The notes: a model not told the origin generated them from the sequence alone. A stretch of 64,000 nucleotides of DNA from Lama glama (GCA_028534125.1 CM052816.1:41542001-41606000); one strand, 5' to 3'; counted from the first letter of the stretch, positions 1-64,000 are shown. Made by a program: numbers and translations.

Positions 1-1150
1 TGTTAAAGTCATCTCTACAACATAAACATTTTTGGGTGCCATTGTAAGTAGTTTATTTCAATCACCAACTTTTTAATCCTAGTATATATAGTTACACTAT
101 TGATTTTTGTGTGTTGACCTTGCATTCATTCTGTCAATGTGCTAAACTAAATTATCAATTCCAATAGATTGGGGTGGGGGGTAATTTCCTTAGGTTTTTC
201 TATGTACATGATACTGTTTGCAAATAAAAACAGTTAATTCCTTCATTTCTAACTGTTCATCTATTTTTTTTCTTACCACAGTACAGTGTTGATGTGGGGG
301 AGGCTTAAGTGTGGATGTCCTTGGCTTATCACTTATCTTGGGGTAAAAGCATTTGTCTTTCTCTGTTAAGTATGATCTTAGCTGTAAGGTTTTTTTATAG
401 GTATCTTTTATCAGGCTTAGTTGATCACTTTCTATTCTTGGTTTGTGGAGATATTTTATCATAAATGTCTATTAATATATATTCTTGTTTATTAATATGA
501 ATTACATTGATTTTTAAATGTCAAGACAACATGTCAAACCCTAGTTTGTCAAATGTTAAAATAGGGTTTAAACAAGGTGTATTTCCCCTTTCCATATACT
601 GTTGGACTCAATTTGCTAATATTGTATTTATAATTTTGCATCTATATTCAGGGTAACATTGGTCTGTAGTTTTGTTGTCGTATTTTGTAATTTTTTTTTC
701 TAGTTTGAATATCAGGATAATGCTGACCTTATAAACTCAGGTGAGAACTGTATTCCTTTTCTCTATTTTCTGAAAGTTTGTGTAGGCATATTATTTCTTC
801 TTTAAATGTTTGACAGAATTTGCCAATGAAGCCATGTGGATTGGTTTTAGTGGATATAAGACTATTTAGATTTTCTATTTCTTCAGCCAGTTTTGATAAT
901 TTGTGTCTTTTGAGGCATTTGTATATTTCCTCTTAAGTGGTCAGCTTTGGGGGCCTATACTTATTCTTGTTTATCTTTTAAATGTCTGCAGAGTCTATAG
1001 TATTGTTCCCTTTTTCTTTTGTTCGTGATGTTGACCAAGAACACTGTGTTTTCACTTTCTCTTGTTCAGCCTACTAGAGTTTACCATTTTTATTGTTCTT
1101 TTTACAAAATTAGCTTTTGGTTTTATTGATTTTTTTATTGCTTGTCTTTC
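1..1150 (-). mobile_element. Old degraded LINE-1 (L1M-type) ORF2-region fragment
   Basis: T-rich antisense L1-like text, e.g. 'aatatcaggataatgctgaccttataaa' and 'tttcttctttaaatgtttgacagaatttgccaatgaagcca'; no intact ORF. Confidence 0.7.
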
Positions 1151-1159
1151 TAAAAAGAA

Positions 1160-2015
1160 TAGATTTTACTTTATAGAGCCATTTTAGTTTCACAGCAAAA
1201 ATGAGTGGAGGGTACAGAGATTTTCCATATACTCCTTACCCTGTACTAAGGAACAGCTTCCTCTACTATCAAAATCCCTCAACATAGTGGTAAATTTGTT
1301 ATAATCAATGAACCTATATTGATACATCACTTATCACTAAAGTCCATGGTTTATGTTTGGGTCACTCTTGATGGTATATATTCTGTATACGTACTGTGTC
1401 TGCCAATTTTTCTATGCTCTGCCTATTCATCCCTTCTTCCCCCCAAATCCCTGGCAACAATTGATTCTTTTACTGTCTCCATAGTTTTGCCATTTCATAT
1501 AGATGGAATCTTACAGTATACAGACTTTGCTATTTGGCTTCTTTCACTTTGTAATATACATTTAAGTTTCTGCCATATCTTTTCATGGCTTCATGGCTCA
1601 TTTTTTTCTTTCTTAGTACTGAAGTATAACCCATTCACTAGAGGTAACAGTTTACTTATCCCTTGATATATTGAAGAACATCTTGGTCGCTTTCCAGTTT
1701 GGGCAATTATGAATGAAGCATTCATATAAACATTTGTGGGCAGGTTTTTGTGTGGACATGAGTTTCAACTCATTTGAGTAAATACCAAAGAGATTGTAAG
1801 GTAAGAACATGTTTAGTTTTGTATTAAACTACCAAACTGTCTTCCAAAGTGACTCTACCACTTTGCATTTCCACCAGCAATGAGTGAGAGTCCCTGTTGC
1901 TTTATATCCTCACCAGCATTTACTGGTGTGCTTTGGATTTTGGTCACTCCAACCAGTGTTACTGTTTTTTAATTTGCAATTCCTAATGATATATGATATT
2001 CAGCATCTTTTCATA
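1160..2015 (-). mobile_element. LINE-1 3' end fragment (L1MC-like)
   Basis: Resembles an antisense L1MC 3' end ('ttttagtttcacagcaaaaatgagtggagggtacagagattttccatatactcc'); continues into the ORF2 C-terminal signature 'ttgcatttccaccagcaatgagtgagagtccctgttgct'. Confidence 0.75.
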
Positions 2016-2029
2016 TATTTTTTAAAATA

Positions 2030-2670
2030 CTTTTTACTTGCCATTTTGTTTTTTTACTTGCATTTCTCTGGATTACAAATGAATTGGAGCATTCTCTTCA
2101 TGTATCTCATTTGAGTTCCTTCTGTGAATTGCCTGTTCATATAGTTTGACCATTTTTCTATTGCTTTTTTTCTTGTTGATTAATTGTTCTTTAGAGATGC
2201 CAGAAAATTCATCCCTTATTTGTTTATAATATTGTAAATCTCTCCTTCTAATTATTTGTCATTAACTTTTTCATGGTATATTTTACTGAAAAAAATTCCT
2301 AATGATAATCAAATCCATTATCTTTCTTTGCCTTATGGTTTGTACTTTTGGATTTTAATCAAGTCTTTTATCTGCTTATTGTTCACAAAATATTTTCCTA
2401 TAATTATTTTCTGTTCACTTTTTATAGTTTTAGATTTAAGTTTTTAATTCATTTGGAGGCTACTTTGTTCACAGTTTTAAGTTAGAATATAGGTTTCTTT
2501 TTCTCCATTTTGTGACCCAGTTCCCCGAACACAGATAACAGTCCTTCCTGTTTCCAGTGATTCATGGTGTAACCTTTGACATGCATCAAATTCCTGTATA
2601 TACATGACCTGAGTCTAATTTTGTGCTTCCTATTTTGTTTCAAACATCTACTTGTCTGACCACTTTATTA
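2030..2670 (-). mobile_element. Old LINE-1 fragment (L1ME-like)
   Basis: 'ttcttctgtgaattgcctgttcatatagtttgaccatttttctattg'-type and 'tttaagtttttaattcatttgga' motifs match antisense L1 ORF2 3' portion. Confidence 0.6.
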
Positions 2671-3459
2671 ATATCACAAGAGTGTCACTCTATTTAAGCT
2701 TACAGAGGAATTAATGGAAGTATTTTTATATTTTAAATTGTTTTATTCTATATTCCTTATTTTGTAATTAAATCTATGAATACATTTAGAGGTTTTTATT
2801 TACATAGAATCAGAGTCAGAAATTAATTTTAGAATTTGTTTCATATGCTTCACTTAATATATAAGAAAATAGATACACAAAGAGATCAACTGGCTTGCCT
2901 AAGTGGATACAGGCTAAAAGTCAGTAGTAAATATATGTTTCTTAACTTTGCCTCTATATTATAGTTCTGAACATATGTATGATTTATTTGCTTCTGAGAC
3001 TTTGGTTCAATTATAACAGCAAAACATACTTGGCAAAATTAAATAACATCTTTCTCATTTTTGTTCCCACATTACCTTCATTTTGGGGTTAAATCTGGGT
3101 GGGGACAATAGTATTTTTGATAAATTTAGGCAAAACTGACACAAGAGGATGACAGTTTGGTAGAAGTTTCTTGCCATCTCAGCAAGAAATATATGTCTGT
3201 AAAATGAAGTGCTTTCAGAATATGTATTTTCACTATCTTCATATTCACAAGGTGATAAATGCTATCTTATTTATAACTTCTAATTGAAATAGTAGGATGC
3301 CTGAGCAGGTGCAAGTATTTTGCAAAACAGATGCTACTAAAAGGCTCTGGTAAAGATGCATGTAAATATTTAAATGCTTCCAAAGGCCATCTTGTTAGAT
3401 TACAAAAAGTAATCACAATGATATTATTGACTATTTCTTTCATAAGAGACAGGCAAGTT

Positions 3460-4085
3460 TTGATGACTTTGTACTGTGTCAACTTGGCTAAGCTACACTT
3501 CATTCCCTCAAATTCCCTTTATCTGTATGTTGACATTTAGGGCAGGCCACAAGGGAGATTTCTGTGGGGCATTTGGAGGGCAGAGTGAAGCAGCAGCCAT
3601 CTGTGTGTTAGACATCTTATTGATATTTGTTGGCTTATTTGTTGGCTCACCTCCTAGGCCAGATTGCACCTGCCATCCTTACAGTTAGTGTCTCTGAGTC
3701 CTTGACTTGATGAAGGGCCCAGTTTCTGCAGGACACTCATTCCATTAAGGTGAGAGGCAACAAGAATGAACACATTTGTCAGCCTGTTCTCATGGGCTCT
3801 AGCTAATGCTTTTGAGTTTAGGATTGTTCTTACCCTTACTCACTTTACATCCATTTTCCCTTCCCAGCTGTCTGCTACATGGACTTCAAGGTCCAGTATC
3901 AGATGCAAAGTCAACAGCCTAATAGAGACAGCTTAACCAGCTCTCACAATCAATAAGATCAAATTCCTGCACCAAAGCTCCTTTATCTACCTACCTACCT
4001 ACCTATCCATCCATTCATCCATCCATCCATCATCTATCTATCTCCTAGTCAATTCTTATTTTCTAATTAAACTCTGACAATGATA
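3460..4085 (+). mobile_element. ERVL-type solo LTR (MLT2-like) with internal (CCTA)n(CCAT)n microsatellite
   Basis: Starts 'tgtactgtgtcaacttggctaagcta'; tetranucleotide run at ~3985-4042 near the 3' end, as is typical for MLT2. Confidence 0.6.
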
Positions 4086-4289
4086 TTTCTCATTTATTCA
4101 CACGAGTATGATTAAAATGTCCTTTTAAGCTATATTCATTAAATACAGCACATATATATTAAAATTAAAGATTTTTGTTTTTTCCTTTCAAGTTTGGATT
4201 AGACAAATGACTTCTTATTTTTTTTCCTATTCTTATTTGACACTGTTGATCCTTACTTCCCTTGATTTTAAAACTCTGACTGTCATTCA

Positions 4290-4893
4290 TATATTAAGTT
4301 GCACTTTTGGATACAAATAAAGTAACAGAAAATCTTACTCAACTGATTTAAAAACTGAGAAGTTACCTCCCATAGTCCTGAAGTACCTTCTCTCTGGGAT
4401 AAATAACAATTCAGTGACATGACCAGGAATCCAGAATTCTTTCATTTTCTACTCTGCCATTCTTCAGCTAGTTTCCTTCATCACTACAAGGTGGTTCCTG
4501 CAGTTCAAAGAGGAGTAACACTCAGCAGAAAAGGGGAGCTCTTCTCAAGTGTTTTTTCTTAGAAGCAAAGATACCCTTTCCCAGAAGTCTCCACAGAAGG
4601 TTTCCCCTCGTAATTTATTGGCCAGACTTGTGTATATGTATATATGTATGTGTATGCATATGCTTGTACATGTGTGTATACATGTACATATGTGTATATG
4701 CCTAAGCTAATCTATGGCAAGAGGAATGGAGCATGATGATCAGCTTGGATCAATTAGAATTTACCCCTGGAGTTGGCAGTAGTTCACCCTTTTCTGATGG
4801 AAGTGGGGCAACATGGAATAAAACTGGGACTTGGAAAACAAAAACAAAGGAGGAAAAATGCCTCTGAAAGACAAACAAATAATGCCTGCTACA
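4290..4893 (-). mobile_element. MaLR LTR relic (MLT1J/K-like) with (TATG)n insert at ~4628-4700
   Basis: 'aagtaacagaaaatcttactcaactgatttaaa', 'ctttcccagaagtctccacag...ttattggccagact' and the end 'gcctgctaca' resemble an antisense MLT1. Confidence 0.55.
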
Positions 4894-4962
4894 TAGTCAA
4901 TGTTTTATCTTCCTTATCTCAAACCTCTTTCTGTTTGAAATCCTTAAAAAAGTACCAAACTC

Positions 4963-7900
4963 AGAAAGCAATGATTCTAAAGACAGCAAGAGAAAAACAA
5001 AGAGTTACAAGGGAACCCCCTTAAGGCTTTCAGCTGATTTCTCTACACAAACACTACAGGCCAGAAGGGAGTGGCAAGATATAATTCAAAGTCCTGAGTG
5101 AAAAAAAGATGCAACCTAGGATACTTTATCAAGCAAGGCTATTCTTTAGAATAGGAGAGATAAAGAACTTCACAGACAAGCAAAAACTAAGAGTTCAGCA
5201 ACACTAAACCTATCCTAAAAGTAATACTGGAAGTTCTATTCTAAATAGAAAAGAAGCAGGATGCTTCAGAAAGGAGAAAATCGTAACAGGAAAGGTGATA
5301 ACTACCATGAATTACAACAGAATAAATATGAAATTGTAAAAGAGGCCATCTAAATCATTAAGAGTGGGAGAGGGGAGCAAGAAAATATAGTTTTCGTTTT
5401 CTTTTTAAAATTTTTTTTGTTTGAGCTTATATTACTATCTGTTTAAAACAAACAGTTATAGTAATGGGTTAATATGTGTACAAAAAAGGGTAGCCACAAG
5501 AGAAAATCTTACAATAGAATCACAAAAACTTAAAAAAAAAAAACCAAGATAATACAAAGGAAAATTATCAAACCACAAAAGGAAGAAGAAAGGAACAAAG
5601 AGGAAATCCCATATCAACTGCAAAACTAAGTTCAAAATGGCAATAAACACACATCTATCATAAATGTCAATGGACTAAATGCTCCAATCAAAAGACGTAG
5701 ATTGGTAGACTGGTTAATAAAAAAAAAAAAGCCTTCAATAAACTGCATACAAGAGACCCACTTTAGGGAGAAGGACATACATATATTGAGAATGAGAGAA
5801 TAAAAAGAAAGATATTCCACACAAACAGAAATGACAAGAAAGCAGGAGTATCAATACTGATTTCAGACAAAATAGGCTTTAAAACAAAGGCCACAAAGAA
5901 GGACATTTTATAATGATTAAAGGAGTAATACAAGATGAGGATATTACACTCATTAGCATACATGCACCCAATGTAGGAGCACCTAAGTACATAAAGCAAA
6001 TACTAACAGATATAAAGGGAGAAACTGATGGGAATACAATCATTGCCAGAGACTTTAACACCCCATTAACATCACTGGACAGATCTTCCAGACAGAAAAT
6101 AAATAAGGCAACAGAGAAATGATACTATAGAAAAATTAGATTTTGTGAGTATTTTCAGAACATTACATCCTCCCAAAATAGAATATACATTCTTTTCAAG
6201 TGCACATGGAACATTTTCTAGGATTGATCATATACTTGGGTACAAAAGAAGCCACAACAATTTTAAGAAGATAGAAATTATTTTAAGCATCTTTCTGACC
6301 ACAATGCCATGAAACTAGAAATCAACTACAGAAAAACAAAGCAGGAATAAAATGACAGCATGGAGATTAAACAACATGCTACTAGAAAAACCAATGGGTG
6401 AATGATGAAATCAAATAAGAAATTAAAAAACACTTTTGAGACAAACAACAATGAAAACACAACCACACAGAATCTATGGGTGCAGCAAAGGCAGTGCTAA
6501 GAGGGAAGTTTAAAGCAATATAGTCCTTCCTCAAAAAAAGAACAATCTCAAATAAACTACCTAACCTACCAGCTAAAAGAATTAGAAAAGGAAGAACAAA
6601 AAACCCCCAAAAGTCAGCAGAAGGAAGGAAATAATAAAAATTAAGGAGGAAATAAATAAAATAGAGATTAAAAAAACAATAGAAAAAAATCAATCAAACC
6701 AAGAGCTGGTTTTATGAAAGAGTAAACAAAATTGACAAACCTCTGGCCAAGCTCACCAAGAAGAGAAAAGAGAGCACAAATAAGCAGAATAAGAAAGGAA
6801 AATGGAGTAATCACAACCACTACCATAGAAATACAAAATATCATACAAGAATACTATGAACAACTATATGGAAACAAAATGGATAACCTAGAAGAAATGG
6901 ACAAGTTTCTGGAAACATACAATCCACCAAGACTGAATCAAGAAGAAAGTGATCACTTGAACAAACCAATCAATTGAAATGAAATCAAATAAGCAATAAA
7001 AAAACTCCCAAAAATAGAAGTCCAGGACCAGATGGCTTCACTGGGGATTTCTACCAAACATACAAAGAACTCATACCAGTCCTTCTCAAACTCTTCCAGA
7101 AGACTGAAAAGGAGGGAATACTCCCAAACTCATTCCATGAAGCCACCATCACCCTGATACCAAAACCAGATAAAGACACTACCAAAAAAGAAAATTACAT
7201 GCCAATATCATTGATCAATATAGATGCAAAAATCCTCAACAAAATATTAGCAAACAATCTAACAGCACATAAAAGAGATCATACACCATGATCAAGTAGG
7301 GTTCATCCCAGGGACACAAGGATGGTTCAACGTATGCAAATCAATCAATGTAATACATCACATCGACAAGAGAAAGGACAAAAACCACATGACCATCTGA
7401 ATAGATGCGGAAAAAGCATTTGATAAAATTCAACACCCATTTATGATAAAAAAAAAACCTCTCACCAAAGTGGGTATAGAGGGAACATATAGCAACATAA
7501 TAAAAGCTATTTATGACAAACTTACAGCCAGTATAGTACTCAATGGTGAAAAAGTCAAAAGCTTCCCACTAAAATCTGGGACAAGACAAGGTTGTCCACT
7601 CTCACCACTCCTATTCAACATAGTCTTGCAAGTCCTAGCCACAGCAATCAGGCAACAGAAGAAATAAAAGGGATCGAAAGAGGTAAAATTGTCACTATAT
7701 GCAGATGACATGATACTATATATAGTAAACCCTAAAAGGTCCACACAAAAACTAATAGAACTAATCAAAGAATTCAGCAAGGTAGCAGGATACAAGATTA
7801 ACATACAAAAATCAGTTACATTTCTTTACACTAAAGATGAATCAACAGAAAAAGAAAGTAAAGAAACAATTCCTTTTAAAATAGCACCCAAAGTAATAAT

Positions 7901-9750
7901 ACCTAGGGATAAATATAACCAAGGAGGTGAAGCATTTACACATGGAGAACTATAAAACACTGATTAAGGAAATTAAAGAAGACTTTAAAAAAACAGAAAG
8001 ATATCCCATGCTTCTGGAATGGAAGAATCAATACTGTTAAAATGGTCATACTGCCCAAGGCAATCTACAGATTTAATGCAATCCCTATCAAATTACCGAG
8101 GACATATTTCACAGAACTAGAACAAATCACAATAAAACTTATATGGAATCACAAAAGACCCAGAATTGCCAAAGCATTACTGAGGAAAAGTAATGAGGCT
8201 TGAGGAATAATCCTCCCAGATTTCAGACAATACTACAGAGCTACTGTAATCAAAACAGCATAGTATTGGTACAAAAACAGACATATGGACCAATGCAACA
8301 GAATAGAGAGCCAAGAAATGAACCCACAAACTTTTGGTCAATTAATCTTTGACAAAGGAGGCAAGAACATACAGTGGAATAAAGACAGTCTCTTCAGCAA
8401 ATGGTTTTGGGAAAACTGGACAGCAGCATGCAAATCAATGAAGCTAGAACACTCCCTCACACCATACACAAAAATAAACTCAAAATGGATCAAAGACTTG
8501 AACATAAGACATGACACAATAAACCTCCTACAAGAAAACACAGGCAAAACATTATCTCACATACATCTCAGCAATGTTCTCCTAGGGTGGTCTATCCCAG
8601 AAATAGAAATAAAAGCAAATAAACAAATGGGACCTAATTAAACTTACAAGCTTTTGCACAGCAAAGGAAACCATAAGCAAAACATACGGAATAGGAGAAC
8701 CACCTACGGAAGAGGAGAAAATATTTGCAAAAGATGAAACTGACAAGGGCTTGATCTCCAGAATATATAAACAGCTCACATGACTTAATAAGAAAAAAAA
8801 AACAATCCAAAAATGGGTAGAAGACTTAAACAAGCAATTCTCCAATGAAGACATACAAATGACAAATAGGCACATGAAAAAATGCTCAATATCACTAATT
8901 ATCAGAGAAATGTAGATCAAAATTACAATGAGGTATCACCTCACACCAGTCAGAATGGCCATTATGCAAAAGTCCATAAATGACAAATGCTGGAGAGGCC
9001 GTGTAGAAAAGGGAACCCTCCTACACTGCTGGTGGGAATGCAGTTTGGTGCAGCCACTGTGGAAAACAGTATGGAGATTCCCCAAAAAACTAAAAACAGA
9101 CTTACCATATGACCCAGGAATCCCGCTCCTGGGCATATATCCAGAAGGAACCCTACTTCAAAAAGACACTAGCACCCCAATGTTCATAGCAGCACTATTT
9201 ACAATAGCTAAGACATGGAAACAGCCTAAATGTCCATCAACAGATGACTGGATAAAGAAGGTATGGTATATTTACACAATGGAATGCTATTCAGCCATAA
9301 AAATGACAACATAATGCCATCTGCAGCAACATGGATGTCCCTGGAGAATGTCATTCTAAGTGAAACAAGTCAGAAAGAGAAAGAAAAATACCATATATCA
9401 CTCATATGGAATCTAAAAAAGACAGAGAGATAAGACAAATGAATTTAAATACAAAACAGAAACAGACTCACAGACATAGAATAAAAATTTGTGGTTGCCA
9501 TTGGGAAGGAGGGTGGGAAGGGACAGACGGGGAGTTCAAGATTTGTAGATAATGACAGGTATATATAGGATAAACAAGTTTATACTGTATAGCACTAGGA
9601 AATATACACAAGACCTTGTAGTAGCTCACAGTGAAAAAAAATATGAAAATGAATATATGTATATCCATGTATGATGGAAAAATTGTGCTGTACACCAGAA
9701 ATTTGACACAACATTGTAAACTGACTATAACTCAACAAAATTATAAAAAA
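4963..9750 (+). mobile_element. 5'-truncated LINE-1 (~4.8 kb): ORF1 C-terminal remnant, disrupted ORF2, 3'UTR and poly(A)
   Basis: ORF1-like ILKTAREKQRV at ~4975. ORF2 from ATG ~5637 includes an endonuclease piece (ITLISIHAPNVGAPKYIKQILTDIKGE..DFNTPL), RT pieces ([26 protein letters not shown] ~7695) and C-terminal [14 protein letters not shown]. Many stops and frameshifts. TSD aaaaaagtaccaaactc (4946-4962) vs aaaaatgtaccaagctc (9751-9767) at a TT/AAAA site. Confidence 0.97.
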
Positions 9751-9767
9751 AAAAATGTACCAAGCTC

Positions 9768-9925
9768 TCCTTTTTCTCTTCACATATTCTCCCTTGGCAA
9801 TCACATCAACTTTCCTGGCTTTAAGCACTATGTTTCAGAGGTTGGGTTTCACAATATTGCAATGATGATCTCTCCCGAACTCTAGAGTGCTGTTTTTAGA
9901 GGCTCATCGGATATTTTCATGTTTG
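9768..9925 (+). mobile_element. LINE-2 relic between the L1 and the ERV
   Basis: 'ttctcttcacatattctcccttggcaatcacatcaactttcctggctttaa' and 'ctctcccgaactctaga' resemble L2 3' consensus. Confidence 0.45.
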
Positions 9926-10424
9926 TGTCACCAACAAAGCACATAACAATTCCAGGGGAATGAAAACAGAACCTATGCTTAGTCTAGTTTCACTTGCTTA
10001 TAGGGTGCTGTGTGCAGAGATTCTGCAGCCAGCACTTCAGACCGGAGTTCCTAGTGTGAAATGGATGCAGACAGCACTTCAGCTGGGTGGGCCATGTACA
10101 GAAGCACTGCACAGGAAACGTTAGGATGGCAGTGGCATACTGTGTGCAAAAATGCTGTCCCTGGCACTTGGACTCAGAGTGCTGTGAGCAGCAGAGCTAT
10201 GCCTGACCCCCAAGAACTCTGCCTCTTCCCTGCTGACAGGAACCCTATAAAGCAGCCCCACCAACAGCCTTTCAGGGAGAGCCTGTGCTCTAGAGTGTGA
10301 GCTCACACCTGTCCGTTCTATGATCAAAGAATAAAGCTTTCCTGTGCTTCTGATCCAAACTCTGTCTCATTCTATAGGCACGAGCCACACCTGGCAGAAT
10401 GACTGTAGCTGGGGACCAGAAACA
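9926..10424 (+). mobile_element. 5' LTR of provirus
   Basis: TG...CA ends; TATAAA 10246-10251; AATAAA 10330-10335; followed by the PBS. Confidence 0.85.
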
Positions 10425-10430
10425 AGTTTT

Positions 10431-10448
10431 TGGCAACTATGAAAGGAC
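10431..10448 (+). other. Primer binding site, tRNA-Arg type
   Basis: tggcaactatgaaaggac matches the Arg-type PBS tggcgaccacgaagggac of ERV9/HERV-W at 14/18 (recalled sequence); two mismatches are CpG transitions. Confidence 0.75.
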
Positions 10449-11836
10449 TGAACATCGGCCTTCCACCTGCGCCCACCCACTAGGCTCCGCCCTTGCCCCA
10501 GCTCTGGCAGGAGGATGGCAGAGGCTTTGGGAAGTTTGTGTGAAGATGACTGATCACACTCTGATGGGATGAAATGGTGGCAGCCTTCAGCTGAGTTCAG
10601 AGCAACTCTGCCCAGCAACCTGATAGCCTGGTGTGGTGCACACAGAGCCTGGAGAGTATCCTGGACTGTATCCCCTGGAGAGGATCATACTGTGGCATTG
10701 CTGGGGATCACCGGCTGAAACTCACAAGTGTCTGCCCGCTGCCTCTGGCTGGCCATCCCACAGTGCCTGATGGCCTGGGGATGGTGGGGACTTGTGGGAG
10801 GGGAGAAGCTGTGGCAGCCTTGCCCGCTGTCTCACCAGTAGTGCCGTCCTCTTGACCTCTGTACAAGGCAACCGTGGCTGCACCAGGGCTTTTGCCATTC
10901 TTGCCAACGTCCAGGGGTCAAAAGTAACATTCTTCATAGCCACGTCCGATTCGGTAAAGGGAAGTGGCCAGCCCCACTAGGCGGGAGGTGGAGATCAGGA
11001 AAAGGCCCAGGTAATGAGGACCACCTGACAAATGGAACGAGGACGCTGGATCCAAGTTTAGGAAAGGACACCGGGGACACCTTGGTGTGAAAGGGTCCCA
11101 AGGTAGATACATGACCAGTGACTTGATCTCCCTTCCAGTCAGCACTATGCTCTCTGGAGTAAGCTGGGCATCCCTGTGAGCTGCTGGCAAGAGCAAGAAA
11201 CACCTATTGCCTGGCCTCTCCTTCCATCTCTCTTCCGAGTCTTCCACCCGGCCTGCCTTTCTAACCCTCCACGCTCCTGCCTGCTTCTGCTTGTGAGGTG
11301 AACCTAGGGTGATTCTTTATTGATTGAGGTCCCACAGGCTCTCCTCCCAGTGCCAGCACAAAGCATCAGCCCCCGCAGTGATCTGGGGAGTACCCTGTGG
11401 GAATCCCTCGCACTTTTAGCTCTCACCTAGCAGGAAGTCTGAAAACTCCTCCTTTTTGGCTGAAAGGAAGAGAGAGAGGACCCCTGCCTTAGACAACTGC
11501 CACTTCCTAAGAGACAGGCTGGTCACGGACTGACGTGGCTAAGCTGCTCTGACCCGTCTAACCTCCTGTAGGATATTCTGACTGAGGAGGGACTAAATGC
11601 CTCAAGCACGGGCAATTGGGCCATTACAAATTCAGAGGTTATATCAGAGTCCACGCCACTTGGATACCTCCTATTTGGGTCTTTTCAGAAAACCACTAAC
11701 AGTTTGGTGCTCATTTCAAATTTCCTGAACCAGAAATCTTAATTTGGGTCAAACCTTGTGGCATTTGCATGCCAATAAATCACTCCAACCATCCTCTCAG
11801 TAGTTGGAAATAAATTCAAAGCAGAACACCTAAGGT

Positions 11837-12110
11837 ATGGGGACCCAAACACCCACTATACTAAAGGATAGCCCATTAGGGTGCACCCTGAAGAACTGGA
11901 ACTCTTCCCAGTATTACTACCTGACTTCAAAACATTTAACCTTCCTACATAATACAGCCTGGCCTCAATGCTAGCTGGGAGATGGGGAAAGCTGGCCCAT
12001 CAATGGCCCTCTAATTTACAACACCATTTTACAATTGGACCTGCCATGCCAGAGACAAAATAAACGAGATGAAATTCCCTATGTCTGTTTTTTTATGGCC
12101 TTATATCAGA
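11837..12110 (+). pseudogene. ERV gag matrix remnant
   Basis: Translates across frameshifts to MGTQTPTILKDSPLGCTLKNW...NTAWPQ..GESWPINGPLIYNTILQLDL..DEIPYV.FFMALY, an HERV-H/W-like MA pattern. Confidence 0.85.
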
Positions 12111-12194
12111 ACAAAGGATGTCAAAAGGGATGTGGGCTCTCCTCCTCTGTGGTAATATCTTCCTTGACTCTCCCTCATCTCTTCTGAAACTACA

Positions 12195-14400
12195 AGACAG
12201 CCTGGGGTTGGCCAGGTTTTGCCACATTCGGATCCCTACCTATGGCCTAAGAGAAAGACCTCTGTATGAAAAGTTCAAAGGAAAGGATGCTAATCCTTTT
12301 GAATGGAATTTGGAATATGATAGGGCCTTTCAAAACTGAAAAAGCAGTTACTTCAGGCCCCTGCCCTGGCCCTCCCCAACTTAGCTAAACCCTCTGACCT
12401 CTACTTTCACAAGAGAAGGGGAATCATTCTTGGGTTATTACCTCTAAAAGTAGACCCCTTTATTCCACTGGTTGCTTATTTTTCTAAACAATTAGATCAA
12501 ACCATTAAGGGACAGCCTCCTTTCCTACAGGCGGTAGCAGCTACTACCACCCTGCTAAAGGAGGCTGAGAAGTTAGCATTTGCTCAGCCAGTCACTACAT
12601 GGATTCCACACCAGGTTCAGACTTTAGTAAATTCTAAGGGAACAGAATGACTATCCCCCAAAAGGTCGATTCAAGTTCAGGCTATGCTTTTAGACAACCA
12701 GTAGCTACCAAAGAAAACCATCACATGCTAAAATCTGCGACCCTGTAACCCATAGAATCGCCCCCGACCCCAACCCCAGAGTGCGATTATATAGAAACCA
12801 GAGATAGGATCTATTCCTGACCTAGGAAGTGAACTTCCCTCAAACACGGAAGAAGAATGGTTCATAGACAAGAGCAGTTTTACGAGAGAAGGAAAAAGGC
12901 TGGTGGGATACACAGTGACCTCCAGACCCAAGTCACAGAGGCACGAAGCCTACCCCAAGGGACTTCTGCCCAAAAGGCAGAGCTGATAGCCCTCACTCGA
13001 GCCTCAGAGTTCAGGACAGGGAAGATCTTAAATGTTTACGCAGACTCCTGGTAGGCATTTGCCATCCAGGAGTAGGCGTGCACACGGGGTTATTTAGAAG
13101 GAAAGAGGTACACATACTGCAGAGAATAAACAGGTGAAACGGTTTAAGCACACTGAAGTTCTTAGAAGCAGTACAACTTCCAAAAAAGGTGACAGTGATT
13201 CACTGTAGGGGTCACCAAAAGGGAAATGCAGAGGTAATAAAGGGAAAAAATGAGGCAGACACAATTGCCAAAAGGGCAGCCTTAGGACTAGCAACTTGGC
13301 AACAACCCCTCATACATGGAAGGCCAGATCCATCCAATTACTCCCCAATTTACACAAAGGAAGTATCAGATAAAGCCTGAAAATGAGACTTCACTAGAGA
13401 TCTAGGAGGCCATGGGTGGCTCGTTACTGAACACTGGCAAACCCTTTTCCCCCAAACTTCAGCTCATCAAGTCATCAGGGAGGCCCATCAAGGAACTTAC
13501 ACAGAAGGGAGGACCCATATAACTAGTTAGCTGGGGTCATGGTAACTCTAGGCATGAAAAATATAATCGGTCGGATGGCTGAGACATGCCCTATCTGCAC
13601 AATAAACAGCCCCAACTCCAGACCCCCAGAGGCCCATTCAGACCAGAGGGACATATCCTGGGAAGACTGACAGACTAATTTCACTGTTGGGTATCTTTTG
13701 GTGCTAGCAGACACATTTTCAGGGTGGGTAGAAGCATTCCCTGCTAGAACTGAAACGGCAGCTGAAGTGGCTAAGGCAGCAAGCACCAAGAGAAATAATC
13801 CCCGTATTTGGACTCCTAGGATCCCTATGAAGTGTTAAGGATCAGCATTCGTGTCCCAAGCAACAAAAGGGATAAGGAGTGCACTGAGCATAAAATGGGC
13901 CTTGCACTTAACCTAGAGACCCCAATCATCTGAGGAAGGAGAGATCCAACCATACCTGAAAGCAAACCTTAGCCAAGCTATGTCAGGAAACTCAAGAAAA
14001 CTGGATTAAGTTATTCTCAATTGCTCTGCTCCACATGCAGTTAGCTCTAAGAGATAAATTAAAGTTATGTGCGTTTGAACTTATGTATCCCCATTCCCCA
14101 AGCACAAGAGAAAGGACACCTCAGCCCCCTAGGAATGGAACAACTCAGCATGCCCTCCAGCTAAGAGAAACAATGAAAGGTCTCACAGAATATGGTAACC
14201 AGGTGTTGTCTGCACCCACCAACCTGGCCCTCCATCCCTTCTGTCCAGGACACTGGGTGTATCTAAAACCCTGGAAAACCAGCAGCCTGCAAGACCGACT
14301 CACTCTAAGTAGAATGAACCCCATTTGGTGATCCAAACTCCCTCGTCCTGCTCTGAAGTTGCACAGGATACTCTGTGGGTACAACACACTCAAATGAAAA
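12195..14400 (+). pseudogene. ERV pol remnant (RT thumb/tether, RNase H, integrase)
   Basis: LGLARFCHIRIPTYG..PLYEK; APALALPNLAKP; AYFSKQLD; TSAQKAELIALTRA..NVYADSW; VIHCRGHQKG..NEADTIAKRAAL; LLVLADTFSGWVEAFPARTETAAEVAKA. Disrupted. Confidence 0.92.
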
Positions 14401-14499
14401 GGGTCCCCGAGCCCAGCCTCTGGAGAGACAACCTGGGACAAAGACCCCCTTAACTACTGATGTGAACATCTGTCTCTAATCTGAAGCTGCTCTTCCAAA

Positions 14500-16100
14500 A
14501 AACAACAAAAGTGTAACCAGTATTAAAGAGAAAAACACAGCTAGGCAGGGTACCTCGATGCCCTAGAAAGACCCTACACACACCTATATGGATGAAACAC
14601 CAGGGTACCAGCCCTTCAAGAACTCAAGTTAATGGCACAGGGCTGATGTGTTTACAAAAAGGATACATGTTCTTAGGTAAGCCCCAAACTCAAGGATAGG
14701 CTGGGCATCCCACCAAGGGAAGGGGCTGTATCACCAGTGGAACAGTGGGACCAGATCCGAGCCTGGTTAAAGTTTACATTCAGACCACTAACAAAAAAGA
14801 GAAGCTACAACATTCCAGAAGAGCAGCAGGACTACTAACTGCAGGAATCACTGCACTTACGGGGCACCAGTGACCTTGGCCAGGGAAACCATATATAGCA
14901 CTGTCATCATAAAAAAAGGTAACAGCCACTGTGGCAACAGTGACCAACGAGACTGGCCTTGACTTCACACTATTACAAAAGTCCACTGACTCACTGGCCA
15001 GTATGGTCCTGGATAACCAAATAGCTCTAGATTATGTTAGCTGACTGGGGAGTGGGGGAGTGCTTGTGCACTGGCCAATACGTCGCAACTGAAGAAAGCA
15101 CAGAAAGCTACTAGAAAACGCAACTTGGCTGGCAGAAACCAGGCAGCCAAACAATAGTGGAGTAAGGTAAAACAGGTCCTCCCTGGTGTCACTAGGTTTT
15201 TACCTTGGCCCATTAATGAAAATTACTCTCTTGCAAATATTTGGGCCATGCACCCTAAATTATCTGGTGTCCTTCGTCTTCAAAAGTTTTATGGAATGGA
15301 GCAGAACCCTATGGGGCCTTCCCAGAACAGACCCTCCTCCCTTAGTGTCCCCCCACCTGCCTCTTGATTGTAGAAAACCTTCAGCCTCCTAGGCTTTCTT
15401 TGAGTTCCAAAGACTAAATTTAATCAGAGAAGTGTGAAAATGCAGAAACAATGGAAAATAGTCAAGCAAAACAAAATAATAATAGTTCAGCCATTAAACA
15501 AAGTCAAGGACTGTTAGTTCCTCCTCCTCAAGGGCCATAGATATTCTGAGCCATGTTGAGCTGTTTTGCAGAGACTGAAAGCCCACCAGGTGGAAGAAAT
15601 TAACTGCATGCTGATTAAACAAGCACAGAGATCCAGACTGGTTGGAACCAGGTTAATGTTGTTGACTCCCAAAATACCACCCTGTTATGTCACCGTCAAC
15701 TTGTCAGAAGTCCACGAACTGATAACGCACCCCGCAACCCTCTCCCTCACCCTGTCTTTAAAAATCTTTCCCTAAAAGCCATTGGAGAGTTCAGGTCTTT
15801 TGAGCATTAGCCTCCAGTATGACTTGCTTGGCCCTGCAATAAATGTTGCACTTCCCTTTACCACAACATGGTACCAGTGGATTGGCTTTACTGCACCAGG
15901 AGAGTGGATGCAAGTCTCGTTCGGTAACAGAATCTATAAAACTCCAAATGGTGGTCGCGCAGAGGTGCGAACAGTCAGCACTAAGACACGGCGAGAACCA
16001 AACAGACCTAAAGGCAGCTGGGAAGCAGCTCTGCTCCTCCACCCAGGTTTATGAGGACGTCCAAACTCAGCAGGAATTAGTTTTCAAAAGACGAACCTGC
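14500..16100 (+). pseudogene. ERV env remnant, mostly TM, interrupted by a solo LTR
   Basis: SRRA/AGLLTAGITAL cleavage and fusion-peptide-like stretch ~14812-14865; immunosuppressive-domain-like DSLASMVLDNQIALDY ~14988-15035; LQIFGPCTLNYLVSFV; tail ESIKLQMVV resumes at 15930. Confidence 0.85.
15297..15929 (+). mobile_element. Solo LTR of a second ERV1 family (resembles MER41-like artiodactyl LTRs)
   Basis: Begins tggagcagaaccctatggggcc (5' boundary uncertain by ~5 nt), has AATAAA near 15838 and ends gttcggtaaca; 'gaat' occurs at both junctions; splits env. Confidence 0.8.
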
Positions 16101-16147
16101 GCCCTTCGGCACACCTCAGGAATGAGGAGCAGGACAAAAGACGGACT

Positions 16148-16690
16148 TGTCACCGGCAAAGCCCAATAACAATTCCCAGGAAATAAACAGAATCTGGGTA
16201 ATAAAATAAAGTCTAACCTTTCTTTTCCCTTGGAGCTTCGTCTGGTGTAACTTGCTCACAGTGTACCACCGGCAGACGCCTTGCACTCGGAGAGACGGCT
16301 ATGCCGGCGCCTCAGCTCCCCTGGCCCTGCGGAGACGCTGCACACGGCCCTGCAGTGCAAGATGGCGGCAGACGCATGCGCAGAGGCGCTGCACCTGGCG
16401 CTTCAGTCCGGCGTGAGAGCGGCTCAGCGGCGCCCCGCCCGCGCGAGCTCCGCCCCTCCCTGCCCGCTGGTGAGAACCCTGTAAAGCCTCCACAGCTGTG
16501 CGGCACCCACGAGACTCCGCCCTGCTCTGCTGTGAAGCAGCCCTGCCCACGGCCTTCTGAGATCTCGGTCTCTGTAGTCCGTGCTCATGCCTCTTCATTC
16601 TAGGTTAACTTTGCTTCTGAACTGAACTCCCTCTCCTTCTCTTGCTACAAGCAGTCCTGCGCAGAATGACCCTTGCTGGAGACCAACACA
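16148..16690 (+). mobile_element. 3' LTR of provirus (CpG-rich)
   Basis: Collinear with 9926-10424 at both ends and in the core; preceded by purine-rich aggaatgaggagcaggacaaaag. Confidence 0.85.
16260..16590. promoter_or_regulatory. LTR-derived CpG island / candidate promoter
   Basis: About 31 CpGs in 330 bp (hand count); YY1 motif caagatggcggc 16358-16369; NRF1-like gacgcatgcgca 16371-16382; GC boxes at 16433-16440, 16448-16456 and 16515-16522. Confidence 0.7.
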
Positions 16691-17479
16691 AGAGGATCGG
16701 TAGCAGTTGTCTTCTAGCCCCCTAGGCCTGTTTAATTTAGCAACCCGTTTTCTTCCCTCAAATCTTTTCTCCACATCTCAGTTTCTGCAGAACTTGTTTT
16801 CCGGTCAGTAGAATTCTAGTTAATTATGGTTTTACTCTATGAGTAATGTGAAAATAAGATGCACAAACAAAAACAAGACACCACCTCATCTGTATTTCTT
16901 CATTCCTTTTAGCATTTGGGTAAGTATTTTTATTTAGCATAGAATTCGTGATAGTCTTTTGTTCCAGAAAGAAGGTGGAAAGAGTACAAGTTGTCAGAAA
17001 GTGAGGTCAGACTCCTTCCTGCTCTCTGCCTTGGGCTTCTCACCTCTTTGCTCCATTACAGTTTACTTTTCTTATGTGTAGGTTATCTTTTGAAACTGTC
17101 ACTTGTTCTCTCACTCCTAGAATGCAGAGGGTTCCAAAGTATCCTTCCTATTTTAATTCTAGCCGCCGAAACTATAAAATGTCAATATGGATGGGCAAAT
17201 TCTTTAAAGAAGAGATTGAAATTTACTTATGTAACTAATAATGTTAATTATATTTGAATTGATAACATAATAAATACAAATGAACACATGCTAATATTTT
17301 AATATGATTGTTGGCAAATCTCTACTTGAGCATGAACAACTGGCTCTAAAAATGTTTGAGACGCGTTGGTAATCATACATGTAGTACATCTAGTTATCTG
17401 GTTGCTCTGGTCACTCACTTGTCTTCTAAACGTGCTCTCCAAGCACAGGGGAGATTCTTAAGGCCAAGTTTGTTCTTTG

Positions 17480-17501
17480 AAGCTATTCTAGAAAAATAAA
17501 A

Positions 17502-17540
<39 letters not shown>

Positions 17541-18295
17541 CCAGAGATTGACTTATTTTAAGGCATTGGCTCATGTGAATGGTGAGGCTGGCAAATCTAA
17601 AGTTCTTATGGCAAGCCTGCAGCCTGGAAAGTGAGTCAGGGTTTCTATGTTGCAGTCTGGATGCAAAATTCTTTTTTCTTTGTGAAACCTCAGTCTTTGT
17701 GTTAGGTAGTTTAGATAGAAATGAGCACTGGGCAGGGGGAGAGAAAGGAGAAAGGGACAATCCAGAACGCAAGGAACCTGCGGTGTCAGTTAACCAGGGC
17801 GCAGGGAACATGAGCTGTCAATCACCCAGAGCACAGGGAACCTGAATTGTCGATCAATCAATCACGAAACCAGGATATAAAAACAGGAAAAACAAAGGAA
17901 TGGTGACATTTTTCCTCTCTTAGATCGGCCTGCTCCCAGTTCTTGGGAGTGTACTAGCTTCCACTATTTTTTTTTTAATTTCACTAATAAAAATCTTGTT
18001 CATATCATGCTTTTTGTCTCTCGTCAAAAATTCTTTTTTTTCGGATCACTAAGAATGGAGGTAATTCTTATTTCCCTTTTCCTGGTAACATTTGCTCTTA
18101 AGGTCTCTACAGCTGCTTGAATGAGGGCCACCCACACTATGAGGAGACAGGGGGTCATCTGCTTTATTCAGTGTCTATTGATTTAAATATTAATCACATC
18201 TAAAACATACCTTCACAGCAACATCTAGACTGGTGTTGACCAAACACCTGGGCACCATAGCCTATAAAAGTTGACCCAAAATTAACTGCCGCTGT
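17480..18295 (-). mobile_element. MLT2B-like ERVL LTR with (TA)n at ~17508-17536, split by a solo LTR
   Basis: 'ttttaaggcattggctcatgtgaatggtgaggctggcaaatct' ... 'accttcacagcaacatctagactggtgttgaccaaaca' resemble antisense MLT2; halves rejoin across 17700-18094. Confidence 0.8.
17700..18090 (+). mobile_element. Solo LTR (391 bp, probably ERV1 class)
   Basis: tgtta...taaca inverted termini; perfect 4-bp TSD tttg (17696-17699, 18091-18094); tataaaa near 17876; aataaa near 17986. Confidence 0.88.
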
Positions 18296-18438
18296 GGCCT
18301 TGCCATTCCTTGGCCTTAGCTAATTGGAAAAAGATGCACACTTTAGACAGGACTAATCACGTTTCTCTCACGGGATGTATTCTGAGAGATGCAGGGACTC
18401 TTGTGGGTCTTTGTTGATCCCTTGACCTAGAAAGTTAT

Positions 18439-18680
18439 TTTTTTTAATTGAGTTATAGTCAGTTTACAATGTTGTATCAATTTCTGGTGTACAGCATAAT
18501 TTTTCAATCATACATGAATATACATATATTTGTTTTCATATTCTTTTTCACCATGAGCTACTACAAGATCTTGAATATATTTCCCTGTGCTCTACGTTAT
18601 AAACTTGTTTATCTATTCTACGTATACCTGTCAATATTGATAAATCTCAAACTCCCAGGCTGTCCCTTCCCACCCCCCTC
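18439..18680 (-). mobile_element. Short L1 3'-end insertion, same family as 4963-9750
   Basis: Reverse complement of the L1 3'UTR (~9510-9745); perfect TSD cctagaaagttat at 18426-18438 and 18681-18693. Confidence 0.9.
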
Positions 18681-18939
18681 CCTAGAAAGTTATATATATC
18701 AGTTGTCTTTAAAGGAACATAAGAATGAAGCAGGCACACAGAGAAGCAAAATCAAGAGATGGCGCACACTCAGAGCAGCCCAGTGAATTCTCTTATAGGG
18801 CTCAGCTGTATTTTCTGCTCTTAGATTTTGTGATAATATCAGATTTTTTTTCCAAATGAAAACTTTTCTATTTATTTGAGTGAGTTTATATTCTTTACCA
18901 CAAAGTCATCCCTAAGATACCATTTTCACATACCATGTT

Positions 18940-19520
18940 TTTTATCATTTATGTGATTAACTGCCAAAAGCTGCTAAGGAGTCACTTAAGATAAAAACAG
19001 AAGTTAGTCATTGGATTTGGTAACAGAATTAAAATTCTGACCTTGACAAGTCTCAGTCAAGTGGAAGGATACTATTCCAAATGAAGTAGATTGAAGAAAG
19101 CATGTGAGGTGAGGAAACAGAAACTGTGACTCACAGGCAACATTTTTAAGAAGTTCGAGGGTGAAGGGGACCAGAGACATGGGTCCTTTTCTACACGGTT
19201 ATGTCAAGTGTGAGGAAGATTTTCTTTTTTTCACAGGTGGAGGTTGTTTGAAAGAGAAGCAGGTACTTTGGGTATTTTTCATTTATGCAAATGATCCAGT
19301 AGAGAGAAAAAAAAAACATGATGCAGAGGAAAGGGGATAATTGGGAGAATCAAGGCTTTATAAAGGTGAGAGTTTACAAAGAGAGAGTTTCAGAGCACAG
19401 GGGAGGGAGTTGGTCCTGGAGAATGACCTTCCATAGTAAAAGAAGTGTGGGTGCCATGAGGACATGATTACTCACAGGCTGGTCATTTTGGAGGCTGCAT
19501 CTATTTTCTCACATAAACCA
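18940..19520 (-). mobile_element. LINE-2 relic
   Basis: 'gtcattggatttggtaacag...ctgaccttgacaag', 'gtgaggtgaggaaacagaaac' and 'gaaggggaccagagacatggg' resemble antisense L2. Confidence 0.5.
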
Positions 19521-22085
19521 AATTCAATCATCTGAAAAATGGAAAAGACAGAGGAAGATTAATAAAGATGAAAAATGGTGAAATAGTTCTCTTAAAAGGA
19601 AAGAAAATACTTAAGGAAGACACATGTAATGGCACTGCTGTAACTAAATAAAAATGACCAAGATACCCCAACAAGTGATTCCCTGTGACTAAATTTTTTA
19701 GCCTGAAATTGGACAGACCTGCTTATCCTTCAAACGTATAAAACAGGAATAAGTACATTTGGCTGCCCTTACTGAGGACCTTACCTGCGTGTTTGTAGTT
19801 TTCCATGGCACCTCCCAGGCCAGTGTTTTAACCATTTTGCTGTTATGGAAACTGACCAAGAGAAGTTAATTCTCCCAAGATCACAGCTAGTGATGGCTGC
19901 AATTAAAATTCAGTTGTGGTTTTTCAGAGCTTCATCATGCCCCGCGCTTTCCTCTGTTCCACGCTTTCTCCATACTGTACGTCCTAGCTACCGACAGCCT
20001 CAGGGTATGGAGTCTTGGGGACAGAAATGGGCAAGGAGAGGGAGACTTAAACAAAGGTATACCTCCACAAGTGCAATGAGAACAACCCGAACTTACGGGT
20101 CACTTTCACATTCCGCTAGTGGAATGCCTGTATCACGTCTGGGGACTCTTGAGTACTGTCTGGATGTCTCTGGAAAGCAAAATTCTTCCTTAGTCAATGC
20201 CCAATCATTTATTATTAAAGGCGGACAAACTAATTTTTTTGATTCACTAGGTTTTCAAATCCTAATTTTCAAAATCCCATAACTATATCCACATTTCATA
20301 AAATGTTGTTCGAACATTTGAGATGTGTCATCTCTATAATAAATTGCTGTTTATTCAATGCACCAAAGAGGAAATGGAATTGTTTCCAAAATGCCAAACA
20401 TCCAAACTTGTTCTTTGTGTTCCAACCATTGTAATCACCAGAGGGCAGTATGAATCCACTCATTAAGCTGAACCACAGAAAAGACTTGACAGGTACTCTG
20501 CAAAATTTTTGCTCTGCGATTTCCAAAAATAATTTGAAAAATTATAAATCCCCTCAGAAAGTTTAAGTCATATCTTAAAAAGTTCAAAATAAATTTTGTA
20601 TTTTATAACAAAGGATATAATTTCTGGTATATTTGAAATACTGCTATTTTAAAACAAAATTCTTATCACCTTTTCCATATATCCAAAGGAAACTATATAC
20701 CATGGCAATTTGATACTCATCACCATCCATTTAAAAATTATATGGTGGGCGTATGGGAAGGAGGGCTCCAGGTACTGGTGGTAGGTCCCCTCTTACCTCT
20801 GTCCTTCCTGGCTTCACCCTTGTATTTAATTAACTAAACAATCCCCCCTTTTTTTAACCCCTAAAAATATACATGGGAAAAGCTTTCTTATGCAATTGGA
20901 AAATTTGTATTTTTCTACTTTCTTCTTAACTTGTATAAAAACTCTTCCATCACAACACATGTACTTGGAGGTTTTTTGGATCAGCCTTTCACACTTCCCT
21001 GTAACAAAGATACATAAACTAAAATATAGTTTTAAAAAATTTCAAGTCACCATAATTATTACAGTTATTACTAATATATAATTAATCACAAGAGCATAAA
21101 TGTATTATAAATGTTAATAATTATTACACTTAAAAAGTAAAATTGCATTTGAAATGTAGATATTAATGAGATGGACAAGGATATATTTATTTTAGAATAA
21201 GACAGGATTCAGCATTAGTTTTATTTCTATTACCCTGACAAACTTGATCACATCAGTTAGTAGATGGAAGGAGTTTTGTTCAGGCAATACCATAAAGTTC
21301 CTTGAACTCCTCCCATGTTATATGCCAAAATCAGTAGTGACTGACCATCAGAAGTGTTGTAATGATCTAATAGTTGATGACTGGATTAGATCCTCCTATT
21401 TTGTGGTGAGAAAGAATTGAAAACTACCTGATTTGTAAAATGATTGTGACCCACTCATTAGAGTCGTTTCCTTGCTTAAGCAATGTTTTGAGTTGTCCCC
21501 TGGCTTGATGCTCCAGAGGTTTTTTCAAATCAGGGCATTGTTCCACTAGCCACAGGTGAGCAATATGCATTTCAAGACTGATTATGAAAAGAGAGTGGGC
21601 AAGGAAAGCCAGCACAGTCTGCAACTTTGGGGATGGCTTCAGGCAGAACAGTTTTAAGAAATATTACATATGAAACAAGAAGATCTGGAAATTATGTGCA
21701 TGTACCCCTCAGAAAGCCTTCATGTAAGCCAGCTGGAAGGTTTTTGTCCTAACTAACTTAAAATAAAAACACAGGACTTTTCTCACCCCTGGATCTTCAA
21801 AATCAATTGACTTCAGGACATGTGATGAAAATCGAGAAATATGAAAACCCAAAGTTTGATTTTTATCTAAGTAAACATAATTTTAAATCTCAGTGAAGAA
21901 ATTTCTTTCTCTAAACTGATGTATTTATTAGCCCATACCATCTTCTAATTCTTTTTTGTGTCATCATAGTTACGATTTTGTGTTCTGCATTTTAACTGAA
22001 ATATACTTTTTATATATTTAAATATTTAAATATATTTAATATGAAGTATTCTTTGTATATACATACATTTGAAATATACTTTTTA

Positions 22086-22212
22086 ATTTTTAAAAATATT
22101 TTATCTTTTTTGTTTTTTTTTGTTTTTAAATGGAGTTACTGGGGATTAAACCTAAAACCTCGTGCATGCTAAGCATGTATGCCACCACTGAGCTATACCC
22201 TCCCCACCTCCC
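22086..22212 (-). mobile_element. tRNA-Ala-derived SINE (vic-1-like)
   Basis: Minus strand reads ggggagggtatagctcagtggtggcatacatgcttagcatgcacgagg... with an A-rich tail; TSD tgaaatatacttttta at 22070-22085 and 22213-22228. Confidence 0.88.
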
Positions 22213-24782
22213 TGAAATATACTTTTTACTTTTTATTGAAATTAAAAATATATGATATAAATAAAAAGAGAAATACCCCCACAAAGCTTTTATGGAAAAG
22301 AACAGTCCTGGGTCTTACTCACCTCACCCCAGTATTGTTTGCCTCCCTTTTAAACTCTCTTGCCCATCTTATGATTGTAACCAATACATACCTAAATAAA
22401 ACGTGGGCACTATTACTTCTCAATCTTACAGTTTAAGGCAATAACAATTATAACTTTCCATTATGAAAGATGAGGATTCAGTTCAATTTTACATCCATCT
22501 GCTCCCCATGGAGTTCTCACACCCCGATCTTTCCTGTGTAGATGCAGCTTTAACAGGAACCAAGTTCAGTTTCCATGTTGTGATGACCATATAAGCACTG
22601 TCTCCTCCTGAGCCACATATACGATATGCTGTGATTACTCTGTCTTGCCTGCAAAACATTTTATTTTCCTTGGAATTTTTAATAGTTTCGATGCCATCAG
22701 TTAAATTCCAAACTCTCCTCGAACTGTATAATCTTCTATTAATAAGTTCAGAAATGTTAGGTGCTCTAACAATTTAATCTTGAAGAAATCTCTTCCAAAA
22801 TCTTCAGACCTTTACCCTTTGGGATGCGGTTGCCTCTAGCCTGCTGCATGACCGGACCATGGTCTTGGAATCTCCCTTCACCTCTAGGATCCTGCTGGTT
22901 TCCTTCCTGCCTTGGGTCCCCTGGTTCCCGGATTCCCCTTTGTTCCTTCTGGGTTTATCCCTTTATTTTGGTGAAGCATATTCTCCAATAACATTCAGAG
23001 AAAAGATGAATAGAAATTAAGTTTTTGAGAGTGTATCTCTAAAAATGTCTTTCCCCGCCAAATCTGCAACTTAATTGATACTAGAGAAGGCTCTAAAATT
23101 CTAGGTTGGAAATCGTTGCTTCTTTTTTCTAATCAATGGTTTAGTAGAACATGTTGCTTTCCAATCCTTGTCCATACTTATAATATCTTCTTCTCCTTCC
23201 TCTTTAATCCGCTGTCCCAGGCACTCACAATCTGATCTAGAAGTTCTTTATGATCATATATACTTCCACCTTTGAAAGAGCTTTGGAATAAAAAAACAAA
23301 AAGCTCAAAAGCATCAAAAATAAAGTAACAAGAATTTTTAAAGTCATCACTGTAGGAAAAAAAGCACTGCCCTTTGAATCAACTGTGCAGTCATTTTCCA
23401 TCTCCCATATACTAATTTTTCACTCTCAGGAGCAGGTCTGCTCACCACCCCTAAACATACCCCACTTTTCACACTTCAGTGTCTTTGTGTGTATATTTAC
23501 TGGGCTTTCAAATATGTCTATTAGCAACGTCTTACTTGTCCTTAAATTCCTACTTGATTTCCTGTTTTCTTCATGGTATTTTCACCATTTACTTCTTTAA
23601 GAAAAGACACTTACTCCATTTTGAACATTTTATGCAAACGAACACTGGCTGTGGGCCACTTTACATGCAAAGTTTTGCCACCAAGTTTTAGGCAGATCAA
23701 AAACCAAGAATTCATCACAAGTTTTAAAAGGGGAACAATCCTTAAAACATAAACGATCTTTGTTTCAAACCACGGAGAAGAATGACAGACAGTATGTGCA
23801 GTTTTCATGAAAGCAGCACAGTGAGATTCCACCTCTGGGACATTTCTTATCTTCAACTCTATTTCAGTTGAAGTAGGAAGTCCCATCTGTGTATCGCAGA
23901 GAACGGGGGAAACTGATAGTAATCAGTTTTGCATGTTTGTGTTGTACGCAGCCTTGAAGTTAGAGAGACTGCTTACTGAAAGTAACTTTCACCCCTTTGT
24001 TGGACACTGTGTAGATGAGTTACCACACTGATAACAACAATGGCAACAACAAAAACTAGAAGGCTGGTTGTTTCAACATGTGCAATTGAAGGTGTGGGTT
24101 TCATTTGGCTCTGGAACGTTTCTTCACATTCTGTTTTAGCATCTAGGTGGAGACAAGGTTTGCACAATCATATGTCATTGATTTCACTCTCTGAAGAATG
24201 AAAAATAATTCAAGAGCTTGCAAAGAGTCAAACTCAGCAAGGCAGTGATTTGAACCACAATTTTGTCTTTGTAGGAAAATTTATTTTCAGCATTTTCCCA
24301 TTCAAATTCCTATTTTCTACCTTAAAACTTGAGGGATTTGGGTCTTGATTGTTAGATTCTGGCTGTTCACTAGACTAACAACAACCTGAAAGTGAAAAGT
24401 ACTCTCTTTACTGGCATTTTCAGTATCTTGATGAAGTGTCTTATTTCATCTCTCCTTTCAAACACTTACATGAGCAGCTTTACCTCCAAAAGCCAGTTTA
24501 CTGTGACATGCAGAAGCAGAGTCATTTTCTTATATGTCATGTACTTATTATTTACGTAACGTGAGGAAAGTGGTTACAGTCAGCACCACAACTGAATTAT
24601 ATTAATAATTTTTACCATTTCATTTAGTGCTGAATCATGATTGTCATATTTTTTGCAAAACTGTTTCCTGTAGATAAAGCAGTGTGAATAGGCATTAATA
24701 TATAAAATTATTTTCAATTTACATCTCTTTCTTCCTACATCTCAGCTGCAGTGGTTTTGAGAGACACATTTATAACCTGTAT

Positions 24783-25091
24783 CAGAGGATCGGCAACAAA
24801 CTCTGTAAACGTCCAAAGAGTTAATATTTTGGGCTTGGCAGGACCCACGGTCTCTGCTGCAACTGCTTGGCCTTTGTAGCTTCAGAGGAGCACAAATAAT
24901 ATAGAAATGAATGTGCTTTGGTTTAAAAAAACTATATTTATGAACACTGAAGTTTTAATTTCACATATCAGGAAATTTACTCTTAAAGAACTTTTTTTTA
25001 ATCATTTAAAAACATAAAAGCCATTGTTAGCTGGTGGGCCAACAGGTGGTGAGTCAGACTTGGCCTGGGGGCCATAGTTTGCTAACCCCTA
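24783..25091 (+). mobile_element. hAT-Charlie non-autonomous DNA transposon (MER58B-like)
   Basis: Degenerate TIRs cagaggatcggcaac / gtttgctaacccct; 8-bp TSD acctgtat (24775-24782) / acctatat (25092-25099). Confidence 0.8.
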
Positions 25092-26039
25092 ACCTATATC
25101 ATGGCTCAAAAAGAAACCAGTGAACAAAATGAAAAGTCTGTTCTCACGTAGCCCGGGTTTTCAGTAAAAAGTAAATAAACAGTAAATTATCAAATATGTC
25201 TACCTTATATGTATTGCCTATGTGCCAAAAATCTGAACTATACCTTGACCATCGGTGACTAACAATGAAGTGAACTATCCGCTGGCACACAGAGGAAAAT
25301 GATCAGCCTTCCACTTTGTACGCCATTCATATTATATAACACTTAACAGTGTCATTTAAAAAAGGAATTTTATCATTAGCTCAACTTTCACTTGTTTATT
25401 GGCAGGCAGTTGAGAATAATTGTTGATATTCAAGTTTCACAATACATCTGTTCCATCCCAGTTCAGACACGTTTATCCTTTTAGTACAAATTGTAGCCAA
25501 AGAGATCCCAGCTGAAATCATATGGCTCTTGAAGAAAAGGGTGCATTCATGAGAAGTCATTATGGGGGTGGAGATGTATGTGCTTAAATCTTCATTCATG
25601 TCTTTCATCAATTTTAGAAGATATTCATGCATTATCTCTTTCAAAACCATTTTGGCATTCGCTCTAACATTTCCTCTGGAATGACTGTTTTACATATGAT
25701 GGAACTCATTCTATCGGCCATGCCTCTTAAGCATTTTTTAATTTATCTTTTTACTATAAACTATTTTAAGCATAAAATAGAGAAGTTATTGAAAACAATA
25801 TAACCCACATCAGTAAGTTAATTTTGTCAGACCATAGTATTTTGTCGTATATGCTTAAATTATACATATTATTAGGAAAGAAAATATTATTGATATAATT
25901 GAAATCTACATACCTTCCCCAAGTCTTTCCCTTCATGCTTCTCCCAAGCTAACAATGAATCATATTTTAAAATATTTTTGTACATAAATATGTCCTAAAA
26001 TTTTGTGTCAAAGTTAAACATTTCAGATGTATCCATTTT

Positions 26040-26440
26040 TTTCACCTGTAGTTTGCTTCTTTTAGTATATGGTTTAAGAAATTCTAACTTAATTTGTCAT
26101 AAATAAATAAATCTGTATTTTCTTCTCATATTTAAAAAGGTTTTCTTTTGACATTTATGTCTTTAAATCATCTGAAATGTATTTTTATCTAGAGTGAGGT
26201 AAGGCTACAAGGTAAATTTTTTGCATATGAATAGGCAATAGTTCAAGCACACTTTACTAAATCATTCTTTTAAGGCCAATGATTTGACTGATCAGTTCCA
26301 TCATACATCAAGTTCCTGTTTCTGCTTGGGTCAACTTCTGGCCTCGGTTCTGTTTCACTGATTATTTTTCTCATTGGAGGCAGTTTTACATTGTTTTAAT
26401 TGTTATGGTGTTATATAGTTATCGATACCTAGCAAGACAT
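26040..26440 (-). mobile_element. Old LINE-1 fragment
   Basis: 'tttatgtctttaaatcatctgaaatgtatttt' and 'gttcaagcacactttactaaa' resemble antisense L1 ORF2. Confidence 0.5.
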
Positions 26441-28424
26441 GCTGTTTGGACATGTTTTTCCTCAAAATTATTCTGCTTTCTCTCCAATGAAACATATGCC
26501 ATTGATCTTTTTTGGTTTTAGAGTCTTCACATCAATACAGAGTAGCAGGTGTATGAATATGAATAAATATCAGTCTGTCGTTTGGTCACTTATCTGCCTT
26601 CAGAAAAAGAAATCTAAGCAGTTATGTAATGAGTAACATTATTTTGCATAGTTTTGTAAAACTGTGATTGATTTCACAAGAACAGTCACTAAGCAAGAAA
26701 TCCTCCAGGGCTATATGTCACTGCAGACAAGTGTTTTAACAGATAATGCACTGGGACCAGTGGCAGTGGATCAATTTTCCAATAAATTCCATTTATCTTA
26801 TATTCATCATTGTACTTAATCACACTTTTCTTTATTGGCTGCTTGTGCAAATCAGTGCACGTTTAATTTCCTTTGCTGCAGCTCATGCAGGGCCACATTC
26901 TCTGTTCACCCTGGGGTTCGGCTCCCATTTCTATTTCCACTTTTATTCTTACTTGCAGTATTTACCCTGCCATTTACATCACTCCTTTTAATCTGTAATG
27001 AACTCCTTTTAAGCCATGGATGTACTTTCTTTGCATGATAACAATGAAAAATGCAAATTTAAAAAATTTAAGTGATAATACTTAATTGACTAGAAAACAC
27101 CATGAGCAAAAAGAATATTTCAGTTTAGTTGAATGTCAAGCAAGAATTTCTGATCAAACAATCCAAATAACACATGTACAACTGCTAAAAGCTTAGAAAT
27201 TATTAGAACATAATGAGATTTTTAGCAAAAGTTATGATTAATCTTATATTTCAAATGTATAAAATATATGCAGACAGTTGTACTGTGTTTTAGAGAAGCA
27301 GAACTTAAACAGTCTGAAGACAATGGACCCAGGGAAATCACATATGAAGCAGTTAAGACCCAAGTTCTCCACTCAAAAACTGGCTCAGAAGAACAACTTA
27401 GAATCAGCCAGGCCCTTCTGGGTACCTGGTTTCTCCCATTCCTGAGCCTTTCAGAAATGCTGCTGGCCAATGGACTTGCCTCCCACTGGTGTCTACCTTT
27501 ACTTTTATCTGCATCGGATGTTTCTTCACTCTGGTAGATGAATTATCACCCTCCCCTTCACTTCTAACTTCCACAGGGTTTACGGAATATGGAATTTATT
27601 TTAGTATCATCAAAAACTGACTTTCTGTTTCCTTTCTGCTTTCATTTTTGGGCTGATTTTAAAGTGGATAACAGGTCAAAAGGTTTTTTCTTTTTTTGGG
27701 TGCCATTTTGTTCCTGGTAATGAGGTCAGTCTTCTCTGAGCTGGTAATACCTCTTTCAGACTCTGAATTGTCCATAGCCAAACTCCAGGGTGTAATATCA
27801 ACCCAGGAGGAGAGGAGCACTGTGCTTTGAGAGTAAAGAACTCACTCAAGTTTGCTCAGTTAATCAATCCAGATGCCCCATGATTTTCAGTACTTCAAGA
27901 AACAATTTACAGCTTACTGCACTAAAAATCTCAGAAAGAACTCTTGAGATAATCATGGAAAAGCTGTTCCTCGGTTCTCAGGATTTTTGAAGACTTGGGT
28001 TACTTATTCTTAGGCAGCCAACAGCAGTGTTAACCAGTAAGATGAACGACTGAGGCCATTCACCAGGGCTTGCAGGCACCGTAGCCCACGACACAAAGAG
28101 GCGGGAAACACATCCCTCAGAAAGCCAGGGGAGGGTACCAGGAAGCATGGAATCACTGCAGTGACTTCCCACCCAGTGTCTCTGATCAGATCACAGGGTG
28201 TTTTAAGGGCCTGAAGAACCCCGTGAACACTTTAAAATCACTTGAATGCAAGCATACATCTCTGTCTATCTACATCTCTTGTATATTTGATCTTTCTGGG
28301 AAATAAGGAGTATTTACATAAGTGGAGTAAATATTCCAGTTAAATGTATGAATTGTTTATGGATTGCTGTACATTTTCTTATTTTCCAAAAAGATTTTAT
28401 GTAGATTAAAAGATACATATAATA

Positions 28425-28560
28425 ACTAATCTCTCAGTGTCCATTTTTAATGCCTTATAAATGGATCAAATAGTACCTACTGCATAGCAAAATTATGAGA
28501 AATAAGTGAGTTAATATTTGCAAAGGGCTTACATCAGTGTCTAGCACATGATAGCTTCCA
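28425..28560 (+). mobile_element. MIR SINE relic
   Basis: MIR core 'aatagtacctactgcatag...tgagaaataagtgagttaatatttgcaaagggctta...gtgtctagcacat'. Confidence 0.7.
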
Positions 28561-31500
28561 CACAAGTGTTGTTTTTTTTTTTAAATAGAACAAACCATAG
28601 AGCAAAAAGATCTATATTCAAAATAAGAGAGGAGGATGAGGCAAATGGAAAACAAAAGGTACAGAAACAAAACGCAGTGCACAAAGTTACGCCTGTGACA
28701 CCCCCCCCCCCATTAACAAGGAGTGGAGCACAGCCTTAGCCGTGTGCTTTCTGGTGTCAAGGCAAAACAGGGGAGGCGGTCAGGCACATGATGCACAGAG
28801 CCCATAACTTAACAAGAGACAGCCTTATTCCTTACACTAAGGACAGAGAGAAAGGTGTCCTCAGGTTGTAATATCTATTATTTCCATTGAGTTTCTCACA
28901 GTTAATGAAACAACAGGTGTTTTGGGGCTCTGTTCCACTACCCGCTTCAGTCACATCAAACAGTCCTCGTAAAGCAATCTGGGGCTGCAGCAAGGCTGCA
29001 CAAGGGAGAATACGCTATCTTTATGGCCTGGCTTAGTCCGGGAGTGACTTTGAGATGGTCATTAGGAAAGAGCAGATAGCTTATCTCCCAGGCCTCAGTC
29101 ATCTAGAATTAAAAACAAAAGGCAAGGGATGGACGTTGAGCTTGGCAATGGTAAGCATGTGACGTCTATTTAATTGATGAATGAATGAAACCCTTTATTT
29201 CAGCCAATTTTATTGAAAAACTATGTAATAGGCGATACACATTCTGCCTCTGACCTGGAACTCAAGATATAATTTAACCTTTTCTTGATGACTCAGTTCT
29301 ACTATAATGAACCTCAGTGATGGCCTCAGGGGATGTTGAAATGCATAAGTCTGTTTGTTCCCACACTCTAATTTTGAATAATGTTATCTTTTATACTGAT
29401 GTACATTTTGAAGTTCTCGCTCCTGCATCCAAAGCAGTTGCTGGGTTTATTATGGTTATTGCCAGTGTGCCTGCTTCTCCGAGCCCTTTCTTCCCTCTGT
29501 GTATTGGCTGCTTCTCTTCTAATGGTGAATAAGAAGTTGCTTTATTAGGAGGTCTGAACTGTATCTAAAGTGGAAGTAAATAAACCTTGAGTGATGGCCA
29601 GAGATTCTTCTGTGAGTGAAATGCAAGATTCTGTGTGCCTATTTTGTAAGTTCCCTTTGGTAGCTTGGATGACTTTTCATCTTCCTATTCATTCTTAACT
29701 GTGTTCTGGACAGTCAAGTTGGCCAGATAACTGATCTTGGGACAAATGCAATATTAATCTACACAGGATACAGCATTACGCTGAGTTAGGTGTCAAAGGG
29801 AGAGCTGTCTTGCAAAGCATTTCGTGAGAAAGAGACTGCAGAAGTGTTGCCAGGAAAGGCGTCTTGTTATACATAGTAGATTAGTTAAGCAAGAGCTGCA
29901 GGTGAATGGGGACCAGATAAACCAGACAGTAGCACTGAGTCGTCCAAGTGTAGGAGACAGAGGAGTTGAAGGCCCAGGACTTGAAATCTGAATGTCCTAC
30001 ATACCTGTGTGTATCCATCTGCAACACTGCTTGTCGGCTATTAGAGCAAGAGTTTAGGGATTAATCAATGCCTCTCTTTGTCATTTTGATACTCCATGGG
30101 AGGAGTGAAAAGAACGCTCCTTTCTTCTCTGATATCTGGGCAAGTTGCATCCAGTTTTTACTTAGTGATTTTATTGTCTACCCTAAACATTTTTAGGTAC
30201 CTAGAAATATTTAGGAATGGCACAACAAAATGCATAGACAATATAACACAATATAACCCTAAGGAGTTCATTTTTAGCAGCATGAACAAGGGTAACTTGA
30301 GGTCAGTTTAGTTTTTAAGTGGATCAGTGCACTTCAGTAAACTTGAAAGGTGGAGAAAGAATGTCAAGAGAACAAGGGATGCATAGTTTGTAAAGAAGAA
30401 GCAAATCCTTGAGATTTTTTTTTCCTTGCCCCACATACTACTGATACACTGAGAAAAGAATGCATTAAGAGTATTTTAAATCTTATAAAATTTAGTTCAC
30501 ACTCCCTATCTATTTGGGCATAGTCTTCTTCCCATTTTAATCAGATAATCAATTTGCTAGAAGCTGAGTTTGTTGATACAGTTGTCAACCTGATTAATGA
30601 AATGGAGCATTTGGAACACTGAGTCATTTATTCCTCCAAAAAACAAACCATTTATCTTTGCTCCTGAAATTTCTTCCCACAGTTGGTCCCTGGTCCCTAT
30701 GAAGTTCTTCCCAAAGATCTAAACGGATCTCTTTCCCGTAAAAAATTGGCTTCTTGGTGGGTGATCACTGCACTGTCAGTTGGCTTGTTTAGTTTACTTT
30801 AAGGTCAGGTTAAAATGACATTGTCCCAGGTATCAATAAATTGCTTAAATTGAGGTCAAAATTAGTCCAAGGAAGTAACCTTCTTCACTGAGCCACCTGA
30901 GCCCACTCCCAGGATTCACTGACCTGCATACCCAACACATATTCACAAGAGATTCAAGGTGCCCCTCAGGGAGCCAGCCTCCTGCTCCTTTCTCTGTAAC
31001 CTCATCACACTGGGGATGGGAGCCAGGATAGGACTGAATCTTTGCTCAGGAAGAATGTGATGTGCAGGAAACACTTCTCTCCATTATACCAAAAAGTGAG
31101 GCAGGAGGAAGATCTTGTCAGGAAAAACTGCAACCTTCTAACACCCTCTTCTCTCTTCCTGCCATGCCAGAACCTGAATATTTACCATCTGGGATTTTCT
31201 AAGTCCCCACTTCAGTAAACTGTCTAAAACATGCAGAGACATAGGAGGTTTTAAGCGTTGGGAGAATATTTTGGAGCTTTCCAGACCTACCTAATGACTC
31301 TATTCAAACACGAAGAGTTGATAATCATAAAAAAATTAATTTACGTTATTGTGAAAATTGCTCATATTTCTGTTATACACAGCAATGCAGAAAAATGTTG
31401 AGACTTCTACAATGATCTTATCTCTGTGGATAGGTAAACAAGAGATGCTTGAAACTGTTTCTAAATTAATGCGGGTTAAAAGGCAGCCTACTCAAAATTA

Positions 31501-32099
31501 ATGCCATATTTTGTACAACTTATTCTGGTAGCACATTTGGGGAAAAAAGCTGAAAAACAAAAGCGCTCAGTACTAAGGGACCCATCAGCCACAGCTGAGG
31601 CTAATCACGAAGAAGAGCCGCTGTTCTTCTGCCCTCTGGCATAAGTTGTAAATTCCAGGAAGACACGGTTTCTGGATTATAAGCTTTTTTTACAGCCCAA
31701 AACACTTAGGGTATCATCTAGATGATTCAGTAGATTAAGTTGTTTGAATTGATGAAGAGCTGAAAAGGCTATGATACTCTAAGATAAGCACTAGATTTAT
31801 TATCACTGAAGCCTGTGTTTGGATTTGTTATCCTGCCCTGGATATTAAAAACTCGTTTGTGTGCTATGTGGGGTGTGGGTGTGTGTGGTGTGCATGCTAG
31901 AACTGAACTAGTACCTATCTTACCTTTGGAGAAGAGTTCTTTCCCCAAATGTGGCACTTCCTTCTATCCCTTCGGAACGTGTAGATAGGATAACCTTGAT
32001 TTTCCAGGTAGATGGCGGTTTACTGCATTTAAAAATTTTAATGCTAGGTTAAAATGATTTGAAATGAAACATTGTTCAAAACGACTTTTCTATCTGGGC

Positions 32100-32650
32100 A
32101 TATGGTGTTTGCCAAAGACATCTAATGATAACTCTAACCCCGCATCACCTTCAACAGTGTGATCCTGAGACTGCCTCATCAAGAGTTTATTTCTCTATGT
32201 TCCCAAATTTGGATAAGCACTGTGACTGCTTTGACTTATGAAACACAGTGGAAGGGACGCTAGGCCAGTTCCTGGTGTAGCCCTTAATTGCACTTGATTT
32301 ATCTTAACTGCTTTTGCACTAGGCTCATTCTCCATATGCTCCCTCTTAGAGCTGCCATGCTACGTATGAAAAGCCCAGGTCAAAGTCACAGGGAAAGCCA
32401 CGTGCAGGCATTTTAGTGCCCAGCCCCAGCTGACCTCCCAGTGAACAGTCACCACTGACTGCCAGCCATTTGAGTGCGCCATCTTGAATGCACAGCCCAG
32501 TGGAGCTTTTGGGTCACTGCGTCCCCGATGACCTCCAATCACCGCTGCATGAGAGAGTCCAAGAAAGAACCATCCAGCAGGACCTAGCCAATCTGTACAA
32601 CCATGACAGAAAGTACTTTAATGAAAATGTGGATTGCTATTATAGAAATA
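32100..32650 (+). mobile_element. MaLR LTR (MLT1F/H-like)
   Basis: 'tgtgactgctttgac...agtggaagggacgct..gccagttcc' and 'cagccccagctgacctcccagtgaacag..cactgactgccagccat' are MLT1 motifs. Confidence 0.7.
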
Positions 32651-33399
32651 AATTACACTTTCTATCTGAAAAATGTATTAGGCCACTTAAAAACATTTCA
32701 TTTTAAAGTTAAGCACTGAGGATTGAACCTAATATTCCTTTTTGCTAGACTATAATTTCCTAAGTAAGGAAATATGACTATTCAGACTTGAATCTCTAGC
32801 ATTCAACAGTGTTTTGTACTTAGTAGGTACCCAAAGAATGTTTGTTAAATGAATAATCCTTCCCTTTCATACTATACTTAGTCCAATTTTCCTACTCATT
32901 AAGATTCTTCAATTCCAGTGAGTTATTTTATAAGTTGAATTCATAATCCTATCCCATGGTCACCAAAGAATGTGGTTCTGATGACTTGACAAGTTTTGGC
33001 ACATTTTTGTCAAGTTGTTAGTAATGTTGACACATAAAAGTTTTTATCAATGTTATGCATATACATATGTTTATATAGGTATTTATACATAAAACAGAAT
33101 AAACATTCTTTTTGACCCCACTAATTCAAACAAGGATGATAAAGTTCACTTTTGTAATAATTTAAGTGACAAGATTATATATAGCTGTACTATTTACCTT
33201 CTATGGCAATATTCTCAAATATTCTAGAGGCCTTGTTAGCAAACAATTAAAATGGTATTTGTAGTATTTATTCATAAAAGAAGCTTTGTTTAATAGGCTG
33301 TTTAACCAGACTTGGCTAGTATTATCCTTCAAGGAGGTACCGTAATTTAATGTAAACCATACAGAAACGGTAAAACACTATTGGGCTTGAGAATGGTTT

Positions 33400-33575
33400 C
33401 ATGTGGCAAGAGTGGGCTTTCTTGTCCTAGTCAGCCTGGATGCTAATGTAAGCTCCCCACTCACGGCTCGGTGATCACAGTCTAACCACTCACCCTCCCT
33501 GCTCAGTTTCCTCAAATCTCATAGAGTTTGCAAGGTGCCTGCATTGTGCCTGGGATGTAATAGATGATCAACAGC
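33400..33575 (+). mobile_element. MIR relic
   Basis: 'gagtgggcttt..tagtcagcctgga..taat..agctccccactca' and 'ctcagtttcctca'. Confidence 0.5.
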
Positions 33576-33820
33576 TATTAGATCTCTGTTGGATGCAGGA
33601 TTAATCCTGTTCTAGAATCAACTCCTTCCCTTTCACACAGCCTCCACCTCAATATTTGTAACTGAGGAATGTTGGAAAAAGTAGTTACCATAAGCTTAAA
33701 GTCTTCCTGATGGTAAGAATCACATCTGTCAGCTTACCCTCAACTCCTCCAGTCTTCGCATGTTCTAATTTCAGTCCTAGCTCTACTCTTGAGGCATCGC
33801 TAAGTGGAATCTCAGCTTGT

Positions 33821-33911
33821 CTTCTCTCTCCTTCCTTTCTTCCTTCCTCCCTCCCTCTCTCCCTCCCTCTCTCCCTCCCTTCCCTCTTTCCCTCCTTCCC
33901 TCCTTCCTTCC
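33821..33911. repeat. Polypyrimidine (CCTT/CCCT) simple repeat at an L2 tail
   Basis: About 90 bp of pure C/T. Confidence 0.95.
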
Positions 33912-34150
33912 ACAAACACTCTATTAATACACAGCAAACACGATTGTCTTCTCTGGGAACAAAACAGTCCACAGGAGAAACAATCGCTGCCCTTGTGAAG
34001 TTCACCTCCTGGCAGGGGAGACAGACAATGAACACAAAGACATGAAATGCAGTGTAATGTAAGACAGTAAGGAAACAAATCATGCAAGGTTTGGGGGTAG
34101 AGAAGGAGGGAGTGGGTCACATTTTAGATGGGGTGGTCATCTCAGAGCCT
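33912..34150 (-). mobile_element. LINE-2 3' fragment
   Basis: 'ctgcccttgtgaagttcacctcctggcaggggagacagacaat' resembles an antisense L2 3' end. Confidence 0.6.
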
Positions 34151-34662
34151 CAGTAACGTGGGCCACGCCACCAGTGCCTAGAGCTCTTACAGTGCCAGAG
34201 CTTGCCGGAGGCCCGTGGTGCCGCGCAGCAGATGCCTGCGGCCATCTGGGGTTATGGTTGCTTATCTGGCCTAAGCTGGGCGGGAGAGACCACTCCCTGG
34301 GGAATATAAAGTCCCCAAGAACAGATGGAACGATAACGCTGTGCTTCCACCAAGGGGACCTGTGAAGTAGAGGAAACAGCCTGCAGAGTGAGCGAAAAGA
34401 GAGTGTGTGTGGAGTCAGGGGCAGAGGTGAGACCCTAACCACTTTCCGGACTCTGTTTCCAGCCTTGTGCGCCTGGCGCCGCTCCTGCCCTAGAGTCCGC
34501 ACGATACTCTGTGACCTTACAATCAGCGCCTCCTTTCCCCCTTGTGCTTGAAGTCACTCCAATTAGATTTTGTTGATTGTAGCAAGCTCTTGATCCCTTC
34601 TTACTCCCTGAATGTCTTAGGGGCATATAACACATTTTAATAGCAAATATATAAAAGAGGGA

Positions 34663-35138
34663 TGTGAAGGTTAATTTTACAAGTCAACTTGATTGGGCCA
34701 AGGGAGGCCGATAGCTGGTAAAACGCATTTTGAGGTGTGTCTGTGAGAGTGTATCTGGAAGAGATTAGCCTTTGACTTGGGAGACTGAGCAACGTGACCT
34801 ACCCTCACCCACGTGGGCAGGCATCAGCTAACAGGGGCCCAGCTGGGACAAAGAAGGGGAAGTAGGGCAGGCTCTCTCTCTCTCTTCTTGAGCTGGGACG
34901 TCTGTCTTCTTCTGCCCTGGGATATTGGAGCTCTTGGTTCTCAGGCCTCCAGACTCTGGGACTCAAATCAGTGGTCTCCCAGTTCTCAGGCCTTTGGACC
35001 TTCCTGGTTCTCCAGTTTGCTGATGGTAGGTGGTGGGACTTCTTGGCCTCCATAACCACACAAGCCAACTCCTGTGACGAATCTCTTCAGATGTATGTAT
35101 TCTCTTGTTTCTGTGTCTCTGGAGAAGCCAGACTGTCC
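34663..35138 (+). mobile_element. MLT2-family (ERVL) solo LTR
   Basis: Starts tgtgaaggttaatttt..gtcaacttgattgggccaaggg; contains 'gtgtgtctgtgagagtgt.tctggaagagattagc'; ends 'tctgtgtctctggagaagccagact'. Confidence 0.85.
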
Positions 35139-36149
35139 AAGGGTATGTGATTCCTCCATGTCACTGCTTGTCTTCATAAATACCTCAAGCACAGCCCGCG
35201 TTTTTGTCTCTAGTCTGTGCTTTTATGAGCTGTATACAACTTTTCCCAACCCTCCCTCCTTCACCCCTTACTTCTTTGTCACTTTTTCCATTTTCTCTTT
35301 TCCGTTTCTATTATTTTTGTAGTCTCTTTCAACACCTTTTCTTTTCATTACCCTTTTCCCATGTCGCCTTTTTATTGAGGGTCTGTATGCAATTTCTCAT
35401 AATTCCTCCCCTCTTTTTAACATTTGAAAAATCCCCTAACTTAAGAGAGCAGAAGGACTTGCTCAAAGTCTGCCAGTCACCATTGTGGCCTCTCCTTTTT
35501 CTCATTTTCTCCACAAGCAATTCTAAGAAGATAGGAATGTTGTAACTGGCCCAGTCTGAACCCCTAGAAGAGATCTATGGATAAGAGTTAAGTTTATTTT
35601 GTGAGCACTGGAGAGCATTTCCAAACCTTCCACATGCAATCCAATCTATAAAAACATTTCAGAACATCCTTCCCCAAACTGGGATACTTTCTCCATTGGG
35701 ACTCCTATTCACTGAGGTGTGTCATATAGGACCAGAAATCTCTAGCAATAGTTTCACTAGTAGCAGCTTTTCTTCAGAGTTCCTCCTGTCCCCAGCTGCC
35801 CTCAATCTCTGAACTTCTGTCCAGGGTAAACAGCTGCTCACAAGTCAGGACTACTCTCTTAGGAGTGTCCTTGAAGAGCCTAGGCTGAGATTTCCGGAGC
35901 GCTGTGGTGAGGGTGCAGGAAGGAGGCATCTGGTATGCAAAGCGTTTGCTTTTGGTCTTACCCATTCTTCCAGGAGCTGTGGTGCGAAGTTCATCTCCCT
36001 CATAGATATGTCTAAACTCTGCTATCTGCAGAACATTGACTCAGCCCTAAATTCTGGAATGTCCAGAGGGGCATAAATGCAAATTTAGTTGTAGAGATAG
36101 CTCAAGGGTTTACCAGTTCCTAAAAGTGAACACACGATTCTCCATTTCA

Positions 36150-36395
36150 GGTACATTTTTGAGTGATAGATGTTGAGCACGGATCTGTACGAGGTGCTGT
36201 GCTAAGAACTTTAGATGTGGTAACGTGTTTAACTCTCACAATGAATGTTTGAGGTTCGACGGTCTACAGGGATCTCCATTTCAAAATGGTGATATGCTTG
36301 GCACGTCCAAGGCCACACACCTAGTAAAGTGTGTGGATATCAACTCAGAACTGTGTGACTCTACCATCCATAATCTTGACTGCGATGCTATGCTG
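36150..36395 (-). mobile_element. MIR SINE
   Basis: 'gttgagcac...gtgctgtgctaagaacttta...tttaactctcacaat' and 'tccaaggccacacacctagtaa'. Confidence 0.65.
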
Positions 36396-38679
36396 CCTCC
36401 TCTAAGGAAGATACATAAAATACATATTCACACACAAATGATCCCTTAATAATGGTCCTGTGGCCCCAAATGTCATTCTGGTTTGTGATCTCTTCCTGTC
36501 CAGTGGCCCCCTTTCCACTCAGATCCCCAGCTAACCTTTCACCTCCTTCACAACCTCTAAATGTCAAACAAGTTTTCATTTTGACAAGACACTGAGAACG
36601 TTATATTTTGTGCTGTCCCAGGTTATTTCATGACTCTTTCCTTTTCCTTCCCAAGAAGGAAGACAAACATTCATGTGATGATTCTGGCCCAGAATCCTTC
36701 CCTGGTAACTGACAGTGAGCTGATCAGTAGCTCCTCAGAGTCCTCACTGCACCGATGGCCAACAGTGAGTTCATGGCATTGCTATTTGGTGGCTCCAAAG
36801 AAGGTCTTGAGAGAAAATGAATTTATCATCTCTCAACCTCCCCTCCAGGGACTCCTACCTTACTGCTTCCCACTGGAAGCCTTCGGAAGCCCTTTGTACT
36901 GTCAAATAGCATCATTTCTCTTGGCAGTGCTAAATTATTGAGACAATCCTGTTTTTTAAAAATGTCACTTTTGTGCAGGTACTTGGTTAAATCATGTGTG
37001 CTTTGGTCTTGTATATTCAGTCTGGTAGCAGAAAGTTAATTTTTTTCTTCTTTTGGAGTTGGAGTTTTCATCATTGAAACAAAAAATGGGTCCTAAAACT
37101 GTCACCCATGAAGAAATCTCAGAAAACACCGCCCTGTTGCTTTCTTCTTGCCGGAGTTTGGTGGACCTAACTTTAATATATTTTAGTTGATAGGACTGGT
37201 TTGTTCAACTGGTTTGAACATCATTCTAACAAGGCATACAGTCTACCTCTGTAGAATCTGTTAGTGTATCCTCCTGGGCCCTGAATGCCGTCTCCTTGTA
37301 AATCCACTCACCACTCACATCCTCACTCCAAGCACGTGCCTCGTGGACATCACATTTAGGGCACAAAAGACTGTGTGTTCTGAAGTTGATAGCGTTAAGC
37401 ATCTTGCTTACTGGAGGTACTCGGGGAGAGAAGGGCAGTAAATTCAAAGGAAGATACCATCTAAATGATAATGCGCATATGGCTTGTCCATTCGGAAGAC
37501 ACACAGAAAATGGACGGAAGCAGACACAATACAGTGACCTGGGGTAGCGAAATGACAAAGAACTGTGAACTGCTTCCCATTTCTTGAATGCCTGATCACA
37601 CTCTCTGGGCAGGAGGGAGATGTTCCCTTGTTCACATACAGACAGACATTTATGTGAGCAGGGAAAACGCAGCTCGGACAGGCTGGCAGCAAGCTGAAAC
37701 CATTATTCCAGCTGATTCCAGGCCATAGGATGCCTGGATGCTCAATGCTGTCAGTCCCTACCATTAAAAAAAAAAAACAACAAAAAAAACCAAACCATGA
37801 TCTTAAGAATTGTTAGCCACCATTTGCTGTTTAAGACAGTAAAACCTCTTCTTCAGGTTTTTGGACAGTTGCTCAAGTTTCAATCCCTGAAACCTGGAGG
37901 TCTGGATATGAAGAGAGTCATACTGAAGAATTTTTTACTTTTAAGGATAGTCTTCATTGTGATGCAGTCTGTTTCTTACTGCTCATTCAGTACAGACACA
38001 TGCATTAGGTACTCAGTGGCTGTAACACTGTCACCCTAATTTGTGTGGTTCAGCTGACATAATTTTCCTTTTTCATTTGCTCTGAACTGCTACACATAAC
38101 AATAAGTTTGAGGATTAACTTTCTATTTCAGAAATGATGACGTAGGTTTCCCCAGTCAGAATTTGCTCCACTGAGTTTGTTACCAAGTAGCAGTCATGGT
38201 GATTTCCTGTGCCTTCGGTTTAATTCTTTTTCAAGCTTTTCTACCCTTTGACATGTTTCTTGAACAAAGACCAACTTGTGATCTTGTGATGTCTCTTTTT
38301 AGAACACCCAAGAAGTGGGGATTTCCAAAAGTTTCTAAAGCCAGAAAATCCTGCCCCCAAGATCCGTCCCACCAGAGGTAAGTTGTTGCCAAACCAAATG
38401 CAGGTCCCATGTCTGCAGGGGACCAAAATTAATACTTAAGACAGAACTATGGGATCATACCTGTGAACCAATCTCACAGATACTGACTTACCTGCAATTT
38501 CTTAGAATTTAAAGAGGAAAAACTACAATAGTGGTACAGTTTGGAAAATAATTGAGTCTGTTCAAGCAGTGGACTTACTGTCAGTAATCATGAAGGATTT
38601 GCATGAAGACACCCTCAGTCCCTTTCTTCTGCTATTTCTCAGCTCTTCCAGCAGGTGTCACTATAATCACAGAACAAAC

Positions 38680-41483
38680 ATTCCACAGCATGGTATGTAT
38701 TTATTTTTCTAGCATAATAATTTAAAGTATTTACACACTGCACACTCACTGTTTTACACAGATACTTATTCATATACCTATGAACCACATCTAAAGGTTT
38801 CTTTGCAAAGACTCGACACACTGCGGGGGTTTCCAAGCATAACAAAGAGAAGGAAAGGACAAAAAAATGTTCTGAGTCTTTTAAAGACAGCCATGTGGAG
38901 CATCTGTGAAAACCAGTGTTTTCCCACAAGTTTTAAGCTCCCCCAGAAGACCTTTGAACAACTACAGCCTACCTACGTGTTGGTATGACCCGAAACTCTT
39001 CTGGTTAAGGAGGATTTCGAAAACCAATGTCCAAGTAGCATTTTCTTTAGACATTCTAGAAAAGAAACAAGAGACGATAAACCAGGCCCTTCTCAAGAGA
39101 AATACCAGTATTTCTCATACAGTTATCTGCGGGCATGACTGCATCATACAGGGACACTGATTATACAGGGGGAATAGCTAAACTCACTGGTACTAACCGT
39201 AGTGATGAAGAGGACGCTTGTAAGCATCCTTTCCAGGAAAATGATATGGCAAAACCACCCAATTTCCTTTTCTCAGCTGTGAATAGAGGTGGTTGTTTTG
39301 CTTTCCCTGACAAGGACAAAGGTATATTAATCATATACACTCTAAACCCAGATACTGTAGAAACATCTACTATTATTTTTACTTCACTTTTAGACTATTT
39401 GCACAAAAATAGTGGTTAGAAGTACCCTAAATACTTTTCCTTCTTCATTCTACTCAATTACATAACAAAATCACCAGCTAACTATAGCTTCTGAACCTGG
39501 CACGTGGTTCTGTAGGTGAACAAAAGCAGTCACAGTTCAGAGCTGATGGAAGGTAGGCCCCCCAGTCCAGCCTCTATAAAAGGGTAACAGGTTTAGGTTT
39601 CAACTCTCTGGCACTGCATTCTTAGTAAGAAGCAGGACACCTTCACAATTTTCCCAAACAGGTCAAGACTACTCTCTCATGTACCAGAAGGTTGAGAGGT
39701 TTGCTGCCTCTGGATGCATCCACAGCTCCATCCTGTGACTGAATGATAGGTCAGCTCACAGAGAAACAGAACTTCACAGAATGACACCCTCCTTTCCTGC
39801 CAGTCTGGGCCTCTGGCAGTGCCATATCAACAGCTATCTGGCCAACTAAAACCAAGCACAGTCTTGACCCAAACTGCTAAGTATTGAAAGTTCATTAATT
39901 TTTGCTTGCATTTATGTAAATGATTAAGGGAAAGGACACATTCTATCACTTCTTCTTGGAACCAAACATTTACATTTTAGATCTAACAATGTAAACCTAC
40001 CCATCCTGCAGTTCACCATCTCACTGTGCTTGCCTTTTGCTGGTGCTGCTTTCCTTTTGCAAGAGATGCCAACAATGCAATGAAAGAGGCAAAGAGATAA
40101 GTTTACTTTACAGTGATTTCACCAAGTTATGTGAGCAACTGACTATATAATATTCACCTACAGACGTTAAGAGGGAGAATAACTGATTACACAAAGACAC
40201 CACCTGGGGTGCAACGCTGCCCAACGAGAATGTCTGGACTAACCTGCACCCAGAGTTAGCTGCGTACGGAGTCAGGCCAAGGAAGCTCTTCTGTCTTGAA
40301 TGCCCTAGTCCATTTCATCATGCACACAGATTCATCAAAAACTGTAAGACCATGGTGCAAAGGGCAAAGAAGAGTGGAAAACTTGGTGATAGGATCTCGG
40401 CCTTGATATTAAAGAAAGAACCTAACAAACCCCAGTCCCTGGGCTCCTAAGGTGAGACTGGGTAGGGCTTATTGGAGTGGACCCTGGGAACAGTGTGTTT
40501 CTGGGCCCAAGAACCATGGAAGTGAAGGCTAAGAACGTGGGCTTGAACAAATTACAGAGGTAAGAAAAAGGCCTGATTACTAAACTTATGTTTTTGCAGT
40601 TAGTTTGTTCAAGGCAGAATAGAGTTAAAAGAGAGGAAAAGCTACAGTTTAAACAGGGGTATGGGATGACAAAGTCCGGGAGCTACTGGGGTCTAGCAAT
40701 GCCTGGTATTTATCTATGAAATTGCCATTGCCAGCCCCTTTTGACCTATAAAAACAGCAGTTTCATATGGTTCAACCTACCATACTCTTAAGTGCTGAGC
40801 TATAACAATCATTCCTAGTTACTAAGAACTGTATTAATATTCTCCCCACCTTCTGAGAAAGTGACAGCTCTTAAAGAGGGAGAGGGCTTCCTAGAGATCA
40901 GTGTTTAACAGCACCAAAATCACCCGAAGAGGGGTTAACTGTCCTTCCAAATCAAGTGGGGGCAGAAGAAGGGGGTGAAGACCTAGCTCAAAGGAACGAG
41001 GCGGCTGCACTTGGAGGCGGCAGGTGAGAGCCGCACGTGTGGCGATGAGCAGCAGCAGGAAAGGACAGGAGGGCGCAGCCAAGAAGAGCCACAGACAACG
41101 TCGCCGATCACCTTCAGAGGGAACGCTGCATATGATGTCTGTGCATAGGTACTGTATACATACTAACCAGGTACACACATAAATATTTAATATATAAAAA
41201 ATAAAGTGCTTTCTAACAGGTCCCAGGAAGGGACATTATAAAACATTTCACAAAACTGCAAAACAAAATCGATACAATCAAAGAACACTACATCCAACAT
41301 ACGTGAGAACAGTCAAACACAATATGTACAATCAGGTGGGTGTCCCAGGACAAACATCCTGCCATATACATGGTATATACATATATACTCTTTTACTCAA
41401 TATATTATGACAATATATATTTTAAAATTTTGTTACAGACAAAAAAAAATTAAAATAAAAAAGAAAAAAACAGAAGACAACCC
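38680..41483 (-). other. RGMB: RGMB 3'UTR (inferred)
   Basis: Stretch between stop codon and poly(A) signal with no recognisable repeats; contains AU-rich, Pumilio and miRNA seed elements. Confidence 0.55.
38700..38705 (-). terminator. RGMB: Probable RGMB poly(A) signal AATAAA
   Basis: tttatt on plus strand; GU-rich downstream tract on minus (tgtggaatgtttgttctgtg, ~38688-38669); ~2.8 kb past the stop codon. Confidence 0.6.
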
Positions 41484-42152
41484 CTACAAAGACACAATAA
41501 GGATCAAGCAGGCGAGTCCTAGACTGACAGACACACAGCTGCTGCCGCGGGGGGCGCCCCGGCTGCTGCTGGGGAAAATGTGCCAGCGCTCCTTCCTGGG
41601 GTGCAACGCCTCCACATCCTCCAAGGCACTGTGGGCTGCGGCGGTGAAGTTGGCGTCGCCGGTGGTGAGCAGGTCAAAGACACAGGACTGGAAGTAGATG
41701 TCCTTCACCGGCATCTTCTCGTGGCACTGCGCGTTGGCGCTCTCCAGTGTGTAGCCCGGCCAGGCCGGGGCCGGGGAGGAGCGGGGCGGGCTGTGTCCCA
41801 GGATGGCGGACACCTGGCCCTGCCCGTCGTCGATGCGCTCGCTCAGGGGGCAGCCGTTCACGCACAGCTGCAGGTCCTGGCTCTCCTCGTAGGACATGGC
41901 CAGGTCTTCGGGCATGCGGATGGCCAGGGTCAAGTAGCGACCCAGCTGCCGCACGAACACCGTGGTCCCTATGTAGCGGGCGTGCATCTCCACGTAGCGG
42001 CCACTCTCCCTCTCCACGATGCGCAGGCTCTTGGCGTCGCCGTCCCCACCACTGGTGCTGCCGTCCACAAAGGCGGCCGGCAGGTCATCTGTCACAGCTT
42101 GGTACACCTTCTGATCGGTGCACTCAGGGTGGGCTTTGAAGATAATCGTGAT
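41484..42152 (-). CDS. RGMB: RGMB last coding exon (C-terminal domain and GPI-anchor signal)
   Basis: Acceptor ttcccacag|ATC; ITIIFKAHPECTDQKVYQAVTDDLPAAFVDG...CVFDLLTTGDANFTAAAHSALEDV...hydrophobic tail; TAG at 41486-41484; 669 nt. Confidence 0.97.
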   Translation of the reverse strand: MTIIFKAHPECTDQKVYQAVTDDLPAAFVDGSTSGGDGDAKSLRIVERESGRYVEMHARYIGTTVFVRQLGRYLTLAIRMPEDLAMSYEESQDLQLCVNGCPLSERIDDGQGQVSAILGHSPPRSSPAPAWPGYTLESANAQCHEKMPVKDIYFQSCVFDLLTTGDANFTAAAHSALEDVEALHPRKERWHIFPSSSRGAPRGSSCVSVSLGLACLILIVSL

Positions 42153-42444
42153 CTGTGGGAAGCAATGCGTACAAAGTTTAACACGAGGGCAGGACCATAG
42201 GATGGTCCACGCCTCCAGAGCAAGAGTTGAATGGCTCCATTCTGGAGTCGAACGGCTGGAGAGACAATCTCCAAACTCAGCCCATTTGCTCCTGCCTCAC
42301 AGGTGAATGGCGTCACTGTTAGGGAAAATTCTAAGTCCTGTGTATTTACAATGAAAATTTTAACAGAGATCCTGGGAATGTGCAACAGGAAAAATTTTTT
42401 CTTTACTTTCCTAAGAACAGTGCTGCTGTTGGGATAAAAGCAAT

Positions 42445-42551
42445 TTTTTTAACTTGCATTTATTTAGTGATTGATTGAGGTACTGGGGACTGAACCCATG
42501 GCCTCCTGCATGCTAAGCATGGGCTCTACCACTGAGCTATATCTCTTCCCC
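42445..42551 (-). mobile_element. tRNA-Ala-derived SINE (vic-1-like) in RGMB intron 2
   Basis: gaggtactggggactgaacccatggcctcctgcatgctaagcatgggctctaccactgagctata; TSD tgggataaaagcaat / tgggatacaggcaat. Confidence 0.88.
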
Positions 42552-45500
42552 TGGGATACAGGCAATCTTTATTGATAATTTGTATCTTATCTCCTCCTAA
42601 AAACAGATGAGGCATGGTATAGCTCTGAGGGGGGAAAAAAAGATTCCTGAGTTATGCAGAAGCCCTTAAAGGCTTAATTAACAATATACCTTCCAGAACT
42701 TTGATTTCTAAAAAGATTCTGTTGGACTGTAAAACCATATCCCATGTCTCATCACTACAAACTTGCTCATCAACACTGAGGAAGAAGAGGAGAGCTGGGG
42801 AGGGGGCTGTCCCAGCAACAGCTAGCAATCACGTGCCTCAGGAAAGACTTCTCTAAGCCCCTTAATCAAATGTTGCGCATGACTAACTAATCCCCGTGAC
42901 AGGGAAACCACTTGGCAAATGCAGCTCCCAGCACTGGCAGAGAGTAAGTACCCTAAACCTAGTTACAGCAAATGTTTTCCCCAAACAGTACCAGGTCCTT
43001 TCAACTTCCCCGAAATCTGTTCCCCTGTCATCTCTTAACTCTCCAAATGAAGCAGACAATTCATGGAGAACAAACTACTGATGAGGTAAAAACTTCTCTT
43101 TGGTGAATCCATTTTCTTTCTTTAATTAGAACACTTACTTAAAGATGCACTTGGAGCACCTTTACCTCCAACATCCTCAGCATCTCTGGTACAGGTGAAG
43201 GAAGGAAGACCACCAGGAAGAGACAGGGCTTTCTGGGGTTCACAAGGTGGGAAAATCGTCCCAAAGGAAAGAAAAAAGACTACATTTGGACATTTGAGTT
43301 ATTATCAGTAACTGAGAGAATAGCTTATTCTTCTTCTTGAGGGAAAAAAGAAGAATCAGGTGACTTCAGTCAAGGAGTCAGGTAGACAGACACAGGCCAA
43401 ACATGCTACAAGTGACTACAAGCACGAGAGGGACCCTCCCACCTCCTGCAAGGGACCTAATCAAAACAATGGATCCTTGTTAAAAAGACCAGAAAATGTG
43501 CTGGCCCTGCTCCCCACCCTTTCTCTACAAGTCCTCACCACCGCCCTCAAGTTTATGTCTCAAGCTTTCTCCCCAACTTGGCCAGCATTTGCTCACACGA
43601 TTTAATTCCACATGCTCCCACTGGTGCTACTTGACTAGAATTTTCCAGCCATTTCATCTCACTTCAGCCAGTTATAAAGCCAGATCTGAACCAGCTGTGC
43701 TGCAGCAACTGGTTAAATTCATATCCGTTGTTTGCAGCTGCAACTAAAAGCCAGACAATGTGCTGTGAAAATGCGTGGTTTTCTCCCTTCCTAATTAACC
43801 TGAGCCACAGTTTAATTTCACGACCAGCCTTCTCACATTTCAACACCTTCTTAACAACCTGAAGGAGGTGTACCAGAGATGATTTCAGGAAATTTGTTGT
43901 GCATCCAACCATAGGACCTTCCACAGCGAATGGAATTTTGAGCTAGATATCTAACGGGACTATAAAACAGATTTATTTGGTGGCTCTAAAGACAGTTTGA
44001 CAAGTGTTTTTTTTTGCTTTGTTTTGTTTCTTCTAAGGCAAGCTGGGATCCGTCAGAGGTGAAAAGATTAATTCAAGTAAATTCTGCACCTGAAAGAGTT
44101 GAAAGTCAATACAGATGGCTAAAATAAGGGTCAGTAATAGACTCTTCATAGAATTGCTACCCACATTTTCAACTAGAACATTCACACTCAAGGAATAAAT
44201 GAACTCTTCTACAACAGCTAAGTAATCTGTTCTAGTCTAACAAAGCTCAAATTTAAACCACCTTGGCATTTTTTGTTCACCTTAGGAAAATGAAAGAGGA
44301 ATTAGTTTTGTTGGGACAACACAGCAGAGAGATCCAATTCCAAACAAGTTTCCAAAAAGACAAGCAAGGGTCAAGAGTGCACCACTCCATGTCTCATCTA
44401 GTCTCTGTTGTTTTCATTAAAAACACCAATTCCAATTCAGGAGTCACTGCAAACACCTCTCACATTATTGTCCTCTGCTATGCCTGTGACACGAACAGGA
44501 ACTCCCACCCCTCTAGAAGATCAAGTGAAACTTAAAGATTGACCTCTGCACTACTACCTACACTTACAGAACACTCCAGTTTACCTAACAGGTTTTTGTC
44601 TGTCTGTCCAGTTTCCTAGGCGTGTTTTCTCTATGACACAACGAATCTGGTATTTCTCTTGTTGTTCCTCTTCTAGGTGAAATACTTTCTCACAGAGCAT
44701 ACATGCCCTTGAATCAAAATGCTGAGGCTGACGGATTGATCTCAAAGCACGAGAGAGGTTTCCTGAGTGGTCCTCTGTAGTTGAAGTAGGTACTGAAGAG
44801 GTACCTAGAGATACAATCAATGTCAATGCAGAAAACACTGGGTAACAGTTTCACATGTCTTCCAAGTTTTGTAATGTAATTTCATTCCTCATACAATTAC
44901 AACTTCAGGTCTGAAAAAGCAAGCACTCAGCCATGAAGGGCCAGAAATTCATTTTCAGATTCTGTCTCCTTCAGAAATACGTAACTTATTCACTCTTAAT
45001 AATTCTTACTTTAAAAACATTCAAAATTTAATTGGAATATTTGGAAATTCCACACGTTTTACCTTTCCAACTGGCGGCCATAGGAGGGTAAAAACAGGAC
45101 ATTCAAAATTGGATTCTAAAGCTCTCAAACAGACCATTTAAAGACATCAGCTATGCTACTCACTCCCCCTTCTAGAACTGATGCAAATGCTGTAATAACT
45201 CAATTTGGCACATCTGTTCTATGCCACACCATTTATTATTGATGGATGGCATTTCTGTGCATTTAAAACATCAATGCCTTTTGTTAAACCTCCCCTACCC
45301 AGCCCCTCCCAAACCCCCACCTCAGACAACCCACTCCAGTCTCCTCATTCATTTTTAATGCCTCACTCCCTGAGATCTTTACCACCCACAGGGTCTCTTA
45401 GGAAGAAAAAGATAGCAGCTACAAATCAACATTTCTACATGTGAAAGGCAATGCGGAGTTAAGGTCTGCTGTGAAATACCAATATTTAGAGGCACCTGCC

Positions 45501-47178
45501 TCTCCTTTCTACCAGGAAAAAGAAAAACAAAAATCAACAAAAAAAACGAGGTAGCCAACAAAAAGGAGAGCCAGGCACTCACTGCCTTGCCAATGCACAG
45601 ACAGAGCTTCCTCAGGCTCAGCCAGCCCTGCAAAGTGCTGCACAGAGGTTTTCAAACAGCAGAATTCCCCACAGGCTGTGCACTTAACTCTTTGTGCTTA
45701 TTGTATTTTGTATTTATCGGTATTTATCGGTGTTTAATCAGGCCATTTTGCACTGCAAAACAAGTGCAGGACCTTCCCGGAATCCTCAAATACCACAACT
45801 GGACTTTTAGATCATGGGACTCCCACCTCCTGGATTAAGATGGGCCAGCAAACTGAACTGAAACAGTCAGAGAAATCAGTTTGGAACCCAGGAAAACACA
45901 ACTTTGATATGTACCTGGTTAAAATTCTGCTTGTGTTAAAGGAATCTAAAATGAATTTTATTTCATATAATTAGCTGATACAGCTACTTCCTCAGATCCT
46001 CTGGGTGCAATTACAGGCCATGACAACAGGCGACTGTGGGAGACGTAGCTGACCTGTGCCCGTGGCCCCTCTGCTCTGACCCAGCTCAGGGGCAGCTCCT
46101 ACAAGCCAACCGCGAGGCTAAGCAAAAAAGAAATCATTCCAACAAGACCACATGCTTCAAAGGAAAAACATGCGTGCTCTATCTCCAGCTCTGAAACACC
46201 TAATCTTTACTTCTGAGGGCCGATCTTTCTAAACGTGGAGAAGTCAGAGCCTAGGGAGCCCTGAAGCACGGAGAGGAAGTAGAGGCCTTTGAAGGCACCT
46301 CTTCCAGTGTTTGCCCTGGTTACCCACCCCTTGCCCGCGTCCCCGCCTGGCAGAGAAATCAGGCATGTGTATCTCGGGACGGAGAACTCTGGACCTCTCT
46401 ATCTTGAAACAAGAGCAGGAAACAAGAGCATATTCAGCTAGAAAAACTTCCTGTTTGAACAACTTCATATAAAAATGTAGGAGATGGTATGTACCATATT
46501 TAAGGGAAAAAAATGTTGGGTTGGTTAATAATTGGTGCTATTGACACTTTTCCTGAAAAACTAAGAAAAAAATCCACTAGAAAGGTGTGAACTTAATAAA
46601 CTGGATGTCATTTTACCATCACTCTCAGCCTATATGTCAGCTATCTACCTACAGGAAGTCTGAACTTAAGACCTACAAAAGTGTATTTTTTCTTAAATAA
46701 CTTCATTGGACTAGGACAAGAGACTAACAGGAAGACAGGAGTACATGTGTTTAAAAGAAGTGTGGTAGGGAAAAAAATCACTCTAGAATCCTTTTAGGGC
46801 TTGAATTAGACTATAAGAACGTTTTCCCTTCTAAAGAGGTAACAAAATAGGTTTCTCTACCCTGACGAGTCTCTTTCTATAGAGCTTTTGGTCTAGGAGC
46901 ACTTACAGGATTCCAGAGAAATGGAATGGATCAGACTTCTTTATTCCTCAGTGTTGCCCTAGGTAATGCATGCAGGAACAAGGGCTGCCTTGGCTGCTGG
47001 AGGGGTTCTTGGCAGCAGATGGAGAAAGAAGAAACCAAACCAGAGGGGAAGGACACCCACAGCTGAGGCTGCTAGGGTGGTCCAGGGGAGAAGGGGAGAA
47101 GCATTAAGTTCAGTGGTTGGAAAGAGCATGAGAGAGAGAGAGAAGCAAGCCCAGGGATGGCACATAAAAGGGACAGGC

Positions 47179-47184
47179 AAAAAA

Positions 47185-47216
<32 letters not shown>

Positions 47217-47237
47217 AGAAAGAAAGAAAGAAAAAAG
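47179..47237. repeat. Poly(A)/(AAAG)n purine tract
   Basis: Long A run followed by gaaaa/gaaa units; a similar tract lies at ~47864-47901. Confidence 0.95.
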
Positions 47238-50200
47238 TCAACTTCCAAAGAGCAATTTCTGCACACTTAAAACAAGGAAAGCTGGAGTATAAATAGGCTC
47301 AGAGGCAGGGAAATCGGCCAGTTTCCTTGTACAGACCAGAGCTACTGCTGCGCTGACTTTGGGGAGGAAAGGCCTCTGGTCTTCACAGTCTTAGCATTCG
47401 GAGAACTCCACAGGGGACTTACTTGTTTGTTGCATCCAGACTTCACATTATGAGAAGGCCAGCAAATGTAGAACTCACTATGCTTCTGACGTGAAGTCAG
47501 GCATGTGTGGACAGTATTACAGGCCTAGGCTGCCACTGTGCTTTAGACCAGAGGCTAAAAATATTCTGAAAGGTGAGAGCCAGTACTGCCCGAGGCAGTA
47601 ACTCCAGGGGCAGGAATCTGCCCTAGCTGGTCTTGCTTTCAGGGATCTCCCTCCTCATGGGGGTGGCAGGGCCTTGGGCAAAGGCTCTGGGCCTTGGTTC
47701 AGCACAGCTGTTTCCCAAACCCATGGGGATTAGGAAATCACAGCCTCTTTGATCATTTTTTCAGTTTTGGGAGTTGATTCAAAAAGCAAAAGGGCCTGAA
47801 GGTCTTCATGATATACTCCTTTTTTGTCACTTCTAGGTTCAATTTCAGGTTCTCAGGGCTATCAAAAAAAAAAAAAAAAAAAAAAGGAAAGGAAAGGAAA
47901 GCCCACTCAGGAACTAGGTGGTCAAAGGCAGTGACCATACATTTCAAGAAGCCAGTTAACCAGAAAGCTACAGAACAGTCTCCCTCTGTCTTCACCTTCC
48001 CGAAGCAGGGAGAGAGGAAGGCGTGGACACCACACCAGCGCATGTGTGTGCAAGTGTGTGGACTGAGACCCACCTTTAAATGGCAAGATTAACCCTGACC
48101 CCCATTTCAGGAGCACATGCAGAGGAGATGGGAAGTCAGTGTTTAAATGCTGTCACATCAGTTCTATACACAGGAATACATCCTACTTTCCAACACTGAA
48201 AGAACCCCACTAGACGTAGACAAAGGTTCTGTGGGCTCCAAGTCTTAAAATAACCAACTCACTGGGTCATACGGAACTCCTCTCTCCACAGACCGTTCCA
48301 CCTGAAGTTCTTTCTAGACTCAACAGCACTGTTTTCACTGGTTAAGTTCTGTATCTTAGGTGTGTGTTGCTGTTCTTGTCAGTTATCACTTACTGACAAG
48401 CTGAGCGGTTTAAGAAGTCCTGAAGTTACCCCACCCACAAGAACACAATTCACAGTGGAAAAGCGAGTTCTATGGCAGTCAAAACAAACAAAGACAAAAT
48501 GGGAAAGGTAGCATTCTCATTGTTCAACACTGTAGGTAACTCTTACATGCCACATTCTGCACAGGCAGAAACCGGTTAGCATTAATTGAAGCCAACAAAA
48601 AAAGGGTACCAACCATCCAATGTTTCCTCCTTGCCCCTTCCTCTCAAAATGTTGACTCAAAAGAAAATTTAACAGGGTAGACAGAGATATTTGGAAAAGT
48701 GACAGAAAAACAAGTTCTAACTCTCAGCTGTGTATCAGACTTGGCCTCGTGCCTTTGGTTTAAACTATGGAGTGTGTTACCTGTTTTAAAGTTGCAGAGG
48801 GCCACAGCACCCACACGGAATCCTGCCTGGCTCAGGCGGGAGCTGGGTGAATTGCACTTACAAATGGGAGATTCTGAAGCTCCCCTTCCTCTTTCCAAAC
48901 CACCTCTGGGACAGAGGCAGTGGCACAGTAAGGAAGATTCAAAATATAAAACTTGGAAGATACACTGACAAAAATTTTACACAGTTTTAGATGGTTTCCA
49001 CTAACATCTATGTTTCTTCATTCCAGAGACTAGAAAGATGGTAAAAGACCCATTACTCAGGGTATCTGAATGTGCATGGACAATTTAAAGGTGTTCCTTA
49101 CTTGGGAAGTACAACATCAAGAATAACCAAGGTAGGCCCACTTCTGTCTATGGAGCTAGTAATTTCTCCTCCTTTTTCTGCTTCCTTTCCTCACGTATGC
49201 TTGAAAATCCTTTTACCTCCAGACAATCTGCCGAATCTATATGAAGCAAAGTTGACTAGTTCCTGGGCCTAAGATTTTATAATTCAGTACAAACAAGAGC
49301 TATGCAGGAAACAGAAAAGGACTAATAGGAATGCTACCACCTGGAATTACAGCTGATTTCTGCTCTTCTAAAAACTATTCTTTAAATAGTTTCAAAATTG
49401 TTTCTATAGTAAATAAGTGCAGGGAGGATAAGGATATCTAAGACACACTTTCGTGAGTTTTAAAGATGAGATGGGACCCTGAAAAATGAATTTAACTAAG
49501 AACTGGTGACTCTGATAGTCAAATTCCTTAGAAAGCTTTTTAATATTAAAGCAAAGATCAAAAATCTTTCAGAAGTTGCAGCCAGGGTTCTAGACTCTGC
49601 TAGATTATATAGGACTGAGAAAACCTAGGGGGAGGTGAGGAGCCACTTATGGGAGGTGGAAAGGGAGACTGTGCCAAATCTTAGGGGTAGAAACACTGAC
49701 CCATGACAGTGACCAGTGGGGTGGGTTATGCCCTAGGTCCAGCAGCCCATCTCTCTGGGTCACTCACCTGTTCCTGCCTAACACCCGAGACAACTTGTTG
49801 AGTAGCAGCACTTGAAACCAGTTCATGAATGTGGACCACCAATGTTCTGAAAAGAAACCTGGAAAATAGCTGTTTTGTCACATAAACCCAACAATTCTCC
49901 ACCAACAGCTGCAAATTTTAGTTATGTGTTTTAGACTGAGGCAGAGATTACATTCGCCTCTGCATCTCCCATACACAATAGGCCCTAAATTCTTGGTATT
50001 TCAAATGCAGAACCAAACTATCATATATTTGATCAGAGAAATGAGTATAGTATACTGAGCAGGGGGATACAACTGCAAGCTTCTTTCCCATCTGTTCCGC
50101 TATATGCCTCAATTGGTCTTTTTTTAAAGCATTTCTGCAAAACAAGGAGGACCATGACAAAGAGAAAATCTTAAAGGGATGGCAAGAATTACCTGAATAA

Positions 50201-51415
50201 CAGATATTCACAATAAAATAAAGAGCAATCTCAGATTTTAAGGATTAGTTACAATGTCTCTGCCAGACATTTGGTGCTCTCCAGAAGAAAAGGGCTCTAT
50301 ATTCTCAAAGAAAATGCCATATGTCCCCCCTGCAATGATGCTGCATGCAAGAACAGTGACCATGTAGTCAAAAGATAATCCAGCAGACGGGAGAATGAGG
50401 CATCTTAGTTCACGAAAATAAGAACAATCACCACTGTGCAGTGTATATTGTCTCCATCAACGTACTAAAAAGGTAACCGGTTACAAAAACTTGGCTACAG
50501 AAAAATGTACTAGGCCTAGGGTCAAGAGAGGACAGATTTCCAAATCTTGATGCAGAGATATGCTTAAAAACCATAGTTGAGAGCCTTTGCAATGCAGGCA
50601 CCTCTGGCTCTGATTTTGTAACCAACAGAGAATGACCCAGAAAACTGGTTTACATGCCCACATACTGCTGTCAAACAACAGTACATGATAAGACACATCA
50701 GAAATGAGGAGAGGGCCCAAATCATGCTCCAGGACCTTACAACTGAAGAGTGTTTTATCCCAAGGGAACACCTTGGGTTACACAGTTTGAAGAAGACAGC
50801 AAGCAAGAATGAGCCAAACCAACAAAGTTTTCCTGTATCTCGACTATCATCAACCAGTGGAAGTTTTCTGGACATTTCCCAAGAAGTAGCTAGAGTTTGA
50901 AAATTAGAAATAATTACGGACTTCTGAAACTACAGACACTTGATGGGCAGGGTCTCTTCCCATGCTACGGACAGGCCAAGTGCTTCTGCCCAGGGGATTA
51001 TCAGGAGCTGGTAGCCCACAGCTGAGTGGCACCACAGTACACAAGGTACCTCAGAGAGTGGTCAGCTGGCCAACAGTCGCAGGGCTTGGTCAAGCACGAA
51101 GAATACACCTTTTTCCCCAAATCAAACTGCCTGAAGGTAAGCCATCTTTTCTCACTAAAGGAAGAAGCACAGAAAAATCTGTAGCAGAAATCTACATAAA
51201 AGGACTCGCTGTCATCTCATTCCTCCTTTTTACTTGTAATTTTGTTTTAATAAGGTTAGAGAATAGGCTAAGAAAGCTCAAGGGATGGGAAAGGACATTA
51301 AAACAAAAGAAAAAATAAAGCAAATGTATCCAAATTACTTGCAAAAAGTAATTTCTAAAATTTTGCTATTGTTTAGGTAATAAATGTATCCTTGAAATTT
51401 TTTTAGAAAAGGGAT

Positions 51416-51735
51416 TTTTAAAATTTAAGTGTAGTCAGTTACAATGTTTGTCTCCAGTGTACAGCGTAATGTCCCAGCCGTGCATATATATACATATATT
51501 CGTTTTCATATTCTTTTTTATTATCGGTTACTACAAGATATTTAATACAGTTCCCTGTGCTATACAGAAGAATTTTTTTTAAATCTATTTTTATATATAG
51601 TGGTTAACATTTGCAAATCTCAAACTTCCAAATTTATCCCTTCCCACCCCCTTTCCCTGGTAACCATAAGATTGTTTATTATGTCTGTGAGTCTGTTTCT
51701 GTTCTGTAGCTGAGTTCATAGTGTCCTCTTTTTTC
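51416..51735 (-). mobile_element. Short L1 3'-end insertion in RGMB intron 2
   Basis: Reverse complement of an L1 3'UTR like ~9430-9740; TSD ttttagaaaagggat at ~51401-51415 and ~51738-51752. Confidence 0.88.
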
Positions 51736-53331
51736 TTTTTTAGAAAAGGGATCCTTTTCAATGCCCCTGAGAAACTGATGATTTTAATAAATGGTACTAG
51801 GAATACATTTATAAAATAATTTATTCCAAAACCACCTTCTGTAATCACGGCACATAAAATCCCTTATTAAATCCACAGAGAGAGAGAGACACAGATACAC
51901 AGAATGAAGGAAACAGGAGCTGAGACAGAGAGGCTGGCAGAGAATGTGGAACGGAAGGTACAGAAGTCCAGCATCTGCACACATGATCTGATGATCTGGT
52001 TTACTGATCTGTGTGAGGCCCAGGAGAGCTACTGCCATGTATCCCCCAGAGTCTAGATTATGTGGACTACCTCCTTCGCCCAAAACAAAAACTGCTTTTC
52101 TTCCCATGCAGCCAAGTCTGCCAGTTCTGAGCCTGTCCCTCTCATCTCTCTACAGGCCTGAAGCCGCCCCTCACAAAGGTGTGGAGGGTGGCCCAGAGCT
52201 GACGTGGATCTCAGCTGAGGGGTGTGAGTGTGCCAGGAACCCCTGCAGTACCCCTCAGGCAGCAGATGGGGTGTGGAGATGAAAAAGCAAAATACCCGAG
52301 TCTAGTCTTTAGTTCAGGGTGGAAATGAATGGATCCTTATACACAACAATTACAGTATCACAACTGACCAGCCTCTAACAGTATGGTAGCATTGGTCAGT
52401 CTTTAAATCTACTGACACCGAGCATATAGGTTATTAAAGATTCTTGACCACAACAAGGATGACACACTATCTGCAATGTGTTTTCCTGGCTTATCTATAT
52501 ACGTTAAGGTCTCAGTAAAGCTGTAACTCATAATAAAAAATTCTTCTGAAAGATTTTTTTTTTTAAAGCATTGCAGTAGACAGCAAGGAAAAAAATTAGA
52601 TCTTTTTTGGAACTTAACTTCATATGTACTTTTTTTGGTCTCATATTGTTTTTATTTTTATTGCCATCATTTTTTAATTGCTTGGAATTTTTTTTTAAAG
52701 GTCTTACTTTGGCCCCGGGTAGGTAAAAGGAAACTGCACTGCAAAATTTTAGGCCTTTGTTTGGTTTAATCAGCACAAGCCATACCAACATGGAGACAGG
52801 CCTTCAACAGTAACCTTCCAGATGCTTCTGGGGGCTTTGGAGAGAGTTACGAAAAAGAAGACGGAAAAAAACAACTACTAGAGGTCATGAAGCCATAGAG
52901 TAATTTGTTGCTGAACAGCATGGTCACCAGATGTGGGGAAATACTTTCCAACAGTGCAATTAAAAACCAAGCATTCTCATCATCTGCCTGAATTTATGTT
53001 AGAAGATAGCTTTCCCCCTTTCCTTTCTGGAACGGGTGAAACCTTTGATCCTTATCAAAGTGAGAGAGGAAAACAAATCTGTACCTTTTATTTGCTAAAA
53101 ACTATGATAGGTTCAACCACCCCTGAAACAGAACGATCTAAACTACTTCACTGTCAGTTACTCCATCTATATATTAGTACTCAGAAGGTAACCAGTTGTC
53201 CCCAAATATTTTCAATACAATCAGAAAAAAAAAAAATAGAAATCTGAAAGGTTGAATAACAAAGAAGTGCCATGTGATTCGATAGAAGGCATGGAGAATA
53301 AAACTTTGGGCTTGTGAAAAGAAACACAATA

Positions 53332-53547
53332 CAGTTGACCTTTGAACAACAGTGGGGATTAGGGGCAAAGACCCCTGTGCAGTTCAAAATTCACATGTAA
53401 CTTTACGGTTGGCTGTCCACATCCAGGATTCTGCGTCCAACGATTCAACCAACCATGGATTGTGTAGTACTATCATACTTACTGTTGAAAAAAATCTACA
53501 TAAGTGGACCAGTGCAGTTCAAACCCATGTTGTTCAAGGGTCAACTG
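53332..53547. mobile_element. Tigger-derived MITE (MER8/Tigger2-like)
   Basis: 20-bp TIRs cagttgacctttgaacaaca / tgttgttcaagggtcaactg (19/20), with TA on both flanks. Confidence 0.92.
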
Positions 53548-54889
53548 TATTTTTCCAAGCACACAGCATTTTTTAACATCAAAAGTATTATTCGAAGGTT
53601 ACCCTGCAAGCCCTCAATTATATGCATAATCGACGATGATTTTGTCCATTTCCAATGCAACTGCTTTCTTGAATTTTCAGTGTTATGTCTTTACAATGAC
53701 TATTCCCAGTCTTATGCCCTACGATTCCTCAATAAAGATGGATTTTTGGCCATAGCTTGTCTTGTAACTTCGTAATTGTATAGTTTCATATTATAACTTA
53801 CAGCATATACATATTTCAATATACAGATAGGAAAAATTATTTGCATACTTATAAAAACCAGAGGAGGAAAAGTTTGAGATACAATATTTGGAAAGGCAAG
53901 ATCGGGCTTTTTGGGAGCTGAAATGTAAACAGTTTTGAGCTCCCCTAAGAGGTCTAGAGCGATGTAATAGTCTTCTTGGTTCAGAGCAATGATTTCTAAT
54001 CTTAGGTTTGTGACATACCTGGGGTGTCTCCAAGGTGTATCTGGGAGTGTTATAAAATTTCCTGCCACAAAATGCCAAGTAAAATCATTTAAATTCATTT
54101 AAAAACTATGCCATGTATGTTTGGAGGCAAGGGAAGGTGTTCTGTAATCAAAAGAACAAGTATTACAGAAGCTTTTTCCCTGTCAATTATACTTCAGTCC
54201 AAACCAACTGATGAATAGATAAAATAAACAAAGGAAATTAAACAAGATGAGATAATCGGTATGTATGATTTTGTGGTTGGGGGAGACAGGGAAGGAGCTG
54301 GTTACCTGGAACACTATTTTAGTAGACAACCCCTTTTGACCCCTTTATTTATTTACTAAGGCCTGAATTAGCGCAGACTGGCAACTGGAAACCCAGTCAT
54401 TGCTCCTAAACATTGGTGCCTTCAAGGTGGCTGAGGGGATCTCTTACGCAGTATTAGTTTCTTTAAAACAATCAACCAACAAATCACAGACACTGGCAGC
54501 TAGGAAGGGTAAGCTTAACTTCATTTTGTCAGTTTCCCCCTCAGCTTCTGACTTCAGTGGTTATCCTGAGATTATGTGGGGTTATACATCCTTACTCTGC
54601 AATATCCAGTTCTTAACTTCCTTGGTCACAAGGTTAGGAACTAAAACACCCCTGTGGGTTTGCCACTGGGGAAGCTAATTTATAGCCATTACATTTTACT
54701 ATAGCTTCCAAGTTTCCAATAAAATTTTCTGATGGGTTACCGCCTCAGGCTTCACAGTGTTTTTTATTGAGAACACCCATTTCAGTCACCTGATAAATCT
54801 CAACATGGATTTCTTCAAGAGATACACACATCTGCACTCACACATCACTGAAAAAAAAAAAACTTTAAGAAAATTAAAAAAATAGCTTT

Positions 54890-55043
54890 ATGTTTTTCTT
54901 AATTTATTACTGTATTATTTAATTATTTTATTTTGGTGGGCAGGAGGTAACTAGGTTTGTTTTTAGAGGAGGTACTGGGGATTGAACCCAGGACTTCATG
55001 CATGCTAAGCAAGCGCTCTACCACTTGAGCTATACCCTCCCCC
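54890..55043 (-). mobile_element. tRNA-Ala-derived SINE (vic-1-like)
   Basis: gaggtactggggattgaacccaggacttcatgcatgctaagcaagcgctctaccacttgagctataccctcccc plus a T-rich tail. Confidence 0.88.
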
Positions 55044-55353
55044 TAAAAGAACTTATTTTTTTCATTAAACAGGCCTGCCTTTCCCTAGAGAACCCAACTT
55101 CACTGTTTACTTTTTATTTTTCATATCATTGCCTATTTAAATTCAGACCCACATTTTACATAAGCCCTAGAATTCCAGCGAGAAATTTCTTACCAAGTAA
55201 TTTTCATTTAATCCTCCATCTATCCTGCTAATTGTGTGCCAAGAAGACCAAAGACAAGTTCCTTTTAAACTAGGTCTTTTGTATCACACTTCAAAAGTCT
55301 AAGAATCAAATATCTGAAAGCTGTAAGAAAGAGAAACAAAAAAGTATGCTTGC

Positions 55354-55862
55354 CTTATTTGTAGCAGTAGCACTGGATCCAGGGACCACGGGCACATTCG
55401 TCACTTGAACCGAAAGATAATTATTATCTATGAGTGGCCAGGCCCCTTCCACTTTGCATGTCTGGAAGTGATCCTTGAAAGTTCTAAGGTGAGGATCTCC
55501 GAACAAGCCACAAAAAAGGTAACTGGGAAGGTTCTGGTCCCCAACCCTGTGTTCTCTGGCTCCTGCGTGGCTGTGATAGTTACAAGGGTCATGGGTCACT
55601 TCAGGGTTGGTAGAGGATGTAGGTCCGTCCTTGGAACAGTTCCTCTGGCTCATGAGGTCACTGATACCCAACACGGCAGAATGGTAGACTAGGTTACCAC
55701 GGCAGGCTTTTGAAGTTCGCTGGGTGCAGCCAGCATAGGCACGCAGAGCCTTGCAGAACTCAGAGTCAAAGCCATCAATGGCAGAGTTCAGGTGTGAAGT
55801 CAGGGACACAAAGTCTGTGGTACATTTCTGGATTCGACATTGGGCCGGCTGTTGGCAGTCAC
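55354..55862 (-). CDS. RGMB: RGMB middle coding exon (N-terminal domain, GDPH autocleavage site)
   Basis: Acceptor ttcccacag|[29 protein letters not shown]...FGDPHLRTF (GDPH 55500-55489)...SSATATNK; donor AAG|GCAAGC; 509 nt; phases fit both neighbours. Confidence 0.96.
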
Positions 55863-58800
55863 CTGTGGGAAAGAAGATAAGACCAAACATTTTTTAAACG
55901 CTTCACAACTCCCTGAGCTACATGAGAAAATGACATTCTCCTCTGGGAACTGTTTGTTCTATTTCATGGACTCCTATTTTAAGAAGGCCGTCAGAAATAG
56001 GGCTGTATTGTGCTTCCGGGCCTCTCACAAAGTATGCCACTGGGAGAAAAACTGCATGCAGCTAGTTAACTTTAAACTTTAAAGCATGGACCATTGTGAG
56101 TAAACAGGAGTTGAGCCCAGTGTTCTTAAATTAAATTAAATTTAAATTACAAGGGAATGATAAATGAAATATTTGATCAGCTTTGCTATTGCTTATAGAT
56201 TTTGAGAAAGATTAGTTTGGTCTAAGGCCAAGTCAAAGATGTGAACTTTGTTTTGATTTTTGAAAACTACATAAGTAATTTGCTTTGGAAAGCACTGTCT
56301 ATGCACAAAACCACGAATAAACTCTGTGTACTTCAGGGAAGTGAAACCCCTAAATTATAACACGGTTAGTTAAAACCCCTTTATCCAATTCTAGTACAGC
56401 TATAGGGAAAGAATACCAAGAGAAAAAAAATCCAAATACTAAATTATTCTGCATTTCTTGAGGGATGCTTATCAACAAATTGTAAATAAACTAACACTTA
56501 AATCTCCTGGTTTCTACAAAGTGTAAATGTTCTCTTGAAAAAATAAAGTGATTGCTTTGACCAAGTTAGTCACTTATCCTGCAACGTCCATCACCCTAGG
56601 AGTCCAGCTCCCACACAGTTTATCAGTAGAAGTACACTGCATCAAAAAGTACACAACAGTGACAGGTGAGTCCGCCAACTATGTTTTTTTGTTTTTTTTT
56701 TCCAGAACCAGAGGACTACAGGACATAGAATTCTTAGAGGATATATAAACTACTTTTTCCCTTAAATCAGCAATTCACATAAACTTTATAATTTAAGCAA
56801 AGCTAAAAGGAAGTAATGAAAAATCATGTATTACTGCCCTACTATTTAAAAAGTCAATTTTCAAATAATGTTTTGGCCCTAGCTTCTCATATAAAAATTT
56901 ATAAAACCATTCAAAGCAAAAAAAGCAGAACGAGCTGCCTAGTAGAACATACTACGTCAGTGGTGTGCACCAATCAGTTTAATACCATATTCCATAAAGT
57001 AGGAACACCAGAATTACTGAGAAGAAAAATACTTTTATCACCCATCTAAGACTTTCTAGAAATGAACTGTAACACGTATTTGTGTTACCTGCACATTCTC
57101 TCTAGGTCTCTAAGCTATGGAGGAGACTTAGACTCTTCAGATCTTAAGTTCTTCATCTGAGAAATGAGTAGGTTGTTCTAAAGTAAAAACTGTGATCTTT
57201 TCCAGGCATAAAATATTTATTGTAGGCAGGGGGAAAAAAATCAGTCAGTAGAGTATTATTAAGTATATAATTATTCAAGATTGGGGCATAACAAAACTTC
57301 AGGATAATATCAAGATTTAAGACTTCATCGGATAAAGACTAAAACTAACACTAATAATCATCTTAGGAAGATATTTTAATCTTTTCAGTAGTAAACTGCT
57401 TTTAAACCTGAATGAAACAGCCTGTAATCTGTTTCTGGCATCAGCTAGAAGAAAAGGGAAGGAGGTGACAACCTCTCAAGATGCTTCCCCCACCTTTTTT
57501 AAATTTCAAAGACCAAAAAGAGAAAAAAAATTTAGTCAAGATTAGGTATTTGATTTAACACAAGTGAAAAAGAAGATTAAAATATTTTAATATTTTGCTG
57601 CTATGGATTTATAGCTATCACTAAATCACAATTTAAAAAAATCACAAACACATCTTTATGTGTTTGGCCTCTTTTCTATTAGCTCATTCCAAAGTTGACA
57701 AAAGCAGCTCCAATATTTATAGAATTCCTCTCTCCAAAGTAGATCAGATCATTTTTCAACTATTTTCACTCCAAAAAGCAAAAATGTAAACAAAACCCCA
57801 ATTAACCAGCAACCCTAAGAGGCATTAAAGCCATTTTACAGATAGGAAAATCCTGGCTGGATTATAAACAGCTAGTATGAAGCTCAGGGCATGGTGCCTT
57901 CCCTCAAATCCTGTTTTCCTTCCTCTGCATGTCACATCTCCACTAGATTCCTGATTCTCAAGACAATACTTGATAGCTTAAAAAAAGATCAGTAACTACT
58001 GTGTCATTTCTTTTTTCTTTTGAAATCAGATTCACAATAAGCAGAAAGCAAGAAAATAAACTGGGCCAAGATCACTCAGTAATGAACAGCTCTTAGACTA
58101 CATACAAATGACAGCACAAGAACTTTCCGCTAAACTTGCAGTGACTATCTGTTCTTTTTATGGTCTATAAAATCTATGCAAGCATGCACTCACTTATAAT
58201 TATTTCAAATGGTCATAAAATTTCAAAAGTAAGACCAGCATGGAAACACAGATGCAACTGTTTAGAAACGAAAAGAAAAGCAGGATTTAGATTCCCAGCT
58301 TCTTTTTTTGTCCCTTTCCTCCCGCTCCCCCCCTCCCCCGCCACCTCCATGCATAGCAGGTAGGTGCCGATTCATTTGAGAAATCTCACAGAAAACAGAA
58401 GTCCTTGGGTTCCTTTGTTTTGGACGAGGTTTCTAACAGCCTTTCTGAATAGAGATGACAGGAGGGAGGAGGACTCACTAGAGACAGTGCATTCGGGTCA
58501 GCAGTTTCAGCTCCTCCACAGGCTCCTGTATAACGACTAATTTGCTGTATACACCCAGAAATATCCAGGCTTCATGAATTTATAATGACAATGCACACTG
58601 ACTGTTATAAGCGGTAAAGTAAGCCTGTCAAAATGCCAAGACAATGGCTGAGCAGAAACAATCGCAAGGATGTAGCCAAGAAGGCCATGAAGCGTATGAG
58701 TAAGCAAGGAACTCCCATATTGGATCTCCATTCAGGAAGTGCATAAGTTTGCTTACAGGGAAAAAAAAAAAAGTAAAAGCACTCTTCATTTCTCAAGGGC

Positions 58801-60199
58801 AGAATTCAAAATCTACAGCTACAGATCTATTTTTCAAATCAAATCATCTATGAGTGGTGTGACAGTATTTTCATTCCAGTAAGTGAAATTTACTAAATGA
58901 TTTGTGGGTCTAGAGTTTTTATTAATGATTCAGACATAAAACCTCACCATTCAAGACAGTTTTCTCAGTGCCAGTATGGCACATGTGAATCTGCAGTCCA
59001 ATCACCAGTTTATGATAAAAGAAATGAGATATGCTGAAGTGAACAAAATGAGCCATATGGGGTGATGAGGCAAATTATATGGATCCAGGCATAAAACATA
59101 TGGTAGCCCATCTGCAAAGAGTACTCAGCTAGGCTCCCTGCTCTGAGCAGAAACAACCCCAGCATTTCAATAGCACTGCTCTGCAAAGAAATCTCTCAAA
59201 AGGAGCCCTCTTTTTTATAACCAGATTAATCGCTCCATTCCAACAAGTTGTCCACAGATATCACTCACCACAGCAACTCTGGGAAGATTCTAACAGAGGC
59301 TTTAGTGCGGGCACATTAGGATACTGAGAGAAGTTTCATATTCCAAGTTCGTGAACTGAGGCACCTTAATTTTCTAAACCTTTAAGCCAACTTCTTAGGC
59401 CTTTCATGGGCCCAGCAAAGAAATCTTCAAGGACCACATTCCAATCTTGTTTATAGGACCCTATGGCAACTAAGGGAAACAATATCGAAGCAGTCAAGAG
59501 GGACACAGTCCTGCCTACTACTTCAATTTCCGTTTCAAGAAACCTACACTCTGACATTATGGACAGTGATTTTTCACACAAAACACTCCTGAACAGATTA
59601 TTCTGACACATCATGAAAAATTTTCCATGTAACTGTAAGCTGATTCGTATTATTTCCTAAGGTTCTAAAGTTACTAACTTACAGCCTTAATCATTGTAAA
59701 ACTTGGTATTTACACACTTTATTAAGACTTCAGTCTAGGTTTCCCCAAGAGACAGTGTTAAAATGCAGCTGTTACATCACAATGCAAAGTTACACAAAGT
59801 AAATTAAGTCGTCTCCTCAAATGACACATTTTTCCTCCATTACTTAAAAGACCTCCCGGATTTTTAACACCCCTAGTATGACTTAATAAATAAATAAATA
59901 AATAAAAATTACTCTGTACAGTTGGGTGGCATTAAAGCCCAGGATTCTCCAGATTGCTGTCCTACAAAGATAGGACAAAAAGATCTCGAAGAAAAACTTA
60001 TCTAATGCTCTAGTTGTTCTCAAACTAAAAGATAAATTATCTTTCAACTTGATATTTTAAAAAGTTCTTTGTCTAGACACACTCCGAGAAGATACTTGTT
60101 TGTAAAGAGCGTCCTGGATTTTTTTCCTCCAGTTTTGAGATAAAATTGACATACTGTGCCAATGAAATCATTTAAAAAAGAAAAGTTAAGTATCACATA

Positions 60200-62250
60200 C
60201 TAAAAGGCTCATCTTCGCTAAGATCAGCGAGGAAGGCGTACTTTGCTAAGAACAGATTTCTCACAGCTGCTTCCACAGGCGAAGCGCCGACCTCCAGACG
60301 GAAGCATGAGATCTGTCAACCTCTCCTGGGACCCGAAAACACGCGGCCAGTCACAAAGTACGAGTTTTTCCAAAAAGGTTGAAAGCTGAGTTAAAAGCAG
60401 CTCTCGCAAATACAAAAGAAATTCCAGTTTAAAGAAGTTTAAGTTACTTTGAGATTAACCCCTAGGTTTTCAAACTGTGGTGGAAATCTTTCCATTTGGT
60501 GCGATTTTTCGCCTCGCCGCCCCTCCCAACTCAGAAGCAGCACAAGGCTCCTAGCCTCCCCTCCGAGGAGTCGGCGGCTGCGGTGGAAACCTGATCCCAG
60601 CCTGACTTTCAGTAAACACCAAAGCAGAGTGCAATAAAGCATCCGGAACATTTGTCTCCGGCGCGCAGCCCCCGCCCGCTACATCTTTGATAAGTGGCTG
60701 TTGGAGGGGAGATTTATCAAAGGTCCGAGCCGAAGGCGGGCAAGGCAGGAGGCAGGGCGGGAGGGGATGAGGCCTCTCCCCTGCGCTCTCGGAGCGCCGC
60801 TCCGTCGGCGAGTGTGTTTCTGCAGGAGAGCCGCAAGCCCAGCTAAGGTGCATGTCAGGGGGTGGTGAGGCCTTTCCCGCCGCCCTTCCGCCCCAGCAAG
60901 CGCCTTCGGGACGTGGGGTGTGGAGAAACAAAGCACTCGGCCCTAGGGCTGGCTCCCCTCGAGGGCGCGTCTCGTACCTGCGTGGAGCAGCCCAAGGCTG
61001 AGTAGCAGCAGCAACAGCAGCGCCAGGGGCGGCGGGCAGAGCCAGGGGCGGCGGCGCTGCTCAGCCCTGGCGGTAGCGGCGGAGGCGGCGGCGGCGGCGG
61101 CGCAGGAAGATGCTGCTCTCAAGCCCATGCCCGTCCATGCAGGTCTCGTGGGCTCCGGCGAGGGCGGCGGCGCGGGCACCGTGGCGGGTCCGGGGCCGTG
61201 GCTGCGGCATGGGCCGGGGGACGCGCCTCGCTTCCTCTTCTTCCTCCTTCAGGCCCGCGTCGGACACGGGCCGCGGCCACCGCCGCAGCGAGCAGCGCGC
61301 CGCGGGCGGAGCGAGTCGGCGGCGGCGGCAACCGGGCGCAGCGGCATCGTGGCGGCCAGAGACGGCAACGGGCGGGGGCAGAGCGAGGAGGAGAGAAGAC
61401 ACAAAGACGGTGAGCGAGTGCCGAGCCCCGCCTGAAGCGCGCCGGCGTCCCGGCCCCGGCCAGCGTGGGCTCAGCGGGCGTGGAGCGCGGGTGTGGACCA
61501 ACAGGAGGCGCACCCAGCCCCAGCGAGCAGCCGCCCGGGGCCCGGATATCTGCGCGGCGGCCCCCGCGCTCAATCAATCTCAGCTCCGCTCTGCCGCCCC
61601 GCCCGCCCTACACCCGCCAATCCGCGCCGTCCCCACCCCAGGCTCGCCCCGCCCTCCCGCCCCATTGGCTGCTAGGCGGTCCTCTCGGCCCAGTCTGCCA
61701 CTGCTAGGGTCCAAAGCGCCTGCTCCGCGCGTCTTCTCCCGCCCCCAGCCAGCCCAGTGTAATTCGAGTTCCGCGTCCGCCGGCTGCGCGTCCTGTCTGT
61801 CGCGCCCGGGCCCAGCCTCCCTCCCGCTCCCTCCTTCTCTCCTCCACCTCCATCAGCGGCGACCTGCAGAAACCGAAGACACCAACTCTCTTGACGTCGT
61901 TACAAAAGAACGGGTTTTCACCTCTCCTTGAGTTAATGTGATCAGGTTCCACTTCACTCCAAGGTTATTAAAAAAATTTTTTTTAATCATGCCCCACTCT
62001 GTTTCTCCGGCTCTGGCTCCTTGAAGGAAACGGGCGCTTTTACCTAGCGCGGTGTGGCAGGTCCCTTGTCAGCCAATCACATCCGCGGAACCGCGTCCCG
62101 AGCCTGTTGCGGATGTTAAGTAAAGCTAGCACCTAGTCGCGTAGGAAATCCGAATGTGACCCGCGGTCCGGAACAGATCGGATGGGCTGGGAAGGTACCT
62201 GCCAGTTCCCGGAGGAATTCGCTGGCAGCTGTGAGAGGCTCTGTTCTCGT
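60200..62250. promoter_or_regulatory. RGMB: RGMB CpG island / promoter
   Basis: Very high GC and CpG density; GC boxes 61595-61662; CCAAT at 61617-61621 (+), 61664-61668 (-) and 62073-62077 (+). Confidence 0.9.
60978..61128 (-). CDS. RGMB: RGMB first coding exon (signal peptide)
   Basis: ggcATGG Kozak context; MGLRAASSCAAAAAASAATARAEQRRRPWLCPPPLALLLLLLLSLGLLHAG; donor CAG|GTACGA; 151 nt (phase 1) joins G|GT. Confidence 0.92.
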
Positions 62251-64000
62251 TTCTTTGACATTTCCCTTCCCGAAAGCAGGGAGAGGTCTGAGAGTGGGCG
62301 AACTTCAACGTGTTCGGTTACAGTGTAATTAGATTAATGAGGATAGTGAGTTTTTAATGCAGTGTAGAGTAATTATGCCATGATTTGTTGTTGTTCAGTG
62401 GCTTTTCCACAAATTTTCATAGTCTATTAGCAGATTAATTCAACGGCGGGTCAGTTGCTACTTTTGCGATTGTATGGATCCAATAATGAGGGGAAATGCC
62501 AATCGTCTGCCAGAGAACATGCTGCCAGTGGAGATATAGGAAGGCATGTTGTGAGGCTGATGATAGGTTCCAATTTGTTATCAGTAGGTGTGAAGTGGTA
62601 TCTAATCTCAAGAATGGCCTAAAAGGCTGGGAGCCACTTCATACTGCCTTGCCTTTGCCCTTCTCCAAACGGCTCAGGACTGCCATTTTAAATTCACTTA
62701 AATACAAATCGCAGTCTGCCACTCTACCTGCTACATTACGCAGAATCTCTAATTAGGAATTTCGTATTAACCACGGAAGCGTTAATATTCCACATGTTAC
62801 AATGTGCTAATCAATGAACCAGGGTAATTGAGGGCAAACCTTCCATCATTCAGGCTTTCTCAATAGACATTCTGAATTGTACAAATACTAGGTCCTCAAT
62901 GAAGAATGCCTATCTATTTTTACTGCAAGTTTTCATTACTTACTTATTACATACTATGATGACTCGAGTGGTAAACACACCTTTCACTGCGCAAGATACA
63001 ATCCGAGCCTTGTGTATATCCATAATATGCTTAATAATAGCTTCAGAATTGCCTGGAGAAATGACTTCTGGGGGGAGTTATATGATTTTTAGATAATACT
63101 GCGAAGTAAATACTGATAGACCAAAAATTTACTCTCTTGCAAAAACTACATATAATCAGTGAAATAAAGTTAATGAAATACAGGTAACTGTCTTTTAAAA
63201 GTAATCAAATGTGAACACTATCTTTCACAGGATTTTGCTAACAAAGACCAACAGTAAGATGTTTCTTTTTCCAGGATTTAATTCCACCCCTATGAAAGAC
63301 ACATCCCACTTTATTGAACACACTTTAAAACACATAACCAAGAATTAAGGATCAAATTCAGTTTAGTTTGAGTCTTCGCTCCTGATTTTCTATTAGTTTT
63401 CCTCCTTTCCTCTTCTCCCTCCTACATCCTGTTCCTTAAGTACAGGGGCGTTCTAGATTTTATCAACAGAGGGCACCCTCGAGTCACTGCAAATCCTAAT
63501 GTCTTGAAATGGAACTGTTCTTTAGAAGAAAAACTTCATTTCTTCTAAGGTACTTTATTGATCCTCTGTTGTAAAATTTGACAAACTCAAGATTTATAAG
63601 CTTAACAATTCACATTTTATTGCTGCATAACCGTTCAGCTGGCTAGAGGAAAATGTTAATTTTCACAATTAAACCACAAGGTAGTTTCTATTTTCAAGAC
63701 ATTAGGTCAGTTGACACACTCGCCCGGTAAATTCGGACTATTACAAGATCCTGAATCCGCTTGGAAAGCCAGAGCAAGGTGAATGGTCACCTACAGCGCA
63801 CCCACTCTCCCAGATTGTATGTAGCAAGTTAAGGAGGATTTTAAGACTCTACAAAGAAAAATCTGGGGAGGGAGCTAGAACACAAACATAATATTGATGA
63901 CTTATACAAGATTTTATATTTTAACCAGAAGATAACTGTGAAGTGATAGCATTCACAACTCACAAATCCACCGTTTCTTGCCACTTGTATTCCTCTTCCT

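Follow-up and report, generated by a model that had tools for sequence, protein, structure and literature searches.

The 3′ LTR region of an old provirus, lying within the 64-kb window (the whole stretch of llama DNA analysed here), qualifies by its composition as a CpG island of TE origin, apparently an orphan one, for which its own 5′ twin serves as an internal control (Table 1). The history that we regard as probable is that the 3′ LTR escaped germline methylation during most of its existence while the 5′ twin decayed; GC-biased gene conversion (gBGC) possibly added to the difference. A CpG island of TE origin is a known kind of feature, and an uncommon one for so old an LTR. The sequence-only reading that this analysis follows up had described the 3′ copy as an LTR apparently turned into a TATA-less CpG-island promoter and as long unmethylated in the germline; the unmethylated-copy part of that interpretation is supported, one of its motifs, a STAT6-type site, falls away, and the caveat about GC gain attached to it applies in part.

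Table 1. Features of the provirus, the CpG island and the neighbouring gene (positions counted from the first base of the window)
Feature	Position	Strand	Details
5′ LTR, CpG-depleted (4 CpG)	9926..10424	+	TATAA 10246, AATAAA 10330; U3 units near 10011, 10093, 10143
Primer-binding-site-like 18-mer, begins TGG, just past LTR	10431..10448	+	From the sequence
Leader segment resembling an extra ~50-base piece of the 3′ LTR	10460..10506	+	CCGCCC box kept outside the island
gag matrix remnant with stop	11837..12127	+	52% identical to residues 1-96 of gag P0002 (E 2e-22)
pol remnant: RT connection and RNase H, stops/frameshifts	12330..13287	+	Weak Pfam PF17919, PF00075 (E~0.04)
env transmembrane remnant, stops/frameshifts	14640..15278	+	30% to ERV-V2-like env P0005, E 2e-17; PF00429 E 0.008
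Putative nested LTR-like insert within env	15292..15929	+	Inferred bounds, left end 15292 or 15433; TG...CA ends
Apparently orphan CpG island, 200-bp rule	15865..16641		777 bases, GC 57%, o/e 0.73, 45 CpG; 500-bp rule also satisfied
Presumed env tail / 3′ untranslated region, 10 CpG	15930..16147	+	Purine-rich tract 16118-16146 adjoins 3′ LTR
3′ LTR, 34 CpG	16148..16690	+	U3 units near 16283, 16329, 16374; altered TATA 16480; poly(A) signal lost 16601/16602
YY1-type 12-mer	16358..16369	+	p=0.0004; decayed 5′ LTR counterpart near 10122
NRF1-like 8-mer	16372..16382		p=0.012
Three GC boxes (16435, 16450, 16517)	16435..16522	-	p=0.015 for three or more
Strong splice-donor-like site, 230 bases beyond LTR	16917..16926	+	GGTAAGT occurs 2 times on the plus strand of the 64 kb
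Neighbouring RGM gene, last exon and 3′ end	38700..42296	-	PF06534 E 7e-70; poly(A) signal 38705

Anatomy and age of the provirus

Judged by the order of its parts, the stretch 9926-16690 is a decayed, internally deleted gammaretrovirus-like (class I) provirus. The order LTR-PBS-gag-pol-env-PPT-LTR runs along one strand, with the PBS and PPT judged by eye and the former presumably of an Arg-like tRNA type, and the remaining gag, pol and env pieces are all disrupted by stops or frameshifts. Capsid, protease and most of RT are absent; the relative of the gag remnant is a p30-bearing gag, the rest of which has no significant match downstream of the matrix portion, so that these parts appear to have been deleted. 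A search of the PDB with the gag piece gave no match. The RNase H piece is closest to MLV/XMRV chains (E 2e-9 to 1e-7, in 9 of 13 rows), which relates pol to the gammaretroviruses, and a stretch between RNase H and env, which we take from a motif to be integrase-like, had no database match, the homologue-search query there being mostly off-frame. A long leader follows the 5′ LTR, and the segment of it listed in Table 1 matches its 3′ LTR counterpart with a local score of 126, compared with 78+/-8 for shuffled sequence, and none of 500 shuffles equalled it.

Similarity to env ends at 15278, and a separate insert seems to take up 15910-15929 along with about 640 bases upstream of them, with a TSD that is at best 3/4. 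The segment between this insert and the 3′ LTR, taken by likeness to be the env tail, had no database match and carries a reading frame open for 73 codons, whereas the env body is badly broken. Since internal tail and purine tract are joined to the 3′ copy, it would be a true 3′ LTR, unlike a solo LTR. We take both flanks of the provirus to resemble one L2 element; the joined flank gave no significant L2-like match within the window, where only an L1 end was matched. Pattern scans for LTR copies elsewhere returned none in viral contigs and five in metagenomes that matched the pattern only, and protein-led scans for related LTR DNA found none. Ten pattern matches in bacterial genomes were set aside as chance on their titles.

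Non-CpG columns between the two LTRs mismatch at 26% (K2P 0.33), which corresponds to about 75 million years at a slower mammalian rate of 2.2e-9 per year. At the camel mutation rate of 2.5e-8 per 5-year generation (PMC8605555), the same divergence gives about 33 million years.

The two ends of the provirus read TTTG and AGAG, bearing out the earlier remark that no shared TSD is recognisable; a TSD may have vanished with age. Its absence weakens the claim of a single integration and gives room to a chimeric or replaced 3′ end, in which tail and 3′ LTR would be younger or of another subfamily, acquired through recombination between two proviruses or ectopic gene conversion, at a locus that is itself methylated. 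Such an origin would fit the non-CpG divergence of the LTRs and their several large indels, the start of the CpG-rich tract near the end of the nested insert, and the open tail frame, and ectopic conversion between LTRs is described as common (PMC4921805) and has been reported for camelid LTR elements (PMC8605555). Nevertheless, we consider it improbable: an LTR that had replicated recently should, we infer, still carry an intact TATA and a poly(A) signal in R, neither of which the 3′ copy has, CpGs are also raised in that half of the unrelated insert which lies next to the island (p=0.035), and the window contains no second close LTR copy. As to the history preferred here, the missing TSD counts against it, as does the open tail frame, a weak hint of a younger tail; in its favour, a 3′ LTR that is joined to the tail and has no R-region poly(A) signal is unlike a fresh solo insertion.

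Probable CpG decay in one LTR and retention in the other

Direct counting gives 4 CpG in the 5′ LTR (GC 50%, o/e 0.13) and 34 in the 3′ LTR (GC 59%, o/e 0.73), exactly the numbers that had been counted by hand, and the contrast of CG with TG+CA between the copies is strong (Fisher p=2e-7). The copies are clearly homologous, with a local score of 546 against 119+/-19 (maximum 200) in 200 shuffles, and are roughly 70% identical (63-72% over 438-458 columns in 11 alignments). Across these alignments, TG or CA stands opposite 17-20 of the 26-30 aligned 3′ CpGs and CG opposite none or one, compared with 16-20 of 23-30 control GpCs retained. The proposed pattern of CG in the 3′ copy facing TG/CA in the 5′ copy is therefore the majority in 11/11 alignments, and the three sequence pairs once quoted for it are present. 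Only 207 columns are common to a set of seven LTR alignments because the U3 of either copy contains three diverged repeats spaced about 45-80 bases from one another (unit scores 76-86, shuffle maxima 54-60), and pairing in the middle of the LTR thus varies with the alignment.

A measure free of alignment points the same way. The TG+CA o/e of the 5′ core (9990-10245) is 1.73, higher than in all 249 bins of 256 bases in the window, while that of the 3′ core is 1.40, so the 3′ copy may itself have decayed for some time. CCG persists in three of the four related GC-box segments, one of which is the leader copy that lies beyond the island, and CTG occurs only in the 5′ LTR. Together with the TG+CA excess of the 5′ core, this suggests that the ancestral LTR was CpG-rich. 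These observations support different histories for the two LTRs, with long germline hypomethylation of the 3′ copy as the best reading. To this extent the earlier proposal of an unmethylated germline copy holds, and the simulations described below also favour it; it is weakened by a gain of G and C outside CpGs.

Such a gain, which had been named in advance as grounds for refutation, is partly present. Non-CpG positions with A/T in the 5′ copy facing G/C in the 3′ copy number 47 in the main alignment, compared with 29 in the reverse direction; over the 11 alignments the figures are 43-58 and 26-42 (p 0.03-0.19). The skew is concentrated in the island core (27 vs 12 in 16261-16480, p=0.024); it disappears in 16481-16690 (13 vs 13) and is weak across the 207 stable columns (18 vs 14). 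It thus falls in the U3 repeat region, the likeliest place for misalignment, and the skew is unpolarised. We read the gain as an addition to retention and not as its refutation, because hypomethylated promoter-like regions host PRDM9-independent hotspots and gBGC (Joseph et al., 2024; PMC11161765).

To weigh these possibilities, 45,000 LTR pairs were simulated from random ancestors under five models, using assumed human mutation rates and flat priors. Of the best 100 fits, 59 came from a model with an unmethylated 3′ copy and gBGC, 18 from an unmethylated 3′ copy only, 13 from a late switch, 10 from methylation with gBGC and none from methylation of both copies; together, the three in which the 3′ copy is unmethylated account for 90/100. 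A random forest (classifier accuracy 0.70) gave 0.52, 0.28, 0.15, 0.05 and 0 in the same order. Within the simulated models, equal methylation of both LTRs is excluded; there is a strong preference for a 3′ copy free of methylation and a mild one for a contribution of gBGC. When indels and realignment were included, P for the observed skew was 0.07 if gBGC was left out (435/900 runs kept) and 0.65 if it was included (535/900 runs kept); a P of 0.07 does not reject retention alone. According to the best fits, 54% (gBGC) to 76% (no gBGC) of the present CpGs would still be original. Models of two sequences do not tell whether the 3′ end escaped in place or diverged during replication and was inserted later. 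A sequence-context test, in which 5′ A/T faced G/C at 0.25-0.29 in CpG-forming contexts and 0.20-0.28 in others, was dropped as a case against retention; a retention-only simulation gives 0.28 vs 0.23 (P=0.42).

The skew across alignments and in the core could also come from a methylated locus exposed to long or repeated strong gBGC from sequence-directed (PRDM9-type) hotspots, with closed chromatin and with island and motifs as by-products, the model behind the 10 fits just given. This would require B near 2 throughout the history of the locus, and PRDM9 hotspots are short-lived. GC is not elevated in the flanks (0.41 right, 0.40 left), and the random forest assigns such a model 0.03-0.11. 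A methylated locus shaped by gBGC is therefore very improbable in our view.

The island, its motifs and its possible use

The island peaks in a core at 16261-16530, with a GC content of 71% and 28 CpG. Beyond the LTR border, the env tail has an o/e of 0.68, and its 10 CpGs exceed expectation from the internal region (p=0.0004), where the best stretch of 218 bases has 7. The earlier claim that CpG retention extends into the env tail thus rests on a real excess, except that its first bases, 15910-15929, appear to be insert and not env. Within the nested insert, the half far from the island has no CpG and the nearest half has 6 (p=0.035), and the island probably also covers this near half; the result is weak because LTRs are naturally uneven in CpG. 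Since the CpG excess crosses the borders of elements, the effect looks positional and not a matter of element age. The island lies 22 kb from the 3′ end of an RGM gene (presumably RGMB), as marked by its minus-strand poly(A) signal and in agreement with the distance given earlier, and 44 kb from the RGM promoter island (o/e 0.92).

The YY1-type, NRF1-like and GC-box matches all fall within 165 bases of the 3′ LTR. The motif definitions used are our assumption, and all motif p-values come from 5000 dinucleotide shuffles and are uncorrected for the number of motifs tried. On this basis, these three members of the motif set proposed from sequence exceed chance, and the fourth, a STAT6-type TTC-N4-GAA at 16173, is at chance level (p=0.09) and was dismissed. 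Decayed counterparts of the motifs in the 5′ LTR suggest that they were inherited from the virus and not newly built. The degraded TATA and missing R-region AATAAA described for the 3′ LTR are both found, as a TGTAAA at 16480 (TATAA at 10246 in the 5′ copy) and as a 14-15-base gap at 16601/16602, where AATAAA is expected; three AATAAA lie upstream in U3, at 16182, 16200 and 16205. Their loss is little informative, because about 0.16 changes per site alter a 6-mer in about two thirds of cases.

Beyond the LTR, the donor-like site at 16920 is a lead, a candidate end of a plus-strand first exon. The YY1 match has the orientation that is usual just downstream of a start site, and together with the donor-like site it hints at plus-strand starts. 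These features, the clustering of the motifs and the loss of the poly(A) signal would be compatible with a stronger claim than the preferred history makes, that the 3′ LTR is a selected, exapted lncRNA promoter or an enhancer for RGM or the next gene on the other side, and so old an island would require steady protection. Its non-CpG distance from its twin is, however, about that expected from neutral decay. LTRs account for 0.2% of human TSS-bearing CGI bases (You et al., 2025; PMC12582260), and CpG-rich repeats have been found to become unmethylated by composition alone, with Pol II gained at only 20% of them (PMC5001583), so an island free of methylation is not necessarily an active promoter. 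Exaptation is possible and on balance rather unlikely.

Protein-coding use of the island was rejected: none of eight ORFs of the region was in the protein collection, and for the longest, a 100-aa ORF at 16301-16603, no relative was found. A search for structured RNA (Rfam) gave two matches, both far below the gathering score. In an expression check of 15930-16900 by 93 words, 14 of 24 rows were RNA or guessed RNA (5 studies) and held 0.09-0.25 of the words, 12 of the 14 being flagged as small shares; such shares carry no position or strand, DNA carry-over or related-species origin is not separable in them, and they were set aside as evidence of transcription. Six unlabelled rows (2 studies) contain 0.86-0.97 of the words, which suggests that the sequence of 15930-16900 is real, though one row may be the source itself.

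An island confined to the germline, unmethylated in sperm (sufficient for CpGs to survive) and methylated in oocyte or soma, would liken the 3′ LTR to a germline DMR or to an LTR promoter restricted to the testis. We judge this clearly unlikely, since YY1, NRF1 and Sp factors are ubiquitous and fit a constitutive island. Its small size and an o/e below that of the RGM promoter island lean toward germline restriction, as does the report that overlap with retrotransposons is more frequent for HMRs of sperm than for those of somatic cells (PMC5793779).

Germline methylation history shapes CpG o/e (PMC5793779), and the preferred history, in which the 3′ LTR remained unmethylated, can be laid out as follows. 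The entering LTR would have been CpG-rich and already equipped with sites of the YY1, NRF1 and Sp types. Methylation of the 5′ copy and of the internal region would have let their CG decay to TG or CA, and the 3′ copy would have escaped, leaving its CpGs to mutate at near-ordinary rates. The inherited sites and the CpG density likely hold this copy open, and the open island probably draws PRDM9-independent recombination, by which extra G and C would be fixed; about half to three quarters of the present CpGs would be original. The 3′ LTR would then act as a TATA-less, probably bidirectional, promoter-like element.

Significance and comparison with known systems

On the question of how new CpG islands originate, You et al. 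(2025; PMC12582260) argue that CpG islands are preserved host DNA. The decayed LTR and the island LTR form a natural paired experiment, with the same start, the same age, a distance of 6 kb and opposite fates. If the single-insertion reading is true, position can decide between silencing of an LTR and an island fate, and the CpG asymmetry of twin LTRs suggests a simple genome-wide screen. A bolder account, of a dated birth of a host CpG-island promoter, would have the 3′ copy escape methylation early after an insertion tens of millions of years ago, lose TATA and poly(A) signal, become a self-reinforcing hotspot and end as a conserved lncRNA start or act on RGM. We think this account unlikely; if true, twin-LTR asymmetry would serve generally as an alignment-internal clock with which to find and date new islands, and the locus would be a counterexample both to islands as ancestral host DNA and to CpG loss in old TEs before co-option. 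As a single locus known from sequence alone, it changes nothing yet for RGM or camelid biology. A literature search, judged from titles and the starts of abstracts and mostly outside subscription journals, found no paper on the locus.

As a provirus, the element shares with class I ERVs an MLV/XMRV-like RNase H, a p30-gag-like matrix, an ERV-V2-type env and U3 repeats. It differs in being internally deleted and fully broken, and its placement is at class level. With LTR-derived promoters of host genes and lncRNAs, such as that of the LTR-initiated ZDBF2 transcript (PMC12129452), it has in common an old LTR, promoter motifs and host genes nearby; those promoters have mapped transcripts, whereas here a 3′ LTR that has lost TATA and poly(A) signal is recognised by its sequence.

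Joseph et al. (2024; PMC11161765) describe PRDM9-independent hotspots and stronger gBGC in regions that are hypomethylated in the germline, and the locus shares with these hotspots a narrow peak of GC and CpG at promoter-like sequence and, tentatively, a non-CpG W-to-S skew in its core. Their evidence comes from substitutions polarised in species trios, whereas the skew here is borderline (P=0.07) and lacks polarisation. Neither the main text nor four supplementary files of that paper name camelids, and further datasets may list them.

Orphan CpG islands are proposed to arise by insertion of a TE with a CpG-rich promoter or by gBGC (Kocher et al., 2024; PMC11170920). The island described here likewise appears intergenic, and both proposed routes are in play. 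That study masked repeats, which excludes islands borne by LTRs, whereas here the island is the LTR; the present locus also has its decayed twin as an internal control. Finally, LTRs contribute 1.3% of CGI bases in the survey by You et al. (2025; PMC12582260), where TE islands are tied to young elements and CpG loss is reported for older TEs located at regulatory elements. The 3′ LTR resembles those TE islands in being an LTR that satisfies CpG-island rules, and differs from them in that, despite its age (K of about 0.33 relative to its twin), it is still an island.

An extra piece in the 3′ LTR and its likeness to the leader

The 3′ LTR carries an extra piece of about 50 bases that is without counterpart in the 5′ LTR and has a short AAGC repeat at both of its borders. 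A stretch of the leader, a short way after the primer-binding-site-like 18-mer, is similar to this piece, with a score that was reached in none of 500 shuffles. The extra piece could be either an old internal repeat that is now missing from the 5′ LTR, or the product of a template switch.

Features in and around the provirus (window positions)
Feature	Position
Left flank	1-9925
Left L1 3′-end-like copy	9504-9753
Leader stretch	10460-10506
gag matrix remnant	11837-12127
Part of the env remnant matched by P0004 and P0009	14870-15111
LTR-like insert (left bound putative)	15292-15929
AATAAA of the insert	15838
Extra 3′ LTR piece	16487-16534
Right side used for CpG comparison	17201-40000
LTR-like stretch	17700-18090
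32-base tandem repeats	17762-17857
Right L1 3′-end-like copy	18435-18682
GC-rich patch	34329-34638

Other repeats and the CpG level of the flanks

Within the env tail of the provirus lies a second LTR-like insert with its own AATAAA, a TAACA end and at most a doubtful target-site duplication, and no further copy of it was found within the 64-kb window. About 1 kb to the right of the CpG island, an LTR-like stretch holding three 32-base tandem repeats, a TATA-like GGATATAAAA and an AATAAA is probably another solo LTR. The provirus is also bracketed by two L1 3′-end-like copies, which are mutually inverted and 84% alike; the right copy has matching TAGAAAGTTA at either side, resembling a target-site duplication.

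The observed/expected CpG ratio is 0.08 to the left of the provirus and 0.23 to its right. Because the left flank is rich in L1, this step may be an effect of composition; alternatively, it may mean that a methylation-domain border coincides with the provirus. Farther right, ∼4 kb downstream of the poly(A) signal of the minus-strand RGM gene, is a small GC-rich patch with 10 CpG (observed/expected 0.49).

Relatives of the env and gag remnants

In protein comparison, the env remnant matches P0004 and P0009, unnamed proteins predicted by gene callers in public assemblies, at 78-92%, and their frame shifts coincide in place with those of the remnant. Such matches suggest either that related animals carry orthologues, or that the family would have spread with its env already broken. 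For the gag matrix remnant, the best named relative (53%) is a walrus protein labelled NCR3LG1-like (P0001); NCR3LG1 is a host gene with a gag-derived part.
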